IMG/VR virus record: IMGVR_UViG_3300025410_000009
Source: a virus
Lineage: Duplodnaviria; Caudoviricetes
DNA length: 64,000 nucleotides
Direction: 5' to 3' (one strand)
Shown here piece by piece: positions 1 to 64,000 of the stretch. The notes under the pieces were generated by a model, which worked only from the letters and a program-made list of their open reading frames with translations, was not told the origin of the DNA and did no database searches. A program made the position numbers and the translations under genes. How positions within the stretch are numbered: position 1 is the first letter of the stretch; each line of letters opens with the position of its first letter.

Positions 1-119
1 TTTTCAGTCGAGACCACTATTTCACAGTCAGGCTGATACTTGTTGTACAAGGCTCTAACGATCCCGGTGGACAATATGACATCGCCCAAGGCCTGTTGGC
101 GTACTACCAAAATCTTCAT
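1..119 (-). CDS. Glycosyltransferase family 9 (heptosyltransferase-like), partial; 3' part runs off the window start
   Basis: Manual translation from ATG at 119 gives MKILVVRQQALGDVILSTGIVRALYNKYQPDCEIVVST, matching the WaaC/WaaF-type N-terminus (ILV...LGDV). ATGA overlap with the stop of the upstream methyltransferase. Not in the ORF track. Confidence 0.7.
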   Translation of the reverse strand, partial: MKILVVRQQALGDVILSTGIVRALYNKYQPDCEIVVSTE

Positions 120-1354
120 GTGGACTCTACGCTGACTCGAGGGAAGTAACGCAAGAATCGATCATGTTCGATACGACCACGTTCGGCCAGTATGCGATCG
201 CGTATCTCGTTATAGAAGTTCCAAGCTAAGGGTATGAACAAGATTGGCTGTGACTCAGGAATGGTCTTTAACACATCGATACCAACTACGGGCACATGAA
301 GTCCCGGGCTTACAAGACCCTGCTTCATGGGATTGTCATCAATGATCATGTCAGGGCTAATTTTGACAAAATTCAGCAAGGTATTGCCTTTGGCCGCAGC
401 ACCATATCCGATTATTTTATAATTGCGTTCATGGAACAACTCAAAATGCATTCGGGTGCGGAACGCTGTTTCGTTTACAGTACGACTCCAACTGCGATAA
501 GTTTCTATGTTGTACAAGCCGCTTAGTTTTTCCAATTGCACCTTGTTGTCAATTCGGCTGGGGTAGCTTTGGTTTACGCCCAACACAAACACATAGCTGG
601 TGCCGTGTATGGGTGTTTTTTGTACATCCACTAGATTGAATCCAGTACGAGCACACAGTCTACGCATACTTTCGATATTGTAGAAGTTGACGTGTTCATG
701 ATAGATGGTGTCAAATTCGTTGTTCAATACCATGTCCGATTGGCTGGTTTGAATAAAGAACAAGCCGTCAGGATTGATAATTTTACGTAGCGCAGTCAAG
801 TAGCCCACTGGATCGGGCACATGAGCAAAACTGTTTTGTGCCACCACAAGATCCATCTGACCATGCTGAGCCATAAACCGATCAGCTGAATCAGCATTAA
901 AGAAGTCACACATGATGGTGTGCTCTTGACTACTGGTGGGGTAGAGATTTTCAGCAGGGTCAATACCGTAGGTGTCTAGTCCCAACTGTTTGAAGTAGTG
1001 CAACTGTGTGCCGTCGTTGCAACCAATGTCCAGCACTCGACTGGGAGCGTCGTGAAAGTATTCACGTGCAAAGGTGGCAAACCACTCCATGTATTGGTGT
1101 TGAGTACGACTGGTACCGCTCACATACAAATAGTGTGTGTAAATCAAGCCAGGATCCACAGCATGTGTCAATTGCAAATGGCAGCAGTCATGACACACAT
1201 TTACCGCCAAGGGATAGAACGATTCGGGGTCGGTGGCGGTGGCCAAAAAATTATTGGCCAAGGGTTGATCGTTAAGGTCTAAGACCAATTCCAAATGATT
1301 GCCACCACAGGCCAAACATTCAGTCAAGTGTTTTGCTCCAGCAATATCTGTCAT
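116..1354 (-). CDS. NDP-hexose C-methyltransferase (TylCIII/NovU/TcaB9 type)
   Basis: Zn ligands CLAC...CHDC, SAM motif VLDIGCNDG, HEH and YGAAAKG motifs. Start moved to MTDIAG (1354), which has a GGAA RBS. Confidence 0.85.
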   Translation of the reverse strand: MTDIAGAKHLTECLACGGNHLELVLDLNDQPLANNFLATATDPESFYPLAVNVCHDCCHLQLTHAVDPGLIYTHYLYVSGTSRTQHQYMEWFATFAREYFHDAPSRVLDIGCNDGTQLHYFKQLGLDTYGIDPAENLYPTSSQEHTIMCDFFNADSADRFMAQHGQMDLVVAQNSFAHVPDPVGYLTALRKIINPDGLFFIQTSQSDMVLNNEFDTIYHEHVNFYNIESMRRLCARTGFNLVDVQKTPIHGTSYVFVLGVNQSYPSRIDNKVQLEKLSGLYNIETYRSWSRTVNETAFRTRMHFELFHERNYKIIGYGAAAKGNTLLNFVKISPDMIIDDNPMKQGLVSPGLHVPVVGIDVLKTIPESQPILFIPLAWNFYNEIRDRILAERGRIEHDRFLRYFPRVSVEST

Positions 1355-1355
1355 G

Positions 1356-2111
1356 TCAATTCCTAATAGGGGCACCGTTGGGGGCAATGTTACCAGTCAC
1401 ACCCATTACGTCTCGGTTAATGACCTTGTTGGCATCTAAAAATTTATACAGGCAGTGCTCGATGTCGGCATAACCGCCAGCGGCCAAACGCTCGTACATG
1501 TATTGCAAACTGTTTTCGTAGGCTTGGATGACTTCTTCGTTGAGTGTAGTGGGCCAAGACCAAAGACGACACATGTACTGTGCTTCAACCAGGGTCACCG
1601 AGTACGGAAACTGACTGGACTGTTTGTGACCAATCACCATGCTGTGTTGATTCTTGTAGTCATCATAGAAGCCGATATCAAAACGCTCGTCCAAGATGTA
1701 TCTGCCGCTGACCTTGAACACACGCTGAAACTCGCCCAGCATGTCAACATCACGTGTCAATTTCTTAAGTGCGTTACCAAAACACATGACTTCGGTCACA
1801 TTCTTGACCACGTCCCAGTTATCGGTACTGTTGTACAAGCCAACCACGTCGGGGTCGGTGGTGAAGTCAATCACGTGATCAACTTGAGCAGTCAAGGTTT
1901 CGGCTTGACTGGCTGTCAGTGACACTCCGGAAATTTCTAATAAGAAAATCTTACAACCTGGGATGCGCTCACGCACACTGGCAATGGTGTCCAGTGTTTG
2001 TGCTAGTCGTTGTTCTGAACTGTAAACACCAAACTTGGTGTTAATTGCGCTGGTAATGATTACCGCATATTGATTTACTTGCTGAGCCAACGTGTGTTCT
2101 CCAAGGTCCAT
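1356..2111 (-). CDS. Hypothetical protein, possible glycosyltransferase-like fold
   Basis: 251-aa ORF coupled between the dehydratase and the methyltransferase. N-terminal VIITSAIN...RLAQTLDTIASVRERIP resembles a GT-A start. The true start may be the TTG a few codons downstream. Confidence 0.45.
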   Translation of the reverse strand: MDLGEHTLAQQVNQYAVIITSAINTKFGVYSSEQRLAQTLDTIASVRERIPGCKIFLLEISGVSLTASQAETLTAQVDHVIDFTTDPDVVGLYNSTDNWDVVKNVTEVMCFGNALKKLTRDVDMLGEFQRVFKVSGRYILDERFDIGFYDDYKNQHSMVIGHKQSSQFPYSVTLVEAQYMCRLWSWPTTLNEEVIQAYENSLQYMYERLAAGGYADIEHCLYKFLDANKVINRDVMGVTGNIAPNGAPIRN

Positions 2112-3109
2112 TTTGTCATTTCTGTGATGCGATCACTCAACTTAATTTTTGGTTCCCAACCCAGGCTCTTTAACAAGCCACCATCAAGTGCATAACGCAA
2201 GTCATGTCCCGGGCGGCTGCCATGGAAGTCAACCATTTCATAGTTCAACACTTTGTCTTGTGCCTTGGCAATCATTTGAGCCAGGGTCAAGTTGTCAATT
2301 TCTTCAGTGCCCACCAAGTTGAATTTGGGGCAACGAGCATGACCATAGTCGCCATGATGTTTGTAATCTTTAAGTCCCAAGATAAACATCAAGCCTTCGG
2401 CTACATCTCGTGCATGAATGTACATGCGTGTGCCAGCATGGCGACGTGTGGGATCTGCGTGAATGTAGACTTTTTCTCCGTCTCGGGCACGTTGAATCAC
2501 CATGGGAATAAACTTCTCAGGGTGCTGGCGTTCGCCAAACACATTCATGGTATGAGTGACCACAATGGGCATTTTGTAAGTATTCTCATATGCCACACAG
2601 AATTCTTCAGCTGCCGCCTTTGAAGCTGAATACGGATTAGTTGAGTTGTATCTATCATATTCTTTATAGCTCACTCCGGGTGGTGCAACACCAAAAATTT
2701 CATCAGTTGAAAAATAAACAAAACGCTCTAGATTAGGCAAGTGTTTACGTGCATAGTCCAGCATGTTGACAGTGCCCACGGTGTTGTCTAACACAAATTC
2801 CATGGGGTATGTGATGCTACGATCCACGTGACTGCTGGCACCCAAATGCAACACGATGTCAATGGGACCAATGTCCTTGACAATCATTTCATTTAGTTCG
2901 GCCTTGAAGTCATGGAACACAATACGCAGACGTCCAGCAACGTCAACGGGATCATGCTCTTGTAGCATGTCGTGCAAGCGATTAAGGTTACCGGAAATGT
3001 CTAGTCGATCTAGACACACAATATTCCAGTCGGTGTCGGACAAGATTTTGTCGACCACATGGTGTGCAATAAAACCGGCACCACCGGTGATTAGTACGTT
3101 TTTGCTCAT
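2075..3109 (-). CDS. rmlB: NDP-glucose 4,6-dehydratase (extended SDR, RmlB-like)
   Basis: GGAGFI Rossmann motif, HVDRS, STDE, catalytic YSASK, RPGHDLRY. Confidence 0.85.
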   Translation of the reverse strand: MSKNVLITGGAGFIAHHVVDKILSDTDWNIVCLDRLDISGNLNRLHDMLQEHDPVDVAGRLRIVFHDFKAELNEMIVKDIGPIDIVLHLGASSHVDRSITYPMEFVLDNTVGTVNMLDYARKHLPNLERFVYFSTDEIFGVAPPGVSYKEYDRYNSTNPYSASKAAAEEFCVAYENTYKMPIVVTHTMNVFGERQHPEKFIPMVIQRARDGEKVYIHADPTRRHAGTRMYIHARDVAEGLMFILGLKDYKHHGDYGHARCPKFNLVGTEEIDNLTLAQMIAKAQDKVLNYEMVDFHGSRPGHDLRYALDGGLLKSLGWEPKIKLSDRITEMTKWTLENTRWLSK

Positions 3110-3134
3110 TGAAAATCTCAGTTGTATGTGTGTG

Positions 3135-3142
3135 TATTTAAG
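3135..3142 (-). promoter_or_regulatory. Putative T4-type late promoter CTTAAATA upstream of the sugar operon
   Basis: TAAATA core 26 nt upstream of the rmlB-like start, matching the motif seen before structural genes. Confidence 0.45.
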
Positions 3143-3173
3143 TATCTTGTGCAGGTGCCCAAGAATTTAACTA

Positions 3174-3326
3174 TCATGCAGCCGATTTGTTTGATTCCAA
3201 GTACTCTTTGATCACACGTAACGCTTTGCGACTGGTGTCGTATACATATTCTTTGGTTTCGTCTTCGGTAGTGACCACCAGAATAAAACCATTTGCGGCC
3301 TTGCGGATTTCGATTGATTCAAACAT
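3174..3326 (-). CDS. Small hypothetical protein, 50 aa
   Basis: Manual translation MFESIEIRKAANGFILVVTTEDETKEYVYDTSRKALRVIKEYLESNKSAA, with a GGAA RBS and its own sigma70-like promoter. Not in the ORF track. Confidence 0.7.
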   Translation of the reverse strand: MFESIEIRKAANGFILVVTTEDETKEYVYDTSRKALRVIKEYLESNKSAA

Positions 3327-3357
3327 GCAGATTCCTTATAGTATAGTGCAGTACTAT

Positions 3358-3386
3358 AGTATACTGTATCTAGTGTTAGCGGTCAA
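3358..3386 (-). promoter_or_regulatory. sigma70-type promoter TTGACC-N17-TATACT
   Basis: Near-consensus hexamers with a 17-nt spacer, upstream of the 50-aa ORF. Confidence 0.65.
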
Positions 3387-3390
3387 CCTA

Positions 3391-3855
3391 TTATTTTAAC
3401 TGTTTTACCATACGCACAAATTCAGGCACATACCCGTTGGCTTTGGCTATGTCCCGAATTCGTGTGTTATCAACGTGCAACATGCTGCCAGCACGAGTGC
3501 ACTTGTTGCGGCGTGCAGAAACTTCAAAAAATTGATGCAACTGGGCATACAACCCACGTCCTTGATATTGATTGTGTACATTAGTAAAAACAATCCAGGC
3601 CAAATCACTGTCAAATCTAAAGGTTATACTGGCTGCAATGGTGTCGCCATACTTGATATAGATTGTGGGATTGTTAGTAAACGGTACGGTACTGCCAATA
3701 GGCGCATGCCCGGCATCCAGCAGGTCGGCATACTGTCTCAATACTGTAGTATATAATGTGGGCACATCTTTGATACTACTGGTGTACCAAGCAGTATAGG
3801 TATCGCCCAATTTATCAGTCCCAGTTTTAATTTGAAAGTGAGTAATTTCAGTCAC
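3391..3855 (-). CDS. GNAT-family acyltransferase
   Basis: Motif A VHNQYQGRGLY, then N...A...GY; 8-nt overlap with the desaturase stop. Confidence 0.75.
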   Translation of the reverse strand: MTEITHFQIKTGTDKLGDTYTAWYTSSIKDVPTLYTTVLRQYADLLDAGHAPIGSTVPFTNNPTIYIKYGDTIAASITFRFDSDLAWIVFTNVHNQYQGRGLYAQLHQFFEVSARRNKCTRAGSMLHVDNTRIRDIAKANGYVPEFVRMVKQLK

Positions 3856-4657
3856 GGCGTGAGCGTCCTAATACAGGTAAAAATATAACACAGGGATCAA
3901 ACTCCCACCACCGACCACTGGTGCCGCGGCCAAAATCAAAATTGGCTGGTCTAGCATGATGATTGTTGTGCCAGCCTTGACCCCAGCCCAAATAGCCCAA
4001 TACAAAATTATTTTGGCTATGATCTCGAGTGTCGAAGTTTCTATAACCAATCAAGGCCTTGACATGTCCAAACACATTGACAGCATTGTCCTGCAATAGT
4101 CCAACCATGCCGGGAATGAAACACATGCTCATGGCCAAACGCCAATCGTACAGGGCAATCACGGCCGGTGTCAACCACAATATCTCGTAGCAGTACTTGT
4201 GAAAGAACACAAAATTGGGTTTCTTGAGTAAGTCAACTGCATATTTCAAATTGACCACATTGAATGTGTCACTGTTGATCCAGCCCATGAAGGCTTGCCA
4301 TCGGCTGTAGGCCACTGGGCTATGATAATCTTTTGCAGTATCAGCGTGGGGGTGATGATATCCTCGATGTAGTGCTACCCAAAAAATACAAGAACCCTGA
4401 CCCGACAAGGTGGCAAAGAATAGTATGATGTTTTCTTTCCAAGTGGGTATCACATGTGTTTTGTGACTAAAAATTCTATGATAACCCACAGCAATACCCA
4501 GTCCCGAAATCAAGCACCACATGATCAATGATGACCATAGGTATACCAAGGGTATGATGCCTATAGCAAACAACACCGTGGTCACCAGGCCCATGGTCAG
4601 CAAAGGTACCACGCCAAACCACATGCCGCGATTGACATTAAATCTATTAAAAAACAT
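3848..4657 (-). CDS. Membrane-bound delta-9-type fatty acid desaturase
   Basis: Three His boxes (HRIFSH, HRGYHH, HNNHH) plus hydrophobic TM segments. Start moved to the ATG at 4657, giving a TAATG overlap with the upstream stop. Confidence 0.9.
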   Translation of the reverse strand: MFFNRFNVNRGMWFGVVPLLTMGLVTTVLFAIGIIPLVYLWSSLIMWCLISGLGIAVGYHRIFSHKTHVIPTWKENIILFFATLSGQGSCIFWVALHRGYHHPHADTAKDYHSPVAYSRWQAFMGWINSDTFNVVNLKYAVDLLKKPNFVFFHKYCYEILWLTPAVIALYDWRLAMSMCFIPGMVGLLQDNAVNVFGHVKALIGYRNFDTRDHSQNNFVLGYLGWGQGWHNNHHARPANFDFGRGTSGRWWEFDPCVIFLPVLGRSRRD

Positions 4658-5253
4658 TATATGTTGCCCCCAATTGGTAATACTGTGCGGAATTCTTGTT
4701 TTAAAAAACTGCATCGCACAATACTGTCTGTGGGCAGCAGGCTACGCTTAAACAATAACTCCCAATCTCGATTGTAATAAGTTTTGTATTTAGCTGGTAC
4801 CATGTACTCGTCAACATAGTGATAACGATTGCTGTTGTATTCACTCCAGTACAGTCTACGTAGAATACGTGCATGGTCAGCATTGACCAAAGAATACACC
4901 TTTAATCTACCCTGTGCTTCTTGCATGGCAATAATGACATCCAAGATGTCTTTGAGTAGTGCATTGTTGCCATTGGATCTTGCCAGGGTATAGTACCAGC
5001 TGGGCTCATCGACACTGGTATAGTAACACACAAATGCATGCACGATACCCGCTTCGTCTATAGCACCATAGGCACCAAAGTTATTGAGATCACCAATATA
5101 GGCATTGCAAAATCTGTCGAATGTGGCATGAGCAAAAGTTTCGGGGTCAGTGTCCCACGTCTGTTGGTTTACCTCGGCACCCATGTATTTTTCATTGAAA
5201 AACAAATCGCGCACACCTGCACGATGTTCTTCGGTGAGCTTAACTATGTTCAT
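4657..5253 (-). CDS. Hypothetical protein, possibly GNAT-like fold
   Basis: N-terminal IVKLTEEHRAGVRDLF and AYGAIDEAGIVHAFV resemble the GNAT beta1-alpha1 and beta2-beta3 elements; no clear motif A. Confidence 0.45.
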   Translation of the reverse strand: MNIVKLTEEHRAGVRDLFFNEKYMGAEVNQQTWDTDPETFAHATFDRFCNAYIGDLNNFGAYGAIDEAGIVHAFVCYYTSVDEPSWYYTLARSNGNNALLKDILDVIIAMQEAQGRLKVYSLVNADHARILRRLYWSEYNSNRYHYVDEYMVPAKYKTYYNRDWELLFKRSLLPTDSIVRCSFLKQEFRTVLPIGGNI

Positions 5254-6169
5254 GATCAATTCCCAATTGTTTGTATAATTCAGTTAAAGGTATGCCGTCA
5301 AGACTGGATTCTAATCTACGCACATGAGTTTGGTTCAGCGTATTGTAGGTTTCTTCATTGAATCCCAGCAATTTTTCGTAGCCGGTGGTCTTGGCCTTGC
5401 GTATCAAGTTGGGCATGTACTGATACAGCACTGAATTTTTAGTGCTCACGCTGCCCAGCTTGTAATTGAATCTTTCACGGACCATGCTGGCTATTGTGGG
5501 ATGACGTAGATAATACACCATCATTTCAGGAGTATAGCTGAACCACTCGTTTACCAGTGGCAAATTGTATTTGAGGCTAAAGCGCATGGCGCTGGCATCT
5601 TCGTTTTCGCGAATCACATAGTACCAATAACTGTCGCCGTTGGCAGGTACTTGTCGACGCAACAGCATCTCACCACCCATCACAGCCGGTAGGCCCATTT
5701 TTTTAATTTGGTTGTAGACTGTGAGATAAGCCATCTGACGACAAGCAATCTCACCAGCAAATTCGGCTGCGGCGCCACTGCGGTAAAATTCTCGAATGTT
5801 GACGTCGGCTACTTCGAGCTCGAGATCTAGTTGTTCGCACACCAACCGTGCATTGATATAGTCAATGTTGTTGTAGCGATTTTCAAATCGTATGAATACT
5901 GCACGAGGTCGAACACCAATTTTGAGAAATGCACGTAGCACTATCTCACTGTCAGTCCCGCCCGAAAACATGACCACAAAATCTTTGCCAAATTGATCAC
6001 GCACAGCTTCGGCAGTACGATATTGTTCATTCAGCCAGTTGCTGGTACGTAGTTGGTCTGGGTCAACTGTACCCACTGCCACACGATAACGATCAGTGGG
6101 CCATTCTCTAGTGCCGTAAAGTCTATCTTCGATCCAGTATTTTAAATGATTGCCTAGGGTAAATTCCAT
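5240..6169 (-). CDS. PP-loop (adenine nucleotide alpha hydrolase-like) ATPase
   Basis: VVMFSGGTDSEIVL PP-loop motif; no glutamine amidotransferase domain. Confidence 0.75.
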   Translation of the reverse strand: MEFTLGNHLKYWIEDRLYGTREWPTDRYRVAVGTVDPDQLRTSNWLNEQYRTAEAVRDQFGKDFVVMFSGGTDSEIVLRAFLKIGVRPRAVFIRFENRYNNIDYINARLVCEQLDLELEVADVNIREFYRSGAAAEFAGEIACRQMAYLTVYNQIKKMGLPAVMGGEMLLRRQVPANGDSYWYYVIRENEDASAMRFSLKYNLPLVNEWFSYTPEMMVYYLRHPTIASMVRERFNYKLGSVSTKNSVLYQYMPNLIRKAKTTGYEKLLGFNEETYNTLNQTHVRRLESSLDGIPLTELYKQLGIDHEHS

Positions 6170-6183
6170 GTCAAATCATTTTC

Positions 6184-6408
6184 TTAGATCAAAACCATCA
6201 GATCCCCAAAAGTCACTGGTGCAGAATCAGGATCGGGAATTTCACGTCCCAGAGTCTCTTCGATCCACATTTGCAGTTCAATCGAATCTAGGCTATCTAG
6301 TCCCACATCAGTCAATTTGACTTCGGGTGTGATTTCCACAGTCAGCGGTTTCTTTTTAACTGCTTCTAGGCCTTTTATGATTAACTCGAGTTTTTCAGTA
6401 TCAGTCAT
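6184..6408 (-). CDS. Acyl carrier protein
   Basis: 74-aa acidic protein with the phosphopantetheine site GLDSLD, then IELQMWIEE and TFGDL helices typical of AcpP. Confidence 0.88.
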   Translation of the reverse strand: MTDTEKLELIIKGLEAVKKKPLTVEITPEVKLTDVGLDSLDSIELQMWIEETLGREIPDPDSAPVTFGDLMVLI

Positions 6409-6423
6409 GATGTTCCTTGTTGA

Positions 6424-7035
6424 TCAAATATTTATTTGACCCCGGCTCCATGCTTGTAATTCAGCCAAGTTGATTTGACTGTCGGTTTGACACACTGGCT
6501 TTATCACACACCATTGCGGTGTCGATCGTATACGTACTTGTTTTTCAACAGCCACACAGTCGTCCCACCACGAACTCCAACCGCGGGTGACTCGATACAG
6601 CCCACGTGCCACTGCCACATGCAGGCCTCGATTGTAGTCATTGAATGTCAACAACATAAAATTACAACCACGCTCACGTGCCCAAATCAACTGTTGATCA
6701 AGAAATTGACTGGGCAATTGCTGTGTTCTATGTTGGTCGGTGATCCATATACGTATGCCACCAATGGCCCAGGCCTGGGTATTTTCAGGATACTCTACAC
6801 AACTCACTGCCACAATTTGGTTGCTGTGCTCGGCCACATAAATGGCGCCTTGATCGCTGTTCCACCGCAGTTGATTTTTTATGTTGTACAGCAGGCCGGC
6901 TGTGGAATCCATGCCCATGTTTGCCGCTGCCGGCTCAGTGCTGTTGGCAATTTCCTGATTGACAAAGTCTGACAGCTTGGAAAATTCTGTGTCAGTGATG
7001 GTGTTGCTGGTAGTGGACCAGAATGTGTAATTCAT
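6424..7035 (-). CDS. GNAT-family acyltransferase
   Basis: IYVAEHSNQIVAV, RIWITDQHRTQQL (motif A-like), TFNDYN. Start moved to MNYTFW (7035) because the longer ORF runs into the tRNA. Confidence 0.7.
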   Translation of the reverse strand: MNYTFWSTTSNTITDTEFSKLSDFVNQEIANSTEPAAANMGMDSTAGLLYNIKNQLRWNSDQGAIYVAEHSNQIVAVSCVEYPENTQAWAIGGIRIWITDQHRTQQLPSQFLDQQLIWARERGCNFMLLTFNDYNRGLHVAVARGLYRVTRGWSSWWDDCVAVEKQVRIRSTPQWCVIKPVCQTDSQINLAELQAWSRGQINI

Positions 7036-7041
7036 GTTGTA

Positions 7042-7339
7042 TGGTGCTCCGAGCCAGACTCGAACCGGCACGCCTTTCGGCGAGAGATTTTCTTACCACT
7101 ATAGCTTTCGCTACCTTTACAGTTTTGTGGTCTGGACTATACCTTCATCATAGCATCAATGCCTTAGATGCCCGCCGTCTAGTCTCTACACGTTCAAAAG
7201 TATTTCTACTTAGGCTTCGCTCGGTATTAGCATTTTACAGCCTTCACCGAATTTGACGGGTTCTACTCCTATCGTTTCCAATAGGGCACTCAAATTTTAC
7301 TCTCAAGTCTCTTGTGTCTACCTATTTCACCATCAGAGC
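7042..7339 (-). tRNA. trnL-UAA: tRNA-Leu(UAA), split by a group I intron (exons 7339-7305 and 7091-7042; 85 nt after splicing)
   Basis: 5' exon GCTCTGATGGTGAAATAGGTAGACACAAGAGACTT; 3' exon AAAATCTCTCGCCGAAAGGCGTGCCGGTTCGAGTCTGGCTCGGAGCACCA. Acceptor stem GCTCTGA/TCGGAGC, anticodon stem AGAGA/TCTCT, loop CT-TAA-AA, long variable arm, encoded CCA. Confidence 0.92.
7092..7304 (-). ncRNA. Group I self-splicing intron (IC3/Azoarcus-like), 213 nt, no ORF
   Basis: Core elements AAATTCGGTGAA, AATACCGAGCGAAG, GTAGAGACTAGACGG and AAGGTATAGTCC. P7 GACTA/TAGTC; P3 CCCGTC/GGCGGG; IGS GAGT pairs with exon ACTT (U.G at the splice site); terminal omega-G at 7092; GAAA tetraloops in P2 and P9. Confidence 0.92.
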
Positions 7340-7346
7340 AATTAAA

Positions 7347-7423
7347 TGGTGCGCCCACTAGGACTTGAACCTAGGACCAATGGATTATGAGTCCACTGCT
7401 CTGACCAACTGAGCTATAGGCGC
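7347..7423 (-). tRNA. trnI-CAU: tRNA with CAU anticodon, most likely tRNA-Ile2 (lysidine type)
   Basis: GCGCCTATAGCTCAGTTGGTCAGAGCAGTGGACTCATAATCCATTGGTCCTAGGTTCAAGTCCTAGTGGGCGCACCA forms a full cloverleaf with CCA. The GACTCATAATC anticodon arm is like bacterial Ile2; elongator Met cannot be excluded. Confidence 0.88.
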
Positions 7424-7435
7424 TACTAAGTGTTA

Positions 7436-7464
7436 ATTATAGCACTAGGTGTGCGTGGTGTCAA
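7436..7464 (-). promoter_or_regulatory. Consensus sigma70 promoter TTGACA-N17-TATAAT driving the tRNAs and probably the ACP cluster
   Basis: Perfect hexamers with a 17-nt spacer, 12 nt upstream of the CAU tRNA. Confidence 0.85.
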
Positions 7465-8603
7465 GTTCTTTCTGCTCGAGTGCCACCAGATTTGGGCACA
7501 CTGGGTGCAGCAGTTTTACCAGGTCGACTTATTCTGTCAGCACCTAAACTGGCTCTAGCTGCCTTGGGCTGTGCAACAGGTGCACTGGGTACTGCAGCTG
7601 ATTTGGCAACACTGCCTTTGCTACCGCCCCCGCCATCTGGCAACAAACGCACTTGTGGCATGATTTCGCCTTCGGGTGCATATATGTACATGGTTGCAAT
7701 GTGTATCTTGCCCTTCATTGCATCATAATCTTTAAAGTATTGCGATGATTCAGACTTAACATCCATCAACAAGATACCTTCAAAATTTGAATAGGCTTTG
7801 TAATTTTCGTAACCGGTTCTCAATTGCTCATCAATAATAGCAGCAGGATCGCCACTGGCCAGTGCACGAGCATAGTTTTTAGAGTCAACATAATTAAATG
7901 TTTTGGCAGCTATGCTAGTGGTCAAGACCTTGACCTTCTTGGGATCAACTTTGGGAAGAATATCATAACACCAAGTTTGTGCATTGATACGGTCTGGCAA
8001 TTCAGTCAAGCCAGTAGCAACCATGATGTCGCTGGCCACACCAGCAAGATCCATTTTGGCCTTGCGTGGATTAATCCAGCGCCCGCCCTTGATCGCCGAA
8101 GTTTTAACTTCAATGGCACGTTTACCCACCATGATGTCGCCACCACCAGCAAGACGCCCGCTCCACTGAATTTTGGGACTCATCACAGCCAAGGCAACTT
8201 CGCCAGGACCCACACCCTGGCTTACCAGCACAGTGGTCAATATTTTAAATAATGCCTTGGCAAATTCGCTATCGTCCACTAGAGACAAAAATGTTTGCGG
8301 GCTACCACTGAGTAATTTGTTGACATTGACAATGCCAGTGGGGAATTTTTTTAGGAACGCATCTTTGTCTTCAACAGGAAAATCCATGCTGACTATGACT
8401 CGAGCAATTTCGTGAACAAATCTGCTGCCGTCGGGATCGCGTGACACCACAGAAGAAATACGCTCTTCAATATTGCCGGCCTTGAGCGTTTTGAGCACTT
8501 TTTGTAGCAGGCCCTCATCGTCGGTGTTTTTAACCAAATCAATAACTTGTTTTTTGGTTACGGGATCTTCAAATAGATCAATTAGTTTGCGTATGTCAGT
8601 CAT
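7461..8603 (-). CDS. Hypothetical late protein with a possible PD-(D/E)XK nuclease motif
   Basis: GPGE...GDIMVGKRAIEVK motif; Ala/Pro/Lys-rich C-terminal tail; TATAAATA upstream. Confidence 0.5.
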   Translation of the reverse strand: MTDIRKLIDLFEDPVTKKQVIDLVKNTDDEGLLQKVLKTLKAGNIEERISSVVSRDPDGSRFVHEIARVIVSMDFPVEDKDAFLKKFPTGIVNVNKLLSGSPQTFLSLVDDSEFAKALFKILTTVLVSQGVGPGEVALAVMSPKIQWSGRLAGGGDIMVGKRAIEVKTSAIKGGRWINPRKAKMDLAGVASDIMVATGLTELPDRINAQTWCYDILPKVDPKKVKVLTTSIAAKTFNYVDSKNYARALASGDPAAIIDEQLRTGYENYKAYSNFEGILLMDVKSESSQYFKDYDAMKGKIHIATMYIYAPEGEIMPQVRLLPDGGGGSKGSVAKSAAVPSAPVAQPKAARASLGADRISRPGKTAAPSVPKSGGTRAERT

Positions 8604-8624
8604 GGTAGTTTTGGGTATATTGTA

Positions 8625-8632
8625 TATTTATA
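8625..8632 (-). promoter_or_regulatory. T4 late promoter TATAAATA
   Basis: Exact T4 late consensus 22 nt upstream of the ATG at 8603. Confidence 0.7.
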
Positions 8633-8729
8633 CTAAATGAATTTTATGTTAAATTGTTGCAGAGCAGCATAAATATCTAAGTAGAAACACTGATATGGTT
8701 TCTACTAATTATCAAAAAGGAAACACACA

Positions 8730-8900
8730 ATGTTGACATATATTACAATAGCCTTAGCAAAACTGGGCGAATTTTTTGGTTCAAGAACTTACAAAAACAG
8801 TTTGGAACGTTTTATTGAATCGCAACAGCCCACCAACGCCGCCGAAGTAGACTACTACATTCGCGAATATGATCGTATGCATCGCCGAGGTGCCCTATGA
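8730..8900 (+). CDS. Small hypothetical protein, 56 aa
   Basis: MLTYITIALAKLGEFFGSRTYKNSLERFIESQQPTNAAEVDYYIREYDRMHRRGAL, with an AAGGAA RBS. Not in the ORF track. Confidence 0.7.
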   Translation: MLTYITIALAKLGEFFGSRTYKNSLERFIESQQPTNAAEVDYYIREYDRMHRRGAL

Positions 8901-8995
8901 TTCAAGCAATTAAGCAAGCATGGAAAGATTATTGGACTGCCTATAAAGAATATGCTGGGATGCGTTTGCGTGGCCGCGGTATGTACTACTTCTAA
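8897..8995 (+). CDS. Micropeptide, 32 aa
   Basis: MIQAIKQAWKDYWTAYKEYAGMRLRGRGMYYF; ATGA overlap with the previous ORF. Confidence 0.6.
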   Translation: MIQAIKQAWKDYWTAYKEYAGMRLRGRGMYYF

Positions 8996-9006
8996 AGGAG
9001 TCTAAC

Positions 9007-9099
9007 ATGAAAAAATTTCTTAACTTTGTTTGGGCAGTAATCAAGGCCCGTAAAGAAGCTCACGCCAGAGCCATCATCAACGGAACAGCATGGGTATAA
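9007..9099 (+). CDS. Micropeptide, 30 aa
   Basis: MKKFLNFVWAVIKARKEAHARAIINGTAWV; strong AAGGAG RBS. Confidence 0.65.
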   Translation: MKKFLNFVWAVIKARKEAHARAIINGTAWV

Positions 9100-9103
9100 A
9101 ACA

Positions 9104-9667
9104 ATGCCATTACAAACTGTTAGACGGGTACTACCGCATGAGTACTCTAAATATCGTACGCACCTTAAAGCCCTTGACTCAGACTCTAGGACCCTTAGGT
9201 TTGCTAATCCAGTCTCTGATTTTATAATTGATCAGTTTTGCGATGGTGTTGAGGCAGAACCCAGCCGACACATACTGTTTGCAGTGGAAGATAGCGAGTT
9301 AAACTTTATTGCTGTGGGACATATTGCCCGTTTTGAGCCCATGGAGTTGGCTTTTAGCGTGTTAAAAGAATACCAAGGACAAGGCCTTGGTAATCGTTTG
9401 ATGGAACGTTGTATACAGTGGTGTCGTGTGCACGACATACTGGAAGGTACCATGATTTGTTTGACGCATAACAGCGCCATACGTCACTTGTGCCGCAAAC
9501 ACGGTATTGCTGTCACCACCGAAGCAGGTGAAGCCTTGGCTGATATTCGTTTGCCACCTGCTGACATGACCACATTCATAAGCGAAACTGTGGACAACAA
9601 TGTGTCAACTTTGGATTGGTTTGCCAAACGAGTGGCTAGGCTGGCCCCCCGGTTAACAACTCAATAA
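9104..9667 (+). CDS. GNAT acetyltransferase (resembles the Pat-type acetyltransferase domain)
   Basis: LDSDSRTLRF N-terminus, ELAFSVLKEYQGQGLG motif A, HNSAIRHLCRKHG. Confidence 0.8.
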   Translation: MPLQTVRRVLPHEYSKYRTHLKALDSDSRTLRFANPVSDFIIDQFCDGVEAEPSRHILFAVEDSELNFIAVGHIARFEPMELAFSVLKEYQGQGLGNRLMERCIQWCRVHDILEGTMICLTHNSAIRHLCRKHGIAVTTEAGEALADIRLPPADMTTFISETVDNNVSTLDWFAKRVARLAPRLTTQ

Positions 9668-9890
9668 CCAATTTCTTTTTTAGTGCTTCCAGTCTAGGTT
9701 CCAGCTGATGGCAAGCTTCAGCTATCTCAAGCTCGCTGCCCCATCCCAGTTGATTGTTGAGATGCACAGCCCACTTGGATACAGCATCTTTTTCCAGTTG
9801 TAGGTCCACTGCATTGTGCATGGGTTTGGCACGACAGCACATGTTGAATTCATCTATTAACTCTTTGGCTCGAGCTTTCCAATCCATCAT
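9636..9890 (-). CDS. Hypothetical protein
   Basis: Start MMDWKARAK at 9890 with an ATGA overlap with the uvsY stop. Confidence 0.6.
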   Translation of the reverse strand: MMDWKARAKELIDEFNMCCRAKPMHNAVDLQLEKDAVSKWAVHLNNQLGWGSELEIAEACHQLEPRLEALKKKLVIELLTGGPA

Positions 9891-10342
9891 GATACTGTGA
9901 TGTCCTCCATGCCAGCGGTACGCAAACGCACAATGTGACCCATTTGCCATTGTTTGGCTTCAAGACCCTTCATGACACCCAACCAACGATTGCGTAGTAG
10001 CGCAACTTCGTTGATCAAGGTTTCGTAATCAACAACTTCGTCTTCACCATCCACGTACTTTTCAGCATCTCTAGCGGTCAATGCACGAGCATAGTTTTCT
10101 AGATATTTTTGAAAATGGCGGCGACGTATTTTACGAAGTTGCAAATTGAGATAGTTTAACACAGCTTCAATTTCTTGAAGCTGGTTAAATCTATGCTCGG
10201 TCACGCCGGGTAATTGTGCTATGTTGCGCTCGACATTGCCACGTATTCTACACTCGTCTTTGGCCAACTCAAGTTCGCCATCGTAGTAGGTGATAAAATT
10301 TGGCAATTCACTGAGATCTGCTACTACACGGTTATACCACAT
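9887..10342 (-). CDS. uvsY: UvsY-like recombination mediator
   Basis: 151-aa helical protein (AEKYVDGE...KGLEAKQWQM) next to uvsX and the SSB. Confidence 0.7.
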   Translation of the reverse strand: MWYNRVVADLSELPNFITYYDGELELAKDECRIRGNVERNIAQLPGVTEHRFNQLQEIEAVLNYLNLQLRKIRRRHFQKYLENYARALTARDAEKYVDGEDEVVDYETLINEVALLRNRWLGVMKGLEAKQWQMGHIVRLRTAGMEDITVS

Positions 10343-10344
10343 AG

Positions 10345-10575
10345 TCAGTCTTCGTAGTTTTCGTAATCTTCTGCGTCTTCTTCAGTGTCGCTGTATTCTT
10401 CATAACTGCGCTTGAGATAGCTGTCAACACCAACCAGTTCGGTGATGTCAAGATCGTTTAATTCATCAACCATGACACTCATTAAACTATCTGCGGCGCC
10501 TTGACGCTCCTTAGGAGGAATATATTCTTTTAAGGTGGTATATACTTCAATTAAGGTTTCAATTTCGATACTCAT
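10345..10575 (-). CDS. Small acidic hypothetical protein
   Basis: 76-aa ORF coupled between uvsX and uvsY. Confidence 0.65.
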   Translation of the reverse strand: MSIEIETLIEVYTTLKEYIPPKERQGAADSLMSVMVDELNDLDITELVGVDSYLKRSYEEYSDTEEDAEDYENYED

Positions 10576-11642
10576 TCTACGGTTTCCTCTTCGGGTTCAA
10601 CAGCAGTGGTAGTGGCATGCGGATTGGCTGTGTAATCTACCATGACCTTATCTAGCGAACCATCTTCGTTGCGTTCCCATGCTTTACGGAACTGCTTGAT
10701 AATGGTACCATCTGCTAGAGTGTATTTAAGACTGTTGCCTTCCTTGGTCAATAAACCTTTGCCTTCAAACAGGTCAACCAGGCCCGAGTACGGGTTCATG
10801 CCCGACTCATAAGGAATCTTGACCTGCACACTTTCAAAAGGCTTGGCATAGCGTGTTTTCATGATTTTACATGCGGCACGAATACCTTTGACTTCTGAAA
10901 TCTTGTTGCCGTCCTCGTCCTCTTTGAGCTTGAGTTTTTTCATAGCAACCACAATCGAGCTGGCATAGATAAAGCCTTGTCCGCCCGAGATCTTGTCATC
11001 GGGATCAAACATGTCTTGGCTGGCGTAAGTGTGATTGGTAGCAACTAGACCAATGTTCAAGTCGCCAAACATGTTAACACAGTTACGAACCAAGGCAGTC
11101 AATGCTTTAGGTTTACGGCCCATGTCACCTTTAAGGTCGCCGGCTTCAAATTGGTTAACGTCAGTGGGAGTCAACAACATGCCCAAGCTGTCTAAGATAA
11201 ACAAAACTTTTGGACGTTCTGTTTCAGGCAAGGTCTTGTACTCTTTAACAAATTCATGAATCATCTTCGCAACGTCGTCGATCATGGCCATGTTTAATTT
11301 GAGCAGTTTGTCTTCGCTGGTGTCAACACCTAGAGCGTGTAGCCATGCTTCATCGAGAGCGTTTTCTGTATCAATCAGGATAACGTAGATGCCTTGAGAT
11401 TGTGCATTTTTAACTAGATTGCCCGAGCAGATAAAACTTTTTCCTGCGCCAGACTCACCAGCAAACACCGTAACTTTGCCCATGGGCACTCCCTTGTGGA
11501 AGTCACCCGAAATCAAGTAGTTGAGTGCGTAGTTGTTGGTAGACACCCAGTCAGTGGGGTCTTTAAAGCCGAAGCTGATGCCATCGATGCTTTTTGTAAT
11601 ACTTTTTCTGAATTTACTTACGTCAAATGGACGATTTGCCAT
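10572..11642 (-). CDS. uvsX: RecA/UvsX recombinase
   Basis: Walker A GESGAGKS, IDTENALD, FILDSLG, NHTY, SGGQG. Confidence 0.92.
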   Translation of the reverse strand: MANRPFDVSKFRKSITKSIDGISFGFKDPTDWVSTNNYALNYLISGDFHKGVPMGKVTVFAGESGAGKSFICSGNLVKNAQSQGIYVILIDTENALDEAWLHALGVDTSEDKLLKLNMAMIDDVAKMIHEFVKEYKTLPETERPKVLFILDSLGMLLTPTDVNQFEAGDLKGDMGRKPKALTALVRNCVNMFGDLNIGLVATNHTYASQDMFDPDDKISGGQGFIYASSIVVAMKKLKLKEDEDGNKISEVKGIRAACKIMKTRYAKPFESVQVKIPYESGMNPYSGLVDLFEGKGLLTKEGNSLKYTLADGTIIKQFRKAWERNEDGSLDKVMVDYTANPHATTTAVEPEEETVE

Positions 11643-11736
11643 TGGTGTGTTCCTTATGTTTTAAATATGCAGCACTTCTTGCCTCAGAAGAGGACCTGGG
11701 CGTACAGATTACTCTGCAGAGGCCCAAGCCATGTTT

Positions 11737-12735
11737 TTACTTTTGACGGTTACGGATCATAGCCAAAATGTCTTCGGCACGTTTACCGCTGGCATTGGCT
11801 GGTGTCACTACTGGAGCGGCTGCTGATGCTGGTTCATCATCGTCCATGGGTGCTGGTGCTGATCTGGTCACAACAGGTTCGTCGTCATCGTCAGCGATGG
11901 CTGGAGCAGCCACTGTGGCCGCGGCCGGGGCGGCTGCACGATCACTTTGGAAGCCAGCTGGCTTGAAGTAAGCACCCCAACGATCGGGATCATAGGGTTC
12001 GCCGTCAACTGACGCTTCGAACATTTCCTTGATCACTTTGAGTTCGACTTCATTGGGTTTCTTGGGCAAGAAATCGCTCAAGTTAAACAAGCCGTGCTTC
12101 TCAATGGCTTCGTGTTCGGCTGCAGTCAAACCGCTTTCTTTACGAGCCCATTTGCTGGTGTTGTAGTCAGCATAGCCACCTTTGCTGGTTTTACTGACCA
12201 CAAAGTCAAGACCACGTGCGTAGTCGGTTGGCAATTCTTCCATTTCGGGATCCATCAATGCGCTCTTGATGATATTAAAGATTTGTGGGCTAATGATGAA
12301 ACGACGGATTGGATTTTCCGGAGTTTTGTCATCGCTCAAGGGATTTTCGTGTACAAAGCCCTGGAACAAATAGGATTTTTTCTTCCAGTACTTACGACCC
12401 ATGTCTTCCAGTGAAGGGTCTTTGAACCAGCCGCGAACTTCGGCCAGGATTGGGCAAGCTTCATTCCACATCTCAACGCAGGGCACTTGCACAGTGACTG
12501 GTTTGCTGTCGCTTTGACCTTTGATGCCGGCAAACGGCAATTTGATCATGGCTCTTTCGATCCAGAAAAATGTGTTTTTGGGGTCAGCGTCGGGGAGAAA
12601 ACGCAGTTTGGCACTAGTGCCTTCTGGGATGTTCCAGTGTGCAAAGATGGCATTGTCGCCACCTGATTGTGAGTTTCCGTTACCACGGGATTCTTGAGAT
12701 TGTAGTCTTGCGCGGATTTCTGCTAATGTTGCCAT
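11737..12735 (-). CDS. gp32: Single-stranded DNA-binding protein (T4 gp32-like)
   Basis: LRFLPD, CVEMW...CPIL, YWKKKSY, ELPTDY..GLDF, YADYNTSKW and an acidic C-terminal tail. Confidence 0.85.
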   Translation of the reverse strand: MATLAEIRARLQSQESRGNGNSQSGGDNAIFAHWNIPEGTSAKLRFLPDADPKNTFFWIERAMIKLPFAGIKGQSDSKPVTVQVPCVEMWNEACPILAEVRGWFKDPSLEDMGRKYWKKKSYLFQGFVHENPLSDDKTPENPIRRFIISPQIFNIIKSALMDPEMEELPTDYARGLDFVVSKTSKGGYADYNTSKWARKESGLTAAEHEAIEKHGLFNLSDFLPKKPNEVELKVIKEMFEASVDGEPYDPDRWGAYFKPAGFQSDRAAAPAAATVAAPAIADDDDEPVVTRSAPAPMDDDEPASAAAPVVTPANASGKRAEDILAMIRNRQK

Positions 12736-12803
12736 AATATGTTTCCTTTATAAATTAAGATGGTCTTAGATGTGCCTAGATGTATACCAGCACATGACTA
12801 GTA

Positions 12804-12832
12804 TACAACATTAATATTTATCTGTCTAGGAG
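12804..12832 (-). promoter_or_regulatory. Overlapping sigma70-like (TAGACA-N17-TATACT) and late (GATAAATA, 12815-12822) promoters for the SSB gene
   Basis: Both motifs read directly from the intergenic sequence; coordinates approximate. Confidence 0.5.
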
Positions 12833-12835
12833 TTT

Positions 12836-14329
12836 TTAAACTTTTTTTGCCAAACCTGCAAGACGCAAAATTTGGTCTATGCTTTCGAATGGTTTAGTGG
12901 GACGATCACCATTTCCGGGCTGAGCCTGACCAACCGAATTCTGCGGAGCCGGTGGGCTTTGTGGACCAGGATGATTGGCTTGTGGAGTCAATTCGCCTGG
13001 CTGTGGCACAGTGGGATCGGTGCTGGTTTCGTTTTGCAGTATTGTGGAAAATTCCTGTGCTAGGTCGTTTTCTCCAGTTTTGCGTAGCCAGCTGATGACC
13101 ACGGGTCTTGCGTCAGACCCCGGATTGCCTTGACTCAATTGATAAAATTCATCGTCAAGTGCGTCGGAGCTGATCTGCGGATCGATAGCTGCACTGGCGT
13201 CTGTGCCGTTAACACCCACTGTAAGTGGTTTACTCATGATGTTTCTTAAATGATATAAATCATCATCGGTAAATCCATCATCCTCGTCTTCAGTTAGTGA
13301 TGTGGCCCAATCGTCAAATTCGGCCACGTAGGCATTCTCGCGGGCCAGTTGTCGTTTTTGGTATGCGCGGTACACATGGGGTAGTGCTTCGCTGAGTCTA
13401 TCGTCAAACACCTTTTTAACAAAGCGCTCTTTGAGAGCATCAATGTCCATGTCATCTTCTGTGATAATGGTGTCTTGTGGTTTAAAACTTTCACGGAATT
13501 GTTGATAACCGCGATGACCGGTCATGGACAATAGGCCGGTTCGTAATTCGTTGTAGCGTTCGGTTGCAGCTTCAACCATGCCCACTGTTTCGGCATCTTC
13601 AAATGTGCGATTACGCATGTTGCGTACAAACACACTCATGTCCGACATTTCTTTGACCACGTTCACAATGTGCTGACCAATTTCGTCTTGTATGATGCCA
13701 CCTTCGCTGATGTGGCGTGCCATGGCTCGTGCTGGATTTAGTTTGGTAAATGGCAATAGGAATCGCTCGCCCAAGTGTGTTTCTACAAATATGGATTCAA
13801 TGTTGCGTGTACGCGAACCTGGCACTGCTTCATCAATATTGGATTTATGACGCACCACAAGTCTCACTGGTCCTACTGACTGGTAGCTGCTTTTAGAGCT
13901 GCCAAACATTTTGCTTTCAGATACACGAACTTCGGATGCATCCTGTGTGCCGTCTGCAGCACTGACATGTTTCAAATCACGCAGTTTTAAATTGCTGCGT
14001 GTGATATCGCGAGTGTCAAACGACAGTAGATTACGTCTAGCAAACTGGCGCATGTTACGCAAAAAGTCAAACCATTCAGCACGTTGCTCGGGATTTAACT
14101 CGCTGGTGATATTTTTGCTGAAATAGACTTTTAGACTCTGCTCGTCAATGATACTGATGGTTATGTTACCAAAGTTTTGCCCGTCGCGGGCCACATAGTC
14201 AAAATTAAAGAATCTGGCCTTGGCAGGATCTGTGGTGTTTTTGGCCAATTCGTCGCCCACACTGACATTCTCAAATCTCGAGCGTATTTTGTCAAACAAC
14301 TCTTCGGCAATTTTGGTAAGTTCTCTCAT
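12836..14329 (-). CDS. Conserved hypothetical virion/head-associated protein
   Basis: 497 aa, directly downstream of the terminase, preceded by AATAAATA (14334-14341); C-terminal ILRLAGL motif. Confidence 0.55.
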   Translation of the reverse strand: MRELTKIAEELFDKIRSRFENVSVGDELAKNTTDPAKARFFNFDYVARDGQNFGNITISIIDEQSLKVYFSKNITSELNPEQRAEWFDFLRNMRQFARRNLLSFDTRDITRSNLKLRDLKHVSAADGTQDASEVRVSESKMFGSSKSSYQSVGPVRLVVRHKSNIDEAVPGSRTRNIESIFVETHLGERFLLPFTKLNPARAMARHISEGGIIQDEIGQHIVNVVKEMSDMSVFVRNMRNRTFEDAETVGMVEAATERYNELRTGLLSMTGHRGYQQFRESFKPQDTIITEDDMDIDALKERFVKKVFDDRLSEALPHVYRAYQKRQLARENAYVAEFDDWATSLTEDEDDGFTDDDLYHLRNIMSKPLTVGVNGTDASAAIDPQISSDALDDEFYQLSQGNPGSDARPVVISWLRKTGENDLAQEFSTILQNETSTDPTVPQPGELTPQANHPGPQSPPAPQNSVGQAQPGNGDRPTKPFESIDQILRLAGLAKKV

Positions 14330-14344
14330 AGTGTATTTATTCTT

Positions 14345-15913
14345 TTAAATCATTATAAATGGCATTGGCATTATGACATCATCTAGTGTATCACGCAATC
14401 TAGCGTCTAGATTGCTGTCATAGTTTTGCAGAGCTTGAATCATGCGTATGGCCAACAACATGGCCATGACCAAATCGTCAGTTTCGCCAATTTTGGCTGC
14501 ATAGCTGGTGCCCGATGCCACAAAAGTCTTTAGTTCGCTGATGGTATTTGAACTAGAAATGGTCATCTTTTTGGTTTCTAGCATGTTTTTAAACTTGGCA
14601 CAGGCAGCAATCTTGCTCTTGTTTGTGGTAGTAAATCCTTTACGGTATCTAGTACCACTGCCCATGCTGCGTCTAGGTTCGCTTAAGAATGTACCAGGTA
14701 TGTTTTCTTCGCCCATTTGTGAAATACAGATCAGTGCTGCTTCGCCTAGGGTGTTGTTTTCCACGCTGTAGTATATGTCGTTGCCGTTGCCGGTTTCATC
14801 GACAATGTGCTGGCAAATATCACGTAGGATCACCACCTGCTGTTGTACTCGAGTTTTGTTGTGCTGCCACTCGCCCACTTGTAGACAACCCGGTAATTCC
14901 AACACCTGTATGGCAGCAGGGTCGCCGCCTGTGCCTAGGCTGGGATCCAGCGCCACAATGTAAGTATGACCGCGTGTGGGTCGTTTGTACCAGCGCACTT
15001 GGCCAGTACGATACAAGGGCTCGATCCCACCCAACTCGGCCAGCATGATGGAATTGATCAAGGTCTCATCATAGATCAAAAATTCGCAGCCGTGTTCACG
15101 ACGGAAACGTTCTTCACCAATGCGACCAATTTCTTCAGCTTTCCACTGCTCATCACGATCCGGATGCTCGTCCCATCTGGCTTGATAGGGTCGAAATCCG
15201 TTAATGCCCAATTCAGTTTCGTTGCCGTGCTCGTCAATGCGTTTGTTGGCCTGTTTCCAAATATGTGCAAATTGATCTTCGTCGCTGTTGGGAGTTGATG
15301 TAATAATGGCTTTACCACCAGTGCTGAGTGTGGGCGAAATTGATGTCCAGAACTCTTTAGCAATTGTGGGGCGCACGAATGCAAACTCGTCACAGTATAA
15401 CAGAGTAATAGACATACCACGACCGGTTGTTTCTGTAGTAGTGGCACTGACTATGCGCGATCCGTTTTCGAATTCAATACTGCCCTTGTTGTAGTTGGTG
15501 GCACCAGCACGTATAAAATCCGGACACAATTCGTAGGCATAGCGCACACGTTGCATAATTTCCTGTGCACCAGTGTATTTGTGTGCAGCAATTAGAATGG
15601 TTGCATCAGGAATAAACATGGCATACCACAAGAGATATCCAGCAGCACTGGTTGTTTTACCAGTCTGTCGTGGCATAAGGCTGATACTGAAACGATTTTG
15701 ATGATAGGTATCAATCAACTTCTTTTGATACTCAAATGGGTGATACAGCATCTTGCCTTTTGTGGGATGCTGTATGTAAAAATAATTGTCCATGAAGTAT
15801 TTGGGCCCCGACACTGGGTCAGCACATTTGGCAAACTCACGTATCTGGTGCTCGGTGTACGATTCTCTTTGATGAGCACGTTTTACCAGAGCATTTTCTG
15901 CATTACCACTCAT
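14345..15913 (-). CDS. gp17: Terminase large subunit (T4 gp17-like)
   Basis: PRQTGKT Walker A, LLYCDEFAFV Walker B, TSTPN, and nuclease residues DPSLG...D and DDLVMA. Confidence 0.93.
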   Translation of the reverse strand: MSGNAENALVKRAHQRESYTEHQIREFAKCADPVSGPKYFMDNYFYIQHPTKGKMLYHPFEYQKKLIDTYHQNRFSISLMPRQTGKTTSAAGYLLWYAMFIPDATILIAAHKYTGAQEIMQRVRYAYELCPDFIRAGATNYNKGSIEFENGSRIVSATTTETTGRGMSITLLYCDEFAFVRPTIAKEFWTSISPTLSTGGKAIITSTPNSDEDQFAHIWKQANKRIDEHGNETELGINGFRPYQARWDEHPDRDEQWKAEEIGRIGEERFRREHGCEFLIYDETLINSIMLAELGGIEPLYRTGQVRWYKRPTRGHTYIVALDPSLGTGGDPAAIQVLELPGCLQVGEWQHNKTRVQQQVVILRDICQHIVDETGNGNDIYYSVENNTLGEAALICISQMGEENIPGTFLSEPRRSMGSGTRYRKGFTTTNKSKIAACAKFKNMLETKKMTISSSNTISELKTFVASGTSYAAKIGETDDLVMAMLLAIRMIQALQNYDSNLDARLRDTLDDVIMPMPFIMI

Positions 15914-15941
15914 TGACCTTGTCCTTTAGCTGTGTTATAAT
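15913..15941 (+). promoter_or_regulatory. sigma70 promoter TTGACC-N17-TATAAT with extended -10 TG, upstream of the HNH gene
   Basis: Read directly; a GTTAAATA late-like motif follows at 15958-15965. Confidence 0.7.
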
Positions 15942-15970
15942 CCATGGGTTAACTTTGGTTAAATATACTT

Positions 15971-16507
15971 ATGATTGATACCCTTCTTCTAAATTCAGAT
16001 TTCAATCCAATTTCAGTTCTTCCGTTAAGTGTAATTTCGTGGCAACATGCCGTAAAACTTATGTTTTTGGATCGTGTGGTTGTGATTGAAACCTATCCCG
16101 GCCGCCTAATACGCAGCGAACACCTCACACTAGAAGTACCCAGCGTGTGTATGACCAAAGATTATTTTAACTACAAGAAAACAGTCAAGTTCAGCAGAGC
16201 CAATATGTTTTTGCGTGACTTGTATCAATGTCAATACTGCGCTGACACTTTTGCTGTTAAAGATCTAACACTGGATCATGTTATCCCACGTGCCAGTGGT
16301 GGAAAAACTACATGGGAAAATTCAGTTACAGCCTGCAAGTCTTGCAATCACAAAAAAGGCAGCAAGTTGCAAAGACCAATTCGTACTCCATTCAAACCCG
16401 ACTACTACGGCTTGATCAATCAGTGGAAGAATCGTCCGTTCCGTGTGGGTCACCCCAGCTGGTACAAGTATTTGGGAATTGAAGAAGTTGCCGCAATTGC
16501 TAGTTGA
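15971..16507 (+). CDS. HNH endonuclease (McrA-like)
   Basis: RDLYQCQYC...TLDHVIPRASGGKTTWENSVTACKSCNHKKG. Confidence 0.9.
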   Translation: MIDTLLLNSDFNPISVLPLSVISWQHAVKLMFLDRVVVIETYPGRLIRSEHLTLEVPSVCMTKDYFNYKKTVKFSRANMFLRDLYQCQYCADTFAVKDLTLDHVIPRASGGKTTWENSVTACKSCNHKKGSKLQRPIRTPFKPDYYGLINQWKNRPFRVGHPSWYKYLGIEEVAAIAS

Positions 16508-16820
16508 GATCTAGCTTTTCGGGATTTTTGTATTTGGGCGCCTTGTCGTCACCAATAGGCTTTTCCCCGGTCAAATAGGGTCTAGAGAACCAAAGTTTAA
16601 ACCACTCATCGCTGCCAGGTTTGATGTGGTGCTTTTTCTCTAGGTCTCGTTTTTCCATACCAGTCATGCTGATGTTGCTGCCCACCGGGCTCATGATGCC
16701 GGCTGCTGTATTACTTTGTGTGGGATCGGCTGAATTTTCCAATATGCTCTTGACTGGCATTAAGCCAGCTAGACGCAGCATATCGCGCAAGGGATCATCA
16801 GGTGATAGTTTGGCCCACAT
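16500..16820 (-). CDS. Hypothetical head-associated protein
   Basis: 106 aa in the late cluster; MLRLAGL motif. Confidence 0.6.
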   Translation of the reverse strand: MWAKLSPDDPLRDMLRLAGLMPVKSILENSADPTQSNTAAGIMSPVGSNISMTGMEKRDLEKKHHIKPGSDEWFKLWFSRPYLTGEKPIGDDKAPKYKNPEKLDLN

Positions 16821-16823
16821 GTG

Positions 16824-17192
16824 TTAAACGCCGTAACGATTTTTCTTTTTGGGTGCCACTGGGCTGGCCTTGTTGACACTGTCAATTTCTCGGCTGCGAC
16901 TGTCGCTCCAGACTCGTTTGCTACCATCACCAATTTGCTGTGCAGCATAATTAATGATTTCCATTTCGGCCTCAGTATAAGGAGCCAATAAAGGATCACC
17001 GGCAATATAGTTGTCGGCCTTGGTGGGATATTCGGGTGCACCAGCTAGAGCAATACCAAAACGATAGTTAAGATACAGCGACCCGCTGTTCATGTTTTGG
17101 TCAGGAAAAGTTGTAAGATTGCGAATCGCAGTCTTGTGATGATGATGCACTGGCTCGCGACCACCTTCAACAATGACGTCTTTAATCTTCAT
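16824..17192 (-). CDS. Putative internal head protein (paralog of 17192-17593)
   Basis: N-terminus MKIKDVIVE; YRFGIALAGA, AGDPL and KKKNRYGV shared with its neighbour. Confidence 0.6.
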   Translation of the reverse strand: MKIKDVIVEGGREPVHHHHKTAIRNLTTFPDQNMNSGSLYLNYRFGIALAGAPEYPTKADNYIAGDPLLAPYTEAEMEIINYAAQQIGDGSKRVWSDSRSREIDSVNKASPVAPKKKNRYGV

Positions 17193-17593
17193 TATACGCC
17201 GTAACGATTTTTCTTTTTTGCGTTCACTGGGCTGGTTTTGTGAACTTCATGATGCTCTTCGCTGCGTTTGCTACCCAAGGGAATAGCTTGCCCAGCGCCC
17301 ACCATGTCGGCAGCATTTTTCATCATGGCGCCTTCTTCGTCAGTGAAAGTCAAGAACAACGGATCTCCAGCCATGGGGCCTGCGGGATCAGTGTGTACGC
17401 TTTTGTCTTTGTCACTGTGTGCACCAGCCAAAGCAATACCATAGCGATACTGCAAGTAAGCAGATCCATTGCTCTTGTTATTACTGATGTCGGGCATACT
17501 AACTGCGCCCTTAAGGCTGGCAACTGCACCCTGGTCAAGATTTTTAGGGTTTGCAGGAGTATCAACTTCTACTAGTATGTCTCTAATTTTCAT
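17192..17593 (-). CDS. Putative internal head protein (paralog of 16824-17192)
   Basis: N-terminus MKIRDILVE; YRYGIALAGA, AGDPL, KKKNRYGV. Confidence 0.6.
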   Translation of the reverse strand: MKIRDILVEVDTPANPKNLDQGAVASLKGAVSMPDISNNKSNGSAYLQYRYGIALAGAHSDKDKSVHTDPAGPMAGDPLFLTFTDEEGAMMKNAADMVGAGQAIPLGSKRSEEHHEVHKTSPVNAKKKNRYGV

Positions 17594-17599
17594 AGCTTA

Positions 17600-18247
17600 T
17601 TAGGGTTTTGGTGGCAAACCAGCTAGACTACGCAACGAAGCTAAATCGCTCATGTTGTTGCTGGTATCGCCAACTTGAGCTGTGGTCAACGGGAAATTTT
17701 TTCCAGCTGCTTTGCGTGCCGCTGCAGGAATGTTTTCTGGACGCGGTTTTGTTGCAAATGGCAAGTTGGTGGTTGTAGATTGTATTGGGCTGATGGCTTC
17801 ATCAATACCCAGGTCCTGTTGGAAACGATTGCTGACCCACTCGTGCGGATCACTATCACGGGCTTTTTTGGTACCATATGGCATATCATCAAAGTAATAG
17901 TCATACAAGGCATCGTACAAGTGATTTGACATGTTGCCGGTGGTTTTGAAATCAGATACATCACGTTTGAATGTGTTGCAAATATGATCAAAAGTGCTGC
18001 CGGTATGATCGTTCATGACACTTTCTTTCACATGATCTGGCAAACCTTTGTGTTTGGTGCTGGCAAAATCTTTGGCAGCTTTTTTGCTCATGGTACCTGC
18101 AACTTTGGCAACAGCTGGGCTAGCAGCTTTTTTGCCAGTTTGTGCAGCATGAACCATGCCCATGAATTTCTGCTGAGCTTGGCTTACCGCACGTTCAGCA
18201 ATAGTGGCTTCAGCTTCAGCAATATAGTCAACAAAACTTTTTTTCAT
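17600..18247 (-). CDS. Putative internal head protein
   Basis: N-terminus MKKSFVDYIAE resembles the T4 capsid-targeting sequence; C-terminal LRSLAGL. Confidence 0.6.
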   Translation of the reverse strand: MKKSFVDYIAEAEATIAERAVSQAQQKFMGMVHAAQTGKKAASPAVAKVAGTMSKKAAKDFASTKHKGLPDHVKESVMNDHTGSTFDHICNTFKRDVSDFKTTGNMSNHLYDALYDYYFDDMPYGTKKARDSDPHEWVSNRFQQDLGIDEAISPIQSTTTNLPFATKPRPENIPAAARKAAGKNFPLTTAQVGDTSNNMSDLASLRSLAGLPPKP

Positions 18248-18249
18248 GA

Positions 18250-19530
18250 TTATTTTGCCTTTGTAATTTTGATTGTGGCCAATTCTTCAAACAGGCTGCG
18301 TTCCAATTTGGCTAGTTCGTCGGCTTCGCGCATTTCATTGTGCTTACGCATGGCCATGGGATTGTCGCCGTTACGATAGCCATGTTTGTGTTGTGCTTTT
18401 TCACTGTTCAAATCATTACCTTGATGCATTTGTGTATCAACAGGTTGTGTTTCTGGTTCAGGCTCATTGGCATAAGCTTCTTCAACTTCGTGCTCTTGCT
18501 CGCCTGCGCCACCAAAATCAAAACCGCCATCTTGTTGTGCAAGTGGAACAGAAATTACTTTGATATGATCAGCCATGGTGGGCTCAGCCGCCGCTTCGGG
18601 TTCGGCTTGATGTGCACCATCATGACCAATTCCGGCCATTTTCAACATCTGCATCAACTCGTCAGCTGACTCACCGTCAGCATTGATGTTGATGGTCTTT
18701 TTACCGGTGCGTGTGTCAATGGTGGTGTTGATGCTCATGCCAGACTCTGCATCTTCAACAAATTCGTTAAGTTGACTTTCTTTAAAAGTAGACTTCTTTT
18801 CCTTGTTGGCTTCTTTGTCGCCTTTTTGGCTTTGCCATCCTTGTACTGTGGTAGCTTTGACTTTGGCACCGCTGGGTAGTTCTACTTCGCGTTCAGATTT
18901 TTTGGCAGGAGCTTGTTTTTCTTCAGCTTCAGCAACTTCTTCTTTGTTGCTGTGATCGCAAGAGCATTTGCTTTCCCACATGCCGCATTCGTTGCATTTC
19001 TCACCGCACTCACCAGTGTGTACTTCACCGCAGGTGCTGCATTTTTCTTCAGCTTCAAAGATGCCAGTCCAGCGTTTCATTAGGTCAGCACTGGTGGCTT
19101 CTTTGACATGATATTCTTTGCCGCCAACTTTGAAAGTATCTTTGTGTTGTGCTTTGGCTTTGGCCAATTCACCAGAGAATTCATTGCCTTCTTCCATATC
19201 ATCTTCTTTGACTTTTTCTTTGGCAGCACTCTTCATGGGTTCTTTTTTATCGCCGTCTTTGTCAAGATCTAGGAAGTCGGGTTTGGCGCCTTCTTCAATT
19301 TCATCGGGCACAGCATATTTGGCATATCTGCTTTGATTGCCATATGATTTGCGACCTGGGTCGCTGGAGTCGGCTTCTTTACCGGTGTACTTGTCGCCTT
19401 TGACAGCGGTACCGGTGTGTTCTTTACCAGCCTGGTCGGTCCATGGCTTGTCGGTTTTAGTAGCAGCTTCAGACAATGTGGTTGGTGCACCGATGGCGTC
19501 TAGCTTGCTTAATAATTGGGAGAAGTTCAT
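18250..19530 (-). CDS. Acidic, low-complexity prohead core/scaffold-like protein
   Basis: Glu/Lys-rich with many (L/I/V)xE sites, KPDFLDLDKDGDKKEPM and a Cys cluster (CSTC, CNEC). Start moved to MNFSQLL (19530). Confidence 0.55.
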   Translation of the reverse strand: MNFSQLLSKLDAIGAPTTLSEAATKTDKPWTDQAGKEHTGTAVKGDKYTGKEADSSDPGRKSYGNQSRYAKYAVPDEIEEGAKPDFLDLDKDGDKKEPMKSAAKEKVKEDDMEEGNEFSGELAKAKAQHKDTFKVGGKEYHVKEATSADLMKRWTGIFEAEEKCSTCGEVHTGECGEKCNECGMWESKCSCDHSNKEEVAEAEEKQAPAKKSEREVELPSGAKVKATTVQGWQSQKGDKEANKEKKSTFKESQLNEFVEDAESGMSINTTIDTRTGKKTININADGESADELMQMLKMAGIGHDGAHQAEPEAAAEPTMADHIKVISVPLAQQDGGFDFGGAGEQEHEVEEAYANEPEPETQPVDTQMHQGNDLNSEKAQHKHGYRNGDNPMAMRKHNEMREADELAKLERSLFEELATIKITKAK

Positions 19531-19531
19531 T

Positions 19532-20119
19532 TTATTTTCCTTTAACTGGGCTTGGTATTTTATTTTGGCGACTGCCAACTGGACTGACATGTTCTGTTGG
19601 GATGTCATTTAGCGTCTTGCCATCAGACTTTTCCTTGCCAGCTATTTCATATTTACGTGATTCTAACTCTTTGATCAGGCTACCAATTCTTTGTTGTCCC
19701 ACAACTTCTTGGCCACCAGGAGCAGCTTTGAGTTCGGGCTGTTCTAGTAGAGCACCTTCATGGTCTTTGCCGTACGCTTCAGCAGCTTCGGTTTGATCGT
19801 ATTCGTTTTTGGTACGCACCATGAAACTACCAGGAGGAACAAAAGCTCGTTCACTGAGTACTTGTGCCAATTGAGCTGTAGTAACTGGATAGTTTACAGC
19901 AAAATCAATCAAATGGCATTCGCAAGCACCCAAATTAGGGAACTCACGATGTTCTTGGATTGGCAATCTCTTTGGTTTGCTAATGGTGGCCAATGAATAG
20001 GTTTCCAGCGCATGTTTGATTCTATCTAGATTTTCGCTAGTAGGTTCATGATTCGCCAGCTTAATACAAAACTCAAAAGTTTTATGAGTTTCATACAAGT
20101 ATTGTGTGAATGCTTTCAT
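19532..20119 (-). CDS. Putative internal head protein
   Basis: N-terminus MKAFTQYLYE; TATAAATA at 20139-20146. Confidence 0.55.
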   Translation of the reverse strand: MKAFTQYLYETHKTFEFCIKLANHEPTSENLDRIKHALETYSLATISKPKRLPIQEHREFPNLGACECHLIDFAVNYPVTTAQLAQVLSERAFVPPGSFMVRTKNEYDQTEAAEAYGKDHEGALLEQPELKAAPGGQEVVGQQRIGSLIKELESRKYEIAGKEKSDGKTLNDIPTEHVSPVGSRQNKIPSPVKGK

Positions 20120-20138
20120 AGTTAAATCCTGTTATCTA

Positions 20139-20146
20139 TATTTATA
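20139..20146 (-). promoter_or_regulatory. T4 late promoter TATAAATA
   Basis: Exact consensus upstream of the head-protein operon. Confidence 0.7.
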
Positions 20147-20151
20147 TTATT

Positions 20152-20646
20152 TTAAGACTTTGGTGCCGTATTGCTCAACACTTGTTTTAGTAATTCGTTG
20201 CGATCTAACACTACAGCATGCCCTTCTAGTGGTGGAGCACCTGCATCGGCTTTGCCAGCCTGTTGATCTAGTCGAGCTTTTTTTAATTGCAAATCAATCA
20301 TGCGTAGTTTTTTATCTATCTTGGCCTGTTTGGCTGTGATGGCATGTCCCAATAACACACCGGCTGTTTGCAATATAGTGCCCGAAAAACGTGCTTCTAC
20401 ATTCATGCCCAAGTCCATAAGGTCTTCAAATTTGTCTTTGGCCAGCTTGGCCAACTCGTCCATTTCGGCATCGGCTTGATCAAGCTCACGCACTTGCGGT
20501 AGCGCCAAGTCAATTCGATCAATAATTGAATCAGCTTCACTCAACATGTGTTGCTGTTCTTCAATGTCATTGACATACGATTCTGCAGCAGGCTCAGTAG
20601 AGTCCAGTAGCGGAAGATCAAATAAGGCTTCGAGTTTTTTAGTCAT
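20152..20646 (-). CDS. Helical protein, candidate small terminase subunit
   Basis: 164 aa, coiled-coil pattern, weak positional similarity to T4 gp16 (see findings). Confidence 0.4.
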   Translation of the reverse strand: MTKKLEALFDLPLLDSTEPAAESYVNDIEEQQHMLSEADSIIDRIDLALPQVRELDQADAEMDELAKLAKDKFEDLMDLGMNVEARFSGTILQTAGVLLGHAITAKQAKIDKKLRMIDLQLKKARLDQQAGKADAGAPPLEGHAVVLDRNELLKQVLSNTAPKS

Positions 20647-20654
20647 ATAGATAT

Positions 20655-21095
20655 TTAGCGAGTGGATTTTATTCCCGAGAAGATGTCTTGCTCGGTTACC
20701 ACACGAAATTTAAGTCCCTGCTGTGCACACCAGGCTCGTGCCGCAGCCCATTTGGCCATGTTCAATATGGCAGCAGCCTGTGCCCTAGGACTTCGACCAG
20801 CTTCGTGCAAACTGGTTTCTTTAAGCGGTTTGACCTCAACTACTTCGGCATGTTGTTGTGAATTTTTGTCCACATACAGGATCATGAAGTCGGGTACGTA
20901 TATGGTATTCTTGCCAGTGAGTGGATTGCGGTAGGGAATCATGAACGGCTCACTGGCCCACTGTACCACAGCAGGATTGTTGTCGCAAAAACTCATGAAT
21001 GTAAATTCCCAACCTGATCTATAAGTTGGAGTTTTTTTGCCTATGTATTTTTCAGGGTTTTTGACTTGAAACTTGCCCTGTGCATATTTTGCCAT
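20655..21095 (-). CDS. gp4: Head completion protein (T4 gp4-like, TnsA-like nuclease fold)
   Basis: YRSGWE..FM.FCD.N..V..WASE...IPY...YVPDF...EVKP. Confidence 0.88.
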   Translation of the reverse strand: MAKYAQGKFQVKNPEKYIGKKTPTYRSGWEFTFMSFCDNNPAVVQWASEPFMIPYRNPLTGKNTIYVPDFMILYVDKNSQQHAEVVEVKPLKETSLHEAGRSPRAQAAAILNMAKWAAARAWCAQQGLKFRVVTEQDIFSGIKSTR

Positions 21096-21096
21096 G

Positions 21097-21468
21097 TCAC
21101 GCCTTGATTAGCCTAGCCACATACTTGCTGGTCTTGGGGGCATTGTTTATGCCTAGGTAGCTGGTACCAATTCTGTTTAGATTTAAAAACATGGTAAGGT
21201 AAGCATTCAATTGATTGGCCGGCATGGATTTAAATTGTTTGATGGTGTCTATGGGGTTAATTTTTTGCGTGGCACTGGTCAATATAACTGCGCTGGCCAG
21301 TGCTCGGGCAGATTCTGGCGTATCAGTTATTTCTTCAAAGTAGGCCAGAATAGCATCATCGATGTTTTGACTTACAGTTGTTTGCGGTTGATAGAAATTA
21401 TTGAAATACGTGTTGGTATTTGCAAGACTGTCAAGATTGATTTGTGAATTAGTGTTATTTGAGTTCAT
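21097..21468 (-). CDS. Hypothetical structural protein
   Basis: 123-aa ORF coupled within the late operon. Confidence 0.6.
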   Translation of the reverse strand: MNSNNTNSQINLDSLANTNTYFNNFYQPQTTVSQNIDDAILAYFEEITDTPESARALASAVILTSATQKINPIDTIKQFKSMPANQLNAYLTMFLNLNRIGTSYLGINNAPKTSKYVARLIKA

Positions 21469-23138
21469 CTTAGTGCTAGGCTAGCTGATATATAATTTTG
21501 ATGCTGTTGATTTAGATATTCCAATCTAGTTCGGTTGGCTGCTGCTTGTTCTTGGGATCTAATCAATATTTGTGCTTGTTGGCTGGCACTGGCTTGCAGT
21601 CGTTTGATATACGGACTGTCCGGTGATTCACCGCGGCCCAATGCAGCCGAAATTTGACTATTGTAATAGTTCAAGGCATTGGTAGACATCTGCTGTTGGT
21701 TTTGTGCCTGATACAAATCAATTTGAGTAGTACGAATATTAGACACCACAACCGAAGCATTGTAGTTGTTGAACTGTATTTGTGCCACCGGATTGATTGA
21801 CCCTTGATTTGAATTCAAGCCTATGTTGAGACTGACATTGTCTAATCTAATAGATGCGGCGGCAGTCAAGGGATACTGATATTGTTGTTGCGGAACCACA
21901 CCTGACACAGTGGGGAATCGATTGTAAGGCGAATATGGTGCATATGGTCTACCACCCAGTGCATATATTGTGGCTGCAGTGATTTCTCTACTAATTGGTA
22001 CTCGTTTGTCTCTTAGCAGCACCGCGGCACCAATGGCCACAATTGATGATAACATGCTCCGGTTACCGCCGTTGCCAAGACCGTTATAGGGAGTCGATAC
22101 CACTGTGTTTGGTATACCAGCTGCTGGTCCGTAACCAATACCAGGGGCGTATCCATAAGCTGCAGTAGTGGCTTGTGCTATACTGGTGGCATTCAAGTTA
22201 GGCACATAGATGGGTGCAGTGGAATTATTTGCCTGCAGTATGGCTGCACTGATAGCTGTCATGGGTGGCACCGGGTAAGCAACCGGGCTGTTAGACGCAT
22301 TAATTGATGTTAGGTTTTGACTTACACCTGTAGTAACCGGCGCATCGATATCGGCCAAGTTATGTTCCACATTGTCGGGTGTGGCAGGCAAATCAGTGCC
22401 TCCTGCAGACAACAACGGACTGGGCGTATTGTCGTAGTGTAGTGTTGCAAACCCGTTGACCACCTCAGAACTTATAGTACCGTAATAATACAGCACAGTT
22501 TCAAATTCAACAGTCATTTGATGTTGCATCACATTGTTGGTATCATTGGATTGATGTTCGCCGTGTGCAAAAGTCTTGATCACAGGATTGATCAACACAT
22601 ACTCACTGAATTGTTTTTGATGTAGACTATAGATACGAATACTGTTTAAGTATCTGGCACCGCTGGTGTCACGCGGCGTGTAACCCCACTCAGTGGCTTG
22701 TCGTGTTGTACTGTATTTGTGCGGGGCAGCGTATACACTTTCCTGATAGTCGCTGTCTCTATAGTGATAGTTGAAATAATCGTACCAAAAATTTCGTACT
22801 ACATCAGCACTGTCGTCGTGAAATGCTATTTGTACAGGATCGTATTTGATCTTTGATTGTACATAATTCACTCGATTGTATGCGTTGTAATTCTTAACAT
22901 CAATGTTGAACTTGGGCAGACTGACTGATTTGGCCAACATACCAATTTCGGTCTTGGTAATAGAACTGTCTTGCCCAAAGCTGGCCACCTGATCGTTTAT
23001 GTCAATGTACACATGGAACAGGAATCCATATTTGGGGGATAGTCTAAAATTATCGCCCACAAATAATTTGCTGGCGTGCTGATAATCTCTTAAAACCGGC
23101 TCGCTAGCTGACTGTGGTGGCGGAAAATTGGTGGCCAT
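21465..23138 (-). CDS. Tail-tube-fold baseplate/tube initiator protein (gp54/gp48-like) with a long low-complexity C-terminal extension
   Basis: N-terminal domain GMLAKSVSLPKF...KIKYDPVQIAFHDD resembles tube-family proteins; sits next to the tube gene. Confidence 0.6.
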   Translation of the reverse strand: MATNFPPPQSASEPVLRDYQHASKLFVGDNFRLSPKYGFLFHVYIDINDQVASFGQDSSITKTEIGMLAKSVSLPKFNIDVKNYNAYNRVNYVQSKIKYDPVQIAFHDDSADVVRNFWYDYFNYHYRDSDYQESVYAAPHKYSTTRQATEWGYTPRDTSGARYLNSIRIYSLHQKQFSEYVLINPVIKTFAHGEHQSNDTNNVMQHQMTVEFETVLYYYGTISSEVVNGFATLHYDNTPSPLLSAGGTDLPATPDNVEHNLADIDAPVTTGVSQNLTSINASNSPVAYPVPPMTAISAAILQANNSTAPIYVPNLNATSIAQATTAAYGYAPGIGYGPAAGIPNTVVSTPYNGLGNGGNRSMLSSIVAIGAAVLLRDKRVPISREITAATIYALGGRPYAPYSPYNRFPTVSGVVPQQQYQYPLTAAASIRLDNVSLNIGLNSNQGSINPVAQIQFNNYNASVVVSNIRTTQIDLYQAQNQQQMSTNALNYYNSQISAALGRGESPDSPYIKRLQASASQQAQILIRSQEQAAANRTRLEYLNQQHQNYISASLALR

Positions 23139-23171
23139 AAAGTGGATAGATCCTTATGTAATATTTATGTC

Positions 23172-23200
23172 AATAAAAAACCCGGCCTAAGCCGGGTGTT
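23172..23200 (-). terminator. Intrinsic terminator after the tail tube gene
   Basis: CCCGGC-TTAG-GCCGGG hairpin followed by TTTTTT on the minus strand. Confidence 0.8.
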
Positions 23201-23219
23201 ATAAGAATTGATACCAGAA

Positions 23220-23840
23220 TTACATTGTTATATTCTGTCCATAGGTACGTCCAACAAACGTACCGACTCCAGTACCAAGTGGTGTTTGAACTGCATTATC
23301 AAACAGCATGGTCATGGTGATTTGAACTGGCTCGTTGGTGCTGTAGTTCATTTCGCCATAGGCTGCGCTCTTGATGTAGCAACCATACATTTCCCATGTT
23401 TCTAATACCAATGGTGTGTTAACTCCGTTGCCACCGTCTAGCATTTCTAGACGTGTAACAAACTTATAGTCAATACCGCTACTGGCAGTGCTTTGTTGCA
23501 TGAAGTCAAATTGCTTCTGGATTTGTTCGCCAATTAGTTTGGTAACGTTTCCAGGTGCATCGTCACGCAATACAACTTGACATTCGCTCCAGCTAGGTTT
23601 ACCAGCCAAATTGACTTTGGAGTTGTAAACGTGGATAGCAATATCTTCAAAAGTAACTGTGGGTCTTGCGAACGAAACAATTTGTTTGGTTAATTCTACA
23701 CGTTGACCTAAACTTACTCCGAACCCTTCGAAACTTGCTCTGAATCTGAAGGGCAATTTTGGCATTAACAGACCCTGGCTGGTTGCACTTTGGCCACCTG
23801 CTAGGGGTACTGTGTAGTTAATTAATGATGCAACTGACAT
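23220..23840 (-). CDS. gp19: Tail tube protein (gp19-like)
   Basis: 206 aa directly after the sheath gene; FARPTVTFE..., LAGKPSW, LRDD, ETWEMYGC. Confidence 0.85.
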   Translation of the reverse strand: MSVASLINYTVPLAGGQSATSQGLLMPKLPFRFRASFEGFGVSLGQRVELTKQIVSFARPTVTFEDIAIHVYNSKVNLAGKPSWSECQVVLRDDAPGNVTKLIGEQIQKQFDFMQQSTASSGIDYKFVTRLEMLDGGNGVNTPLVLETWEMYGCYIKSAAYGEMNYSTNEPVQITMTMLFDNAVQTPLGTGVGTFVGRTYGQNITM

Positions 23841-23882
23841 ATAATATTCTCCGGTTATACTTATTTATCTGTATTCCTATGC

Positions 23883-23911
23883 ATAACTGCCACCACCAGG
23901 ATGGCAGTTAT
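23883..23911. other. 10-bp perfect inverted repeat between the sheath and tube genes (RNA hairpin, processing or stability site)
   Basis: ATAACTGCCA-N9-TGGCAGTTAT with no U-tract. Confidence 0.55.
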
Positions 23912-23920
23912 ATATGCACT

Positions 23921-26900
23921 TTATGCTTTACCAGCTGCGATTGAGCCAGTGTTTCTCAATCTAACAGGAATGTAAATAAACTCAACTGATTTCACAGGTT
24001 CAATTGCAACGTCAACATACAATTCATTTCGATCAATACGATCTGGTGTATTGTTGGTGTCATCACAAACTACCAAATAGTCGTAAATACCACGTTTGGC
24101 TATCAAGTCGTTACATACACTTTCAATTGCTTGTTTGATTTGATCACGTGTGATCTTGTCATTGGGTTCAAACAAGAAACCGTTAGCTGTTGCTTGGAAT
24201 ATCACACGCAAGTAGTTGGTCAAACGTGCCACATTCACACGGTCCATGCTGGATGTCACTGGATTACGTGTTTTCTGTCCATATACCACTAGACCTGTAG
24301 TGGTCAACAATGTGATCGGATTGATGTTTAGTGGATACAATGCATCACGCAATTGTTGGCTAATGCCAGTAGTGATAAACAAACCACTGTTGGCATCCAC
24401 ATAACCAATCGAAGTTGCATTGTCAACTAGGCCACGACGTGTACCAGCTGGTGCAAACCATGGATAGCTCACGCTGTCGCTACGTAGATATGTGCGTAGT
24501 GCAATGTGGCTTGGTGGAACCACAACTTCGTGTCCGCTCAAATCATTGGTCATTGCGCTGGGATAGTACAATGCCACATAAGGGTCATGGTTAATAGCTT
24601 CGGTTGCATTGTAGTTGGTGATAGCAGTAACATTGGCTGGCAATGTCATTGGGGTGTCACCAATAATAAATCCAGTGTCGTTACGATCGTTGTTCAATTG
24701 AATCATGTTTGCTACTAGTTCAGGATAACCGGGGCAAACAATCAAACTGAAGTTGTAACGATCTTCACGGATATCCAAGCTGCTGTCAATAGCTGCTTTA
24801 AGAGCTTGTACAACCAATGCACGTTGAGCATGATGTCCAGCATATGGTGTACCATCTTCTCTCAAGCCGCTTTCGGTAACCCATGTTGCAGAAACTGCTG
24901 GCAAGCTCATGTTAGGATATGCTCTAGCATTGAAGTAGTTGCCAACAAAACGTTTGATGTTATAACCACTGCGACGTGTGTTAAACAACAATGTGCCACG
25001 TGGATACAATTCATAGTTGGGAGCGTCTAAGTCAATATAGTCACTGTTTTGTAATGCAGCAATGCTTGGGTAAGCGCCACTGATGGGGTCAGTAGTACCA
25101 GTATTGTCCCAACGAGCATCAGCAAACACAATACCATTTTGGCTGATGGTGTCAGTGTTGTCAATTTTAACCCAGCTGCCCAATGAGCTGTAACGATATA
25201 GACTTGGCCAATTTTCCAAATCACCAGTGTCTAACCACAAATCACCAGCCACTAGTGAAGCACCAGTGCTTTGTGTGATTGGTTGACTAGCTGTAACAAT
25301 AGGACCATTGGGGTCAGTGTTTTGCAAATTGTATCCGCGGCTGTCGCGTGGTACATTTTTGTAGCCTTTCCAGCCGTCAGTGTCGCAAACCATGATGTCA
25401 ATTTCAGTTGGATCACTATAATACCATAGTGTACCATCAGCAGGTGCAACATAAGGTGCAGTAGCACTGAATGTATAGCTGGCCACTGACCAGTGAGCCA
25501 AGTTGATCGCACCAGGAACAATGTTGGGAACAACACCGACTGTGCCGCTTACAAAACCTGCTGTGGTAACTGGGTTTCTACCAGAACCGCCCATAAGGTT
25601 TTCAAGAGTAATAATACCACCAGCTAGGTGTGTAATTGTGATAATACCGGCTGCTGTTGTTGATGCGGTCACGTTAGGAATGTTGGCTGCAAGAACACCA
25701 GAAACAAAAGCTGCAGCAGTTGTACCATTAATGGTGACAGTGTATGTGTTTGGCGAGCTGCTACCTGGCACAGAAACAATCATGTTGAATTGATCTTGTG
25801 GGGTAAATGTACCAGCTGCTTGGCTGCCTTTTACTGCAGTAACGCCACCAGTTGTAGATGAATAAAATTTGAAACTCAAATTACCATCATTGTTGGTGTT
25901 GTATTTAACAAAAATAGTGCCGGCTTGAATGTTCAAACCACCACCAGCTGAATCGAGGCCGTTTAATGCAGCGAAACCATCAGCATACAAAGGTGCTGCT
26001 AGTGTGTTCCATGTGCCCAATGCTGCGTTGTATTGGTTAAACACAAAGTTAGCACCGTTGCCAGAAGCAGTGGTTTTAACCCAAATACTGCCACTTGGTC
26101 TTGGAATAGCATCCAATTTGTGCCACGCAGGCACTTGTGCATATGTGCCATAATGTATAACAGGCGAATAGTACATGCCAGGAGACAAGTTCAATGCTGT
26201 TGTCAATGGAGTGTTGGCTCCGTCTACTAATTGTATAGCACCATCAGCATCGGTACCGTTGCTTTCAGCAGCGGCAGTTGCGTACAAGATCAATGCACCA
26301 GTGATGTCTAGGTCAGCATATACACCAGGAATACTTAGTGCATTAATGATATCACGGATAGCTGAGATTTCGTTAGTGCCGCTGGGAATTGATACAGTTG
26401 TTCCGTTAATGGCAAAATCTGCAGCAGAAACAATGTTGACACTGGTATTGCCGCTGGTCGCAGCAGGTACGCTGCTTTGCCAATCAGCACTGCCAACTTG
26501 AACCCAAACGTTCATGCTGTTTTTGTAGAACACATAGTTGTTGGTGTCGTTGACAACCACCGCATAGCTGCCGATAGTACCAAAACTTTCTTTAGGGAAG
26601 TGAATTCCATTTTCTACCACGGTATCAGCTGTGCTAGTGATAACAGTGGGTTCCATGTCAACAAAAGTGTCGGCATTTTGATCATATTCAAACAAGCCCC
26701 AGTGTGTCTTGGCTGTGTCGAGCCAGTTGGTACCATCAAATGGTGCACCAATTGGACGTACTGTGGTACCAACCAATTGATCCAAATCAATGTCGGCACG
26801 CATGACCCATGCTAGGTTACCTAGACCCAAGGCGCTGTAAGCTGCCAATAGGCCATATTCATTTAGTTCATTGCCATTAAGTGGTGTACCAGCTGAACTC

Positions 26901-27127
26901 AAACGGAAGTTTGGAGTACCAAAAGTGGTCACTAGATCACGTTGACTAGCAATGCCGTATACTTTACCAGCATTAGCTTTTGTAGTGCCGGGTGCAATTG
27001 CATTGTTATACATTTTGTTTTCTGAACTAGCAAACAAAATAAAGGGGATGGTGCCTACTGCTGTAGGTAGATAGGTGCTTTGGTCGATAATCGTTACGCT
27101 TGCGCCTGGAGATACTAATGCTGCCAT
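23921..27127 (-). CDS. gp18: Contractile tail sheath protein (gp18-like, enlarged to 1068 aa)
   Basis: N-terminal LVSPG..V.IID.S; C-terminal WFAPAGTRRG, INPI, YGQKT, RVNVARL, FEPND, DVAIEPVKSVEFIYIP. Confidence 0.93.
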   Translation of the reverse strand: MAALVSPGASVTIIDQSTYLPTAVGTIPFILFASSENKMYNNAIAPGTTKANAGKVYGIASQRDLVTTFGTPNFRLSSAGTPLNGNELNEYGLLAAYSALGLGNLAWVMRADIDLDQLVGTTVRPIGAPFDGTNWLDTAKTHWGLFEYDQNADTFVDMEPTVITSTADTVVENGIHFPKESFGTIGSYAVVVNDTNNYVFYKNSMNVWVQVGSADWQSSVPAATSGNTSVNIVSAADFAINGTTVSIPSGTNEISAIRDIINALSIPGVYADLDITGALILYATAAAESNGTDADGAIQLVDGANTPLTTALNLSPGMYYSPVIHYGTYAQVPAWHKLDAIPRPSGSIWVKTTASGNGANFVFNQYNAALGTWNTLAAPLYADGFAALNGLDSAGGGLNIQAGTIFVKYNTNNDGNLSFKFYSSTTGGVTAVKGSQAAGTFTPQDQFNMIVSVPGSSSPNTYTVTINGTTAAAFVSGVLAANIPNVTASTTAAGIITITHLAGGIITLENLMGGSGRNPVTTAGFVSGTVGVVPNIVPGAINLAHWSVASYTFSATAPYVAPADGTLWYYSDPTEIDIMVCDTDGWKGYKNVPRDSRGYNLQNTDPNGPIVTASQPITQSTGASLVAGDLWLDTGDLENWPSLYRYSSLGSWVKIDNTDTISQNGIVFADARWDNTGTTDPISGAYPSIAALQNSDYIDLDAPNYELYPRGTLLFNTRRSGYNIKRFVGNYFNARAYPNMSLPAVSATWVTESGLREDGTPYAGHHAQRALVVQALKAAIDSSLDIREDRYNFSLIVCPGYPELVANMIQLNNDRNDTGFIIGDTPMTLPANVTAITNYNATEAINHDPYVALYYPSAMTNDLSGHEVVVPPSHIALRTYLRSDSVSYPWFAPAGTRRGLVDNATSIGYVDANSGLFITTGISQQLRDALYPLNINPITLLTTTGLVVYGQKTRNPVTSSMDRVNVARLTNYLRVIFQATANGFLFEPNDKITRDQIKQAIESVCNDLIAKRGIYDYLVVCDDTNNTPDRIDRNELYVDVAIEPVKSVEFIYIPVRLRNTGSIAAGKA

Positions 27128-27226
27128 AGTTGTTTCCTTTTATAAGAACATTGTAGTTATTTATTATGCAACATGCAAAAGTAGGTCGTTGTTGGTCCTT
27201 TGCAACGAAATAGGATTAAATACGTT

Positions 27227-27577
27227 ATGGAAGCAAGAAAGATGTGCCCATGTGGTGCAAACCCAGTGGCAGTTAATTATATCAAACAAGGTCGCACACA
27301 CTATCGTACCCTGTGTACCCCGTGTATACATAAAGGACGAAAGAGTAAACCGCCAGCACCCAGCTGGTTTCGGTCAGGGTATAGAAAAAAACCACATTGT
27401 GAAAAATGTGGTTTTAAGGCCAAGTATCCCGAGGATCAACTTAGAGTGTTTTATCTAGATGGCAACTTGAAAAACAACACCAATGTCAATCTCAAAACAA
27501 TTTGTTTGAATTGCCAACCTGAGGTATATCGATCTAGGCTACCTTGGGCTGCTGCTGTAATTGTACCAGATTTTTAA
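27227..27577 (+). CDS. Zn-finger protein with a degenerate HNH motif
   Basis: CPC, CTPC, CEKC and CLNC plus VFYLDGNLKNNTNVNLKTICLNC. Start moved to the ATG at 27227. Confidence 0.6.
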   Translation: MEARKMCPCGANPVAVNYIKQGRTHYRTLCTPCIHKGRKSKPPAPSWFRSGYRKKPHCEKCGFKAKYPEDQLRVFYLDGNLKNNTNVNLKTICLNCQPEVYRSRLPWAAAVIVPDF

Positions 27578-28190
27578 TTTGATCGTGCAGTTCGTCAATG
27601 GTGCCATCATTGGTCAGTGTTGCATCAAACTCGGTACCAGCCCATGATGATTCACTGGAGTGAATGTTTAAACGTTCAATTTTGACCTTGCTCAAGGCCC
27701 ATGTGGTATTGCCAACTGGCCCACGATTTACACTGGCTGCAGCATCAAACCATTCAGGTTCGCTGCCACGACGTATACGAACCACAATGCCTCCGGCGGC
27801 ACGTATGGCTTTAATCTCGTTTGGAAACCTGCAATCACTGATGACAACGTCGGTACGGATCTTACGCAATTTGTTTTCTAGGCTAGCAATCCAGATGTCG
27901 TCGTGGAAGCCTTGACGGCAAACTTCTGTACCCCAATGTTGCAATACCCAGCGTGGAGTAAGCTGAGGCATGTCAAGGCGTTGGCTCCACCAAGGGTCCA
28001 CTTGTTCGCGCCAGGCACGTGCACCTGGGGTTAGACCTTCTAGGTGCTGGCGATCCCACCCAAATATCAATGCCACTGCATCTTTAAGACTTGATGCAAA
28101 ACTCTCTCGTTGAAATCCATACGAACTTACCAAGTAATCGGCTGCAGTATCCTTGCCTGAGCCAATAAAACCTGTGATGCCAATAATCAT
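27534..28190 (-). CDS. gp1: Deoxynucleoside monophosphate kinase (T4 gp1-like)
   Basis: MIIGITGFIGSGKDT P-loop, FASSLKD, TPRWVLQHWGTE, VISDCRFPNE. Confidence 0.88.
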   Translation of the reverse strand: MIIGITGFIGSGKDTAADYLVSSYGFQRESFASSLKDAVALIFGWDRQHLEGLTPGARAWREQVDPWWSQRLDMPQLTPRWVLQHWGTEVCRQGFHDDIWIASLENKLRKIRTDVVISDCRFPNEIKAIRAAGGIVVRIRRGSEPEWFDAAASVNRGPVGNTTWALSKVKIERLNIHSSESSWAGTEFDATLTNDGTIDELHDQIKNLVQLQQQPKVA

Positions 28191-28251
28191 GTGCTTGCCC
28201 CTTTGTAATATTTTACAACAATATTACAACTGTATCTAACAAAATGGTCAA

Positions 28252-29385
28252 TTAGCCTGTGATCCAAGTCAATGGTTGCGCCCCATCAACATAGTTCTTC
28301 AAGTCTTCCTCTAATTTTTCCATCTCGGCTTGTGCTTCTTGTTTTAAGGTTTCGCCGTTCAATGTGGTGCCACCTTGTGGACCAGCAATAGATCCGAACT
28401 TGCTACGAGCTTCACCCACAATGCGTTTGGCAAAACTGTAAGCATAGTCTTGCAACCAGGGGAAAGCCATGTAGTCGTTTAACAGCATAGAGTCCGGTTT
28501 CTGATTGTAGATCCACAGCAACACAGTTTCGCTGGGAACATCGGTCATGGGGTTCCAAACTTGTGTGCTACGCAGATCATGTGTTAACACTTGAGTGGCC
28601 TGTAGCGGTGTTACTGCTTTCACTGTTATGGTGGTGCCCAAGTAATCCACTGTATCAATTACATAATTGTTGTTATAGCCGCCCACATGACAGTTGGCAA
28701 TGGTGATAACATCACCAGGACTCACGGTCCACACTTGAGAAGTCACAATTGTAATGGTACTACCAGCAGTCAATCCCGATGAGTACAAGGCATTTAACGG
28801 TATGTAATTGTGATAGGCAGCCGGCATCTTTCTCACCAGAGTGATCTTTTTAGTCACTGGATTCCAAGTGTAGTTCATGAAGCCACCAAACATCTTCATG
28901 GCCAACTTTTGATAGTCAGCAAACAGTTCGTAGTTGGTCAAGCCACCTACACGTCCAGCAACCAGCATGTAGGTATTCAGATAGCCACTGGCAAATGGCT
29001 CAAATTGACTGGCAGTGGTACCAGTTATACTACCAATACCGCGTCTGAACACTTGACGCACTTGCATGATTTCTTGCGGCAGTATGTATTCTTGTACTTC
29101 GGGTAGTAGATCCAAAAAGGCATAGCTTTCTTCCACGCTGTTGGCGCTACGCTGACGATATTTGATCAAGGCCTGCTTTAGGGCCAGCTCGTAGTGTTCT
29201 TTGTCTAGTTCAACATCAACAATTTGATCACCTAGACGCAGCCTAATGTAGTCGTAAATTTCACTACGTTTGATGTTCAGTGCAACCAGCTGACTGTCAT
29301 CAAAAGCGATTCGGCCTGGACCACCAAGATTGTCAGTTTGTATACTTAATGTATTGGGCTTTAACCCAGGTTGTAGTGTTGCCAT
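28252..29385 (-). CDS. gp13: Neck protein (gp13-like head-tail connector)
   Basis: YIRLRLG..IVDVELD, YILP..I..V, and a C-terminal LNG..L..EA..E.EKLEEDL. Confidence 0.8.
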   Translation of the reverse strand: MATLQPGLKPNTLSIQTDNLGGPGRIAFDDSQLVALNIKRSEIYDYIRLRLGDQIVDVELDKEHYELALKQALIKYRQRSANSVEESYAFLDLLPEVQEYILPQEIMQVRQVFRRGIGSITGTTASQFEPFASGYLNTYMLVAGRVGGLTNYELFADYQKLAMKMFGGFMNYTWNPVTKKITLVRKMPAAYHNYIPLNALYSSGLTAGSTITIVTSQVWTVSPGDVITIANCHVGGYNNNYVIDTVDYLGTTITVKAVTPLQATQVLTHDLRSTQVWNPMTDVPSETVLLWIYNQKPDSMLLNDYMAFPWLQDYAYSFAKRIVGEARSKFGSIAGPQGGTTLNGETLKQEAQAEMEKLEEDLKNYVDGAQPLTWITG

Positions 29386-29392
29386 ATAAAAT

Positions 29393-29421
29393 CCCGTTTA
29401 AAGTATTTATCTTTAAACGGG
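29393..29421 (-). promoter_or_regulatory. 11-bp perfect hairpin whose 7-nt loop is the late promoter core ATAAATA
   Basis: CCCGTTTAAAG-ATAAATA-CTTTAAACGGG, immediately upstream of the neck gene. Confidence 0.65.
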
Positions 29422-29433
29422 GTGGCACACTTG

Positions 29434-30606
29434 TTACGCAGCCTTCAACAGCACACAGTCGGCATTGATACGACCGTTTAGCAAGATCTCGGTGGCTCGT
29501 ATGTCTCTAAGGAAGGTGCGTAGTGCCACCTTACCGGCTCGAGCAAACTCTGCCAACTGTTCAGCCGGCTTACGCAGAGTCTTGGCCACTGATTTCTGTT
29601 CATCAAAGTCGGCAATGCTGGCGCCTTTGACTGTCAGGGTCTTGTATGCACCTGCAATGTATCGTCCCAGTTTACGAGTCTTGGTGTTGTAGACCCATAG
29701 CTCGCTGGCACCCACAATGTCAGCAGGATTGATACTGACCAATTTGAGTTCTTTGTGCTCTTTGGCATACTTGAGTTTGGCGATCACTTTCTCTTTGCTG
29801 GGTGCCTTTTTAACACGAGCTTTTTTGGTGGCTTTCTTGACACCACGATACTGCTCGATGGCGGCCAGCAATTGATCAATAAACGCATAGATACGTCTAA
29901 AGTCTGTGGCCTTAAGGAATCGGTAACCTTCAACCAATTGTGCATCAGCCTTGGCCTGTGCTTGCTCAAGTTCGGATCGTACTCGAGTGTAAACAGCTTC
30001 ATATTTGCCCAACTGACTTTGCGGCACATTGTTTGAACTCAAGTAGTCGTAGGGTTTGAAGTCAACTCGATTGCCAGCTACAACTTCGTCGAAATGGCCT
30101 TCGATCTCACCAATTAACTCACTGGTGCGTTCGTTCAAACGATCTTGAATACTGGGACGATACACTTCGGGCACAGCAGTGGTAGTGGTCACTGTTTCCA
30201 CTTCAGGGGCTGTGGCCATGATTGCGGCTCGAATGTTCTCGTTCAAAAACTTCACATGTCGTTCTTTGAGCGGCATACCTGCACGATGAGCCATGATCAG
30301 ACTACATGCTGTCATCGAAATGCTCTTGTCTGCACTACGGTCAAAGGTCTTGACATCGTCTTTGGTGTATTCTTTTACAGTACGCATCCATTCAACCACG
30401 TACTTTTTGGTATCTTTTTGGCTGTAATAATAATTGTAGTAGTAGAAACTGCGGCGCAGGTGATGATCAAATTCGGTATCGGTCATGCTCAAGGCACGTT
30501 CAGTGTCCCATGCCGGTTCACCACCGGTGTATTTTTCATCAAAAAAGATAGGATTGCGGGTTTTTGCTTGTTTTGTTTTGATTTTAACGCCAGCTACTGT
30601 TGCCAT
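29434..30606 (-). CDS. Hypothetical protein, 390 aa, with a Lys-rich segment
   Basis: Intact ORF with a GGAG RBS and a consensus sigma70 promoter. Confidence 0.7.
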   Translation of the reverse strand: MATVAGVKIKTKQAKTRNPIFFDEKYTGGEPAWDTERALSMTDTEFDHHLRRSFYYYNYYYSQKDTKKYVVEWMRTVKEYTKDDVKTFDRSADKSISMTACSLIMAHRAGMPLKERHVKFLNENIRAAIMATAPEVETVTTTTAVPEVYRPSIQDRLNERTSELIGEIEGHFDEVVAGNRVDFKPYDYLSSNNVPQSQLGKYEAVYTRVRSELEQAQAKADAQLVEGYRFLKATDFRRIYAFIDQLLAAIEQYRGVKKATKKARVKKAPSKEKVIAKLKYAKEHKELKLVSINPADIVGASELWVYNTKTRKLGRYIAGAYKTLTVKGASIADFDEQKSVAKTLRKPAEQLAEFARAGKVALRTFLRDIRATEILLNGRINADCVLLKAA

Positions 30607-30637
30607 GAGTACTCCTAAATCTAGTCACTAAGCTCGT

Positions 30638-30666
30638 ATTATACACTAGTTTTCCCTGATTGTCAA
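30638..30666 (-). promoter_or_regulatory. Consensus sigma70 promoter TTGACA-N17-TATAAT
   Basis: Perfect hexamers with a 17-nt spacer. Confidence 0.85.
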
Positions 30667-30726
30667 GTGTTATTTAACAGGATGCACAGCCCGCATATGG
30701 CTAAATACTAAAAAGGATCCGTTTTT

Positions 30727-31926
30727 ATGCCACGTCTCAGTCTCTGGCGGGAAAATTTCTCGAATGATTACAAATACATTGATCGCAACATCAGCGAACA
30801 ATTCACTGTGGGCGGAACTGGCGTATTGGTACACAAATACCTTGGCACCAAAACTGATCCAACTTCTAACAATGCCGAAATTCCCAATTACCCAAGTCAA
30901 AGTGCACAGAACATACAAGACTTGCTGTTTTTGGAAAACCGAGATCGCAAATACGATACCAGTGTGTACAGCATGCGCGGTATCTATCAAGTCAGTGACA
31001 GCGACTTTGACCTGACTCAGTTTGGTTTGTTCTTACAAACTGGAACTGTGTTTATGACCTTCCATATCAACGACATGGTGGCCACCTTGGGACGCAGAAT
31101 AATGAGCGGCGACGTGTTGGAACTCATGCACCTTAAAGACTACGAAGCATTGAATGATTTGCCAGTGGCCTTGAAACGTTTCTTTATTGTGGGCGACTGC
31201 AGTAAAAGTAGTGAAGGTTTTAGCCCCACTTGGTGGCCGCATTTGTGGCGTTGCAAAATCAGTCCGTTGGTGGACAGCCAAGAGTACAAAGACATCTTGA
31301 ACTTGGTAGAAACCACAACCGATGCTGCCGGCAACACAGTGCCTGTTGGTTCTTTGAGCACCTTGTTAAGCACCTACAACAAATACAGCAACATCAATGA
31401 TGCTGTGATTGCACAGGCCGAAGCCGACTTGCCAATGAGCGGTTACGACACCACAGTGATTTATGTCAAACCACTGACACTGAACACCCAAGGCAACATA
31501 GGAGATCCATTGGGACTAAGCGCAGACAATATTTCTACCATAGATGCATCGCTCACAACCATCAGCAGCGACAAGAGCATAGTAAGCCCAGATCAAAAGG
31601 TAAAAGGTTATCTAGCCGGCGACGGACTAGCACCAAACGGATTGCCAGTGGCATCGGGTATCGCGTTCCCACCAAATCCCATTGCCGGCGACTACTGCCT
31701 GCGTGTGGACTATTTGCCAAATCGACTGTTCAGATATGACGGCAACAGATGGACCAAGGTTGAAGATGCGGTGCGTACCAACCTTACACCCGGTGCCAGC
31801 GATAATCAAACTCAACGCAGCAAGTTTGTCAACAACACACGAACTCACACCAACAGTGGTGGCAACCAAGTACCTAATTTGCAGGGTCTTAGTAACGCAC
31901 TCAAACCGCAAGCGGATAATCTATGA
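30727..31926 (+). CDS. gp14: Neck/head-closure protein (gp14-like)
   Basis: LLFLENRDRKYD, QFGLFL; preceded by GCTAAATA (30700-30707) and coupled to the gp15-like gene. Confidence 0.65.
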   Translation: MPRLSLWRENFSNDYKYIDRNISEQFTVGGTGVLVHKYLGTKTDPTSNNAEIPNYPSQSAQNIQDLLFLENRDRKYDTSVYSMRGIYQVSDSDFDLTQFGLFLQTGTVFMTFHINDMVATLGRRIMSGDVLELMHLKDYEALNDLPVALKRFFIVGDCSKSSEGFSPTWWPHLWRCKISPLVDSQEYKDILNLVETTTDAAGNTVPVGSLSTLLSTYNKYSNINDAVIAQAEADLPMSGYDTTVIYVKPLTLNTQGNIGDPLGLSADNISTIDASLTTISSDKSIVSPDQKVKGYLAGDGLAPNGLPVASGIAFPPNPIAGDYCLRVDYLPNRLFRYDGNRWTKVEDAVRTNLTPGASDNQTQRSKFVNNTRTHTNSGGNQVPNLQGLSNALKPQADNL

Positions 31927-33314
31927 CCACAGCCTATACCACTTTTTTCTACGATAGACAAATACGTAGATTCTTACAACAATTCATTCGAATGATCAGC
32001 AACTTTCAAGTCGAAATGGGCAGTGATGCCGCTGGCAATCGAGTGCTACAGCGTGTGCCTGTGTTCTACGCCGATGCCAGTCGCCAGGCCAGCCAAATCT
32101 TGCGCGGCAACAGCGAGAATACCATCAAGAGTGTGCCGGCCATGGCTGTGCACATTGCTCAGATAGTGTATGATCGCGAACGAGTTCAAGACCCTACATT
32201 TGTCAGTACACTGAATGTTAGAACCAGAGAGTATGATCCTGCCACTGGTCAGTACACCAATCGACAGGGCGGTGCTTACACAGTCGAACGTTTAATGCCA
32301 GTGCCGTATAAATTGACTTTGAAAGTGGATGTGTGGACCAGCAACACCGAGCAAAAACTCATGTTGTTGGAACAGCTGATGATTTTGTTTAATCCAGCAC
32401 TGGAAATACAGAGCACCGACAACTATGTGGACTGGACCAGTTTGAGCTATGTGTTGTTGACCGACATCAGCTGGACCAATCGCAGTATTCCAGCCAGTAC
32501 CGAAGAAACCATTGACATTGCATCCTTGACCTTTGAGTTGCCAATTTGGGTCAGTGCTCCAGCCAATGTCAAACAGCTGGGTGTGGTACAAAAAATTGTC
32601 AGTACAGTATTTGATGCCAACGGTGCCCTGTTACCCGAATCATTCAACGACGATGGTAGCCCAGCATCAACATCTACACAGATGACCAATGCAGCTTACA
32701 CTTTCTTGAATTATAATGTATACTATCAAGGTAACACCTTGCAACTGATGAAAACCACAGCCGCTATAGAATTATCGCAATCACACCACCAGTGGGCACC
32801 CTTGGTTGATCAGTACGGTAAACTAAAAAATGGCATAAGTCAAATTAGACTCATGCAGGCCAATGGATCTGAAGTGTTGGGCACAGTGGCCTATCACCCC
32901 ACTGATGGCTCGTTGTTGCTGTTTACACCCTACAACGACACGCTGCCAGTAAATACTCTGGATCCAGTCAATGCCATCATTAACCCACAAAATGTCGACA
33001 TTACCAGCACTGGTCTATTGAATCCTGCAGTTAGAACAAGATACTTAATCTTGCACGGCATTGGGTCAGTGTACAATACCGATGCTGCAGCCATATGGAA
33101 CAATCACGGATATCCTCAGCTGATAGCCAACGCCAACGACATCATTGAGTACACTGGCACACACTGGATCGTGATATTCAACAGCCAAGACATCAAAGAT
33201 GTGCACTATGTTACAAATCTAAAAACTGGTACTCAGTATCGTTGGCAAGATGGCGGCTGGGCCAAGAGTGTTGAAGGCGAATACAGCGCCGGCAATTGGA
33301 GTTTTATTCTGTGA
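31923..33314 (+). CDS. gp15: Tail terminator / sheath stabiliser (gp15-like) with a C-terminal extension
   Basis: FFYDRQIRR...F.RM.SNF, VPVFYA, MPVPYKL, QLLEQ-like LEQL..LFNP. Confidence 0.75.
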   Translation: MTTAYTTFFYDRQIRRFLQQFIRMISNFQVEMGSDAAGNRVLQRVPVFYADASRQASQILRGNSENTIKSVPAMAVHIAQIVYDRERVQDPTFVSTLNVRTREYDPATGQYTNRQGGAYTVERLMPVPYKLTLKVDVWTSNTEQKLMLLEQLMILFNPALEIQSTDNYVDWTSLSYVLLTDISWTNRSIPASTEETIDIASLTFELPIWVSAPANVKQLGVVQKIVSTVFDANGALLPESFNDDGSPASTSTQMTNAAYTFLNYNVYYQGNTLQLMKTTAAIELSQSHHQWAPLVDQYGKLKNGISQIRLMQANGSEVLGTVAYHPTDGSLLLFTPYNDTLPVNTLDPVNAIINPQNVDITSTGLLNPAVRTRYLILHGIGSVYNTDAAAIWNNHGYPQLIANANDIIEYTGTHWIVIFNSQDIKDVHYVTNLKTGTQYRWQDGGWAKSVEGEYSAGNWSFIL

Positions 33315-33733
33315 TCGAGAGTACTGGTGCACTGATTTACTGTACTCAGACCAATAGATATTTGTTTTTACTACGCAACGGTAGCAAGTATCAAGGTACT
33401 TGGGGATTGCCGGGCGGCAAACTAGAAGCCAATGAGTTGGTCAGTGTGGGGCTAGCTAGAGAAATTGAAGAAGAACTTGGCGGGGTCATTCCCGGCTGCA
33501 AGTTGATACCGATTGAAACATTTACCAGTGACAATGGCAAGTTTGCTTATCACACATTCTTAATTCCAGTTGAACAAGAATTTGTACCCTTTTTGAATCA
33601 CGAGCATAGAGGCTATGCGTGGGTACGATTAGAAGATTATCCCAAACCGTTACATCCGGGAGTTTGGCGCACCATTAACTTTGACATAGTGTCAGCCAAG
33701 ATACGCACCGTGGTGGCCGCAATCAAGGCGTAA
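33311..33733 (+). CDS. Nudix hydrolase
   Basis: Nudix box GGKLEANELVSVGLAREIEEELG; probable GTG start at 33311. Confidence 0.88.
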   Translation: MIESTGALIYCTQTNRYLFLLRNGSKYQGTWGLPGGKLEANELVSVGLAREIEEELGGVIPGCKLIPIETFTSDNGKFAYHTFLIPVEQEFVPFLNHEHRGYAWVRLEDYPKPLHPGVWRTINFDIVSAKIRTVVAAIKA

Positions 33734-33920
33734 AGAAATCAGGAAATTGGGCAATGGCCCAGGCCAGTGCGTCAGTTTCATCATCAAATTTGCCACCATG
33801 ATCGCTGTGGTGTGGTTGTCGTACCACTTCCACACCACGTTCCAGTATGGTCAAACCAGTTTTGTCATCGTATGTATAGGTGTATTGTTCTTTAAGGCGC
33901 ATACAATATTTATCACTCAA
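33723..33920 (-). CDS. Small protein, paralog of 42626-42853
   Basis: VVRQPHH...DDETDALAWA motif. Confidence 0.6.
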   Translation of the reverse strand: MSDKYCMRLKEQYTYTYDDKTGLTILERGVEVVRQPHHSDHGGKFDDETDALAWAIAQFPDFFTP

Positions 33921-36609
33921 CAGTAAAAGTGCTGGATCCTATGTGTTTGCATAACACAGTGGTATCTGCATATAATCGGAATCCGCGTGTGCGTGCCTTG
34001 GTACAGAAATCAATATCCTCAGATATGGTGTTGGCATGATCAATTGCTGAGTGATACACAAAATGTGGGTACGGAATAGCTCTAAATACCTCGCCCTTGA
34101 TCAAGGCGCAGCCAAAGCCGCAACTGGCAATTTCCACTAATCCACGCCCACGAATCTTTTCGTAAGGTATGTGTGTGACTCCACCGCGATCATTGGGTTC
34201 ATACACTTCCAAGGTATGACGTCCAGGAATACGCTGTATATACAGACCAGACACAATGTCACAATCATGTGCCAACAGTTTGGACAGCGTATCGGGCGGG
34301 AAGGCCATGTCGCTGTCAACTGCAAACAAGTAATCATAACCTTTGACCACCCAGTCAGCAATCAAGTTACGCACTTGGTCAACATTGTAGCCGTAAAAAT
34401 ACTGGAACACAGCTTGGTATCCTGCAGGTATGACTAAATCATAAATGCTCTTGAATGTTTCAGCTTCAATATTTCTAGCTGTGGGAATGGCAATCAAGAT
34501 GGTTTTCTTTGCTTGTGCTGTAGGTGTTGGTGTTGCCACTATAGTTGGACTTGGTCGACGACTGATCACTGCAGCATTGATGTTTTGTGTAGTGGCATTG
34601 ACCTTGTAGTCGTTCAAGGGATTGACATCGTTGTAGTTGTACACAATGTCTTGTAGGCAACGTACTTGATCGGGATCGGCTGCTTCGATCAAACTGTAGA
34701 ATGTGCTGCCATCGCCGCCAGCACCATACCAGTTGCCAGCATCGTCTTGGAAGTTGCTGTCGGGAATGCCTGTGATCAACCGCTGTTTAAATGTACGCAG
34801 ATGTGTATAGGGCAATATCCAATTGAACTTGTGTTCGCGATAGGCTCGGCGTTGGCGTATGGCTTGTGGATAGGGCTGGCTGATCAGGGGAATGTTGTCG
34901 GCCATGCTCCAGCATGAACCGTAAGTGAATTCGGTATTGCCATCGTATACTGCATTGTAGTAAGTAAAGATGGTGTTGTCGTTGACTAGGCTGTCGTCGC
35001 CATCTAGTATCATGACAATGGATTCGGGATCGGGTAAAGATCTAAACACCGATAATTGGTTGGCCACTGCACCACGATTTTCAGTGTTTTCAATCACAGT
35101 GAATTTGGCTCTGATGTCATCGGGTAGTGCTGCCAGTGCGGCATGCAGGTTGGTTGATGTGGCATCAGTGCTGGCATCGTTTACCAGGTACACTTGATAG
35201 TTGTCATAGTCTTGTGCTGCGATACTGTCAATACATCTGGCGATGTAATTTTCGCAGTTGTAGAAAGTGCTCACTACCACAATGGGCTGTTCGCGACCGG
35301 GGCGATACGATTCCAGTTCAATAGTGTTGTGAAATCTGCGGCCGTAAATCTTGTGTATACGGCGATTGATTTGACTGACCTCACGATATTGGTCACGTGG
35401 CAAATATGCACCAATCTTTTTGTAAATGTGCTGTTGCCATTGTTGTGCCACGGTGCCCCATGAAGCTATGTCCTTGACAATGTTGCAGTAGTATTGTTTT
35501 TGCTGATGCAGGTAACGATCATTGTAGGCCCGTACAGTCATTTCAACAAACTTGTCAATTTGTGCATCTGTGTTGATATCAGGGAACAAGTTGTTGGGCT
35601 CTACTGGATAGTCTATTAGGTAGCAGGCACGCTCTAGTGCCACTTCTTCTAGCGCACCAAATCTACAGGTCAAGATTGGGGTATTGTACAACAGGCTTTC
35701 CAGTGCACTGATACCGTATGTTTCAGGAAACATGGCCGGGTAAATGGTGTAACTGGCCTGTGCCAAAGTTTCAGCTACCACACGCTGTGGTACAACTCCA
35801 GTGAACTCCATGTCCAAGGCCAAATTGGCTGGATCTGAACTCATGGCACGCCATTCAACTTCTTGTGCATCAGGTGCTGCAGTTGAACCGAATTTGTAAA
35901 AGCCACCTAAGATTTTTAATCGTGCTCGAGGCAGCAGTTTTTTGACTCGAGGCCACACACGTTTGACCAAGACTGACATGCCTTTGCTGACTGCAGCATT
36001 GTACACAAACAGGTCAGGATCCTTGGCCGTGATGTCTACTTCGGGTATGTAGTTCACTGCACCATTGCGTGTCATGAATATTTTGTTTTTGAGCACTTCA
36101 TAGTTGCGACGACGACCATGCTGGCAGTTGGTCACATATGTGGTATGGAAGTCACTGAGCGTAAAGATGTCGGTGATGCGATTGCTGACTGCCAATTCTT
36201 CAATTAGGTTGTCGCCCAAGCAAAAGGTGTCATGCATCCACAGTATACGCATCTTGGCGCGACTGACAATTCGATCATATAGATTCATACCAGCATAGGG
36301 CATGGCACGACCATCTCCCAAGCGGCCATAGTCTCTGGGATCGGTAAACGGAATCACAGTTCTAGAACTGATGACTACATCAAACGTCCAGTCTTGTGCT
36401 AGTTCACCGAGCAGTCGATAAGTGACTCCGTCGTAGACACCAGGCCGTGCAGTATCCGAGCAGTTGTTGAAAACTGTAACGTCAAAACCCAGCTGTTGTA
36501 ATTCACGTGCCATTAGTGTTGCGGCACTTTCGCTTCCACCCAAACCTTGTTTGGCCAAAGTAGACCCATCGTAGGGTATACCAATTATGTCGATGATGGC
36601 AATATTCAT
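33913..36609 (-). CDS. Multi-domain glycosyltransferase (GT4 + GT2 + GT2-like fusion)
   Basis: GLGGSE, WMHD, ETYGISALE (GT-B/GT4); STFYNCENYIARCIDSI...VNDASTD...ILDGDD (GT2); IAIPT...RN..A...LFAVDSD...GFGCALI...EDIDFC (GT-A). Start moved to MNIAII. Confidence 0.88.
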   Translation of the reverse strand: MNIAIIDIIGIPYDGSTLAKQGLGGSESAATLMARELQQLGFDVTVFNNCSDTARPGVYDGVTYRLLGELAQDWTFDVVISSRTVIPFTDPRDYGRLGDGRAMPYAGMNLYDRIVSRAKMRILWMHDTFCLGDNLIEELAVSNRITDIFTLSDFHTTYVTNCQHGRRRNYEVLKNKIFMTRNGAVNYIPEVDITAKDPDLFVYNAAVSKGMSVLVKRVWPRVKKLLPRARLKILGGFYKFGSTAAPDAQEVEWRAMSSDPANLALDMEFTGVVPQRVVAETLAQASYTIYPAMFPETYGISALESLLYNTPILTCRFGALEEVALERACYLIDYPVEPNNLFPDINTDAQIDKFVEMTVRAYNDRYLHQQKQYYCNIVKDIASWGTVAQQWQQHIYKKIGAYLPRDQYREVSQINRRIHKIYGRRFHNTIELESYRPGREQPIVVVSTFYNCENYIARCIDSIAAQDYDNYQVYLVNDASTDATSTNLHAALAALPDDIRAKFTVIENTENRGAVANQLSVFRSLPDPESIVMILDGDDSLVNDNTIFTYYNAVYDGNTEFTYGSCWSMADNIPLISQPYPQAIRQRRAYREHKFNWILPYTHLRTFKQRLITGIPDSNFQDDAGNWYGAGGDGSTFYSLIEAADPDQVRCLQDIVYNYNDVNPLNDYKVNATTQNINAAVISRRPSPTIVATPTPTAQAKKTILIAIPTARNIEAETFKSIYDLVIPAGYQAVFQYFYGYNVDQVRNLIADWVVKGYDYLFAVDSDMAFPPDTLSKLLAHDCDIVSGLYIQRIPGRHTLEVYEPNDRGGVTHIPYEKIRGRGLVEIASCGFGCALIKGEVFRAIPYPHFVYHSAIDHANTISEDIDFCTKARTRGFRLYADTTVLCKHIGSSTFTVE

Positions 36610-36669
36610 GCATTTATTTACTGTGTGCCGAAAGGGTATCATAAATTTTGATTCGAAAAAATATCTGAG

Positions 36670-36699
36670 TTGACATTTTTACCCTATAAATATTACTAT
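36670..36699 (+). promoter_or_regulatory. TATAAATA late promoter (36685-36692), overlapping a possible TTGACA sigma70 element, upstream of the carbamoyltransferase
   Basis: Exact late consensus. A divergent AGTAAATA at 36615-36622 serves the GT fusion gene. Confidence 0.6.
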
Positions 36700-36719
36700 C
36701 AATTAACAGGAATTTCAAT

Positions 36720-38543
36720 ATGTCAGTTTGGATAGCAGGTATCACACGCGGCCACAACGGGGCCGTTTGCCTTTTACGAGATGGTGAAATTGTGTTTGCC
36801 ATTGAAGAAGAGCGGTTGACTCGACTAAAGTATGACGGCTCGCCCATGGCAGCAATGACCAAGATTTTAGAGTATACTGATCGTCTAGACTACATGGTCA
36901 TGGCACATACTGATCAGCTGGGATCGCAAGGAAAAGTTGATTATACTGCAGAAGATGTGTACACCAGTCTAGCCAGAAAATTAAAATTAATTGGGCCTAT
37001 TAATAGAGACTTACCGCTAAATTCAAACAACACCATTGCCCATCCGCAAGTGATTGATTTGGGCACCATGCATCATCGTTTACATGCTGCGTGTGCGTTC
37101 TATCGTTCAGGATTTGATCAGGCCACAGCAGTTATAGTTGATGGCGCCGGAAGTGTATATTGGCGTGGAAATGATCGTCAGTGGGAAGTTGAAAGTATTT
37201 TTACCTGTAGTTACCCAAACATACTTGATACTGTGTTTGCACATAGAGCAGGCAAAGGCCCATGGGCCAGTAGCTATTTCAGCAAATTTAAAGATTCAGA
37301 CGCACCACCAGATGCAAATACATTTGAGTTATTAGATGATGCATCTGTGGGCATTGTTAAAGCCTACGAAGCGGTGACATCATATTGCGGTTGGGGCGAA
37401 ATTGAGGCTGGTAAGACCATGGGTTTATCACCATATGGGCGACCAAATGCAAATATTCCGCCCATCTATAACGATGCTGCCGGCTCTTGGATACACGGTA
37501 ACCGAGATTTATTTGTCACCAACTACCCGCAAGCGGCTTATGTAAACATTGGAGAATGTCCAGAATTAGACGACCCAGCCGAAGTACGAGAATCTATAGT
37601 CGATGTGACCATGCTACAAAATCGCAGAGATCTTGCGTATGCAGTTCAAACACAAAGCCAAGAGGCGGTATTAAAAATTATACTCAAGGCTGTGGAAAAA
37701 ACTGGATGTAAAAATGTTGTACTGTCTGGCGGTTATGGATTAAACTGTGTTGCCAACTATTACTACCTAACTAAACTAAATGAGCTGGGCATTAATCTTT
37801 ATGTTGAGCCCATCAGCAGTGATGCAGGAACCAGCATTGGTGCCGCGCTGTTTGTTCACCATAGTATAATGAATACCGAGCGTCCAAAACCTAGGGCATC
37901 AAGTTTGTACTTGGGTTTTGAATACACATATTCAGCTGATGATATTCGTGCTGTGGCCGAAAAGTATCAAGCTGAAACAAGCACGGTGACCAATCATGAT
38001 GTGGTGCAGTTGTTACGCAACCGTAACATTGTGGCGGTGTTCCGAGGTCGTAGTGAAAGTGGCCCTAGAGCACTGGGCAATCGCAGTATCTTGTTTGATC
38101 CCACTGTGCCCAACGGCAAAGATTTTGTCAACAGCGTTAAACATCGAGAATATTTTAGACCTTTTGCCGGCAGTATCTTGCACGAACATGTCAACGAGTG
38201 GTTTGACATGCGCGGCATGGAAGAGAGCCCGCACATGATGTATGCTGTCAACTGCCAACCCGGCAAAGGTGAGCTTGTTCCCAGCATTATTCATGTGGAC
38301 GGTACTTGCCGTATTCAAACAGTCAAGCGTGAACAAAATCCGCTATATTACGATTTGATATCAGATTTTTATGCCGAGTCGGGTGTTCCTGTTATTTTTA
38401 ACACCAGCTTTAACCTGGGCGGCGAACCTTTAGTGGAAACACTGGATGATGCTGTACGCACTTTGGCCAATAGCGATATTGAATATCTGTATCTCATGGA
38501 ATTCCAAACCCTAATTACTGTAAAAAATCATACTGGAGATTAA
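36720..38543 (+). CDS. O-carbamoyltransferase (NodU/CmcH/NovN family)
   Basis: HNGAVCL, EEERLTRLK, HHRLHA, IVDG.G, GKTMGLSPYG, GGYGLNC, GPRALGNRS, NTSFN..GEPLV. Confidence 0.92.
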   Translation: MSVWIAGITRGHNGAVCLLRDGEIVFAIEEERLTRLKYDGSPMAAMTKILEYTDRLDYMVMAHTDQLGSQGKVDYTAEDVYTSLARKLKLIGPINRDLPLNSNNTIAHPQVIDLGTMHHRLHAACAFYRSGFDQATAVIVDGAGSVYWRGNDRQWEVESIFTCSYPNILDTVFAHRAGKGPWASSYFSKFKDSDAPPDANTFELLDDASVGIVKAYEAVTSYCGWGEIEAGKTMGLSPYGRPNANIPPIYNDAAGSWIHGNRDLFVTNYPQAAYVNIGECPELDDPAEVRESIVDVTMLQNRRDLAYAVQTQSQEAVLKIILKAVEKTGCKNVVLSGGYGLNCVANYYYLTKLNELGINLYVEPISSDAGTSIGAALFVHHSIMNTERPKPRASSLYLGFEYTYSADDIRAVAEKYQAETSTVTNHDVVQLLRNRNIVAVFRGRSESGPRALGNRSILFDPTVPNGKDFVNSVKHREYFRPFAGSILHEHVNEWFDMRGMEESPHMMYAVNCQPGKGELVPSIIHVDGTCRIQTVKREQNPLYYDLISDFYAESGVPVIFNTSFNLGGEPLVETLDDAVRTLANSDIEYLYLMEFQTLITVKNHTGD

Positions 38544-38544
38544 C

Positions 38545-39669
38545 TTGACACGACCACGAGCATATTTCATTAACGGCGGCGCTGGCCGTGTGATTGCATC
38601 TATTCCAGCGTTTGAACAATTGGCCAAAGTGGACAAAGACTTTATCATTGTTTGCGAAGGCGGCAGCGACCTCTATCGTGGGCACCCAGTGTTAGACCGC
38701 AGAGTATTTGAACACTGGCACAAGGGACTGTTCAATGATCACCTCAAACATCGTGACTTGATCACCCCCGAACCCTACCGCGTATGGGAATACTACAATC
38801 AAAAATGTAGTCTAGCGCAGGCTTTTGATATTGCCATCAATAACCAAGGTGTTCGCAATTTGCCGCCACCAAGTTTGCATTTAAACAAAATGGAAATTGC
38901 AGATGCTTACAAAATAACACAGGATATTCGTAGCAAGCTGGGGTTTGAAAAATTAGTTGTTGTGCAGCCGTTTGGTCGTAGTGTCAGCAACAGTGGCGGT
39001 TTGATTGTGGATCCCACATCAAGAAGTATTGCTCAGCAAGATCTAATAGAGCTAGTGAATATCTTGAAGAAAGACTATGGTGTTGTTGTCATGAGCGAAT
39101 TGGGCGATGTGCTAGGCGACAGCAATCAGGGAGTGGCCCAGCCCAGAATTCCGCATATACGTATTTGGGCAGCGGTAATTGAGTTATCAGATCACTTCAT
39201 TGGCTGTGACAGCGTGGGTCAACACATAGCTCGTGCACTGGGCAAAACTGCCACTGTGGTCACAGGATCAACATTTCCCATCAATGTAAGCTATCCCGAT
39301 TGCAGCGATTTTGACATTATTGATGCTGGTGCTAAAACAAGACAGTATAGTCCCATTAGAATCTCCATGGAAGATCATATCGAGCGCAACAACGACCAGT
39401 GCATGGAACTGACTTCAGACATGAAATCACAGATCTTGAAAAGTGCTAGAAAACGATTGGGTAAATCAGTTAAGTCAAGTGCAAAAAATACAACATTGTC
39501 ACCAAATTATACCAATACACACTCGCACCATGAGCATGTTTTAACTTGCGACACTGCAGTAAGACCTGAACCTGGTTTTGCTATGAATCCGATTTCTCAA
39601 ACTATAACTGCAGAAAACACCTACATGAAGCCAGCAGAGTCTATCACACTAACTGCTACCGGTGTTTAA
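38545..39669 (+). CDS. GT9-like (GT-B) glycosyltransferase
   Basis: TTG start. FIGCDSVGQHIARALG matches the GT9 C-terminal motif; N-terminal GGAGRVIASIPA. Confidence 0.65.
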   Translation: MTRPRAYFINGGAGRVIASIPAFEQLAKVDKDFIIVCEGGSDLYRGHPVLDRRVFEHWHKGLFNDHLKHRDLITPEPYRVWEYYNQKCSLAQAFDIAINNQGVRNLPPPSLHLNKMEIADAYKITQDIRSKLGFEKLVVVQPFGRSVSNSGGLIVDPTSRSIAQQDLIELVNILKKDYGVVVMSELGDVLGDSNQGVAQPRIPHIRIWAAVIELSDHFIGCDSVGQHIARALGKTATVVTGSTFPINVSYPDCSDFDIIDAGAKTRQYSPIRISMEDHIERNNDQCMELTSDMKSQILKSARKRLGKSVKSSAKNTTLSPNYTNTHSHHEHVLTCDTAVRPEPGFAMNPISQTITAENTYMKPAESITLTATGV

Positions 39670-40406
39670 CCAGTCCACTGCTGTCGAGATTGGCTTAGTA
39701 GTTGATTTGGAGCTAAAGAAGCTGATGGATTTACATAAGCCGATGTCAAGAATATAAATGTGGTGCCACCACTATTAATATTGCCATCGGTTGACAGCGA
39801 TACACCGCCGCTGGTGTTGATAGTTAGGAATGCGGTAACTGAACTGGTTACTGGGGTAGACATCCAGGTTATTGGCACTGAAGTAAATGCCGATCCCGTA
39901 GTAGGATAATTCCAAGTTGATACTATAGCCAAGCCACCATCGTAGTCAGGCATGGTTGTAGTGGTTGCAATGGTTAACTCATTTATAGGATGTCGACGAG
40001 CATCAGCAAAGACCACTTGTCCTTCCATGTACGGAGTCCAAGATCCGGTTAAAGGTGTATTAAATGTCCAAGGACTATTGCCATTGTAACTGGCAGCATT
40101 GTAAATAGCAAAATCTAATTCAATGATACGTCCCTGATACCAGTAGTCCATGCTAAAATTAAGACTACCACGAACCAGCCGCGAATTGGCCAATTGTAAA
40201 TTTGCTGACCACGGATTGGTGGGATTTCCGTGTCCGTATAGTACTACATTGTCTGCAGGGTAACCCGATGGAACAAACTCAAGCGAGTCTTGAGTTTGAC
40301 TTATAATATTACCCCACCCAGCAACAAAGACTGGGTTACCCGTAACAGTTATTTGTAGTTCCTGATTCGGATTAGGGTAACTCGGATTTAATTCACCAAT
40401 TGGCAT
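39666..40406 (-). CDS. Hypothetical virion protein
   Basis: 246 aa, Thr/Ser/Asn-rich, beta-type composition. Confidence 0.55.
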   Translation of the reverse strand: MPIGELNPSYPNPNQELQITVTGNPVFVAGWGNIISQTQDSLEFVPSGYPADNVVLYGHGNPTNPWSANLQLANSRLVRGSLNFSMDYWYQGRIIELDFAIYNAASYNGNSPWTFNTPLTGSWTPYMEGQVVFADARRHPINELTIATTTTMPDYDGGLAIVSTWNYPTTGSAFTSVPITWMSTPVTSSVTAFLTINTSGGVSLSTDGNINSGGTTFIFLTSAYVNPSASLAPNQLLSQSRQQWTG

Positions 40407-40418
40407 ATACCGTCCAGG

Positions 40419-42623
40419 TTACGCGGCTGCTACAGTACCAACAATCTTGGCATTGGCGCTAGAAATAACCACAATACCCACAATGGTATCAGCTGATGTA
40501 GATGTTGTAACTGTGGCTGCATAAGTGCCATTGTTAAATGTAATACCCGGAGTTGCAGTTTGTCCCACAATTGACAACGTGACTGTGGTAGCTATACGCT
40601 GTCCTGCATAGTTATACACATTGACTGTAATGTTACCGTTTATGTTACTACCAGTATACACAAAACTAGTGGTAGGTGCAGTAATTATCAAGGTCTCGCC
40701 GACACTGGCTGAAATAACATCAATGTAATTTGATGTCACGTTAGATGTCAAATTAGCAGTAGTATAAACTGTGTTAGCAGTCCAACCACCATTGTTGTTA
40801 ATAGTTGTTGTATCTACCACTTGTGTAGCCCAACGACCGTTGTGATCTTTAAACAATCTGCTGGCAATGTAAGGCATGGTGCTTTGATATTGATACAGCC
40901 CGGTTGTGGCATTCAGGGTCAACACAATGTCGTTACCAAATGTAGCACCAGCATATACTGTGTTCCAGTAGGTGTCCAAGGGGCAGAAATATCTAGGTGC
41001 ATAGGTTGCTAGTGATACATAGCCTAGGTAATAGGCATTGAATCCAACATCATCTAGGCTCCAGCTCCATACTCTAAACATGGCACCAGCACCAGAATCC
41101 AAGTTAAATGTATTAGCAATACTCACTAAACCGGTACCGTTGGTGTTATACACGCCCATGTGCAGGCGTTTGACACTGTTGGTGTCTACGCTGTACCACA
41201 CACGATTGACAGTTTGTCTACGGAAGCTGGCATTGTTCAATTGACTGTTAGCAGTGCCGTTGTGGCCCAGTGCAGTATAGATTGATGTAATCTGCGCTGC
41301 GGTCATTGACTGTAAAGTGTAGGCTTGAGCTGCTGCTGCACCAGTTGACGAGGTAAGAGTGTATCTACTGATGGTCATGGTATTAGCAGTATCTGCACCA
41401 CCAAATGCAATGTGGTAGAATCTATAGGCCACTGTGTCATCTTGGTCCGGCTGTGATGGAATTATTAGTCCACTAATACCTTTCTTGATGTTGTAAACCA
41501 CTGTGGTCACAGTGGTATTGGCATTATATTGACGCAAGGTCAAACGCACGTTTCCAGATGTAGTGGTGTCTACCCCTTGTACACCGCCGTTAAGAGCATT
41601 GTAGTGGAAGTACCATTTGAACGGAGGTGCATTTTGTATCAATGTTCTAACACCGTATTCAGCAGTACCGCTGGCAACGCCATAGTTAACGTAATTCCCG
41701 TAAACATTATTTGAGCAGACCCCGCTAAAACTACATGTAGAAGCAACACATAGATTGACCCGACAAGTAGTACCATAGTATAATTGATCAGCTATTGAAT
41801 TTGATTGTAATCCGGCAATGGTGCATTGAGCAGGAAAATTAACAAGAGCATAGTTACAACTACCTCCTCCCCCTTGATTACATGGGCAAACGGCATTCGG
41901 TACTGTATAATTTGTGGGTGTGTCACCGTAGGTGTATTCAGGCATGGGGAAACAATTGGCATAGCAATTGGCACAGCATCCTTGTACGAATGCCAATTGA
42001 TACATGTTTGATTGTGGCACAAAGCAAGAAAAATTCCCACCAGTGTCCTGTACTATCAAATAATTATACATGGCACAACAGTTAGTGGCGTTATTGCAAC
42101 CTGAAATTGAATAACAACTAATGCTGCCGTACGGCAATGCTTGTGTGTTAGTGTTACTGGGTGTAGGACATACCAATGTAATAATCCCATTCCATGCAGC
42201 ACAGGTTTGGCAACTACCAGGCAAAACGCAGCCGGTTAGGCAAGCAGTGCTGGTGCTGGTGTTTATTTGATAACATGCTGGGCCTTGGCAAGTTTGATTT
42301 TTAAAAGTTGTAATATTATTAACGCTTTGGTTAGTGCCATAATACAAAAAGCAGCCGGCTGCGTACTCACCACTGAATCTACTGCCCAATAAGTCAAATG
42401 TGCTACCTTGGTATGTGGGTTCAAACAAGCTGTCTACTGCCAGCGGGGCCACCGTACAGCCCAAATCAATACAGGCTGGATTATATTGGTAGTTGCCTAC
42501 CTGTTCCAAACTGTTAGAGACTGTGTAAAATGCTCCATTGATGGTGTAATTGGTGCCACGATAACCATACTGTATGGTTTTTTCTGTTGGTGGTGGTAGA
42601 TATCTTTGATAAAACTTTGCCAT
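40419..42623 (-). CDS. Virion-like protein with a Cys-rich N-terminal domain
   Basis: 27 Cys in about 253 aa (nt 42473-41715), then a beta-rich region and an Ig-like C-terminus. Confidence 0.65.
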   Translation of the reverse strand: MAKFYQRYLPPPTEKTIQYGYRGTNYTINGAFYTVSNSLEQVGNYQYNPACIDLGCTVAPLAVDSLFEPTYQGSTFDLLGSRFSGEYAAGCFLYYGTNQSVNNITTFKNQTCQGPACYQINTSTSTACLTGCVLPGSCQTCAAWNGIITLVCPTPSNTNTQALPYGSISCYSISGCNNATNCCAMYNYLIVQDTGGNFSCFVPQSNMYQLAFVQGCCANCYANCFPMPEYTYGDTPTNYTVPNAVCPCNQGGGGSCNYALVNFPAQCTIAGLQSNSIADQLYYGTTCRVNLCVASTCSFSGVCSNNVYGNYVNYGVASGTAEYGVRTLIQNAPPFKWYFHYNALNGGVQGVDTTTSGNVRLTLRQYNANTTVTTVVYNIKKGISGLIIPSQPDQDDTVAYRFYHIAFGGADTANTMTISRYTLTSSTGAAAAQAYTLQSMTAAQITSIYTALGHNGTANSQLNNASFRRQTVNRVWYSVDTNSVKRLHMGVYNTNGTGLVSIANTFNLDSGAGAMFRVWSWSLDDVGFNAYYLGYVSLATYAPRYFCPLDTYWNTVYAGATFGNDIVLTLNATTGLYQYQSTMPYIASRLFKDHNGRWATQVVDTTTINNNGGWTANTVYTTANLTSNVTSNYIDVISASVGETLIITAPTTSFVYTGSNINGNITVNVYNYAGQRIATTVTLSIVGQTATPGITFNNGTYAATVTTSTSADTIVGIVVISSANAKIVGTVAAA

Positions 42624-42625
42624 TA

Positions 42626-42853
42626 TTATACTCCGGGTGTGCTGTCAACGTTGTTGTTGTCGGTTTCAGGTGGATCAAGAAACAAATGAGACATATGAGT
42701 CAAGGCCCAATCTCTAGCTTCTTGTTCGTTTTGCCATGGCACAGGATCACCCCAGGTGGGACGCAAGGGTTGATGTAACACATCCTGCCCAATTGAAGGG
42801 TCGCGAACAATCAAAATGTTATTTTGAAATATGATCTCATGTTTAACTGCCAT
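42626..42853 (-). CDS. Small protein, paralog of 33723-33920
   Basis: VLHQPLRP...WQNEQEARDWA motif. Confidence 0.6.
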   Translation of the reverse strand: MAVKHEIIFQNNILIVRDPSIGQDVLHQPLRPTWGDPVPWQNEQEARDWALTHMSHLFLDPPETDNNNVDSTPGV

Positions 42854-42867
42854 TTAAATTCTCCAAA

Positions 42868-43884
42868 TTAGTAAGTGGTATAGGTCAAAGTCACATACAA
42901 ATCACTGGCATACAATCCATTATTGGTAACAACGATATAAATGTAATCATTGCTGGTTGTGGTGCTCCAAGGTGATGTATTGCTGGCTGGACCTGTTCCA
43001 GTAAATGATATATTTGATACAGTTACATCATTCAATAAAATATTTAGCTGAACGGGCTGTGTACCCGATGCTAGCACATAGGCTGTGGCCGAACTCACAG
43101 CAATTCTGCGGCCGGGATACCATCTTGTGGTATACGAAGTGCTGTAGCCCACTGGCAGCGTGCCCGGAGTATAAACTGTGTTGCTCAAGGATGGATTGGA
43201 TCCAATTGATGCTCCGTTGGCCAGTAGACTCAGCACGTTGCCCACGTTGCTGTTGAACACTATGTTGCCCGACAACACCGGACTGGTCATGGTTATTGTG
43301 CCTGCAGGATCAGTGGTGATCTTGGCATTGCCTATGCCAAAATTTACATTGGCTGAATTAAGACTACCGCCTACGTAGACGTTGCCCACAATGCCAGCAC
43401 CACCTGCAATTTGTAAGGCACCAGTAGTGGTACTGGTACTGGAAGTGGTATTGGTTGTAAACAACACATTGTTGGAGTTTAAGTTTCCACCTCCGGAACT
43501 GCCAGTATAACCTTGTATGCCTTGACTGCCGGTATAGCCATTGAAACCGGCTGATCCAGTGTAACCTTTACTGCCAGTGTAACCCACACTACCGGCGTAA
43601 CCAGGAGCGGTACTGGCTGAACCAGTGTAGCCCGTGGATCCAGTATAACCTATTGAACCGGTATAGCCAGGAGCAGTACTGGCTGATCCGGTGTAACCTG
43701 TTGAGCCAGTGTAGCCCACACCCTGTGATCCGGTGTAACCCACTGATCCAGTGTAACCGGTACTGCCAGCATAACCCACAACCGGAGTCACTGCTGCAAT
43801 CCAGCCCACACCGTTCCAGGTCCAGGTCATGGTACCGTAAACATACGTTTGGCCTATCGAGGTTGGGACTGGAAAGTTTATCAT
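42868..43884 (-). CDS. Short fibre protein with GYTGS triplet repeats
   Basis: N-terminal FP..TWTWNG.GW module, (GYT-GSx)n, [16 protein letters not shown] repeat, C-terminal beta-sandwich. Confidence 0.7.
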   Translation of the reverse strand: MINFPVPTSIGQTYVYGTMTWTWNGVGWIAAVTPVVGYAGSTGYTGSVGYTGSQGVGYTGSTGYTGSASTAPGYTGSIGYTGSTGYTGSASTAPGYAGSVGYTGSKGYTGSAGFNGYTGSQGIQGYTGSSGGGNLNSNNVLFTTNTTSSTSTTTGALQIAGGAGIVGNVYVGGSLNSANVNFGIGNAKITTDPAGTITMTSPVLSGNIVFNSNVGNVLSLLANGASIGSNPSLSNTVYTPGTLPVGYSTSYTTRWYPGRRIAVSSATAYVLASGTQPVQLNILLNDVTVSNISFTGTGPASNTSPWSTTTSNDYIYIVVTNNGLYASDLYVTLTYTTY

Positions 43885-43946
43885 GTTTAGTTAATGCTTT
43901 AGTTTGTATTTACCAGAATTTTGTTATAGTGTATGTACGGTTGAAT

Positions 43947-45035
43947 TTATTTAGATGATGTAAACGCAGGCCAATATAGTGAAGTTGAATTGATTCCAAC
44001 GCCTGCAATCGTGCCAGCAGGGCTTATGGCCGTGCTTTCTATAAAATAAGTCGTGGTGGTGACTCCGCCCATGGCAGTAATGGTTGACCAAGTGACGCCA
44101 TCCGGAGAAGTGGTATACACCGCATAGTATGGAGTAGCAACAGCGTACCAGCCCACAGCTACCCATAAACTAAGAACCGAATCCCAAATCACTGAGGTAA
44201 AAATGTATTTTGTTGCAGACAAGTTGGCCGCAGCAGTCCATGACACACCATTATTTGAACTGTATGAGAACCATGGTATGTTGGTGCCCGAAAATCCTAT
44301 CCATACCATTTGGCCAGCTGGGTTAGCGGCTAGACAGCGTGTGGTCAAATTGGTTGCAGTTGAATTTAGGGTAGTTGGAGTTGTCCATGTAGTGCCATTA
44401 TCTGAACTGTACGAGTATACTGGATAACTACTGGCATTGGTACCAACTAGACATAAGTTTGTGCCTGACCCCAGTGCAGCAGATTTTGGTGTAAAAGTGG
44501 TGGCTGTTCCCACTGTTTGAGCCGCACTCCACGTGCTTCCATTTGTAGAAGTATAATACTGTCCGGTGCTGTTACCATTCAATTGACCAAATGCATAAAA
44601 AGTGCCACTGCTATTACAAATTACAGGAACCACATAGGTTTTAACACTACTAGATATACTGGCATAAGTCCACGATGTACCATTGGTGCTGTAGTAGGCA
44701 AAAGGATAGTAGGTGCTAAGAAATCCCACAGACACCATCAACCCAGACGAATTCACTGCTAAACCGCCTATGTTGATATTAAAAGCTCCCACAGTTGTTG
44801 GAGTGGGCCAGCTGGCACCAGTAGTGCTATTTGCATACACTAGATAATTGTTGCCGTCATACCCGGTGGCCACAAATCGGTTCAAGGTCGGACTCCAGAC
44901 AACGTTGTACATGGCATACAAGCTAGTACTGCCATTCATGAGTGCTGGCGCATTAAATCCATTGAATCCGGTGGGTCTGGCACCAAACCCAAGCGCCCGC
45001 ATAGACCCAGATCCCACTGAAATTATATTTGGCAT
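43947..45035 (-). CDS. Beta-propeller (BNR/Asp-box repeat) adhesin-like protein
   Basis: Repeats YSTNGTSW, TSTNGSTW, YSSDNGTTW, YSSNNGVSW and TSPDGVTW. Start moved to MPNIIS (45035). Confidence 0.7.
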   Translation of the reverse strand: MPNIISVGSGSMRALGFGARPTGFNGFNAPALMNGSTSLYAMYNVVWSPTLNRFVATGYDGNNYLVYANSTTGASWPTPTTVGAFNINIGGLAVNSSGLMVSVGFLSTYYPFAYYSTNGTSWTYASISSSVKTYVVPVICNSSGTFYAFGQLNGNSTGQYYTSTNGSTWSAAQTVGTATTFTPKSAALGSGTNLCLVGTNASSYPVYSYSSDNGTTWTTPTTLNSTATNLTTRCLAANPAGQMVWIGFSGTNIPWFSYSSNNGVSWTAAANLSATKYIFTSVIWDSVLSLWVAVGWYAVATPYYAVYTTSPDGVTWSTITAMGGVTTTTYFIESTAISPAGTIAGVGINSTSLYWPAFTSSK

Positions 45036-45045
45036 TGCTTGATCC

Positions 45046-48000
45046 TTAAGCAAACTTGGTTTGGCTGGCAAACACCACATACGCAGCTGATCCAGTTTTG
45101 GTCACTGTGTACGAATAAATGTCAATTGAATTCGCGTTACCCGAGCTGGGTGCTGTGCCGTTTTGCCACTTGGGCGTAACAGCAGATCCGTCAACTTGGA
45201 ATGCCGAAGCATAGTAGGCAGTAGCACCCTGTGTGACCATGAACGCAAAGCTCACTGATTGGCCGGTTGCTAGAGCACTGTTCAACAAGGTACTGGAACT
45301 AAACGACAAGTTCACAGTCCAGTTGGCCGAAGCATTGGCAGTATAATACAGCACCGACTGACTGTTGATGTAGTAGTTGATGGTACCAGTTGCGGCTGTG
45401 GCTGATACTGTGGTGGTTTCAGCCATGTTGGTCATCACCGTGGCAAACGAACTGGCACTGCCGTTGAATGTCTGTGTAGATGTCCAAGTGCTGCTGATGA
45501 CCGGAACGCCATTGGCATAGTAGTAACCCGAACTGTACACACTACCAGCAAATATGTTGCCAGCAATGCCAGCACCACCCGAGACCTGTAGTGCACCTGT
45601 AGTGGTGCTGGTACTTGTAGTATTATTACTGGTAATGATCTGTAGTGCGGTTGTACCTGAGAATGAGCCAGTCGCACCTATTGATCCGGTATAACCTATT
45701 GGGCCAGTGGCACCTATTGATCCGGTATAACCAATTGATCCAGTATAACCTGTCGTGCCAGTAGTACCAACGGATCCAGTATATCCTACTGATCCATTAT
45801 AGCCCACACTACCGGTATATCCCACTGATCCAGTATAACCAGTATTCAAATAGGGAGTACCGTTGGCATAAAAATGACGATCTGAGTAAATGTTGCCGGC
45901 AAAAATGTTACCAGTAACACCCACACCGCCAGCAACTACTAGAGCACCTGTTGTTGTGCTTGTACTAGCAGTTACAGTCACGATCGACACGTTGCCAGTG
46001 GGTCCACTGATGACCATGGGCTCAGAATAAGTTTCGCCGCCAACTGGGCCAGTGAAGGTCCAGAATTGCAAGCCGCCGCCGACTGTGCCTTGCAAGGCGC
46101 CACCACCATTGCTGTTGGCAGTCATTTGTAAACCGCCACCTGATGTGGTAAAGCTACCGGTGCCCACGCTGTTCAGTGTTAGTGAAATAGCAGAGTCGCT
46201 GGCCTGTGATATAGTACCTATACTGGCTTTTGAACCAGTTATAGTTAACCCGCTTGCAAACACGTTACCAGCAAAAATGTTACCAGTAACACCCAAACCA
46301 CCCGCCACAGTCACAGCACCTGTAGTGGTACTGGTGCTAGGGGTTGCAGTTCCTCCGCCATTAAATGGAGTCGCAGCATTGTAAGTAACTGATCCCGAGT
46401 TAGTCAATGAATAATTATTAGTGCTAGAATCAGTTATATAATTGCCGGAACTAGCAACACTTAATAACAATGTAGTATTAGGAATTGCTGTTAACGGTTG
46501 GGTAGGTGGAGTAAATGACGAAGTATATACCGCAGTTCCGTTAACAAACCGGAAATTAGTCATATATCCACGAAGAGATTGATTTCCGCTGCTTCCGTCT
46601 GATCTAGCAATATATTCTGGTGCACCACTGTCGTATATACTTCCAGCGTAAGTATATGTTGTGCCCTTTTGCCCATTCAAATACATGTTGAATGAACTAC
46701 CGTTCCGTACTACTGCCACGTGGTACCATGTATTTGCAGTTAGTGCAGGTAATGTTGAATCATCATTGGGATTAATTGCCCAAGAAGAAGAACTATCTGC
46801 AACTTGTAGGGTCATTCTATTAGAAGAACTGTATACACGCCACGCTATTCCTGCATAGGTTCCTACTTCTCGTTTACCGTAAAGACCGTTTTCTACTCCC
46901 AGTGTTGTTAAGTATACCCAAGCTTCTATTGTAAAATTATTGCTACCTAATACAAATGCTGAATTATTTGCATAGGTCAAATAATTACTACCGCTAAAAC
47001 TTAAACTGCCACCAGTAGCGAAACCAGTGGGTGCGACCACGCTGACACCAGTAGTTACCACATTACCAGCAATGCCAGCACCACCTGAGACCTGTAGTGC
47101 GCCTGTTGTGGTACTTGTACTAGGTGTGGTGTTGCTTATGATAACTTGTTGTGCAGTTGTACCTGAGAATGTGCCTGCACTTCCTGTGTAACCCACGCTT
47201 CCAGTATAGCCCACGCTACCTGAATATCCCACTGATCCAGTGTACCCAGTGCTGCCAGTGTAACCCACATTGCCTGTGGTGCCCGTTGAGCCGGTATAAC
47301 CTATCGATCCGGTATAACCAGCTGATCCAGCGTAACCCACGTTGCCTGTGGTGCCCACACTACCGGTATACCCAACGCTTCCAGTGTAACCTGTGGTGCC
47401 TGTTGAGCCGGTGTATCCAACACTTCCAGTATAACCCACCGATCCATTATAGCCCTGTGATCCAGTGTAGCCAGTTGATCCGTTATATCCCGTGCTGCCG
47501 GTATAGCCGGTTGCACCTGCGCTGGCATATGATACGCCGTTGGCCCAGAACACACCTGATGTGGTAATGACACCAGCCGTGGTGGAAATATTACCCGATG
47601 CCACTATGGCGTTAGCATATTCAGTACTGGTTATGGTTTCATAGTTCTGTGTGGTGATGTTGCCAGTGACCACCAAGTTACCACCCACATACAAGTTGCC
47701 GGTAATACCTACTCCGCCTGCTACAGTCACAGCACCTGTTGTGGTACTGGTACTGACTATTGGTGCACTGGCTCCATTAAATGGTGTTGCAGCATTGTAT
47801 GCAACCGATCCCACATTGGTCAATGTTAAATTATTAACACTGGAATCGGTTATATACGCACCTGAACTGGCCACATTTAACAATAGGGCTGTGTTTGCGA
47901 TGGCAGTTAAGGGTTGTGTGCTTGGTGTGAAATTGGTGGTGTATACTGCGGTACCATTTACAATTCTTAAATTACTAATATATCCTGTAAAGAGTGTACC

Positions 48001-49599
48001 TGCCGATGAATTATTTCTGCTACCAATATAGTTAGTAACACCGGATACTGTATAATTTGTTGTATCAGTAGCACTACTGACAGCAATACCATTCTTATAT
48101 ATAGTACCAACTGAACCATTTCTTACGTAGGCAACATGGTTCCATACGTTGGTTCCAAAATCGGTAGTAGAGGCATCCACCACAAGGCTAGAAGATCCGT
48201 TATACCATTCCAATTGCCCGTTTGATGCTGTGCCTCCACCCCATACAAATGCCCATGCTGTGGTATTTGTTGCATCTCTAGCATCAAATAAATATTGTAA
48301 ATTTTGTGCAGATGTAAAATATACCCAGGCCTCAACTGTAAAATTATTTGTACCAAATTTATTGGTATTCCCGGGAGAGTAAGTTAAATACTGAGTTGTA
48401 CCATTAAAGCTCAAGCTGCCACCGGTTGAAAAACCAGCTGGTTGTACAACTGCGATACCAGTGCTGTAAACATTACCAGCAATACCCGCACCACCCGATA
48501 CAATTAGAGCACCTGTTGTAGTGCTGCTACTAGCAGTGGTGTTGCTTATGATAACTTGTTGTGCGGTATTACCTGAGAATGTGCCGGTGCTACCAGTATA
48601 TCCTGTTGAACCAGTATAACCAATTGATCCAGTATAGCCGGCGCTGCCCGAATAACCCACATTACCTGTGATGCCCGTCGATCCAGTGAAACCAATTGAT
48701 CCAGTATAGCCGGCGCTGCCAGTATAACCCACATTACCTGTGCTACCAATTGAACCAGTGTAACCAATTGATCCAGTATAGCCCTGTGATCCCGAATAAC
48801 CTACATTACCTGTGGTACCTATGGATCCAGTATAGCCAATTGATCCAGTGTATCCAGTAGTGCCTGTGCTGCCGGTATAGCCCACATTACCTGTTGTACC
48901 TATGGATCCAGTGTATCCAACAGATCCGTTATAACCTGTTGATCCCGCATAGCCCACGCTACCAGTGTATCCAATTGAACCCTGTGAGCCAGTATAGCCC
49001 ACGTTGCCTGTAGTGCCTGTGCTGCCAGTATAGCCAATTGAGCCAGTGTAGCCCACACTACCCGAATAACCTACATTACCTGTGGTGCCCGTCGAACCAG
49101 TATAACCTGCACTTCCGGTATAACCCACACTACCAGTGTAACCTGTACCTGTTGAGCCAGTATATCCAGTTGACCCCGTGCTTCCAGTATAACCAATTGA
49201 TCCAGTATAGCCGGTGGCGCCCGTGCTGCCGTTGTAGCCTGTAGTGCCTGCGCTTCCAGTATAACCTGTTGCGCCCACTGATCCAGTAAAGCCAGTTAAG
49301 CCTGTGCTGCCTGTGTAACCAGTAGCACCACCTGAGAATCCAGCTCCATTGGCGTAGAAGTAGTTGGTGCTATACACATTACCAGCAAAAACATTACCAG
49401 TAACGCCTACACCGCCAGCCACAGTGAGTGCACCTGTAGTGGTTGTGGTACTAACTGAATTACCAGTAACAGCAAGAGTGTTAGTAGAAGTTATTGGTAT
49501 AGCCACCCGAGTCCAAGCGCCGTTGGTGCTAGAATAGGTGTATGTGATGCCGTTAACTGTTGCAATTGCGCCGTTAGTTGGTGATGCGGGAAAACTCAT
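45046..49599 (-). CDS. Long fibre protein: GYTGS triplet repeats plus two LamG/ConA-like domains
   Basis: [38 protein letters not shown] and [13 protein letters not shown] motifs, flanked by triplet repeats. Confidence 0.82.
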
Positions 49600-49608
49600 G
49601 TTGTATCT

Positions 49609-50001
49609 TTATTGTGTTATTTGTACCCAAGAGGTAGTAATTTCGTTCCACATATATTTATTGCCGTCATCGGGGCAGGCCACAGGAGCAGCCCAAGTCC
49701 ATGTGGGTGCCGAAATGGTCCAGCTGGCGCACACTACTCCGTTCATGTCTAGCGGTCTTGGCGGGTAAAACACATCATTGCGAGCATCGTAAATATAACC
49801 AGCACTGGCATAGTTACCACGTAGAGCCACGCCGCCATCGGGTGTATCAGAATTAGGGGCATAATGTACACCACCGCGGGTGTTATATGATGTTTGAATC
49901 CAGGTACCCGGACTGGAATCGACAAATGTTGTAAAAAAATCAGCTTCGGCCACAATGACTTGTGTGACAATGCCGTTAAGAACTTTTGCGTAGTGACTCA
50001 T
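49609..50001 (-). CDS. Fibre-associated small protein (possible assembly chaperone)
   Basis: 130 aa directly after the Gly-rich tip of the 1799-aa fibre; WIQTSYN, LRGNYA..GY.YD...D.F.PP.P. Confidence 0.55.
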   Translation of the reverse strand: MSHYAKVLNGIVTQVIVAEADFFTTFVDSSPGTWIQTSYNTRGGVHYAPNSDTPDGGVALRGNYASAGYIYDARNDVFYPPRPLDMNGVVCASWTISAPTWTWAAPVACPDDGNKYMWNEITTSWVQITQ

Positions 50002-53000
50002 GCTGTGTAACTTCCTGATTGTTTAAATATCATTATGGTGTTTGATCCGTTTGTAACCACTGTGGGTGAACCAGTGGTTATGTTTGAATAAAACGCTGTT
50101 GGCAATGACACAATAACTATACCGCTACCGCCTGCTGCACCAGCACCAGTATTAACACCACCCCCGGCGCCACCGCCAGTGTTTGCTAACCCAGCAGTTC
50201 CGGGGTTGCCTCCGCCACCTGATCCACCGGTACCTGCAGTTAGCGTGCCACCATAATATCCGCCAGCGCCACCACCAGCAAAGTAAACCGAAGTGAGCAC
50301 AACTTGCCCAACGTTGGCATTGGTGGCTTGCAGAGCAGTGATCAGTGTGGTAGTAAGCCCGATACCGCCATTGCCAGAACTTGATGATGTTGCAGAAGCT
50401 CCCGCACCACCAGCACCACCACCACCACCTTCTCTATCCTGTGCTCCACTGACACCAGTACCGCCCATGTTACCTTGCCCGGTGGTTCCAGAACCACCAA
50501 CATTGCTCAATGCGCCGCCACCACCTGAACCACCATTGGCGCCATTGGTGGCACTGCCACCACCACCGCCACCGAGAGCAGTGTAGCCAAATGCTGTAGA
50601 ATTTTGACCGTTGTTGGCCACTGAACTTGCTGCACCAGCACCGCCGCCGGCGCCAACAACAAATGAATATACAGTTCCAGCACTGAGCGTTATGTTCCCA
50701 GCTATCAGTCCGCCAGCACCACCACCACCACTGCCACCAGGCGATCCACCACCTGCAGAACTGCCACCACCACCAGCCACAATCAAATACGATGCATTAA
50801 TTTGTGTCCCTGAAGGTGTAGCATACAGTTGCGAATATGAAATCCAACCCTGGGTAGAATCAATATATACAAAATTATATGATTGTCTACTCACAATAAT
50901 ACCAATATTACCTGTAGTACCTTGAATATTTTTGCCATTGCCATAAATTGTAATGGCATTTGTAGCTGCAGTGCCTGCATAATCGGTTATGATTATGACC
51001 TGACCAGCACTGGGGCTGGCTGGCAATGTGACTGTGATTTGACTTGAAGTGGTGTTAACTGGATAACCATTGCCGGCCACAGCAGTGAAGTTTGTGGTTT
51101 GTACCGACTGCCAAGTAATTGAGCCACCACCGCCGCTGCCGGTTGTTATCACTGCTGCATTTGATGATATTGCTGGACCCGAAATATCCAACCAGAATGA
51201 GTTGACACCATCAGTGGTGTATCTGTAGATATCATCAGTTGAGGTGTTGTACCAGATGTCATTGACAGTGGGGCTTGACGGTGGAGTTGCACTGGATGTG
51301 CTTTTAGGTCCACTGGATCCTGAACTGTAAGCAGCACCATTGGCCCAGAACACGCCCGAAGTGGTAATGATACTGGCATTGGATGTGATGTTGCCCGAAG
51401 TAACTATGTTATTGGCGTATTCGGTATTGGTTATAGTCTCATAATTTAAAGTGGTAATGTTGCCAGTGACCACCAAGTTACCGCCCACGTACAAGTTACC
51501 AGCAATACCCGCGCCACCTGCGACTTGTAATGCACCTGTAGTGGTGCTGGTGCTCGATGTGGTGTTGCTGGTTATGATCTGTTGTGCAGTCGTGCCTGAG
51601 AACGTGCCAGCACTACCAGTGTAGCCCACCGAGCCGGTGTAACCTACTGATCCTGCATAACCTGTACTTCCGTTATATCCAGTGCTGCCAGTATAGCCAA
51701 TGCTGCCAGTGTAACCCACACTACCGTTGTAACCAGTACCACCGCCACCGCCTGCAAAAGGTGTTCCATTGGCATAGAAATGATTATTGCTGTAAATAGC
51801 ACCAGCAAATATGTTACCACCAACACCCAAGCCACCAGTGATTACCAAGGCACCTGTTGTGGTGCTGGTACTTGAAGTGGTGTTGCTGACAGTCAATTGC
51901 TGTGTGATATTGCTGGTCACAGTGCCGGCACTGCCAGTATAACCAATTGGACCAGCTTGCAACGGACCGCTGATCTGTAAATAAGTGTCAAATGAGCCAC
52001 TGGTGTATGGGGTGCCGCCAGCGTTTATGTATGCTCTAAGATCAACATAGTCTGTGGTACCATTTAGATAAATTACCTCGGTGCCACCGGCAGCATTTTG
52101 ACTAGCACTGGTATCACAACCAATTGCATTATAACCGCTGCCGTTTTTACCTATACCAGCAACAGCTATAACTGTGGGGCAACGAGCTCGACCGGTGACC
52201 ATGTACCAACCGGCCAAATTGGGTTGGAAATATTTACCAGTGCTGTTCCACCAACCAGCGGTGTCAGATCCCACTGTGTCAATGGGAACCTTTTGCCAAC
52301 CAACACCAGAGCTTGAACCTGTGCTCAAATATGCCCAAGACACATTAAGACTTGTGCCCACACCAGCACTGCCAGTGTAACCTGTGGTGCCAATAGATCC
52401 GGTGTAGCCGATTGATCCAGTATAACCTATACTTCCAGTATAGCCCGGTGCTGTACTAGCCGAACCGGTATAACCCGTTGAACCAGTATAACCTATCGAT
52501 CCAGTATAGCCCGGTGCTGTACTAGCCGAACCGGTATAACCCGTTGAACCAGTATAACCTATCGATCCAGTATAACCCACACTACCAGTATAACCTGGGG
52601 CGGTACTAGCCGAACCAGTATAGCCTATCGATCCAGTATAACCCACACTACCAGTATACCCGGTACTACCTGATCCAGAACCATATGGGGTACCATTGGC
52701 ATAAAAATGATGGTCTGAATATATGTTGCCAGCAAATATATTACCAGTTACGCCTATGCCACCATTTACTAGCAATGCACCAGTAGTGGTACTGGTACTG
52801 GGCACCAAACTGCCAGGCAGTGCAACATACGGAGTCAACGCATTATATGTGACAGTGCCGGTGATAGTGACCGAAATGTTATTTGTGCTGGTGTCAGTTA
52901 TGTACCCAGCTGAAGTAAGAACATCTAACAAGAATACTGTGTTTGTTACAGCACTCAACAGTTGATTTGGTGGGGTAAAATTGCTGGTATATACTGCGGA

Positions 53001-55397
53001 TCCGTTTACTACACGCAAGTTAGTAATGTAACCAGTCATGTTGTAACCGGATCCGCTGTTAGAACCAACTCGAACACCGTATTGCGAATACGATCCGGAA
53101 TTGGTTGCAGTGCCAGCAGACACCCCGTCAATGTACATGGTTAATGCTGTACCGTTGCGAACAATTGCAAAATGATGCCATGCATTGGCTGTTAATGCAA
53201 TACTCGATGTTATCAGCACAGTACCGCCCATGCTGTATACAATATATCCTGACGAGTTTATGTATATAAATGATGCTGAATTAGTTGTTACCCCGCCTCT
53301 AGCATCATAAAAAGTTTGGTTGGCTGCTACAGAAGTAAACTGTAACCATGTTTCTATAGTAAAACTATTTGTACCAAATGCAAGATTGGTATTTGATGCT
53401 ATTGTAAAATACGAAGATCCGTTAATGTACAAGCTGCCACTGGGCACGTATGGTGGGTTTAATGACACTACACTAATACTAGTAGTATACACAGCATCGG
53501 CCCAAACATTACCAGCAACACCAACACCACCGGTTACAATCACAGCACCAGTTACATTACTTGTACTGGCTGTACCGTTGGTGGTAATAATTTGTTGTGC
53601 GGTAGTTCCGGTAAATGAACCAGCTGAGCCAGTATAACCTGTGGTTCCAGTTGAGCCAGTATAACCCGCTGCACCCGAAGCACCCACGCTACCGGTGTAG
53701 CCGGTACCAGCTGATCCAGTATAACCCATGCTGCCAGTATAGCCAGCGACACCACTAGCTCCTGTCGCTCCAGTACCAGCTGATCCAGTATAACCCAAGG
53801 CTCCTGAAGCACCAGTGGCACCCGCACTGCCTGTGTAACCAGCGGCACCCGATGCACCAGTGGCACCTGTACTGCCAGTGTAACCCACTGTGCCAGCTGA
53901 GCCAGCATAACCTGTGGGTCCAGTAGCACCAGTGGCACCCTGTGATCCAGTGTAGCCTGCAGCACCGGTACTGCCAGTGTAACCCACAATGGTACCTGCA
54001 TCCACAAATCCATCCACAGGACCTGTACCACTGTAGACCCACAAGTGACCAGTATCAATGGCAATGATACCATCGCCCACGGCTGGAGAGGGGTCAAACG
54101 ATTGGAATGTGGCCACGTTGGCTGTTGCTGCGCTGCCAATAATTCTTACACTGGTACCGTCATTACCGCGGCTACCGGTATAACCCATGCTACCTGCATA
54201 GCCGGTGGCACCTGATGCGCCACTAGCACCTGCACTACCAGTAAACCCAATTGACCCAGTATAACCTGCTGCACCTGATGCCCCTGCAGCACCAGCTGAT
54301 CCAGTGTAACCTGTGGCTCCGGTAGCTCCTGTAGCACCATTAACTCCAGCACTGCCAGTATATCCAGTGACACCAGTGGCTCCTGTAGCCCCGGCGGTGC
54401 CTGCGCTGCCAGTATAACCCATACTGCCCGAATAGCCCACGCTGCCGGTATAGCCGTTCCCACCACCGCCCGATCCTGAGCCTGCAAATGGTTGTCCGTT
54501 ACTATAAAAATAATTATCAGTATAAATGTTACCAGCAGTGATGCTGCCTGTAATGTGCAGATTACCAGTGTCAACAATGGGCGCGGTTGATAGAGTGTTC
54601 AACACACTGATGGCATTTGGATTCAATACCACATTGCCCACTGGGGTAATAAACTGCACACCAGCTGTGGGGTCAGCACTGATAGTGGTACCACCCAAAT
54701 CAATGGTATTACCGGCCAAGTACAAGGTACGGAATCGCCGTGTGGGTGAACCGATGTCGATGGTGTTGGCTGTCACTGGCAACAGGGCTGTGTTGACCAC
54801 AAGATTGCCGCCTACATTTAGATTGCCACCAATGCCCACGCCACCTGTGACCACCAAGGCACCCGACACAGTGTCAGTGCTGATGGTGCCATTGTTGATG
54901 GTGAATGTGTTGTTGGTGCTGGTACTAGATCCAGCACCGCCGGCACCAGCACTGCCAGTATAACCCACAGGACCCTGTGCACCCGGGCTGGCTGTGTCGA
55001 CCCACTGACCAGTGACTCCGTTTGTGATCCATACGTATTCTAATCCACTGGTACTGTCAAACCAACGATCGCCCAAGGTGGGGCTGGTGGGTGCTGTGTT
55101 ACCAAATGTGAATGCTGTGCCTGATCCCGAACCGCCACCACCGCTGCCAGAACTGCTGACATAGGGTACACCATTGGGATACAGTATGTTTGATACTAAT
55201 AAAGTTGTCAGTGTTAAATTGGCTGTCCATACACGATCACCCCTGACATTGGTGGTCAAGACTGTGCCATTGGCTGCCACGCCCAAATTGGGTTCAGCAT
55301 CAGCCATGTCCAGGAACTGGTACCGGCCAGGATCGGTCGTGATGGGTGGATTTACTGGTTCACGTCCGCTGACTAAACGTTTATTAATACCTGCCAT
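49998..55397 (-). CDS. Long fibre protein: triplet repeats, LamG domain, C1q-like domain and a C-terminal glycine-rich adhesin domain
   Basis: GYTGS/GATG repeats, FTIETW..WHHFAIVRNG, FQPNLAGWYMVTG (C1q-like), YLIVAGGGG...GGSGIVIV. Confidence 0.82.
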   Translation of the reverse strand: MAGINKRLVSGREPVNPPITTDPGRYQFLDMADAEPNLGVAANGTVLTTNVRGDRVWTANLTLTTLLVSNILYPNGVPYVSSSGSGGGGSGSGTAFTFGNTAPTSPTLGDRWFDSTSGLEYVWITNGVTGQWVDTASPGAQGPVGYTGSAGAGGAGSSTSTNNTFTINNGTISTDTVSGALVVTGGVGIGGNLNVGGNLVVNTALLPVTANTIDIGSPTRRFRTLYLAGNTIDLGGTTISADPTAGVQFITPVGNVVLNPNAISVLNTLSTAPIVDTGNLHITGSITAGNIYTDNYFYSNGQPFAGSGSGGGGNGYTGSVGYSGSMGYTGSAGTAGATGATGVTGYTGSAGVNGATGATGATGYTGSAGAAGASGAAGYTGSIGFTGSAGASGASGATGYAGSMGYTGSRGNDGTSVRIIGSAATANVATFQSFDPSPAVGDGIIAIDTGHLWVYSGTGPVDGFVDAGTIVGYTGSTGAAGYTGSQGATGATGPTGYAGSAGTVGYTGSTGATGASGAAGYTGSAGATGASGALGYTGSAGTGATGASGVAGYTGSMGYTGSAGTGYTGSVGASGAAGYTGSTGTTGYTGSAGSFTGTTAQQIITTNGTASTSNVTGAVIVTGGVGVAGNVWADAVYTTSISVVSLNPPYVPSGSLYINGSSYFTIASNTNLAFGTNSFTIETWLQFTSVAANQTFYDARGGVTTNSASFIYINSSGYIVYSMGGTVLITSSIALTANAWHHFAIVRNGTALTMYIDGVSAGTATNSGSYSQYGVRVGSNSGSGYNMTGYITNLRVVNGSAVYTSNFTPPNQLLSAVTNTVFLLDVLTSAGYITDTSTNNISVTITGTVTYNALTPYVALPGSLVPSTSTTTGALLVNGGIGVTGNIFAGNIYSDHHFYANGTPYGSGSGSTGYTGSVGYTGSIGYTGSASTAPGYTGSVGYTGSIGYTGSTGYTGSASTAPGYTGSIGYTGSTGYTGSASTAPGYTGSIGYTGSIGYTGSIGTTGYTGSAGVGTSLNVSWAYLSTGSSSGVGWQKVPIDTVGSDTAGWWNSTGKYFQPNLAGWYMVTGRARCPTVIAVAGIGKNGSGYNAIGCDTSASQNAAGGTEVIYLNGTTDYVDLRAYINAGGTPYTSGSFDTYLQISGPLQAGPIGYTGSAGTVTSNITQQLTVSNTTSSTSTTTGALVITGGLGVGGNIFAGAIYSNNHFYANGTPFAGGGGGTGYNGSVGYTGSIGYTGSTGYNGSTGYAGSVGYTGSVGYTGSAGTFSGTTAQQIITSNTTSSTSTTTGALQVAGGAGIAGNLYVGGNLVVTGNITTLNYETITNTEYANNIVTSGNITSNASIITTSGVFWANGAAYSSGSSGPKSTSSATPPSSPTVNDIWYNTSTDDIYRYTTDGVNSFWLDISGPAISSNAAVITTGSGGGGSITWQSVQTTNFTAVAGNGYPVNTTSSQITVTLPASPSAGQVIIITDYAGTAATNAITIYGNGKNIQGTTGNIGIIVSRQSYNFVYIDSTQGWISYSQLYATPSGTQINASYLIVAGGGGSSAGGGSPGGSGGGGAGGLIAGNITLSAGTVYSFVVGAGGGAGAASSVANNGQNSTAFGYTALGGGGGGSATNGANGGSGGGGALSNVGGSGTTGQGNMGGTGVSGAQDREGGGGGAGGAGASATSSSSGNGGIGLTTTLITALQATNANVGQVVLTSVYFAGGGAGGYYGGTLTAGTGGSGGGGNPGTAGLANTGGGAGGGVNTGAGAAGGSGIVIVSLPTAFYSNITTGSPTVVTNGSNTIMIFKQSGSYTA
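52435..52574. repeat. Exact 66-bp tandem duplication (22 aa) in the fibre gene
   Basis: 52435-52500 is identical to 52501-52566, and identity continues for a further 8 nt. Confidence 0.9.
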
Positions 55398-55430
55398 ATT
55401 TTATTCTTATTATTATATTAATTATCAAAT

Positions 55431-55763
55431 TTAACTGTTAGCAGTTTCTAGCAAGCTCAACAGCACCTGAGCACTGGAATTACGTGTGGCCACCACTGTG
55501 ATTGAATCGCCGGTCTGTAGGATCAACTTGCCGGTCAACATGTTGACAGCATCACTCACTGGAACTTGAACATTGCTGATGATACTGGTAGACACATTGC
55601 CGCGCAAGTGGCTGGCAGAAACGCCCACTGTGGTGGTGTCAATGTTGCTGACCTGTGCCAACAGCACCACAGTGGTATAGCCTTGCGGTGCTGTGTAGAT
55701 AGTAGACGACACCGTAGACGCATTGTACGGTATCGTTTTGAAGGTATTAATTGGTGCTGACAT
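55431..55763 (-). CDS. Small virion-like protein
   Basis: 110 aa, all-beta composition, in the fibre operon. Confidence 0.6.
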   Translation of the reverse strand: MSAPINTFKTIPYNASTVSSTIYTAPQGYTTVVLLAQVSNIDTTTVGVSASHLRGNVSTSIISNVQVPVSDAVNMLTGKLILQTGDSITVVATRNSSAQVLLSLLETANS

Positions 55764-55775
55764 AGTTTATTCCTG

Positions 55776-57065
55776 TTATTGAAGTGCCAATATAAATGGT
55801 GTCATAAGAGCAAACATGCTCTTGGTAAATGCATCGCCTGATATGGTTCCAGTGGCTTGATTGATCACTAGATTGGAGCCAATTTTGAAATTACCTTTGT
55901 GGTCGGTACTGGTTACTGTGACTCGACCGCCACCTGACATGACCACTTCGTTGGCTGCAATGGGGATTCCGCCGTATTGTGGTAGTGCAGTAATTGGGTT
56001 AGTCCCAGCACCCACATACTCAAAGGTGTGTGCACTGGCCACCACTGCGCTGCGTTGGTAAAAGCTCACTGTGGTTCCGGTTGGCAAGTTGTTGGTATAG
56101 ATTTCTTGTATGTTCACTTGCCAAGTGATGCTGTCCAACTGTGCAATGGTGTCGATACTGTAGTAATTGGGGTCACCATCAATGACCATGGTTTGGTTCA
56201 CATGTGGTGGGTTGGTTAGATTGTGCAGGATAAACACACCCAGTGTGCTGACACCGTAAGTGACACCTGTGCTCAACAAGGGCCCAACACCGGTGGCTTT
56301 AAGACCATAGTTGCCAATGCTGGTGTCAGACCCGTTCAAGGTACAAAATGCACCCGAATCACACCAAATGCCCACATCGCAGGCAATGGTGTAGATGTTG
56401 ACCAGCTGACTGTAGCCGCTGTTGGTGATGTGTACACCAATCCCGCCTTGATTAATGATTGTAAAGAAACCCACAATCATGGCCTTGGTACTGATGGCAC
56501 TGGTCAAAGATCCGTCAATGTAGACTGCTGTGCCCACTGTGGTACTGCTGGTTATGTTCTGTATGTAGGGACTGACGAATACATTCTGTCCTGACTTGCT
56601 GGGATCAAATGCAAACCCACTGGCCAAGTAATCCTTGATGGTTATGCCCCAAACATAGCAGCCAGATCCGGTATAAAACAGGTCTGAGCTGGGGTTATTG
56701 GGGTAAACAAAAACTGTACGCAGATCATTGCCCACCAAACTGACATTGGCAGGAATGGAAATGGGATTGTTTTCGTAGTAGCTGCCAGGTGCAATCTGTA
56801 CTGTGGTGCCCGAAGTGGCTGCTGTTAGTGCAGCACCAATGGTCAAAAACGGATCCAGCAAGCCCCCGGTGTTGGAGTCTGAGCCATTTTTGGCCACATG
56901 CAGGACATTTTGTAAATTGGTAAAGTTCGATGGAGTACCTGCGCTGCCAGTGTAACCCACCGTGGTGCTGATAGCCTGCCAAAAACGACCATTCCACTGC
57001 CAGGTACGGTCATTTAGGGTGTAGGTATCATTGAGATTGGGTGATGCGGGGAAATTTAAGGCCAT
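55776..57065 (-). CDS. Tailspike-like protein with a pectin-lyase-like parallel beta-helix
   Basis: N-terminal FPASP...TWQWNG..W module; HVAKNGSDSN.G....PFLTI..AL......TV.IAPG.Y.E beta-helix cap. Confidence 0.65.
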   Translation of the reverse strand: MALNFPASPNLNDTYTLNDRTWQWNGRFWQAISTTVGYTGSAGTPSNFTNLQNVLHVAKNGSDSNTGGLLDPFLTIGAALTAATSGTTVQIAPGSYYENNPISIPANVSLVGNDLRTVFVYPNNPSSDLFYTGSGCYVWGITIKDYLASGFAFDPSKSGQNVFVSPYIQNITSSTTVGTAVYIDGSLTSAISTKAMIVGFFTIINQGGIGVHITNSGYSQLVNIYTIACDVGIWCDSGAFCTLNGSDTSIGNYGLKATGVGPLLSTGVTYGVSTLGVFILHNLTNPPHVNQTMVIDGDPNYYSIDTIAQLDSITWQVNIQEIYTNNLPTGTTVSFYQRSAVVASAHTFEYVGAGTNPITALPQYGGIPIAANEVVMSGGGRVTVTSTDHKGNFKIGSNLVINQATGTISGDAFTKSMFALMTPFILALQ

Positions 57066-57130
57066 ACAATATTCTTTATCTAATATTTAGCATCACTACA
57101 TCCTTAATTAAAAGATGGATGCGGCCAAGA

Positions 57131-57153
57131 GAATGGGCTCCGGGAGCCCATTC
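57131..57153. terminator. 10-bp perfect hairpin after the 945-aa gene (weak terminator or processing site)
   Basis: GAATGGGCTC-CGG-GAGCCCATTC with only a short T-run. Confidence 0.5.
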
Positions 57154-57158
57154 GAGTT

Positions 57159-59996
57159 TTAAGCCTGTGCTTCAGTCCATGAAATCCGAGCGTTAATGGT
57201 GTTTGTATTACCACCAATCGCAGTGGCACAAATTGTAATAACGTCAGGCCCATCCGGGAAGATACCGTTGGCAGTAGCTGATGGGGTCAAACTTAACCCG
57301 CCACCCAAGATACTGTTACCAATGTCTCGAACCAAGTTCAAGTCCTGGCTGGTGGTAGCATTGGCATTGGTAAAGAAGCCGTAAATACTTTCACCACCGG
57401 TAATGGTCTGTGATGTCACGTGATAAGCAATTTGTGCTAGACTAGAACCGCCCACTGGAGAAAAGTTACCGCCACCGCTGCTGATTTTACCATTTAGCAC
57501 CAAGTCAATTCTGAACGGAGTTGTACCACAATACGAGTCCATACTACGTAGAGTCAACTGCATACGATTGATAATTTCACGTGTGCCCAACAAGCCAGTT
57601 TGTCCACTGTCCACGCTGGGGCCCACACGAATAGTCATAAGTGGTACACGAGTATTTTGTGTCAAGTTGGTCAAAGCGGTGTTAAAGCCAGCGTTAAACA
57701 CGAACGATTTATCGTCATCAAAGCGTCCGTCCATGATCACGCTGCTACCCCAGTGACTGATTGTGCTGGCCTGTTGTGGTGCATACAATTGTGCCTGGAT
57801 GGGCGCTGTGGCCGAGTAGGTGAATGTTGTTGCCGAGCCGTAGCCTTGAGCTTGTGCACGCGAACCAATCACCAAACCAGTTGTACCAACTTTTGCTGTG
57901 TAAGTGATATACTCAATGACGGCACCGGTTGCTGCAGCCTGTGTCAAGATCACTGTGCCAGTGCTGGGCCATAGCGAGCAATCTGCCACCGAAATAGTGC
58001 TGCCCGAGCCGGCGCTGCTGGGCACAGAAGCTGTGATATAGGTGTAGTAGGGAATGGTGCTGGTTTCATAACGTGCCACCAAGTTACCGCTGCGGATATA
58101 GGCTTCGGTGTTGATGTTGTTGTTGGGGATTCTGTGGCAGAATATGACTTCACCACGGTTGTTCTTGAATCCAAAACGAACTGCGCCAGCGCCATACCAG
58201 GTAAAGTCCATGTAGAACATCTGCATTTTACCCAGGTCCAAGGTCATCAAACTGGCACCAGTGCCGTCCATCTTGTCGATATTCCAAGCCGACTGCGGAT
58301 AACGTGTGGTAATGATTTTACTCATTTGAGCATTGACCACGTTAGTGGCGCCGCGGTATTCGGGATACACATACATCTGAGTATCGCTAGCAATGGTCTG
58401 TACAAAATATGTTTGTCCACGAATGACCACAGCGTCGCCGGGTTTCAGTTCACTGGAGAATTTGGTTGCCGAGCCAGTCACGCTGGGGCTACCGGCAGTC
58501 ACGCTCACGTTACCTGAAGTTTGTGTGGTACTGTTACGCAAGCAAGCATAAATGGTTTGACCATCAAATTCGTAGAAGAAACCGTTTTGGCTATCAAACA
58601 TGCCAATACGATTGCTGCTGCCGTACCAGGATTGTGGGTTAATGACCAAGGGAAAACCGGTTGCTGGGCTACCGCTTGGAGTAGAAGCTGCAGTATAGGT
58701 AAATGTCAGTGGGGTTGGTGCTGTTACCACAACATAAGTGCTACCACCAGCAACACCAACGCCGTTGTAGGCAGTTTCGTTGGCACCGGAAATTCTCAGT
58801 GCTGCACCAGGTTGCAGACCATGTGGGAATTTGGTGGTCACTGTCACAGTGGTACCCACTGAAGTGATACCGTCAACCTGCACCGATGGTTTCAAAATAC
58901 TACCAGTTGAGAACTGAATACCTTTACCTGATTGGTAACGGAACTGACGTCGTGTTTGACGAATAACTTGGTATCCATGATAGGGCTGCACGTTACTGAA
59001 TTGCACACCGCCGTCAAAGGCACGATGCTGCACATAGCCAATGATTCTGGGATAGATACTGGCATTTAGCACTGCAGTGATTGTGGTGCTGGGTGCTGTG
59101 CCCACTGTGATGGTGAACGAGTTGTTGGTGGGTGTGGTTTGAACAATATAGCTGCTGTTGATGGAAGTAGCAGGGCCAGTTGTGCCCACAACATAAATGC
59201 TGTCACCAGGCTGTAGACCGTGAGCATAAGTGGTTGTTGCAGTCACAGTGGTACTGGAATACGTAAACGCTGTGGTAGCAGCTGGAATAGCTGATCCAGT
59301 GTAGAATGTGCCAGGATAAAAATAAGTCTTGTTGGCATCATACAAGGTTGAGGCCGGAGCATTGATACAGGTAAACACAATAGTGGAACCTGTGGTACCA
59401 GTTTCTGTGATCCACCAGCCGTCAGCGTTACCAGCATCCAGTGTGCCCTGTAGGAAGAACGGAGTGCCCACACTCAAACCGTGTGCGGCTGCAGTGGTGA
59501 TGGTGACTGTTTTGGTCGACACTGAAATTGCACTCAGTGCGATTGTGATAGTGGGGTCATAAAACGCACTGGGTCTATTGTTCAACAGCGTGGTACTTTC
59601 CCATTTTGTGGGCTGTACACCGTATTCAAAGTCGGTATCGATCAAGCTCTGTGGTGTACTGGTACGCAGTTTGTCTACAGGATCGCGGTAAGTTTCTGCC
59701 GGGATCATTTCGGTATAGGTTTCTTCGTACAAGATCGACAGTTTGTCCGTGGTGCTCATGGCACTGGTACTGTAACCGGTCAGCTGAATTGTTGTGGTTT
59801 CTTGGCCAGTTGTGGTGCTGATCTGATTATAAATGGCAGCGCCCAGGGTACTGTCCGAAAAGTTGTACATGACCACGTTGCGTGTGACATTGGTGACCAA
59901 CAACAATTGTTCTTGTCTAATGCTTTTACCAGTTACTACAATGTTGCCGGTACTGGGTGTGAATGCATATGATTCTAATATTACGTGCTTTGCCAT
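57159..59996 (-). CDS. Large virion structural protein with repeated small beta domains
   Basis: Three T.TT...HGL.(V/P)G repeats; late-region context. Confidence 0.65.
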   Translation of the reverse strand: MAKHVILESYAFTPSTGNIVVTGKSIRQEQLLLVTNVTRNVVMYNFSDSTLGAAIYNQISTTTGQETTTIQLTGYSTSAMSTTDKLSILYEETYTEMIPAETYRDPVDKLRTSTPQSLIDTDFEYGVQPTKWESTTLLNNRPSAFYDPTITIALSAISVSTKTVTITTAAAHGLSVGTPFFLQGTLDAGNADGWWITETGTTGSTIVFTCINAPASTLYDANKTYFYPGTFYTGSAIPAATTAFTYSSTTVTATTTYAHGLQPGDSIYVVGTTGPATSINSSYIVQTTPTNNSFTITVGTAPSTTITAVLNASIYPRIIGYVQHRAFDGGVQFSNVQPYHGYQVIRQTRRQFRYQSGKGIQFSTGSILKPSVQVDGITSVGTTVTVTTKFPHGLQPGAALRISGANETAYNGVGVAGGSTYVVVTAPTPLTFTYTAASTPSGSPATGFPLVINPQSWYGSSNRIGMFDSQNGFFYEFDGQTIYACLRNSTTQTSGNVSVTAGSPSVTGSATKFSSELKPGDAVVIRGQTYFVQTIASDTQMYVYPEYRGATNVVNAQMSKIITTRYPQSAWNIDKMDGTGASLMTLDLGKMQMFYMDFTWYGAGAVRFGFKNNRGEVIFCHRIPNNNINTEAYIRSGNLVARYETSTIPYYTYITASVPSSAGSGSTISVADCSLWPSTGTVILTQAAATGAVIEYITYTAKVGTTGLVIGSRAQAQGYGSATTFTYSATAPIQAQLYAPQQASTISHWGSSVIMDGRFDDDKSFVFNAGFNTALTNLTQNTRVPLMTIRVGPSVDSGQTGLLGTREIINRMQLTLRSMDSYCGTTPFRIDLVLNGKISSGGGNFSPVGGSSLAQIAYHVTSQTITGGESIYGFFTNANATTSQDLNLVRDIGNSILGGGLSLTPSATANGIFPDGPDVITICATAIGGNTNTINARISWTEAQA

Positions 59997-60000
59997 TTAA

Positions 60001-60402
60001 TTAATCTCCTAGTGCGACTGTGGTGGCTGAAAAAGGGTATCGTCGTGTTTGTTTTGTGGTACTGGTATTACGCCAGGTCAGTGAGCAAATCGAACCCACT
60101 GCAGGTGCTTTGTATATGATCAGGTTACCACCTAGATTACTTATGTTATCAGTCACACGGTACTGATTTATTGGCGCTATGATAGAAATCCAGGGCCAGG
60201 TGTAAGTGGTAACGTAAGGAATCAGTCGTAAGCCATTGACAACAACTTCTAGATCTCGACTGTCAACTATGCTGGTCACAGTGGTTTGTTCTAGACGTAA
60301 CGGGAATACTGTGCGAACTCCAGTAAATGAATTGGTGATAGAGTTCAACAGCACAGGCGCTTGGGCTGTGCTTGCAAATCCGGGTATTGTGGTTAAGGCC
60401 AT
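60001..60402 (-). CDS. Small virion-like protein
   Basis: 133 aa, preceded by CATAAATA (60408-60415). Confidence 0.6.
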   Translation of the reverse strand: MALTTIPGFASTAQAPVLLNSITNSFTGVRTVFPLRLEQTTVTSIVDSRDLEVVVNGLRLIPYVTTYTWPWISIIAPINQYRVTDNISNLGGNLIIYKAPAVGSICSLTWRNTSTTKQTRRYPFSATTVALGD

Positions 60403-60415
60403 ACTTGTATTTATG

Positions 60416-63400
60416 TTATAGTGTCTGCAGCGGACCGGTTGGCGGTGTAAAGTTGGCGGTGTAACGTGCTACACCGTTGGTGATGCGTAGATCGTCGATG
60501 TAGCCTTGGTACCAAACAGCTCCGCTGGCGCCTAGTGTACCACCGCTATTATAATAGTTGCCTACACTGATGGGCACTGTGGTTAATGCAGATAGGGTAG
60601 AAGCATTGGTTGCAGATCCCACACTAACACCGTTTTGATATAGTGTAAAAGTTGTACCATTTTTAACCACAGCCACATGTACCCATGTGTTTGTAGAAAA
60701 AGTTGTACTGGCACTAACCAATACTACGCCAGTACTGTAGGGAGCCCAATTCCAAGTTAAAGTTAAATTAGTAAATCCAAGTATCCAACCAGCGTAGTTT
60801 GTAGTCTGATTCCACTGTGCTGCAATAGTGGTAAGCGAACCCGAAGTTGCAGCAGTACTGTAGAACCAGCACTCTACGGTAAAATTGCCACCACTTATCA
60901 GATTTAAAGATGGATTGTACGGTATCGCCAAGGCGCTGGTAGACCCATCAAACGACACAGCACCAGTACCATATTTGACATAGGTGTTACCAGCGCTGGT
61001 TCGAGATGTGCCCACAGTGACTATATTTGTACGGCTGGTGGCATCTAGCACGCCAGCATTGGTGCCCAACAACAAGAGACTGGTATTGGCTGTGGGTGCG
61101 GGTGGTGCAGTTGGCGGAGTGAAGTTTGTGGTATAGAGTGCGGTTCCTTTAATAAATCGTAAATTACTAATATAACCATTAAGATAAATTGTACTATAAA
61201 ATCCAATAGTAGTCGCCGCACCGCTTGCTACACCAGTTGTAGCGGCTGACCCTTGAGCTGTACCATTAACAAACAAGCGAGTTGTTGCACCGTCGCACGA
61301 AACAACAACATGATACCAGCTACTAGCTGCATAAGTACCAGTTGATGTAATTTGAGTACCAACATATGATTTATCAACAATGAATTTTCCGCCCGAAAAT
61401 GCAAAACATAGATATCCGCTCAAGTACTGTGCCCAAAAATATCCAGTAGTACTAATAGGAAAAACCCAGCATTCAAATGTGAATGACCCGTTTTGATCAA
61501 AAGCAGTACTATTTGCCAGCTGAAGATAATCAGTTGAACCATTAAAATACATGCTGCCGCCCACTATCGAGGTCGAGTATGTGGTTGACGGATTAAATGG
61601 CGATACTGGTTGTACCACAGGGGTACCAACTGAAGATACTGTAAAAGCATTATTACTGGTGTCTTGAAAACCACTGGTTAAACATGTCAAAACTTGTGTG
61701 CCTGTTATTGCGGTTAGCGGTACTGAACTAGGTGTAAATGGTGTGGTATATACTGTAGAGCCAGTGACTACACGGAAATTACTGATATATCCTATAAAAG
61801 GGTCAATATAGGTATAACTGCTGTAACTGTAATTTGTTGCCCCAATATATAGACTTTGACTACCAATGCACGGCCAAGTGCCACTTAGTGTTGGATTACT
61901 ACTGAATTGGCTAGTTATGTCTACTCCATTAACATACCAAAGACTAGAGGTGCCGGTATAGGTCCACGCAACATGTGTCCAGGTGTTTAAAGGAATTAGT
62001 GTGGTACTAGTAACGCTGATATAACCACCACCATCTCGTACTATCAGTAAGTAGCCGGTGCTGCTTACCTTTAACGCATTGTACTGCGGATTACCGCTGT
62101 TCAAACTCCAAATTGTGGCTGCACCAGTGGGGCTGGTTCCAGACGAATACCCAGTTAAATAAATCCAACATTCTATAGTTCCTTTAGAATTTCCTGGTGC
62201 AACCAGTGTACTTGCAGGAAAAGTTAAGAAAGGATACGATGTTGTAGTACCAGAACCACTCACGTACACACTCCAACCACTTTGACTGAATGGTGTAAAT
62301 GTGCCTTGTGTGGGGGTGCCGTTGCGAGTCACTGCCAAGTTGAACACGCTGTCGTCCTGGAACACATTATTATTGTTGCTTTGTCGTGTTTGCAAAGTCA
62401 ACAGGGAGGTGTTTGCCACAGCAGTCAGCGGTTGTGTGGGCAGAGCAAAAGGAGCGGTGTATATGGCAGTGCCTTTTACAAATCTTGCATTAGATATATA
62501 GCCTGGAAAATAACTTCCACTAGCATTAGTTTGAATTCCTATGTTCAACGGATTCGATGTGTTTGAATCAAGTGTATTATCTGTAACCTGTGCTACAGAT
62601 ATTCCGTTAAGATATATTGTTGTGTTATTGGTTCCTGTACCATTTCTAACTATTGCAATATGATACCATTGCCCGGCGAGAAGATATGGAGTATATGATG
62701 CAATAAACGTATTGTTAATAACCCAGCCTAAGCCCTTGGCTCCAGATGTATAATTTACAAGTATACCCCAACCTGGAATATTACTGCCGCCCTGGTAAGT
62801 GCCCATCACCTCTTGCCCATAGGTGGCGCCGGTGCCACTGGTTAAATATATCCAGGCTTCGGCTGTATAGCTACCCGAACCCAACACCAAGTTAGCATTA
62901 AACGGAGTTGACAAATACCCAGTTGATCCATCAAACAGGCCCGAACCCACAGTGTTAACATTGGCTGTGGTAGTGGGCACAGCAAATGGACTAGCAGCAA
63001 CCACAGCCACGTTGCCGGTAGTGGTCAAGGCAAATGCGCTGTTACCAGAATCAGTGATTGTGGAATTCAAGCAGGTCAACAATGCGGTACTAGACACTGT
63101 GGTGTAAGGTGTAGTACTGGGAGTAAAGTTGGCTGAAAATAACTGTGTGTTACTGATTCTAAAATTGCTTAGTCGGTAGGCCGACAAGTTGGTGCTGGTA
63201 TAGCCAATGCCCAATCTAATGGGATTGGTGGTGTATAAATTAAAGGTATACGCATTGGTCAAGCCCAACGACACCCCTTGACCGTTGTAGTAGATGTCCC
63301 AAGTTGTGCCATCAGATCGGCGCTGTACCACTATGTGTGTCCAAACAAACGGTGTTATCGGTACCGAGTTTGATATACTACCCGACGAAAAACCAAATCC

Positions 63401-64000
63401 GTTGGGACCCATGGGGAAACTTATGCCGGCATTGGTGACGTCAAGCTCCCACCATACAACACCAACTGAACTGGTCCAAGCCGATGTCACAATACAAGTC
63501 CATGTGGCTGCTATTGGTGTGGGATAGATCCAAAAATCAAAAGTGAATCCACCAGTGTTAACGCTGGGAAATATGGTGTTTGATGCTGCCTGTGTCAGTG
63601 CTACACCATTGGCGCTGGGCGCAAAGTAATTGCTGTAGTAGCCGTTGGTGTAGTTGTTGTATGTGGCTGGACTGGCCACTGGTCCAAACGGTTGGTTGGT
63701 CTGTATTTTGGGTGTACCGCCCAGTACTATAGGTATGCCACTGGCATAGTCAACAAAACCAGGACCTTGAGCAGTCAAGAACACAGTGCCTGCAATGGCA
63801 GTCAAGGGTGCAGTACTTGGTGTAAACACCGTGGTACCTGTTGTGGTACTGGCGGTGCTATAAGCACTGGGAATGGTGCCGTTCATGATACGCAGGTTAG
63901 ACAAGTATCCTGCAGCATAATAGGTACCAGCATACAAACCCACCAGCTGAGCAACACCGGTCTGCAACAGATTTTGGGTGCCAGTTGCGTTGTATCCCTG
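60416..64000 (-). CDS. Multi-LamG fibre/adhesin protein, 5' end truncated by the window edge
   Basis: Frame is open to position 64000. About five or more LamG repeats (FTFDFWIY, YTAEAWIY, TIECWIY, FTFECWV, FTVECWF, each followed by a W.H and GY.SN/DD.R motif). Confidence 0.82.
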   Translation of the reverse strand, partial: QGYNATGTQNLLQTGVAQLVGLYAGTYYAAGYLSNLRIMNGTIPSAYSTASTTTGTTVFTPSTAPLTAIAGTVFLTAQGPGFVDYASGIPIVLGGTPKIQTNQPFGPVASPATYNNYTNGYYSNYFAPSANGVALTQAASNTIFPSVNTGGFTFDFWIYPTPIAATWTCIVTSAWTSSVGVVWWELDVTNAGISFPMGPNGFGFSSGSISNSVPITPFVWTHIVVQRRSDGTTWDIYYNGQGVSLGLTNAYTFNLYTTNPIRLGIGYTSTNLSAYRLSNFRISNTQLFSANFTPSTTPYTTVSSTALLTCLNSTITDSGNSAFALTTTGNVAVVAASPFAVPTTTANVNTVGSGLFDGSTGYLSTPFNANLVLGSGSYTAEAWIYLTSGTGATYGQEVMGTYQGGSNIPGWGILVNYTSGAKGLGWVINNTFIASYTPYLLAGQWYHIAIVRNGTGTNNTTIYLNGISVAQVTDNTLDSNTSNPLNIGIQTNASGSYFPGYISNARFVKGTAIYTAPFALPTQPLTAVANTSLLTLQTRQSNNNNVFQDDSVFNLAVTRNGTPTQGTFTPFSQSGWSVYVSGSGTTTSYPFLTFPASTLVAPGNSKGTIECWIYLTGYSSGTSPTGAATIWSLNSGNPQYNALKVSSTGYLLIVRDGGGYISVTSTTLIPLNTWTHVAWTYTGTSSLWYVNGVDITSQFSSNPTLSGTWPCIGSQSLYIGATNYSYSSYTYIDPFIGYISNFRVVTGSTVYTTPFTPSSVPLTAITGTQVLTCLTSGFQDTSNNAFTVSSVGTPVVQPVSPFNPSTTYSTSIVGGSMYFNGSTDYLQLANSTAFDQNGSFTFECWVFPISTTGYFWAQYLSGYLCFAFSGGKFIVDKSYVGTQITSTGTYAASSWYHVVVSCDGATTRLFVNGTAQGSAATTGVASGAATTIGFYSTIYLNGYISNLRFIKGTALYTTNFTPPTAPPAPTANTSLLLLGTNAGVLDATSRTNIVTVGTSRTSAGNTYVKYGTGAVSFDGSTSALAIPYNPSLNLISGGNFTVECWFYSTAATSGSLTTIAAQWNQTTNYAGWILGFTNLTLTWNWAPYSTGVVLVSASTTFSTNTWVHVAVVKNGTTFTLYQNGVSVGSATNASTLSALTTVPISVGNYYNSGGTLGASGAVWYQGYIDDLRITNGVARYTANFTPPTGPLQTL

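Follow-up and report, generated by a model that had tools for sequence, protein, structure and literature searches.

Six coupled genes on the minus strand (7035..3391) of the 64,000-nt stretch of viral DNA analysed here, which we call the window, form, by sequence comparison, one conserved enzyme module that has so far been seen almost only in phages and recurs across many uncultured large freshwater phages. Judged from the loci compared, its invariant core is a PP-loop enzyme (G3), a GNAT-fold protein (G4) and a membrane desaturase (G5); a further GNAT-like protein (G1) and an acyl carrier protein (ACP, G2) are frequent accessories that usually precede the core, and a third GNAT (G6) and the downstream deoxysugar genes are lineage-specific, variable neighbours. 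The module product is probably an uncharacterised amide-linked unsaturated lipid-like compound. The route that we tentatively put first combines N-acyl transfer, carboxyl amidation and desaturation, and if this is true, the product may be membrane-active, a signal or an anti-defence compound.

The coordinates are summarized in Table 1. The promoter heads a transcription unit consisting of the tRNAs and the enzyme module, and with such a perfect sigma70 site the module is presumably read early by host RNA polymerase, both in the window phage and in a near relative (L006, 84% identical), where a 12/12 promoter also precedes G1, with no tRNAs at that place. From G1 to G6 the junctions are a 15-nt gap, a 14-nt gap and overlaps of 14, 1 and 8 nt; the ATG of G5 overlaps the stop codon of G4 (TAATG), and the stop/start overlaps tie G3, G4 and G5 translationally. 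An earlier note on this DNA had described this gene order, spacing and promoter, all of which were found in place with two corrections. Both of its tRNAs are present, but the second is an intron-split tRNA-Leu(UAA), which ARAGORN missed on the unspliced sequence (tRNA-Met(CAU) being the single call) and called as tRNA-Leu(TAA) once the sequence had been spliced in silico at 7305/7091. The intron of about 213 nt, inserted after U34, belongs to group I (Rfam RF00028, 53.6 bits, 7308..7117), and this tRNA with its intron is upstream context, outside the enzyme module. No convincing terminator lies between the genes, as had been stated, since terminator-like sites in the region (9 observed) are no more numerous than in shuffled sequence (11 +/- 3.4 expected), but two weak hairpins of this kind do occur within coding sequence (5225..5206 and 4411..4394). 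A longer G1 ORF starting at GTG 7071 was rejected because it would enter the tRNA, and a 288-aa ORF for G5 from 4714 is probably over-extended because its relatives have about 265 aa.

Table 1. Promoter, tRNA and protein-coding features at the module locus of the window.
Feature	Position	Strand	Description
sigma70-type promoter, TTGACA-17-TATAAT, TG extension	7436..7464	-	12/12 match; top score within first 12 kb
tRNA-Met(CAU)	7347..7423	-	ARAGORN; Rfam tRNA 74.3 bits
tRNA-Leu(UAA) with group I intron	7042..7339	-	exons 7339..7305 and 7091..7042
G1, GNAT-like/GNAT-fold	6424..7035	-	203 aa from ATG
G2, ACP (acyl/peptidyl carrier protein)	6184..6408	-	74 aa, pI 4.2
G3, PP-loop ATP pyrophosphatase	5240..6169	-	309 aa, AsnB synthetase-domain type
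G4, GNAT-fold acyltransferase (predicted)	4657..5253	-	198 aa
G5, integral-membrane di-iron desaturase	3848..4657	-	269 aa, SCD1/Delta9 type by homology
G6, GNAT acetyltransferase	3391..3855	-	154 aa, translationally coupled here
50-aa ORF directly 3' of module	3174..3326	-	own RBS; promoter-like site 3386..3358 (10/12)

Conservation was surveyed in 43 dereplicated metagenomic phage loci, each extending at least 2.5 kb on both sides. G3 and G4 are present in all 43 and G5 in 42, with G1 in 33, the ACP in 25 and G6 in 7, and the commonest order is G1-ACP-G3-G4-G5. Synteny is kept in dozens of contigs; co-occurrence of the three core genes spans G3 identities from 87% down to ~46% through at least two gene orders, and G3 and G4 remain next to each other also in the class in which G5 has shifted upstream (G5-G3-G4). 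One locus (L039) carries tandem additional copies of G4, G3 and G5, and several relatives hold 2-4 desaturase paralogues. Against the nearest relative dN/dS is 0.06-0.18 for G2-G5, and against L006 it is 0.06-0.09 for the core genes, indicating purifying selection; pN/pS of G1 and G6 is ~0.3 against the nearest relative, with synonymous sites saturated. L005 and L006, the closest relatives, have no G6; in L008 it is adjacent, and in most loci that have it, it lies elsewhere in the locus. The proposal of a co-conserved phage enzyme cluster behind an early-type promoter was therefore borne out, but for G3-G4-G5 and not for the six-gene unit that the earlier note had drawn. Its six family calls (GNAT, ACP, PP-loop, GNAT-like, desaturase, GNAT) were all correct, and we likewise found no characterised system that combines these genes. 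A tblastn search of 50,697 GenBank phage records gave no match to G3 or G4, and almost no homologues of them were found in cellular genomes.

G3 carries an SGGTDSE motif that is invariant among homologues, and structural alignment of its AF2 model (pLDDT 82.5) refines the former label of PP-loop ATPase to a predicted AsnB-type synthetase domain lacking the glutaminase. VIA-align Z was 14.4 with human ASNS, 13.7 with E. coli AsnB, 12.7 with beta-lactam synthetase and 12.3 with carbapenam synthetase, whereas other PP-loop enzymes, LarE included, scored ~9; stand-alone 'asparagine synthetase domain' proteins of AFDB matched at TM 0.65, and the best Foldseek sequence-structure matches were PP-loop enzymes of the LarE type. 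With 60 residues before the PP-loop and no Cys2, G3 has no room for a glutaminase domain. By fold family it would be an ATP-dependent, carboxylate-adenylating amide synthetase, which points to amide formation at a carboxylate. Its distant relatives include GNAT-PP-loop fusions (P0215, P0222, P0255) and the middle member of a GNAT / PP-loop / GNAT sandwich (L074).

G1 and G4 are, according to their models, ordinary small GNAT folds. G1 matches Pfam Acetyltransf_1 weakly (E 1.3e-3), as do 8/28 members of its family; its ESM Atlas model resembles GNAT clusters at TM 0.60-0.71, the window subgroup aligns with the main G1 family at 97% hhalign probability, and one locus (L023) shows an apparent in-frame G1-ACP fusion. 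G4 has no Pfam, PHROG or NCBIfam match, and the fold of this formerly 'GNAT-like' protein was assigned by AF2 (pLDDT 84.9), VIA-align (small N-acetyltransferases, Z up to 13.4 across 148 residues) and Foldseek (TM 0.5-0.6 to RimI, SpeG, PaiA and Ttr). RimI, Ard1 and Naa, which acetylate protein N-termini, are among its structural neighbours, and the Q/RxxGxG/A loop is only partly kept (R94..G97). G6 passes the Acetyltransf_1 cut-off (23.4 bits vs 20.7). The comparison drawn earlier with LuxI, OlsB and FeeM-type enzymes is not supported, since none of the three matched the corresponding Pfam families (LuxI PF00765, OlsB PF13444, FeeM) at E<=1 and no such enzyme is among the 50 best structural neighbours of G4.

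Homology places G5 with the SCD1/Delta9-type membrane desaturases (Pfam FA_desaturase, 33.4 bits vs cut-off 29.7; family profile against PDB, SCD1 4ymk at E 4.4e-21). Its boxes HRxxxH, HRGYHH, NxxxH and HNNHH align with SCD1 and are invariant in 29 homologues, as are all the metal-ligand His/Asn residues, and hydrophobic segments cover 11-58 and 77-96. G2 is matched by Pfam PP-binding (31.1 bits vs cut-off 20.8) and by the PHROG ACP family (E 1.2e-7), with D38-S39-L40 invariant in 24 homologues, so that the ACP serine and the three His boxes noted as kept in the window are kept throughout. That said, the ACP is missing from 18/43 loci (42%), and a CheckV-complete 525-kb phage holds G1-G3-G4-G5 with no PP-binding gene anywhere, which makes the carrier dispensable and on-ACP chemistry facultative, and excludes obligate JamB/JamC-style desaturation, as once proposed, as the general mechanism. 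The 210-kb record of the window phage (CheckV 60% complete) contains no PPTase and no ANL ligase (no PF00501 match).

In the route that we favour, an acyl thioester would be the candidate donor, carried by the phage ACP where there is one and by the host's ACP or CoA where there is none. A GNAT would move the acyl group onto an amine in an acceptor that also has a carboxyl group (an amino acid, for example), G3 would adenylate the remaining carboxylate and form an amide with ammonia or another amine, and G5 would put a double bond into the fatty chain, at the thioester stage or in a product already resident in the membrane. This 'N-cap by GNAT, C-cap by AsnB homologue' logic would be like that of NAGGN synthesis, and our best guess for the product is a neutral unsaturated N-acyl amide lipid, made early in infection. 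The core synteny with its stop/start coupling and tandem copies, the purifying selection, the AsnB, GNAT and SCD1 family memberships, the invariant ACP serine, the GNAT coupling of distant G3 relatives and the apparent G1-ACP fusion all speak for it. As for precedents, AsnO and Ngg make N-acetylglutaminylglutamine amide (PMC8070244), GbnC, an AsnB homologue, amidates succinyl on an ACP (bioRxiv 10.64898/2026.04.24.720606), SbzI is a carrier-protein-dependent GNAT (PMC11685415), and JamB is an ACP-dependent membrane desaturase, as is the polyyne desaturase triad (bioRxiv 10.1101/291195; PMC9828172). Against it, the nearest structures of G4 are small acetyl-CoA-dependent N-acetyltransferases and not long-chain acyl-ACP enzymes, so a fatty-acyl donor for the GNATs is only putative; its cofactor loop is partial, the ACP is often absent, the 210-kb record lacks a PPTase or ANL ligase to load it, and operon extensions in relatives suit a peptide substrate equally well.

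The thiotemplated fatty-acid tailoring first proposed, in which G3 loads the ACP, G5 desaturates the acyl-ACP and G1/G4 off-load the chain onto an amine, seems unlikely. G3 would here replace an ANL-type ligase and adenylate a free fatty acid through LarE-like thioester chemistry, which agrees with the position of the ACP immediately before G3 in the commonest order, the lack of an ANL ligase in the genome record, the LarE-type entries topping the Foldseek list, the multiple desaturase paralogues, as in polyyne clusters (PMC9828172), and the JamA/B/C precedent (bioRxiv 10.1101/291195). However, the ACP-less loci and the complete 525-kb genome keep G3-G4-G5, full structural alignment makes G3 AsnB-type and amide-forming (Z 14 vs ~9 for LarE), and no thioesterase was seen.

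The module region in related phages is an island rich in variable enzymes, and many operons extend into Asp/Asn-beta-hydroxylase-like (AspH; Asp_Arg_Hydrox), TauD and radical-SAM/SPASM genes (L062: G5-G3-G4-AspH-TauD-x-rSAM). These would fit the tailoring of a peptide or protein, either a RiPP-like lipopeptide or a modified host or virion protein. A GNAT would then acylate the N-terminus or the side chain of Lys/Orn, a carboxylate at the C-terminus or in a side chain would be amidated or otherwise altered by the AsnB-like enzyme, and the neighbouring enzymes would contribute additional modifications. Nitrilobacillin synthesis uses an AS-like enzyme that works at a peptide C-terminus, together with beta-hydroxylases (PMC13060819), RiPPs are fatty-acylated by GNATs (PMC8784127), and the RimI, Ard1 and Naa neighbours of G4 agree with this. 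We nevertheless consider it quite unlikely, as no precursor-peptide gene was found, it is hard to see what a membrane Delta9-type desaturase and an ACP would do on a peptide unless a lipid is made first, and the window phage has no hydroxylase or rSAM gene beside the module. The 50-aa ORF, whose membership in the module is uncertain, is unlike a leader-core peptide and restricted to the sub-clade of the window, with homologues directly after G5 or G6 in L005, L006, L008 and L019 (E 1e-24 to 1e-27) and one distant copy in L022.

Remodelling of the host envelope, each enzyme working on existing host lipids or wall precursors, is improbable. G5 would raise phospholipid unsaturation, G3 would convert a carboxylate of lipid II, of lipid A or of an aminolipid into an amide, and the GNATs would acetylate amines, with the ACP as a DltC/AlmF-like carrier. 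AsnB homologues amidate mDAP in peptidoglycan precursors, LpxO/OlsC are lipid hydroxylases of the Asp-hydroxylase family, and the G5 family includes acyl-lipid and acyl-CoA Delta9 desaturases. In the window phage the module also adjoins LPS/glycan-type genes (RmlB-like dehydratase, sugar C-methyltransferase, GT9, GT1), and in many relatives a cell-wall hydrolase gene lies just upstream. The downstream sugar genes, however, are found with the module in its nearest relatives alone (D1 in 8 and D3 in 2 of 66 loci), and the strict coupling, the duplication of the set and the GNAT-PP-loop fusions point to a single line of substrate that all enzymes share, not to separate targets. That the genes are unrelated auxiliaries brought together in a hypervariable island without any common pathway, as the movable G6 and sugar genes might suggest, is very improbable, given the translational coupling, the near-universal core at such divergence and in more than one order, and the distant G3 relatives again beside or fused to GNATs.

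Among known systems, G5 shares the fold-defining His/Asn ligands and a near full-length alignment with SCD1 and the bacterial/cyanobacterial Delta9 desaturases (4ymk, 4zyo), and differs in being short (about 265 aa) and in forming a clade so far found only on phage-like contigs, in every case coupled to G3/G4. Cyanophage Delta9 lipid desaturases were reportedly described by Roitman et al. in 2018; the tblastn matches of G5 in GenBank phages are only 26-28% identical and include no cyanophage gene, and no psbA was found in the window phage. OlsB, FeeM/NAS and LuxI are acyl-ACP-dependent N-acyl synthases with GNAT-like folds (PMC11631085), the chemistry suggested by the earlier note, whereas G4 and G1 resemble classical small GNATs. 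AS-like peptide C-terminus enzymes and RiPP fatty-acyl GNATs (PMC13060819; PMC8784127) recall the AsnB-like, GNAT and beta-hydroxylase genes in the extended islands of related phages, but those systems differ from the window module, which has an ACP and a desaturase, no adjoining hydroxylase or rSAM and no precursor peptide found. JamA/JamB/JamC and the polyyne cay/pgn cassettes combine a ligase, a dedicated ACP and membrane desaturase(s) (bioRxiv 10.1101/291195; PMC9828172); the phages likewise have a small dedicated ACP beside an adenylating enzyme and a His-box membrane desaturase, with multiple desaturase paralogues in some related loci, but their adenylating enzyme is PP-loop/AsnB-type and not an ANL fatty acyl-AMP ligase, there is no thioesterase, two GNATs are added, and the ACP is not constant. 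In the amidated starter-unit cassettes GbnA (ACP), GbnB (AT) and GbnC and in malonamyl-ACP systems, a stand-alone carrier protein also stands beside an AsnB homologue and an acyltransferase (the loader in Gbn, a candidate in the phages), and the free carboxylate of an acyl group on the carrier is what the AsnB homologue amidates (bioRxiv 10.64898/2026.04.24.720606); G3, however, has no glutamine-hydrolysing domain, a GNAT takes the place of the AT as candidate loader, and the module has no PKS, a membrane desaturase in its core and a phage context. NAGGN synthesis differs in that AsnO carries a glutaminase domain, Ngg has an additional peptide-ligase activity (no ATP-grasp/ligase domain was detected in the phage module by Pfam), ACP and desaturase are absent and the product is a soluble osmolyte; like the phage module, it places a GNAT and an AsnB-type enzyme in series, encoded by adjacent genes, so that an amino acid is N-acylated and its terminal carboxylate then amidated (PMC8070244).

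Genes G3 to G5, which encode a predicted AsnB-type adenylating enzyme (G3), a GNAT (G4) and an SCD-type desaturase (G5), form the core of a single co-inherited and selected gene set, in which the carrier protein G2 (ACP) and the GNAT-like G1 are optional. Iterated profiles were run over 66 collected loci, of which 43 metagenomic phage loci were left after dereplication and the demand for 2.5 kb or more of flank on each side. G4 was present in all 43, G5 in 42 and G1 in 33, and the commonest gene order was G1-ACP-G3-G4-G5, with G1-G3-G4-G5 and G5-G3-G4 as variants. An earlier note, made from the sequence alone, had proposed a six-gene acyl-transfer pathway; co-conservation in related phages held for G3-G4-G5, found together in nearly all loci, but not for the ACP (25/43) or G6 (7/43). 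Measured against L006, a near relative with 84% identity, dN/dS is 0.06-0.18 for G2-G5. One locus (L039:7001-11539) carries additional tandem copies of G4, G3 and G5, and in the flanks of other relatives (L009, L049 and L067) up to three further desaturase paralogues and several PP-loop paralogues of 300-390 aa lie near the module.

The parent IMG/VR virus record is 210,216 bp long (CheckV completeness estimate 60%) and belongs to a large T4-like tailed phage according to its marker genes, which are a large terminase, tail tube, UvsX-like recombinase, gp32-like SSB and UvsW-like helicase. Near-verbatim copies of the stretch recur in six or more freshwater metagenome runs. The close packing of the six genes described in the earlier note was borne out: from G1 to G6 the junctions are gaps of 15 and 14 nt followed by overlaps of 14, 1 and 8 nt. 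Its perfect sigma70 promoter is likewise present, and so is the lack of an evident terminator between the genes, as the terminator-like hairpins within G4 and G5 are weak and no more numerous than expected from shuffled sequence. Since L006 has a promoter of equal quality 5′ of G1, where the tRNAs are absent, it is a reasonable inference that the module would be transcribed early by host polymerase. The two tRNAs noted upstream were correct in part; tRNA-Met(CAU) is plain, while the second is a tRNA-Leu(UAA) split by a group I intron (Rfam match of 53.6 bits), called by ARAGORN only after in-silico splicing. The blastn search of the DNA returned tRNA and intron similarities only, with intron-like matches in Agrobacterium phage Atu_ph07, a 735-kb uncultured phage and Pelagibacter phage HTVC120P. 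The sole Shine-Dalgarno-like GGAG 5′ of the G1 start sits within the 3′ acceptor stem of this tRNA-Leu (7036-7060, minus strand), so that tRNA processing would leave G1 almost leaderless. Some 2 kb upstream of the module, a fourth GNAT gene (Pfam Acetyltransf_1, E 1.2e-8) is encoded on the other strand.

Coordinates of the module and its neighbours (window positions unless a locus is named)
Feature	Position	Strand	Remark
Fourth GNAT gene	9104-9667	+	
Sigma70 promoter	7464..7436	-	12/12 match, TG extension
tRNA-Leu(UAA) with group I intron	7042-7339	-	intron ~213 nt, after U34, without ORF
G1, GNAT-like	7035..6424	-	203 aa
G2, ACP	6408..6184	-	74 aa
G3, PP-loop	6169..5240	-	309 aa
G4, GNAT-fold	5253..4657	-	198 aa
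G5, desaturase	4657..3848	-	269 aa
G6, GNAT	3855..3391	-	154 aa
50-aa ORF	3174-3326	-	own promoter-like site 3386..3358
Deoxysugar/glycan gene set	116-3109	-	3′ of module
Deoxysugar/glycan gene set, locus L001	8-2672	+	3′ of module

G3 carries the PP-loop SGGTDSE at residues 69-75. Across 27 homologues every residue of this loop but T72 is invariant (S69, G70, G71, D73, S74, E75), and T72 itself varies little. All of its Pfam matches, QueC and Asn_synthase, are sub-threshold (for PF00733 Asn_synthase E 0.021 and 14.9 bits, below the cut-off of 21), and AsnB of the PDB was not found by sequence with the G3 family profile. The AlphaFold model (pLDDT 82.5) aligned over 231-261 residues with AsnB-type enzymes at VIA-align Z scores of 14.4 for human ASNS, 13.7 for E. 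coli AsnB, 12.7 for beta-lactam synthetase, 12.3 for carbapenam synthetase and 10.6 for TsnB9, against 9.8 or less for other PP-loop enzymes (LarE, QueC, TilS and others). The best AlphaFold-DB clusters were stand-alone "asparagine synthetase domain" proteins (TM 0.65). The predicted fold of the synthetase domain is therefore nearer to the AsnB type than to other PP-loop enzymes. In the AsnB family, a carboxylate is adenylated and then closed by a nitrogen nucleophile. G3 has about 60 residues before its PP-loop, without the N-terminal class II (Ntn, Cys1) glutamine amidotransferase domain, and its N-terminus reads MEFTLG, lacking Cys2; judged by these features it is a predicted synthetase-only protein. 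We rejected G3 as a QueC or DNA/tRNA-modification enzyme, because the Pfam QueC match is limited to the PP-loop, and the AsnB-type fold and the membrane desaturase partner argue otherwise.

The residues that the earlier note had pointed out in the carrier protein and the desaturase are retained in the homologues compared. G2 passes the gathering score of Pfam PF00550 PP-binding (31.1 bits, cut-off 20.8), matches NCBIfam acyl_carrier at E 9e-8, under the equivalog cut-off, and keeps the serine that opens helix II, with D38-S39-L40 invariant among 24 homologues. No PPTase (PF01648) was found in the 210-kb record, so phosphopantetheinylation of this serine would need a host enzyme. A predicted G3-ACP complex scored 0.00, which is evidence neither way. 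In one contig (L023:6237-7004), G1 and the ACP form a single ORF of 255 aa, where the G1 stop is lost and the ATG and RBS of the ACP are kept, as either a natural fusion or an assembly variant. G5 passes Pfam PF00487 FA_desaturase (33.4 bits, cut-off 29.7), and its family profile matches SCD1 (4ymk, E 4.4e-21, profile positions 25-259; E 4e-21 for the mouse protein and 8e-19 for the human one). All ten metal ligands of the di-iron set HxxxxH, HxxHH, NxxxH and HxxHH (H79, H84, H116, H120, H121, N213, H217, H249, H252, H253) are invariant among 29 homologues, and N-terminal hydrophobic segments are present. By homology G5 is an SCD1-type (Delta9-like) membrane fatty-acid desaturase, which would act on acyl-CoA, acyl-lipid or acyl-ACP.

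The three GNAT-like calls stood, though not their proposed link to acyl-ACP-dependent N-acyl synthases. G4 has no sequence-family match in Pfam, PHROG or NCBIfam; its AF2 model (pLDDT 84.9) indicates a classical GNAT fold, with VIA-align Z up to 13.4 over 148 residues and RimI, Ard1, Ttr, EctA and SpeG as structural neighbours, and in this model it resembles acetyltransferases rather than long-chain acyltransferases. At the position of the pyrophosphate-binding Q/R-x-x-G-x-G/A loop that follows beta4 in GNATs, G4 reads R94-S-N-G97-N-N, where R94 is nearly invariant, the glycine is consensus and the last position is not G/A, and the G1 family reads R-x-x-Y-x-x-G. G1 is a divergent GNAT (ESM Atlas model against GNAT clusters, TM 0.60-0.71), and the window G1 links to the main G1 family with an hhalign probability of 97%; G1 and G4 were rejected as paralogues (1%). 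G6 passes Pfam Acetyltransf_1 (23.4 bits, cut-off 20.7). The LuxI (PF00765), OlsB (PF13444) and FeeM-type families that the earlier note had invoked gave no Pfam match at E<=1 for G1, G4 or G6, nor do such enzymes appear among the 50 structures that match G4 best.

Relatives of G3 are abundant in metagenomes, with 772 clusters (90% identity) at E<=1e-3, the best 120 of which are 57-89% identical, and 987 clusters recovered by HMM search among 1.84 billion representatives (50% identity). G3 and G4 had no tblastn match in the 50,697 GenBank phage records, and a G3-alignment pattern scan of 185,579 species genomes gave one distant Myxococcota match (28% identity over 145 aa). The G3 family appears almost confined to uncultured phages, which is provisional since the pattern scan detects close relatives only. 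In GenBank phages, G5 gave only weak tblastn matches. For one of these, in "Acinetobacter phage MD-2021a" (L068, CAKLQH020000002.1), the matched region is annotated with ordinary bacterial genes (trpB, trpC, btuB, baeSR) and looks like bacterial DNA filed under a phage name. A cyanophage origin was dismissed, as psbA is absent from the 210-kb record and G5 has no similarity to cyanophage desaturases. Among distant G3 relatives on phage-like contigs, three protein clusters (P0215, P0222, P0255) are GNAT-PP-loop fusions with the GNAT N-terminal, and a 662-aa relative lies between two GNAT genes (L074:5256-8246); no desaturase was found on these contigs. In many relatives the operon extends through stop/start overlaps to Asp/Asn-beta-hydroxylase-like, TauD and radical-SAM/SPASM genes (L062:8421-12930; flanks of L002-L004), forming an island like a natural-product cluster which the window phage does not have. 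A comparable enzyme island occurs in the cultured T4-like pelagiphage Mosig (L069, MT647606.1, 54.7-65.3 kb), with an FA_desaturase-domain protein, Asp_Arg_Hydrox, TauD, aminotransferases, radical-SAM-like genes and a GNAT; no G3 or G4 homologue was detected in it.

The sugar genes 3′ of the module were considered and excluded as members. Set off from G6 by a promoter-like site and a small ORF, they form a deoxysugar/glycan set consisting of an RmlB-like 4,6-dehydratase, a 251-aa protein and an NDP-hexose C-methyltransferase (Methyltransf_13/23/14), followed past the window edge by a GT9-like protein, a 262-aa protein and a GT1. These sugar genes occur beside the module in the nearest relatives only, and carry promoter-like sites of their own. 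The 50-aa ORF has homologues (E 1e-24 to 1e-27) immediately behind the module in L005, L006, L008 and L019, and a distant one in L022. We rejected it as a RiPP precursor, because its conservation is limited to the sub-clade and it lacks the appearance of a leader plus core.

As for the product, we tentatively favour an N-acylated, carboxyl-amidated, unsaturated lipid-like molecule, for which the acyl donor would sit on the phage ACP where present, or else on host ACP or CoA. The pairing of a GNAT with an AsnB-type enzyme recurs and is reminiscent of NAGGN synthesis, in which amine capping by a GNAT goes together with carboxylate amidation by an AsnB homologue (PMC8070244). This product is favoured by that likeness and by precedents for AsnB homologues working on acyl groups bound to a carrier (bioRxiv 10.64898/2026.04.24.720606), for GNATs accepting carrier-bound donors (PMC11685415) and for acyl-ACP as a substrate of membrane desaturases (bioRxiv 10.1101/291195; PMC9828172). 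However, G4 is nearer to acetyl- than to long-chain acyltransferases, and neither loader nor PPTase was found in the 210-kb record. That G3 instead loads the carrier protein in a JamABC-like scheme (the earlier note had cited JamB/JamC as a precedent) is unlikely. The JamABC/polyyne cassette has an ANL-type fatty acyl-AMP/ACP ligase; PF00501 is absent from the genome record and the six proteins. In that cassette the desaturase always comes with a dedicated ACP, whereas the ACP here is missing from 18 of the 43 loci. The complete contig of L035 (524,565 bp, CheckV 100%) has G1-G3-G4-G5 and no PP-binding gene anywhere. Lipidation and amidation of a peptide or protein seems rather improbable, and quite improbable are separate enzyme actions on host envelope lipids; mere co-location is very hard to credit for genes that recur together. 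A bacterial sphingolipid-like pathway, which pairs a dedicated ACP with a GNAT ceramide synthase, was considered and set aside; the annotated neighbours include no gene resembling serine palmitoyltransferase.

Auxiliary genes of phages tend to be interpreted singly, for example a desaturase as tuning membrane fluidity. Here, the desaturase is tied into a multi-enzyme module together with a predicted amide-forming ATP enzyme and acyltransferases, and often with a dedicated carrier protein. It is possible, if doubtful, that large freshwater phages carry their own small-molecule pathway for an unsaturated N-acyl amide or lipopeptide, which would be the first for lipid-like products. Such a pathway would be an early-expressed, carrier-protein-assisted line of AsnB-type amide synthetase, GNATs and at least one Delta9-type desaturase, elaborated in many relatives by hydroxylases and radical-SAM enzymes, and its product would target the host membrane or neighbouring cells, or counter defence. 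If a discrete lipid or lipopeptide is made, phages would carry genuine natural-product-like pathways, AsnB-type enzymes would gain a new substrate class, and the large islands in T4-like aquatic phages that are rich in oxygenase and radical-SAM genes would become accessible to testing; if only host lipids are remodelled, this would still be a new and widespread host-takeover function. Our literature search found no description of the gene combination, its restriction to uncultured phages or its abundance. The enzyme families are all known, and so are the pairwise logics of ligase-ACP-desaturase, loader-ACP-AsnB homologue and GNAT-AsnB homologue, and we place the module among acyl-tailoring cassettes of the carrier-protein and amide-forming kinds.

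What the first reader, a model, noticed from the sequence alone, without database searches (positions are those of the whole stretch)
7042..7339. Phage tRNA-Leu(UAA) interrupted by a compact group I ribozyme
Seen: a 213-nt intron inserted in the anticodon (U^AA). It has complete P1 (ACTT/GAGT), P2 with a GAAA loop, P3, P7 (GACTA/TAGTC), P8 carrying a tetraloop-receptor-like TCTAAG/TATGA, P9 with GAAA, and an omega-G. Established: this is the same insertion site as the cyanobacterial/plastid trnL-UAA intron, yet the core from P7 to P8 closely follows the Azoarcus tRNA-Ile IC3 intron; the classic phage group I introns sit in protein-coding genes. Inference: phages may carry tRNA introns between bacterial lineages, and splicing could gate tRNA supply or shield the anticodon loop from host anticodon nucleases until the tRNA matures. 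Both ORF tracks and standard tRNA scans would probably miss it.
Basis: partly seen in the sequence, partly recalled or inferred. Interest (0 to 1): 0.85.

Follow-up and report, generated by a model that had tools for sequence, protein, structure and literature searches.

The report
Self-splicing intron in phage leucine tRNA
A giant freshwater phage carries a leucine tRNA gene split in its anticodon by a small self-splicing (group I) intron of the type long known in cyanobacteria and chloroplasts; hundreds of other phage sequences hold the same thing, although reviews say phage introns of this kind occur only in protein genes.

Summary
A tRNA-Leu(UAA) gene (7339-7042) is split between U34 and A35 by a 213-nt intron with no ORF (7304-7092). 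ARAGORN with intron search and Rfam RF00028 (53.6 bits, gathering score 50) both call it; default ARAGORN misses it.

So are P4-P6, P10, the U.G pair at the 5' splice site and the terminal G. In 57 related phage copies, 41 of 62 predicted pairs show compensatory changes.

The intron belongs to the classical bacterial and plastid trnL class ('Leu.3Ug', subgroup IC3). The host is a freshwater jumbo phage, a 210-kb fragment with UvsX 67% identical to Atu_ph07 and CBB-like phages.

It is not a one-off. More than 200 IMG/VR contigs, Agrobacterium phage Atu_ph07 and a 735-kb megaphage carry relatives, mostly at the same tRNA-Leu site. Syntenic relatives of this phage have the gene with or without the intron. 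Longer family members encode an HNH endonuclease.

I read it as a selfish, probably self-splicing passenger in a tRNA the phage needs: 52% of its Leu codons are UUR. Splicing is not shown. I found no evidence that it gates tRNA supply or shields the anticodon.

I found no paper describing group I introns in phage tRNA genes. This scan has already noted the same family on other phage DNA.

The parts
7436..7464 (-). Sigma-70 consensus promoter TTGACA-17 nt-TATAAT with a TG extension, 13 nt upstream of the tRNA pair
   Evidence: 12 of 12 consensus positions. This is a consensus match only; function is inferred.
7347..7423 (-). tRNA(CAU), called Met; it is not an initiator and may be tRNA-Ile2. 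It lies 7 nt upstream of tRNA-Leu.
   Evidence: ARAGORN; Rfam RF00005 at 74.3 bits. The Ile2 suggestion rests on remembered identity rules.
7305..7339 (-). tRNA-Leu(UAA) exon 1: acceptor 5' strand, D arm, anticodon stem 5' strand, C32, U33, U34
   Evidence: ARAGORN -i. The last four bases, ACUU, form P1 with intron bases 14-17.
7092..7304 (-). Group I intron, 213 nt, no ORF, subgroup IC3, class Leu.3Ug
   Evidence: Rfam RF00028 at 53.6 bits; ARAGORN -i; covariation
7288..7291 (-). Internal guide sequence GAGU (intron bases 14-17). G14 pairs with U-1. The adjacent UUU (7292-7294) forms P10 with the first AAA of exon 2.
   Evidence: U.G in 57 of 57 relatives; P10 A-U in 55-56 of 57 at two of its three positions
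7268..7285 (-). P2 hairpin, 7 bp, GAAA tetraloop
   Evidence: All 7 pairs show compensatory changes across 57 phage copies
7190..7250 (-). P4-P5-P6 domain, including the P6a hairpin with a GAAA loop
   Evidence: P4 is invariant. P5, P6 and P6a each show compensatory changes.
7171..7184 (-). P7 5' strand (GACUA) followed by the P3 3' strand (GACGGCGGG). The P3 5' strand is at 7255-7260.
   Evidence: P3: 4 of 4 variable pairs compensatory and 100% canonical. P7: 99.6% canonical, with A-U to U-A at one pair.
7146..7170 (-). P8 with the tetraloop-receptor motif UCUAAG...UAUGA
   Evidence: 3 of 4 outer pairs compensatory. That it acts as a receptor is inferred by analogy.
7135..7139 (-). P7 3' strand UAGUC
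7092..7130 (-). P9 (CCAC/GUGG), the P9a hairpin with a GAAA loop, and the terminal G at 7092
   Evidence: P9a: 5 of 5 pairs compensatory. Terminal G in 57 of 57.
7042..7091 (-). tRNA-Leu(UAA) exon 2: A35, A36, anticodon stem 3' strand, long variable arm, T arm, acceptor 3' strand, A73, CCA
   Evidence: ARAGORN -i, and ARAGORN on the joined exons

Best explanation
This is an intact group I intron without an ORF. It belongs to subgroup IC3 and to the classical trnL 'Leu.3Ug' class, and it sits between U34 and A35 of a jumbo phage's own tRNA-Leu(UAA) gene.

Proposed course of events. The tRNA(CAU)-tRNA-Leu pair is transcribed from a consensus sigma-70 promoter. The intron folds and binds guanosine in P7. 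It cuts after U-1, which is held in the P1 U.G pair. Exon 2 is then aligned through P10, the terminal G enters the same site, and the exons are joined into an 85-nt tRNA. That tRNA reads UUA and UUG, which make up 52% of the phage's leucine codons.

The intron does nothing for the phage. It is a selfish or near-neutral passenger from a large, mainly phage-borne clade. The clade spreads by homing, driven by HNH endonucleases encoded in longer family members, and by recombination between co-infecting phages. Copies that have lost the ORF, like this one, persist because they splice cleanly and make the allele immune to cutting.

Shown here: the anatomy, its conservation, family membership, the patchy presence among relatives, and the HNH-bearing relatives. 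Inferred: splicing itself, promoter use, and homing.
For: Two independent detectors agree on the gene and the intron.

Across 57 distinct phage copies, 41 of 62 RNAalifold pairs show compensatory changes. My own count gives compensatory changes in P2, P3, P5, P6, P6a, P7, P8, P9 and P9a, with U-1, its partner G and the terminal G invariant.

The exons make a normal class II tRNA-Leu with A73 and CCA.

More than 120 (capped) and a further 104 IMG/VR contigs hold family members. About 70% of the first set lie in tRNA-Leu(UAA) at the same site. Atu_ph07 and megaphage LR756501 carry it too.

Eight syntenic relatives have a tRNA cluster holding tRNA(CAU) and tRNA-Leu(UAA) 1-7 kb downstream of UvsX-UvsY. 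The intron is present in 3 and absent in 5. None of 200 UvsX bootstrap trees puts the intron-bearing phages in one clade.

Intron-less phage alleles reach 96.5% exon identity.

Introns of 688-847 nt at this site encode mutually homologous HNH endonucleases in both phages and bacteria.

TTG and TTA together make up 52% of the phage's Leu codons.
Against: No splicing assay exists. No RNA data set holds this phage. Lake metatranscriptome contigs contain only relatives 95-96% alike, in unspliced form. The 'skips 213' joints there come from other tRNA-Leu alleles.

The Rfam score is only 3.6 bits above the gathering threshold.

No endonuclease gene lies in or next to this copy, so its own mobility is inferred from relatives.

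Neutrality is the default reading, not a demonstrated one.
Confidence: 0.8

Rival explanations
1. The intron is kept because it protects the gene. By splitting the anticodon-arm DNA sequence, it makes the phage's tRNA-Leu(UAA) gene uncuttable by the HNH endonucleases that related phage introns encode. Those enzymes would cut the intron-less alleles of competing phages and perhaps of the host. On this reading the ORF-less intron is an immunity allele under positive selection in communities where endonuclease-bearing phages are common.
For: HNH genes occur in family members at exactly this site, in phages and in bacteria. Intron-bearing and intron-less alleles coexist in close relatives. The intron core is 2-6 times deeper than this phage in the same lake samples, so several carriers co-occur.
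Against: No endonuclease target has been mapped. None is encoded in or beside this copy; the own genome gives only weak HNH-motif matches. The same pattern is expected from the ordinary gain, decay and loss cycle of homing elements without any benefit to the phage.
Confidence: 0.1
2. Splicing is used for regulation or defence. It would time the tRNA-Leu supply, or keep the anticodon loop out of reach of host anticodon nucleases until the tRNA matures.
For: Only circumstantial. The gene follows a strong early-type promoter, and UUR codons are in heavy demand.
Against: The mature tRNA is exposed to nucleases for its whole working life, so a short-lived precursor protects nothing. Close relatives manage with intron-less alleles in the same genomic place. 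The same ribozyme also sits in other tRNAs and in protein genes, which suggests opportunism rather than a role specific to tRNA-Leu.
Confidence: 0.04
3. The ribozyme is dead and the gene is a tRNA pseudogene.
For: Splicing is untested. The Rfam score is near threshold.
Against: Every core pairing and every catalytic landmark is intact and matches the family consensus. The intron is 85-93% identical to many independent copies that differ mostly by compensatory changes. The exons are undamaged.
Confidence: 0.03
4. The arrangement is an assembly artefact: the contig was mis-joined at the conserved intron core shared by several phages in the sample.
For: Short-read unitigs branch at 7171-7240, where depth is 2-6 times that of the flanks. 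Contig L090 is identical to the window from 11814 to 7171, then differs from 7170 onward.
Against: The two flanks have matching depth in four samples: 6.98 against 6.4, 18.3 against 19, 5.4 against 6.9, and 3.2 against 4.1. An intron-less relative (L332) keeps the same gene order on both sides. Both halves of the intron are attached to their own exon and flank, so an intron is present whichever join is right.
Confidence: 0.03

Closest known systems
[quoted passage not shown]
   Same: It has the same host gene, the same insertion point (CUU/intron...g/AAAA, between U34 and A35), and the same U-1 and terminal G. It has the same set of stems and shares core sequence motifs. 56 of 120 bacterial loci found with a core motif are tRNA-Leu(UAA) at this site. 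Some members carry an HNH endonuclease ORF of the same family.
   Different: The carrier is a virus, not a cell or a plastid. In the intron tree the window sits in a virus-only group of 33 rows, and its 67 nearest rows are all viral. The nearest cellular copies are about 0.65 substitutions per site away. Its P2, P6 and P8 are short, giving 213 nt; most bacterial tRNA-Leu(UAA) copies in my sample are 200-270 nt.
Azoarcus sp. BH72 tRNA-Ile group I intron (IC3; class Ile2.5Ug)
   Same: Both are compact IC3 ribozymes of about 200 nt without an ORF. Both have GAAA loops on P2 and P9 and an 11-nt-type receptor in P8. From memory, the P7-P3-P8 sequence is nearly the same.
   Different: The host tRNA and the insertion point in the anticodon loop differ. 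I could not obtain the Azoarcus sequence through any tool, so the sequence resemblance rests on memory and is untested here.
Classical phage group I introns (T4 td, nrdB and sunY; Bacillus phage DNA polymerase; Twort; mycobacteriophage Cluster J capsid and tail genes)
   Same: These are self-splicing group I introns carried by phages. They are patchily distributed among relatives and are often linked to homing endonucleases.
   Different: All lie in protein-coding genes. The 2014 review states that no phage intron was then known in a tRNA gene (PMC3984707). Their subgroups also differ (mostly IA2 and others, from memory).
'Enigmatic' tRNA introns of Lak megaphages (Devoto et al. 2019, PMC6784885)
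   Same: These are introns in the anticodon region of phage tRNA genes. That paper calls them the first phage tRNA introns reported.
   Different: They are short and were not classified as group I. The one described here is a complete ribozyme.

Membership tests
Group I intron (Rfam RF00028) | Covariance-model match at or above the curated gathering score | tested here: met
   53.6 bits against 50, E 8.5e-11, full model length 1-253. Confirmed on the whole genome record.
Group I intron (Rfam RF00028) | P1 helix between the end of the 5' exon and an internal guide sequence, with a U.G wobble at the splice site | tested here: met
   ACUU pairs with GAGU. The U.G pair is present in 57 of 57 relatives.
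Group I intron (Rfam RF00028) | Conserved core: P3-P7 pseudoknot, P4-P6 domain and P8, supported by covariation | tested here: met
   41 of 62 RNAalifold pairs show compensatory changes. P3 and P7, counted by hand, are 99-100% canonical and include compensatory changes.
Group I intron (Rfam RF00028) | Terminal guanosine (omega G) and a P10 pairing with the 3' exon | tested here: met
   G at 7092 in 57 of 57. P10 is AAA/UUU.
Group I intron (Rfam RF00028) | Guanosine-dependent self-splicing | not testable with these tools
The RNA data sets hold only relatives and give no decisive joints.
Bacterial/plastid trnL intron, class Leu.3Ug, subgroup IC3 | Insertion between U34 and A35 of tRNA-Leu(UAA): CUU/...g/AAAA | tested here: met
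   ARAGORN -i gives gactt-intron-aaaat, and the joined exons give anticodon UAA. The class definition comes from Williams 2020.
Bacterial/plastid trnL intron, class Leu.3Ug, subgroup IC3 | Sequence homology to cellular members | tested here: met
   It shares core motifs with 56 bacterial tRNA-Leu(UAA) introns and aligns with them in a single tree.
Bacterial/plastid trnL intron, class Leu.3Ug, subgroup IC3 | IC3 architecture: P2 present, no P5abc extension, peripheral tetraloop contacts through L2 and L9 | tested here: inconclusive
   The stems and GAAA loops are present and there is no P5abc. No formal subgroup classifier was available. The IC3 label follows Williams 2020, who assigns the whole class to IC3.
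Bacterial/plastid trnL intron, class Leu.3Ug, subgroup IC3 | Carried by a bacterial or plastid chromosome | tested here: not met
   The record is a 210-kb IMG/VR virus contig with T4-type UvsX, UvsY and gp32. UvsX is 67% identical to those of jumbo phages. This describes where the class has been found; it is not a structural criterion.
Mobile group I intron with its own homing endonuclease | Endonuclease ORF inside the intron | tested here: not met
   At 213 nt the intron has no room for one. The only ORF that overlaps it (7023-7256 +, 77 aa) is antisense and runs through exon 2 and beyond. Relatives of 688-847 nt do carry HNH ORFs.

The most novel reading that the evidence does not exclude
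Phage tRNA-Leu(UAA) genes are a contested target. HNH endonucleases carried by some members of this intron family would cut the intron-less tRNA-Leu(UAA) genes of rival phages, and possibly of the host. ORF-less copies such as this one would be selected as immunity alleles. The near-invariant ribozyme core would also serve as a portable crossover point that reshuffles neighbouring gene modules between co-infecting jumbo phages. Contig L090, which is identical to the window for 4.6 kb up to the P3/P8 boundary and unrelated beyond the tRNA, would be one such event.
Probability: 0.25. Interest if true: 0.75.

Novelty: new member of a known kind. Interest (0 to 1): 0.55.

Why it matters
Reviews state that phage group I introns live only in protein genes. 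A 2019 paper on Lak megaphages called its short, unclassified tRNA introns the first phage tRNA introns reported. This window, Atu_ph07, a 735-kb megaphage and more than 200 metagenomic phage contigs show that a complete ribozyme of the classical trnL type is common in phage tRNA genes.

There are three practical consequences:

- Phage tRNA counts are too low, because default tRNA finders skip these genes, Rfam misses several copies, and GenBank annotates a spurious protein over one of them.
- The history of the trnL intron, long treated as a cyanobacterium-to-plastid story, has to include a large viral pool that exchanges introns with bacteria.
- These compact natural ribozymes, with many covarying relatives, are ready material for studies of splicing and homing.

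Tried and rejected
1. Evidence of splicing in vivo. Two searches of public runs found no RNA run holding this phage; the best held 42% of the words, which means relatives only. Laying four lake metatranscriptomes gave unspliced relatives 95-96% alike. It also gave two 'skips 213' joints whose flanking letters differ from this gene's exon 1, so they come from other, intron-less tRNA-Leu alleles. I do not count them as evidence.

2. Checking the claimed likeness to the Azoarcus intron against a real sequence. A full-text search for the motif and a look in the 2026 Azoarcus cryo-EM paper and its supplements found nothing. The comparison therefore rests on memory.

3. A homing endonuclease in or beside this copy. 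There is none. The neighbours are a 380-aa protein of unknown function, a GNAT-like protein and an acyl carrier protein. HNH ORFs from long relatives give only weak motif-level matches elsewhere in the genome.

4. A virus-only origin for the family. Rejected: when viral and bacterial sequences are fished with the same motif, the tree needs at least 11 virus/cell switches, of which 4 are forced by well-supported branches.

5. The 'tRNA-Tyr(AUA)' hosts called by ARAGORN. These are tRNA-Leu(UAA) genes with the splice site placed 2 nt off.

6. A mis-assembly of the window at the intron. Judged unlikely from equal depth on both flanks in four samples and from synteny with an intron-less relative.

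7. Ten literature searches for group I introns in phage tRNA genes found no description. Subscription journals are not covered.

Full report
**What is there.** Read on the minus strand, window 7339-7042 is a tRNA-Leu(UAA) gene in two pieces. ARAGORN with intron search reports an 85-nt tRNA-Leu(taa) with a 213-nt intron at 'gactt-intron-aaaat'. Run on the joined exons, it returns a normal class II tRNA with a long variable arm, A73 and an encoded CCA. Rfam's group I intron model matches 7308-7117 (-) over its full length at 53.6 bits, against a gathering score of 50 (E 8.5e-11). It is the only such match in the whole 210-kb record.

**Anatomy.** Counting intron bases from 1 (= 7304), the elements are:

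- P1: exon bases ACUU pair with G14-U17, and U-1 pairs with G14.
- P1 extension/P10: a 3-bp extension of P1 competes with a 3-bp P10, formed by the first AAA of exon 2 and U11-U13.
- P2: bases 20-37, 7 bp, GAAA loop.
- P3: bases 45-50 with 126-134.
- P4-P6: P4, P5 and P6, plus a P6a hairpin with another GAAA loop.
- P7: GACUA 121-125 with UAGUC 166-170.
- P8: bases 135-159, carrying UCUAAG...UAUGA. This is the 11-nt tetraloop-receptor motif with its outer C-G pair changed to U-A.
- P9 and P9a: P9 is CCAC/GUGG, and the P9a hairpin is closed by GAAA.
- Terminal G: base 213.

Thermodynamic folding of the 298 nt alone recovers the four tRNA arms and P1, P2, P3, P4, P5, P6a, P8, P9 and P9a (z = -2.37).

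**Is the structure conserved?** I collected relatives by scanning IMG/VR for two invariant core motifs and aligned 57 distinct phage pre-tRNA-Leu copies. RNAalifold predicts 62 pairs, and 41 of them keep pairing through changes on both sides. RNAalifold cannot draw the P3/P7 pseudoknot, so I also counted my own pair list. Compensatory changes occur at:

- all 7 pairs of P2;
- all 4 variable pairs of P3;
- 1 pair each in P5, P6, P7 and P9;
- 4 of 5 pairs in P6a;
- 3 of 4 pairs in P8;
- all 5 pairs of P9a.

U-1, its partner G, the G-C pair in P7 and the terminal G are invariant. This is the signature of an RNA under selection to fold, not of a decaying insert.

**What carries it.** The window is part of a 210-kb IMG/VR virus record that CheckV rates about 60% complete. 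Genes for gp32-type SSB, UvsX and UvsY lie 2.5-5 kb upstream. UvsX is 63-69% identical to those of the 340-490-kb jumbo phages Vibrio phage 2.275.O, Atu_ph07, CBB, GAP32 and XbC2. The DNA occurs in freshwater and lake metagenomes. The record holds only two tRNAs, this one and the tRNA(CAU) 7 nt upstream. A 12-of-12 sigma-70 consensus promoter lies 13 nt before the pair. TTG (37%) and TTA (15%) are the codons this tRNA reads, and together they make up half of the phage's leucine codons. The phage therefore has an obvious use for the mature tRNA.

**It is one of many.**

About 68 of the introns lie in tRNA-Leu(UAA). Another 16 were called 'tRNA-Tyr(AUA)', which inspection shows to be tRNA-Leu(UAA) with the splice site placed 2 nt off.
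- A few copies sit after U34 of tRNA-Thr(UGU) or tRNA-Arg(UCU), always behind a CUU or CCUU that fits the guide sequence.
- A second motif, used on both collections, added 104 new viral contigs.
- Among cultured or curated phages, Atu_ph07 has a 278-nt copy and the 735-kb megaphage LR756501 a 205-nt copy at the same tRNA-Leu site.
- Pelagibacter phage HTVC120P has a close relative splitting its capsid gene.
- In Atu_ph07's GenBank record the region is annotated with a short 'hypothetical protein' over exon 2 and no tRNA. Rfam misses the Atu_ph07, LR756501 and HTVC120P copies even at E 0.001.

**Relation to cellular introns.** The same core motif finds at least 120 bacterial genomes, again a capped count. 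They include Alpha- and Gammaproteobacteria, Acidobacteriota, Cyanobacteria and others. 56 of the introns lie in tRNA-Leu(UAA) at this site; the rest lie in tRNA-Arg(CCU), Ser, Phe, Met, His and others. [quoted passage not shown] That catalogue names this site 'Leu.3Ug' and assigns the classical classes to subgroup IC3. It surveyed only bacterial and archaeal genomes, not phages.

In a tree of 205 introns the window falls in a group of 33 rows that are all viral, and its 67 nearest rows are viral. The nearest cellular copies (a Rhizobiaceae tRNA-Leu and Rhodobacterales tRNA-Phe) are about 0.65 substitutions per site away. Restricting the comparison to rows caught by the same motif in both collections, the virus/cell label still changes at least 11 times, 4 of them forced by well-supported branches. 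The phage copies therefore form a largely separate pool that has exchanged with bacteria repeatedly. Two caveats apply: all scans were capped, and some 'viral' or 'cellular' contigs may be prophages or mis-binned.

**Mobility.** Eight IMG/VR contigs share the window's layout, with a tRNA cluster containing tRNA(CAU) and tRNA-Leu(UAA) 1-7 kb downstream of UvsX-UvsY. Their UvsX proteins are 75-100% identical to the window's. Three have the intron (L090, L014, L119) and five do not (L334, L332, L317, L257, L286). None of 200 UvsX bootstrap trees makes the intron-bearing phages a single clade, although that tree is poorly resolved. Intron-less phage alleles reach 96.5% identity to the window's exons.

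Family members of 688-847 nt at this site carry an ORF with an HNH nuclease motif. The ORF is on the sense strand in L013, L027 and L067 and antisense in L038. These proteins are 36-62% identical to those in bacterial tRNA-Leu introns. The window's copy has no ORF and no endonuclease next to it. This is the usual life cycle of a homing intron: invasion driven by an endonuclease, loss of the ORF, then persistence or loss of the bare ribozyme.

**A breakpoint inside the intron.** Contig L090 (4,911 bp, from another sample) is identical to the window from 11814 down to 7171 without a single difference. It then differs at 26 positions through P8, P9 and exon 2, and is unrelated beyond 7041. The switch falls exactly at the P3/P8 boundary, just after the most conserved stretch of the core.

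Short-read unitigs from four lake samples branch at 7171-7240, where depth is 2-6 times that of the flanks. Several phages in those samples therefore share the core. L090 may be a real recombinant or an assembly chimera. The window itself looks sound, because both flanks have matching depth in all four samples and an intron-less relative keeps the same gene order on both sides.

**What I could not show.** Splicing is inferred. No public RNA run holds this phage. The metatranscriptome contigs that match are unspliced relatives, and they could equally be precursor RNA or contaminating DNA. The two 'skips 213' joints belong to other tRNA-Leu alleles. The resemblance to the Azoarcus intron is from memory.

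[quoted passage not shown] Devoto et al. 2019 wrote that introns in phage tRNAs had not been reported before their short, unclassified Lak introns (PMC6784885). Ten full-text searches found no later description of a group I intron in a phage tRNA gene. Subscription journals are not covered.

Earlier notes of this scan report the same family in other phage genomes: look-alike stretches occur in 47 windows of 38 genomes. I used those notes as leads only.

**Verdict.** This is a genuine member of a well-known ribozyme class in a host type the literature has overlooked, and it looks intact. It is most likely a selfish passenger that splices out of a tRNA the phage needs.

Noticed in passing
window 7347-7423 (-): The tRNA called Met(CAU) is not an initiator: it has a G1-C72 pair and lacks the three G-C pairs in the anticodon stem. 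It does have C4-G69, C5-G68 and G27.U43, which I remember as marks of tRNA-Ile2, whose CAU anticodon is modified to read AUA. AUA is used 13 times per 1000 codons in this phage. If so, the phage's two tRNAs both serve A/U-rich codons.
   Followed up: no
window 7436-7464 (-): A perfect sigma-70 promoter (TTGACA, 17 nt, TATAAT, with a TG extension) lies 13 nt before the tRNA pair. No terminator-like site separates the tRNAs from the downstream genes.
   Followed up: partly
window 7170/7171; L090:1-4911: Contig L090 matches the window with no differences for 4.6 kb, then diverges from the first base of P8 onward and is unrelated after the tRNA. It is either a recombination breakpoint in the ribozyme core or an assembly chimera at a repeat shared by several phages.
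   Followed up: partly
Alignment A2, e.g. L012:5025-5295, L016:1845-2120, L023:10422-10693, L029:2628-2896, L037:2742-3013, L057:1303-1577: 13 of the 57 phage host genes called tRNA-Leu(UAA) have no long variable arm. They are about 73 nt, shaped like class I tRNAs, have a UAA anticodon and carry the same intron. Whether they are charged with leucine is unclear.
   Followed up: no
L003:1464-1654 (Pelagibacter phage HTVC120P); other viral loci: The same ribozyme family sits outside tRNA genes. It splits the HTVC120P capsid gene into two annotated CDS. In addition, 31 of 120 and 47 of 104 viral hits are not inside any tRNA.
   Followed up: partly
L050:2344-2629, L095:9251-9529: Two introns in tRNA-Thr(UGU), also inserted after U34, nest inside the virus tRNA-Leu clade. 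This suggests jumps to other tRNAs whose anticodon loop begins CUU.
   Followed up: no
L001:1494-1855 (Atu_ph07, record 112890-113251): GenBank annotates no tRNA here and places a 38-aa 'hypothetical protein' over exon 2. Rfam RF00028 does not report this copy, the LR756501 copy or the HTVC120P copy even at E 0.001.
   Followed up: yes
window 3391-7032 (-): Directly downstream of the tRNAs lies a tight run of genes: a GNAT-like protein, an acyl carrier protein, a PP-loop/QueC-like ATPase, an unknown protein, a fatty-acid desaturase and another ORF. This may be a phage acyl-transfer pathway.
   Followed up: no
window 27275-27517 (+): There is a weak match (30% over 96 aa, E 2e-4) to the HNH protein of the long phage intron L013. 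It may be a free-standing HNH endonuclease.
   Followed up: no

Follow-up and report, generated by a model that had tools for sequence, protein, structure and literature searches.

A putative late glycan-tailoring module among the fibre genes of a large uncultured T4-like phage

Setting and Gene Content of the Locus

The DNA described here comes from a large uncultured T4-like phage whose record spans 210 kb and is about 60% complete; the window, i.e., the whole stretch that was analysed, comprises 64,000 nucleotides. A three-domain glycosyltransferase and a pair formed by an O-carbamoyltransferase and a GT9-fold glycosyltransferase are encoded within a block of tail and fibre genes. As the preliminary description had placed them, these enzymes follow a tail gene (its "tail terminator," here assigned as gp15-like) and a NUDIX hydrolase gene and precede the fibre genes. 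The features are as follows:

116..3109, minus strand: separate sugar operon with a dTDP-glucose-4,6-dehydratase-like gene, a 251-aa protein and an NDP-hexose C-methyltransferase
31923..33314, plus strand: gp15-like tail sheath stabiliser/tail completion gene (phrog_11196, E 4.5e-88; phrog_227 "tail sheath stabilizer," E 8e-18)
33296..33733, plus strand: NUDIX hydrolase, 145 aa (phrog_1198 MutT/NUDIX, E 1.9e-26)
33913..36642, minus strand: three-domain glycosyltransferase, 909 aa (Pfam, PHROG and Atlas matches)
36685..36692, plus strand: T4-type late promoter motif TATAAATA, a perfect copy, 27 nt before the carbamoyltransferase ATG
36720..38543, plus strand: NodU/CmcH/TobZ-family O-carbamoyltransferase, 607 aa (Pfam; phrog_1601, E 9e-162)
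38545..39669, plus strand: GT9-fold (heptosyltransferase-like) glycosyltransferase, 374 aa, TTG start (phrog_8954, E 8.7e-133; Foldseek; Atlas)
39666..40406, minus strand: Ser/Thr-rich protein, 246 aa, convergent with the GT9-like gene (4-nt overlap)
40419..42623, minus strand: Thr/Asn-rich protein, 734 aa, presumed fibre or adhesin (from composition and neighbours in relatives)
42626..42853, minus strand: 75-aa ORF (tblastn match in related locus L011, beside the 734-aa gene)
42868..43884, minus strand: collagen-like (GYTGS) fibre protein, 338 aa (Pfam Collagen, E 2.4e-9; tail fibre PHROGs)
45046..55397, minus strand: two very large collagen-like fibre proteins, 1517 aa and 1799 aa, separated by a 130-aa ORF (tail fibre PHROGs for the 1517-aa protein; triplet counts for both)

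The 1517-aa protein matched tail fibre PHROGs with E-values down to 7.6e-54. The 246-aa protein gave no Pfam or PHROG match and has a homologue in related locus L012. The 734-aa protein, with 27 Cys in residues 51–303, gave no family match, and its homologues adjoin the pair in L011 and L012. In loci L006 and L007, a 61-aa gene takes the place of the 75-aa ORF, and several related loci have a NUDIX homologue no more than 10 kb from the pair.

The Carbamoyltransferase and Its GT9-Fold Partner

The 607-aa protein matched both Carbam_trans_N (PF02543, 87 bits; cut-off 24) and Carbam_trans_C (PF16861, 196 bits; cut-off 27). With a Kae1-like N-terminal domain and a YrdC-like C-terminal domain, it is, as judged from its sequence, a member of the NodU/CmcH/TobZ family. 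The solved structures closest to it are 7xb6, NovN, GdmN and TobZ, with NovN ranking second. Aligned to 7xb6, it retains G-H-x-x-A, H-H-R-x-H, D-G and G-G-x-x-L-N-C, as well as G-P-R-A-L-G-N-R-S and K-H-R-E-x-F-R-P-F-A in the C-terminal domain; presumably, by analogy with TobZ, these are the metal- and nucleotide-binding motifs. An assignment as a NodU equivalent was rejected (NF041651 NodU, 130 bits; cut-off 1000). The preliminary description had called the enzyme a divergent carbamoyltransferase; the class is correct, but at 58% identity to the Sf-FS3 protein it is typical of its phage family rather than divergent.

A phage NodU-type enzyme is known to make 5-carbamoyloxymethylcytosine (PMC8670742), and phage glycosyltransferase clusters that add heptose or Kdo to 5hmC can adjoin structural genes (bioRxiv 10.1101/2023.12.21.572611). 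The enzymes studied here might therefore act on a hydroxymethylated base, yielding 5-carbamoyloxymethylcytosine or glycosylated 5hmC. However, the sole ThyA-family gene in the record is a true thymidylate synthase (298 bits to a solved enzyme), and no C5-cytosine methyltransferase (PF00145) was found in the record, which is incomplete at about 60%. The TET/JBP profile PF12851 found no match in the record either, but as it was equally silent in the control genomes, this result carries no weight. The carbamoyltransferase clade that modifies 5hmC, although of the same NodU/TobZ family and also found in phage, co-occurs with a dCMP hydroxymethylase, a dCTPase and a deaminase, none of which was found here, where the neighbours are glycosyltransferases and fibres; in the same MetaGPA study, carbamoyltransferases flanked by GT1 genes sit on unmodified contigs (PMC8670742). 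Moreover, the conserved late promoter described below is ill-suited to a replication-coupled function. Because no route to 5hmC was found and expression looks late, a DNA target is very improbable.

The partner of the carbamoyltransferase is less readily recognized. The 374-aa protein had no Pfam match at E 0.01 and scored only 17 bits against TIGR02201 (cut-off 170); across the whole record, the GT9 profile PF01075 had a single match, to the other GT9 gene, which lies beyond the window. In Foldseek searches of the PDB, its AF2 model, which is only of moderate quality (pLDDT 61), nevertheless matched 3tov (E 2.5e-6), followed by WaaF (1psw) and WaaC, with TibC also among the hits. In the AlphaFold DB, the matching clusters were named GT9 or heptosyltransferase, and the Atlas model gave TM scores of 0.79–0.93 to a viral cluster carrying PF01075. 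Thus, these models bear out the earlier assignment of a GT9-like partner, and the protein is predicted to have the GT9 fold (GT-B, two Rossmann domains) despite the missing profile match.

Within the region aligned by TIGR02201, the protein carries the motif GxDSxGxH at 220–227, of which G220, D222, S223, G225 and H227 show no variation among 25 homologues; we take this to be the GT9 motif G-x-D-S/T-G-x-x-H. The fold and this donor motif are shared with WaaC and WaaF (CAZy GT9). Unlike these enzymes, the 374-aa protein lacks a PF01075 match and a membrane or LPS context, and its family is essentially confined to phages and late-expressed among fibre genes. Its first-strand loop reads N-G-G-A-G-R, and the invariant Arg15, matched by eye, appears to fall at the position of the catalytic Asp13 of WaaC; the apparent substitution suggests that the chemistry or acceptor handling of the predicted enzyme may differ from that of LPS heptosyltransferases. 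A precedent for protein glycosylation by GT9-type enzymes is offered by the BAHT enzymes TibC and Aah, which are GT9-related, cytoplasmic and modify Ser residues of repetitive adhesins. Membership of the BAHT group itself was rejected on account of the weak TibC match (Foldseek E ~3e-3, TM 0.3–0.4), the lack of a BAHT NCBIfam match and the lack of an obvious Cys4 iron-finger.

Late-Promoter Motifs and the Other Sugar Genes

The GT9-like gene starts 1 nt after the carbamoyltransferase stop codon. Of 49 distinct regions lying before the pair in relatives, 48 contain the motif (N)ATAAATA, whichever gene comes first, and the motif is kept across relatives with 50–70% protein identity; a -35-like box, present in only 5/50 related upstream regions, is not conserved. 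Throughout the window, TAAATA lies 24–36 nt upstream of 11 of the 49 genes (about 0.2 expected), including neck, structural and fibre genes; for example, GGTAAATA lies 28 nt upstream of the 338-aa fibre gene. By its upstream sequence, the operon appears to be a T4-type late unit, with a -10 element approximately 25–35 nt before the start and no -35 element.

For the 909-aa protein, the three glycosyltransferase domains recognized earlier were confirmed by Pfam, PHROG and Atlas matches. The first is a GT-B domain of GT4 type (Pfam Glycos_transf_1/Glyco_trans_1_4, residues 211–338), the second a GT-A domain of family GT2 (Glycos_transf_2, residues 455–606, E 1.5e-20) and the third a viral GT-A domain (residues 710–907; phrog_1574, with weak GT2/GT21 matches), for which residues 690–909 have GT2/Anp1 neighbours in the Atlas (score 0.97). 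Both GT-A domains show motifs of the DxD type. Among the related loci, only L011 and L012 yielded full-length homologues; L006 encodes a multi-domain GT1+GT2+Methyltransf_21 protein. The late motif had been proposed for both enzyme units; it stands before the pair (36685–36692), but no TAAATA occurs within 100 nt upstream of the 909-aa gene's ATG at 36642. The sole copy near the start lies inside the ORF, 7–12 nt before Met12, and is thus too close for use as a promoter. Without this motif, the 909-aa enzyme may be expressed at a different time from the pair.

A single carbamoylation pathway joining the pair with the sugar operon at 1–3.1 kb had also been suggested, and the dehydratase, C-methyltransferase and carbamoyltransferase of this genome are indeed the three enzyme classes of the noviose branch of novobiocin biosynthesis (NovT, NovU, NovN). 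In contrast to novobiocin, the dehydratase and C-methyltransferase of the phage lie 30 kb from the pair in an operon that runs past the window start and has glycosyltransferases of its own, a GT9 and a GT1, besides a 262-aa protein; CTTAAATA lies 31 nt upstream of its dehydratase start. A C-methyltransferase homologue was found in one of five related records (29% identity, E 4.7e-27), and a second record gave only a marginal match (E 5.6e-4). Neither the operon context nor these five records yielded a link from the dehydratase and C-methyltransferase to the carbamoyltransferase, and a single pathway is not supported.

Distribution and Neighbours of the Pair

The pair was already known, without an assigned function, from cyanomyoviruses: its orthologs are T4-GC 302 and 303 (SSSM7_120/121 and PSSM2_307/308; also in S-CAM1, S-CAM3 and Sf-FS3), which form part of the cyanophage "LPS genes" (Sullivan et al., 2005; Sullivan et al., 2010; PMC3037559). 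Identity to the S-SSM7 proteins is 55% and 57%. In cyanomyoviruses, too, the two genes lie side by side on one strand where the fibre block ends, close to neck genes. By contrast, the carbamoyltransferase gene of the present phage precedes its partner, the orientation of the pair with respect to the fibres is reversed, the pair is not followed by genes for heptose, a halogenase or a second carbamoyltransferase, and the 909-aa glycosyltransferase is an addition.

A same-strand carbamoyltransferase lies within 2 kb of the GT9-like gene in 79/80 IMG/VR loci and 8/8 MAG contigs (87/88), and the one unpaired locus is cut by the contig end. The GT9-like family has 4116 metagenome homologues as against 8 matches in 185,579 species genomes, all 8 on MAG contigs that are likely phage; the pair is thus essentially phage-only, and its linkage obligate. 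That the genes are inactive passengers in a hypervariable island, the "stuffer DNA" once raised for LPS genes (Sullivan et al., 2010; PMC3037559), fits the variable content of the fibre-neck island among relatives. It is scarcely credible in light of thousands of intact homologues with invariant motifs, the obligate linkage, the intact catalytic motifs of the carbamoyltransferase and a promoter kept across 50–70% protein identity.

Several lineages have fibre or virion genes flanking the pair. In loci L096–L098, it is bracketed by a tail fibre gene (phrog_9851) upstream and virion structural/fibre-like proteins (phrog_5838) downstream, whereas L006 and L007 have fibre genes on both sides. In 79-kb Aeromonas and Vibrio myoviruses, tail modules include GT9-like homologues that lack a carbamoyltransferase. 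The fibre adjacency within T4-like cyanophages largely reflects one inherited fibre-neck island and so represents few independent events. Just upstream of the pair, marine loci carry tandem 280-aa proteins with 10–11% Cys; the counterpart here is the nearby 734-aa protein with its 27 Cys in 250 residues, so that Cys-rich neighbours also fit a virion role.

Other neighbours point elsewhere. PrnA-like halogenases follow the pair in 56/80 loci, and in L004 it is followed by a 2OG oxygenase, a HAD phosphatase, a second carbamoyltransferase and Methyltransf_21. Together with the pair, such enzymes could tailor a soluble small molecule, and NovN, GdmN and TobZ, among the closest solved carbamoyltransferases, all tailor antibiotics. 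A soluble product is nonetheless improbable: the extra tailoring genes were not found in this 210-kb, ~60% complete record, which retains the pair, no core scaffold-forming enzyme is present, and such a product would account neither for the conserved late motif nor for the bracketing by fibre genes.

In S-SSM7, P-SSM2 and 11/80 loci, genes for an NDP-heptose pathway follow the pair; none were found in the present record (210 kb, ~60% complete). Relatives with a full heptose pathway suit the classical "LPS gene" reading under which these genes were counted (Sullivan et al., 2010; PMC3037559), namely that a carbamoylated sugar is placed late in infection on host LPS or a surface glycan, e.g., masking receptors and thereby keeping progeny from adsorbing to debris or to cells that are already infected. 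Late expression would be equally compatible with action at this site. GT9 enzymes are known chiefly as heptosyltransferases of the LPS core, with WaaC, WaaF and 3tov the closest solved folds, and the inner core of Pseudomonas aeruginosa bears 7-O-carbamoyl-heptose (PMC7168646), a system that, like the present one, combines a heptosyltransferase-type enzyme with an O-carbamoyltransferase. However, no flippase, polymerase, lipid-carrier transferase or membrane segment was found beside the genes, and the 909-, 607- and 374-aa enzymes, all acidic or neutral, showed no TM-like segments. The near absence of the GT9-like family from cellular genomes also argues against a host-envelope role, and the late control and fibre-operon placement, including in unrelated Vibrio and Aeromonas phages, suit a virion role better. 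Moreover, the LPS of marine Synechococcus reportedly lacks heptose and Kdo. We therefore regard remodelling of the host envelope as possible but unlikely.

Candidate Acceptors and Proposed Function

Glycosylation and carbamoylation of the collagen-like fibres had been proposed initially. Long Gly-X-Y repeats are indeed present next to the enzyme genes: the 338-, 1517- and 1799-aa fibres contain 323 triplets in runs of at least 4, including 150 G-x-T and 84 GYT, and the 338-aa protein scored 37.2 bits against PF01391 (cut-off 27.2). The collagen-like Gly-x-Thr repeats of Bacillus BclA are O-glycosylated, and the 150 Gly-x-Thr triplets of the phage fibres resemble them. In contrast to BclA, no homologous glycosyltransferases are found here, and the pair is widespread without such repeats. 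The expected co-occurrence of cassette and repeat fibres failed to appear: in most pair-bearing loci, the surrounding 10 kb contain no collagen-like ORF, and such sequences are almost lacking from the complete S-SSM7 genome and entirely so from Vibrio phage K479. Since the pair is not linked to collagen-like fibres beyond this clade, the GYTGS repeat was not upheld as its acceptor. The broader proposal of a glycosylated and carbamoylated virion fibre fared better: the enzyme classes, the late pair and its embedding among fibre genes agree with it, whereas the GYTGS acceptor and the joint operon do not.

Viral decoration of virion proteins has precedents in the multi-domain glycosyltransferases of chloroviruses (A064R) and the glycosylated fibrils of Mimivirus. 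According to Freeman et al. (2023), as cited in PMC11256854, mycobacteriophages Che8 and Rita also glycosylate their virions. In all of these systems, cytoplasmic viral glycosyltransferases decorate the virus's own structural proteins, and the multi-domain glycosyltransferase recurs, but the enzyme families, hosts and target proteins differ from those of the present phage. We know of no report of carbamoylation in any of them, nor of any demonstration of virion glycosylation in T4-like phages.

Accounting for the locus in this way, soluble cytoplasmic enzymes of the phage would build and tailor a glycan. The predicted activity of the GT9-fold enzyme is to move a sugar from a nucleotide-sugar donor, probably NDP-heptose in those relatives with the heptose pathway beside the pair. 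The NodU/TobZ-type enzyme would then O-carbamoylate the transferred sugar, using carbamoyl phosphate and ATP via carbamoyl-AMP. The acceptor would most probably be a fibre or adhesin protein of the virion that is produced in the same period; the candidates are the collagen-like fibres and the two neighbouring proteins of 734 aa (Cys-rich) and 246 aa. The 909-aa enzyme would assemble or lengthen an oligosaccharide, either on that protein or on a different one of the virion.

What is new here is the linkage of the pair, its phage-only spread, the conserved late motif, the fibre and virion flanks and the heptose genes beside the pair in some relatives. Since several lineages carry the pair within blocks of fibre or virion genes, a virion-protein target is the best single reading. 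We thus tentatively propose that the locus encodes a late glycan-tailoring module that most likely decorates one or more virion fibre proteins.

Genomic Context of the Enzyme Genes

The 210-kb viral record that holds the window (G000) is approximately 60% complete, and related records of 65–146 kb are 19–41% complete (CheckV); the full genome is thus probably that of a jumbo phage of approximately 350 kb. T4-type neck, tail, and fiber genes are present in the record. No psbA was found in G000 (210 kb, ~60% complete), and the label "cyanophage" is therefore not justified by the record. A megablast search of the region against phage records returned no match. The genes are arranged as follows:

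31923–33314, + strand, gp15-like tail sheath stabilizer
33296–33733, + strand, NUDIX hydrolase
33913–36642, − strand, 909-aa ORF with three glycosyltransferase domains
36720–38543, + strand, carbamoyltransferase, 607 aa
38545–39669, + strand, GT9-like ORF, 374 aa, TTG start, beginning 1 nt past the carbamoyltransferase stop
past these two genes (hereafter the pair) along the + strand, ORFs of 246, 734, and 75 aa on the − strand, then collagen-like fiber genes

The GT9-like gene and the 246-aa gene converge and share 4 nt at their stop codons (39666–39669), so that no space for a terminator is left between them; within the 246-aa gene there is a 13-nt palindrome (39760–39772). A gp1-like deoxynucleoside monophosphate kinase (27534–28190, − strand; phrog_139, E 1.3e-53) adjoins the neck genes. 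In L003, another stretch of the record, a ThyA-type thymidylate synthase (300 aa) is followed directly by a 325-aa NAD-dependent sugar epimerase/dehydratase (L003 1498–3374; G000:C1:35036–36912).

The Encoded Enzymes

Both Pfam domains of the 607-aa protein score far above their cut-offs, phrog_1601 is matched with an E-value of 9e-162, and the conserved motifs are intact in an alignment with the solved 7xb6, NovN, GdmN, and TobZ. As predicted from these features, the protein is a full O-carbamoyltransferase of the NodU/CmcH/TobZ type. Prediction of its complex with the GT9-like protein gave a score of 0.00 and does not bear on binding either way.

The 374-aa protein matches no Pfam family; its PHROG family is phrog_8954, which has no assigned function. 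Its AF2 model (alignment of 25 homologs, pLDDT 61) and its Atlas model both match the GT9 enzymes 3tov, WaaF, and WaaC, with TibC as a weaker match; the structural matches also include many AlphaFold DB clusters that bear the name heptosyltransferase. The sequence G-x-D-S-x-G-x-H, which we take to be the donor-site motif, is invariant in the family, and where WaaC has the loop with its catalytic Asp, the family appears to have an invariant Arg. Searched against PDB sequences, a profile of the family yielded only chance sirtuin matches. Given the fold matches and donor motif on the one hand, and the missing profile match on the other, the protein is GT9-like in fold and donor site, yet not a profile-level member. 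Within residues 301–374 (window 39445–39669), a basic motif, R-K-R-L-G-K-S, is conserved in the family; past it lies a variable, low-confidence tail of 45–75 residues, often with a Cys-Cys pair.

The 909-aa protein comprises a GT-B domain of the GT4/GT1 type (matched residues 211–338), a GT2 domain (residues 455–606, E 1.5e-20), and a third domain (residues 710–907) that matches phrog_1574. Scanned alone, this third domain gives weak GT2/GT21 matches, and its Atlas neighbors (score 0.97) are small viral GT2/Anp1-like proteins. The preliminary description of these enzymes among tail and fiber genes was largely right with regard to the three glycosyltransferase domains, the carbamoyltransferase, the GT9-like fold, and their placement.

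The Pair Across Phages

The pair has orthologs in S-SSM7, P-SSM2, S-CAM1/3, and Sf-FS3, namely T4-GC 302/303, cyanomyovirus gene clusters that are counted among the "LPS genes." These stand after fiber genes, with NDP-heptose genes next in line (a nucleotidyltransferase, a sugar kinase, GmhA, and an epimerase). That cyanophage genomes carry the two genes was known before; the present analysis contributes counts of how often they are linked, the conservation of their promoter motif, and a negative result for co-occurrence with collagen-like fibers. Among 80 IMG/VR loci retrieved with the family alignment, 79 have a same-strand carbamoyltransferase no more than 2 kb from the GT9-like gene, and the exception stops at a contig edge. 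Searches of 185,579 species genomes returned eight matches to the GT9-like family, all of them MAG contigs with the same pair, which indicates that the family is essentially viral; more than 4000 homologs were found in metagenomes.

Fiber and tail genes recur around these enzymes. In the closest relatives (L006/L007 and L011/L012), the pair and a multi-domain glycosyltransferase are interleaved with collagen-like and Laminin_G fiber genes, and in loci L096–L098 a tail fiber gene (phrog_9851) lies upstream of the pair and virion structural or fiber-like genes (phrog_5838) downstream. Unrelated myoviruses of 79 kb have homologs of the GT9-like protein, without the carbamoyltransferase, in their tail modules: between a fiber-like protein and the tail sheath in Aeromonas phage HJ05, and flanked by a 1952-aa protein and a 1643-aa tail protein in Vibrio phage K479. 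On one MAG contig (L097 3034–6740), two GT9-like paralogs flank the carbamoyltransferase, followed by virion proteins of 625 and 1832 aa. The classical "LPS gene" reading, in which the enzymes would act on the host envelope, fits the GT9 fold and the Pseudomonas carbamoyl-heptose precedent, but it leaves unexplained why the family is essentially confined to phages, why no membrane component accompanies it, and why the genes lie within fiber operons.

Marine relatives carry PrnA-like tryptophan halogenases, often two, after the pair (56 of the 80 IMG/VR loci; for example, L004 12875–20008), along with DUF6445, a 2OG oxygenase, a HAD phosphatase, a second carbamoyltransferase, and Methyltransf_21. 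The halogenases and oxygenases suggest that the pair and these tailoring enzymes might make a small molecule; against this, neither they nor DUF6445, the phosphatase, the second carbamoyltransferase, or Methyltransf_21 were found in G000 (~60% complete).

Late Promoter Motifs

In the window, TAAATA starts 24–36 nt upstream of 11 of the 49 gene starts, whereas with only 47 occurrences in the 64 kb, both strands counted, chance would give approximately 0.2 such cases. The genes so preceded include neck, structural, and fiber genes, the carbamoyltransferase, with a perfect TATAAATA, and the dehydratase of a distant sugar operon. Of 49 distinct regions upstream of the pair in relatives, 48 carry (N)ATAAATA before the leading gene, in either gene order. 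A TTGACA-N18-TACTAT promoter overlapping the late motif was rejected, as relatives do not conserve it (only 5 of 50 have a −35-like box). The proposal that each enzyme unit follows a late motif holds for the pair but fails for the 909-aa gene, upstream of whose ATG TAAATA is absent; the sole copy lies 7–12 nt before the internal Met12. A weak sigma-70-like site is present on that gene's strand, and such sites are no more frequent in the region than in shuffled sequence.

The late motif also bears on whether the enzymes modify phage DNA bases. Phage NodU-type enzymes can make 5-carbamoyloxymethylcytosine, and heptose can be placed on 5hmC by phage glycosyltransferase clusters; nevertheless, a DNA target is unlikely, as the conserved late motif is mismatched with a replication-linked role, the ThyA homolog is a true thymidylate synthase, and a C5-methyltransferase was not found in the record (~60% complete). 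A TET/JBP profile search was silent in the record and in its controls alike and carries no weight.

The Distant Sugar Operon

116–3109 of the window, continuing in L008 1–2788 (G000:C1:185100–187887), sugar operon

This operon, whose first gene (the dehydratase) is preceded at 31 nt by CTTAAATA, encodes a 4,6-dehydratase, a 251-aa unknown protein, and an NDP-hexose C-methyltransferase, and past the window start a 277-aa Pfam-positive GT9 (E 1.5e-14), a 262-aa unknown protein, and a 383-aa GT1. Among five related records searched, the only clear homolog of the C-methyltransferase is 29% identical and comes from one of them. Lying 30 kb from the pair, the operon looks self-contained. In view of its own GT9 and GT1 and its little conservation in relatives, a single noviose-like pathway with the pair was rejected, and the proposal that the two work together is not supported.

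Candidate Acceptors

Counting only runs of at least four, the 338-, 1517-, and 1799-aa fiber proteins together have 323 Gly-X-Y triplets, including 150 Gly-x-Thr, with GYT accounting for 84. Among the loci examined, collagen-like ORFs within 10 kb of the pair occur in the two closest relatives only. Gly-X-Y arrays are all but missing from the complete S-SSM7 genome, and none were found in K479 or in two long marine contigs. In P-SSM2 (NC_006883.2), long Gly-Pro-Thr/Ala/Ser collagen-like arrays (150 pattern matches at ~19.4–25.9 kb) lie far from T4-GC 302/303. This scarcity indicates that the pair is not tied to GYTGS-type fibers; the expected co-occurrence of cassette and repeats was thus not borne out, and GYTGS repeats were rejected as the general acceptor.

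The 734-aa protein adjoining the pair is Thr/Asn-rich, with 27 Cys within residues 51–303; its structure model is poor, and the Atlas search with it was uninformative. Marine loci carry one to three tandem 280-aa proteins with 10–11% Cys directly upstream of the pair. For example, L025 6572–9109 (with equivalents in L024, L033, and L035) holds three tandem, Gly-rich paralogs of ~280 aa with 10–11% Cys just upstream of the GT9-like gene, and in these four loci an acidic ~263-aa protein sits between paralogs and enzyme. No homology between the 734-/246-aa proteins and the marine 280-/263-aa neighbors was detectable by BLASTP or HMM; their likeness is limited to Cys density.

Implications for Phage Biology

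Our best reading, nearly as probable as its negation, is that the pair forms a late-expressed glycan-tailoring module acting on a virion fiber or adhesin protein; which donor and acceptor are used, and what the 909-aa enzyme does, are inferred. From the earlier picture of glycan-coated fibers, the late module and its embedding among fiber genes survive, and the GYTGS-specific target and the joint pathway with the sugar operon do not. A broader proposal is put forward a shade more tentatively: the phage-only GT9-type enzyme and its obligate carbamoyltransferase may constitute a widespread late module of aquatic T4-like phages that O-glycosylates receptor-binding fiber or adhesin proteins with a sugar bearing a carbamoyl group (heptose in phages that encode its pathway), joined in this jumbo lineage by a three-domain glycosyltransferase that would build an oligosaccharide on Thr-rich collagen-like fibers. 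If true, this would, to our knowledge, be without precedent both as a carbamoylated virion glycan and as a case of viral GT9-type protein glycosylation.

Cyanophage "LPS genes" have stood in catalogs since 2005 without an assigned role. Cultured carriers (S-SSM7, P-SSM2, and S-CAM1) and the production of ADP-heptose by E. coli make the proposal directly testable. Should the pair decorate fiber or adhesin proteins, host recognition, stability, or grazing resistance would gain a post-translational layer in phages that rank among the most abundant of oceans and lakes. Virion glycosylation, shown so far for mycobacteriophages and giant viruses, would then extend to T4-like phages with a new chemistry, the O-carbamoyl sugar.
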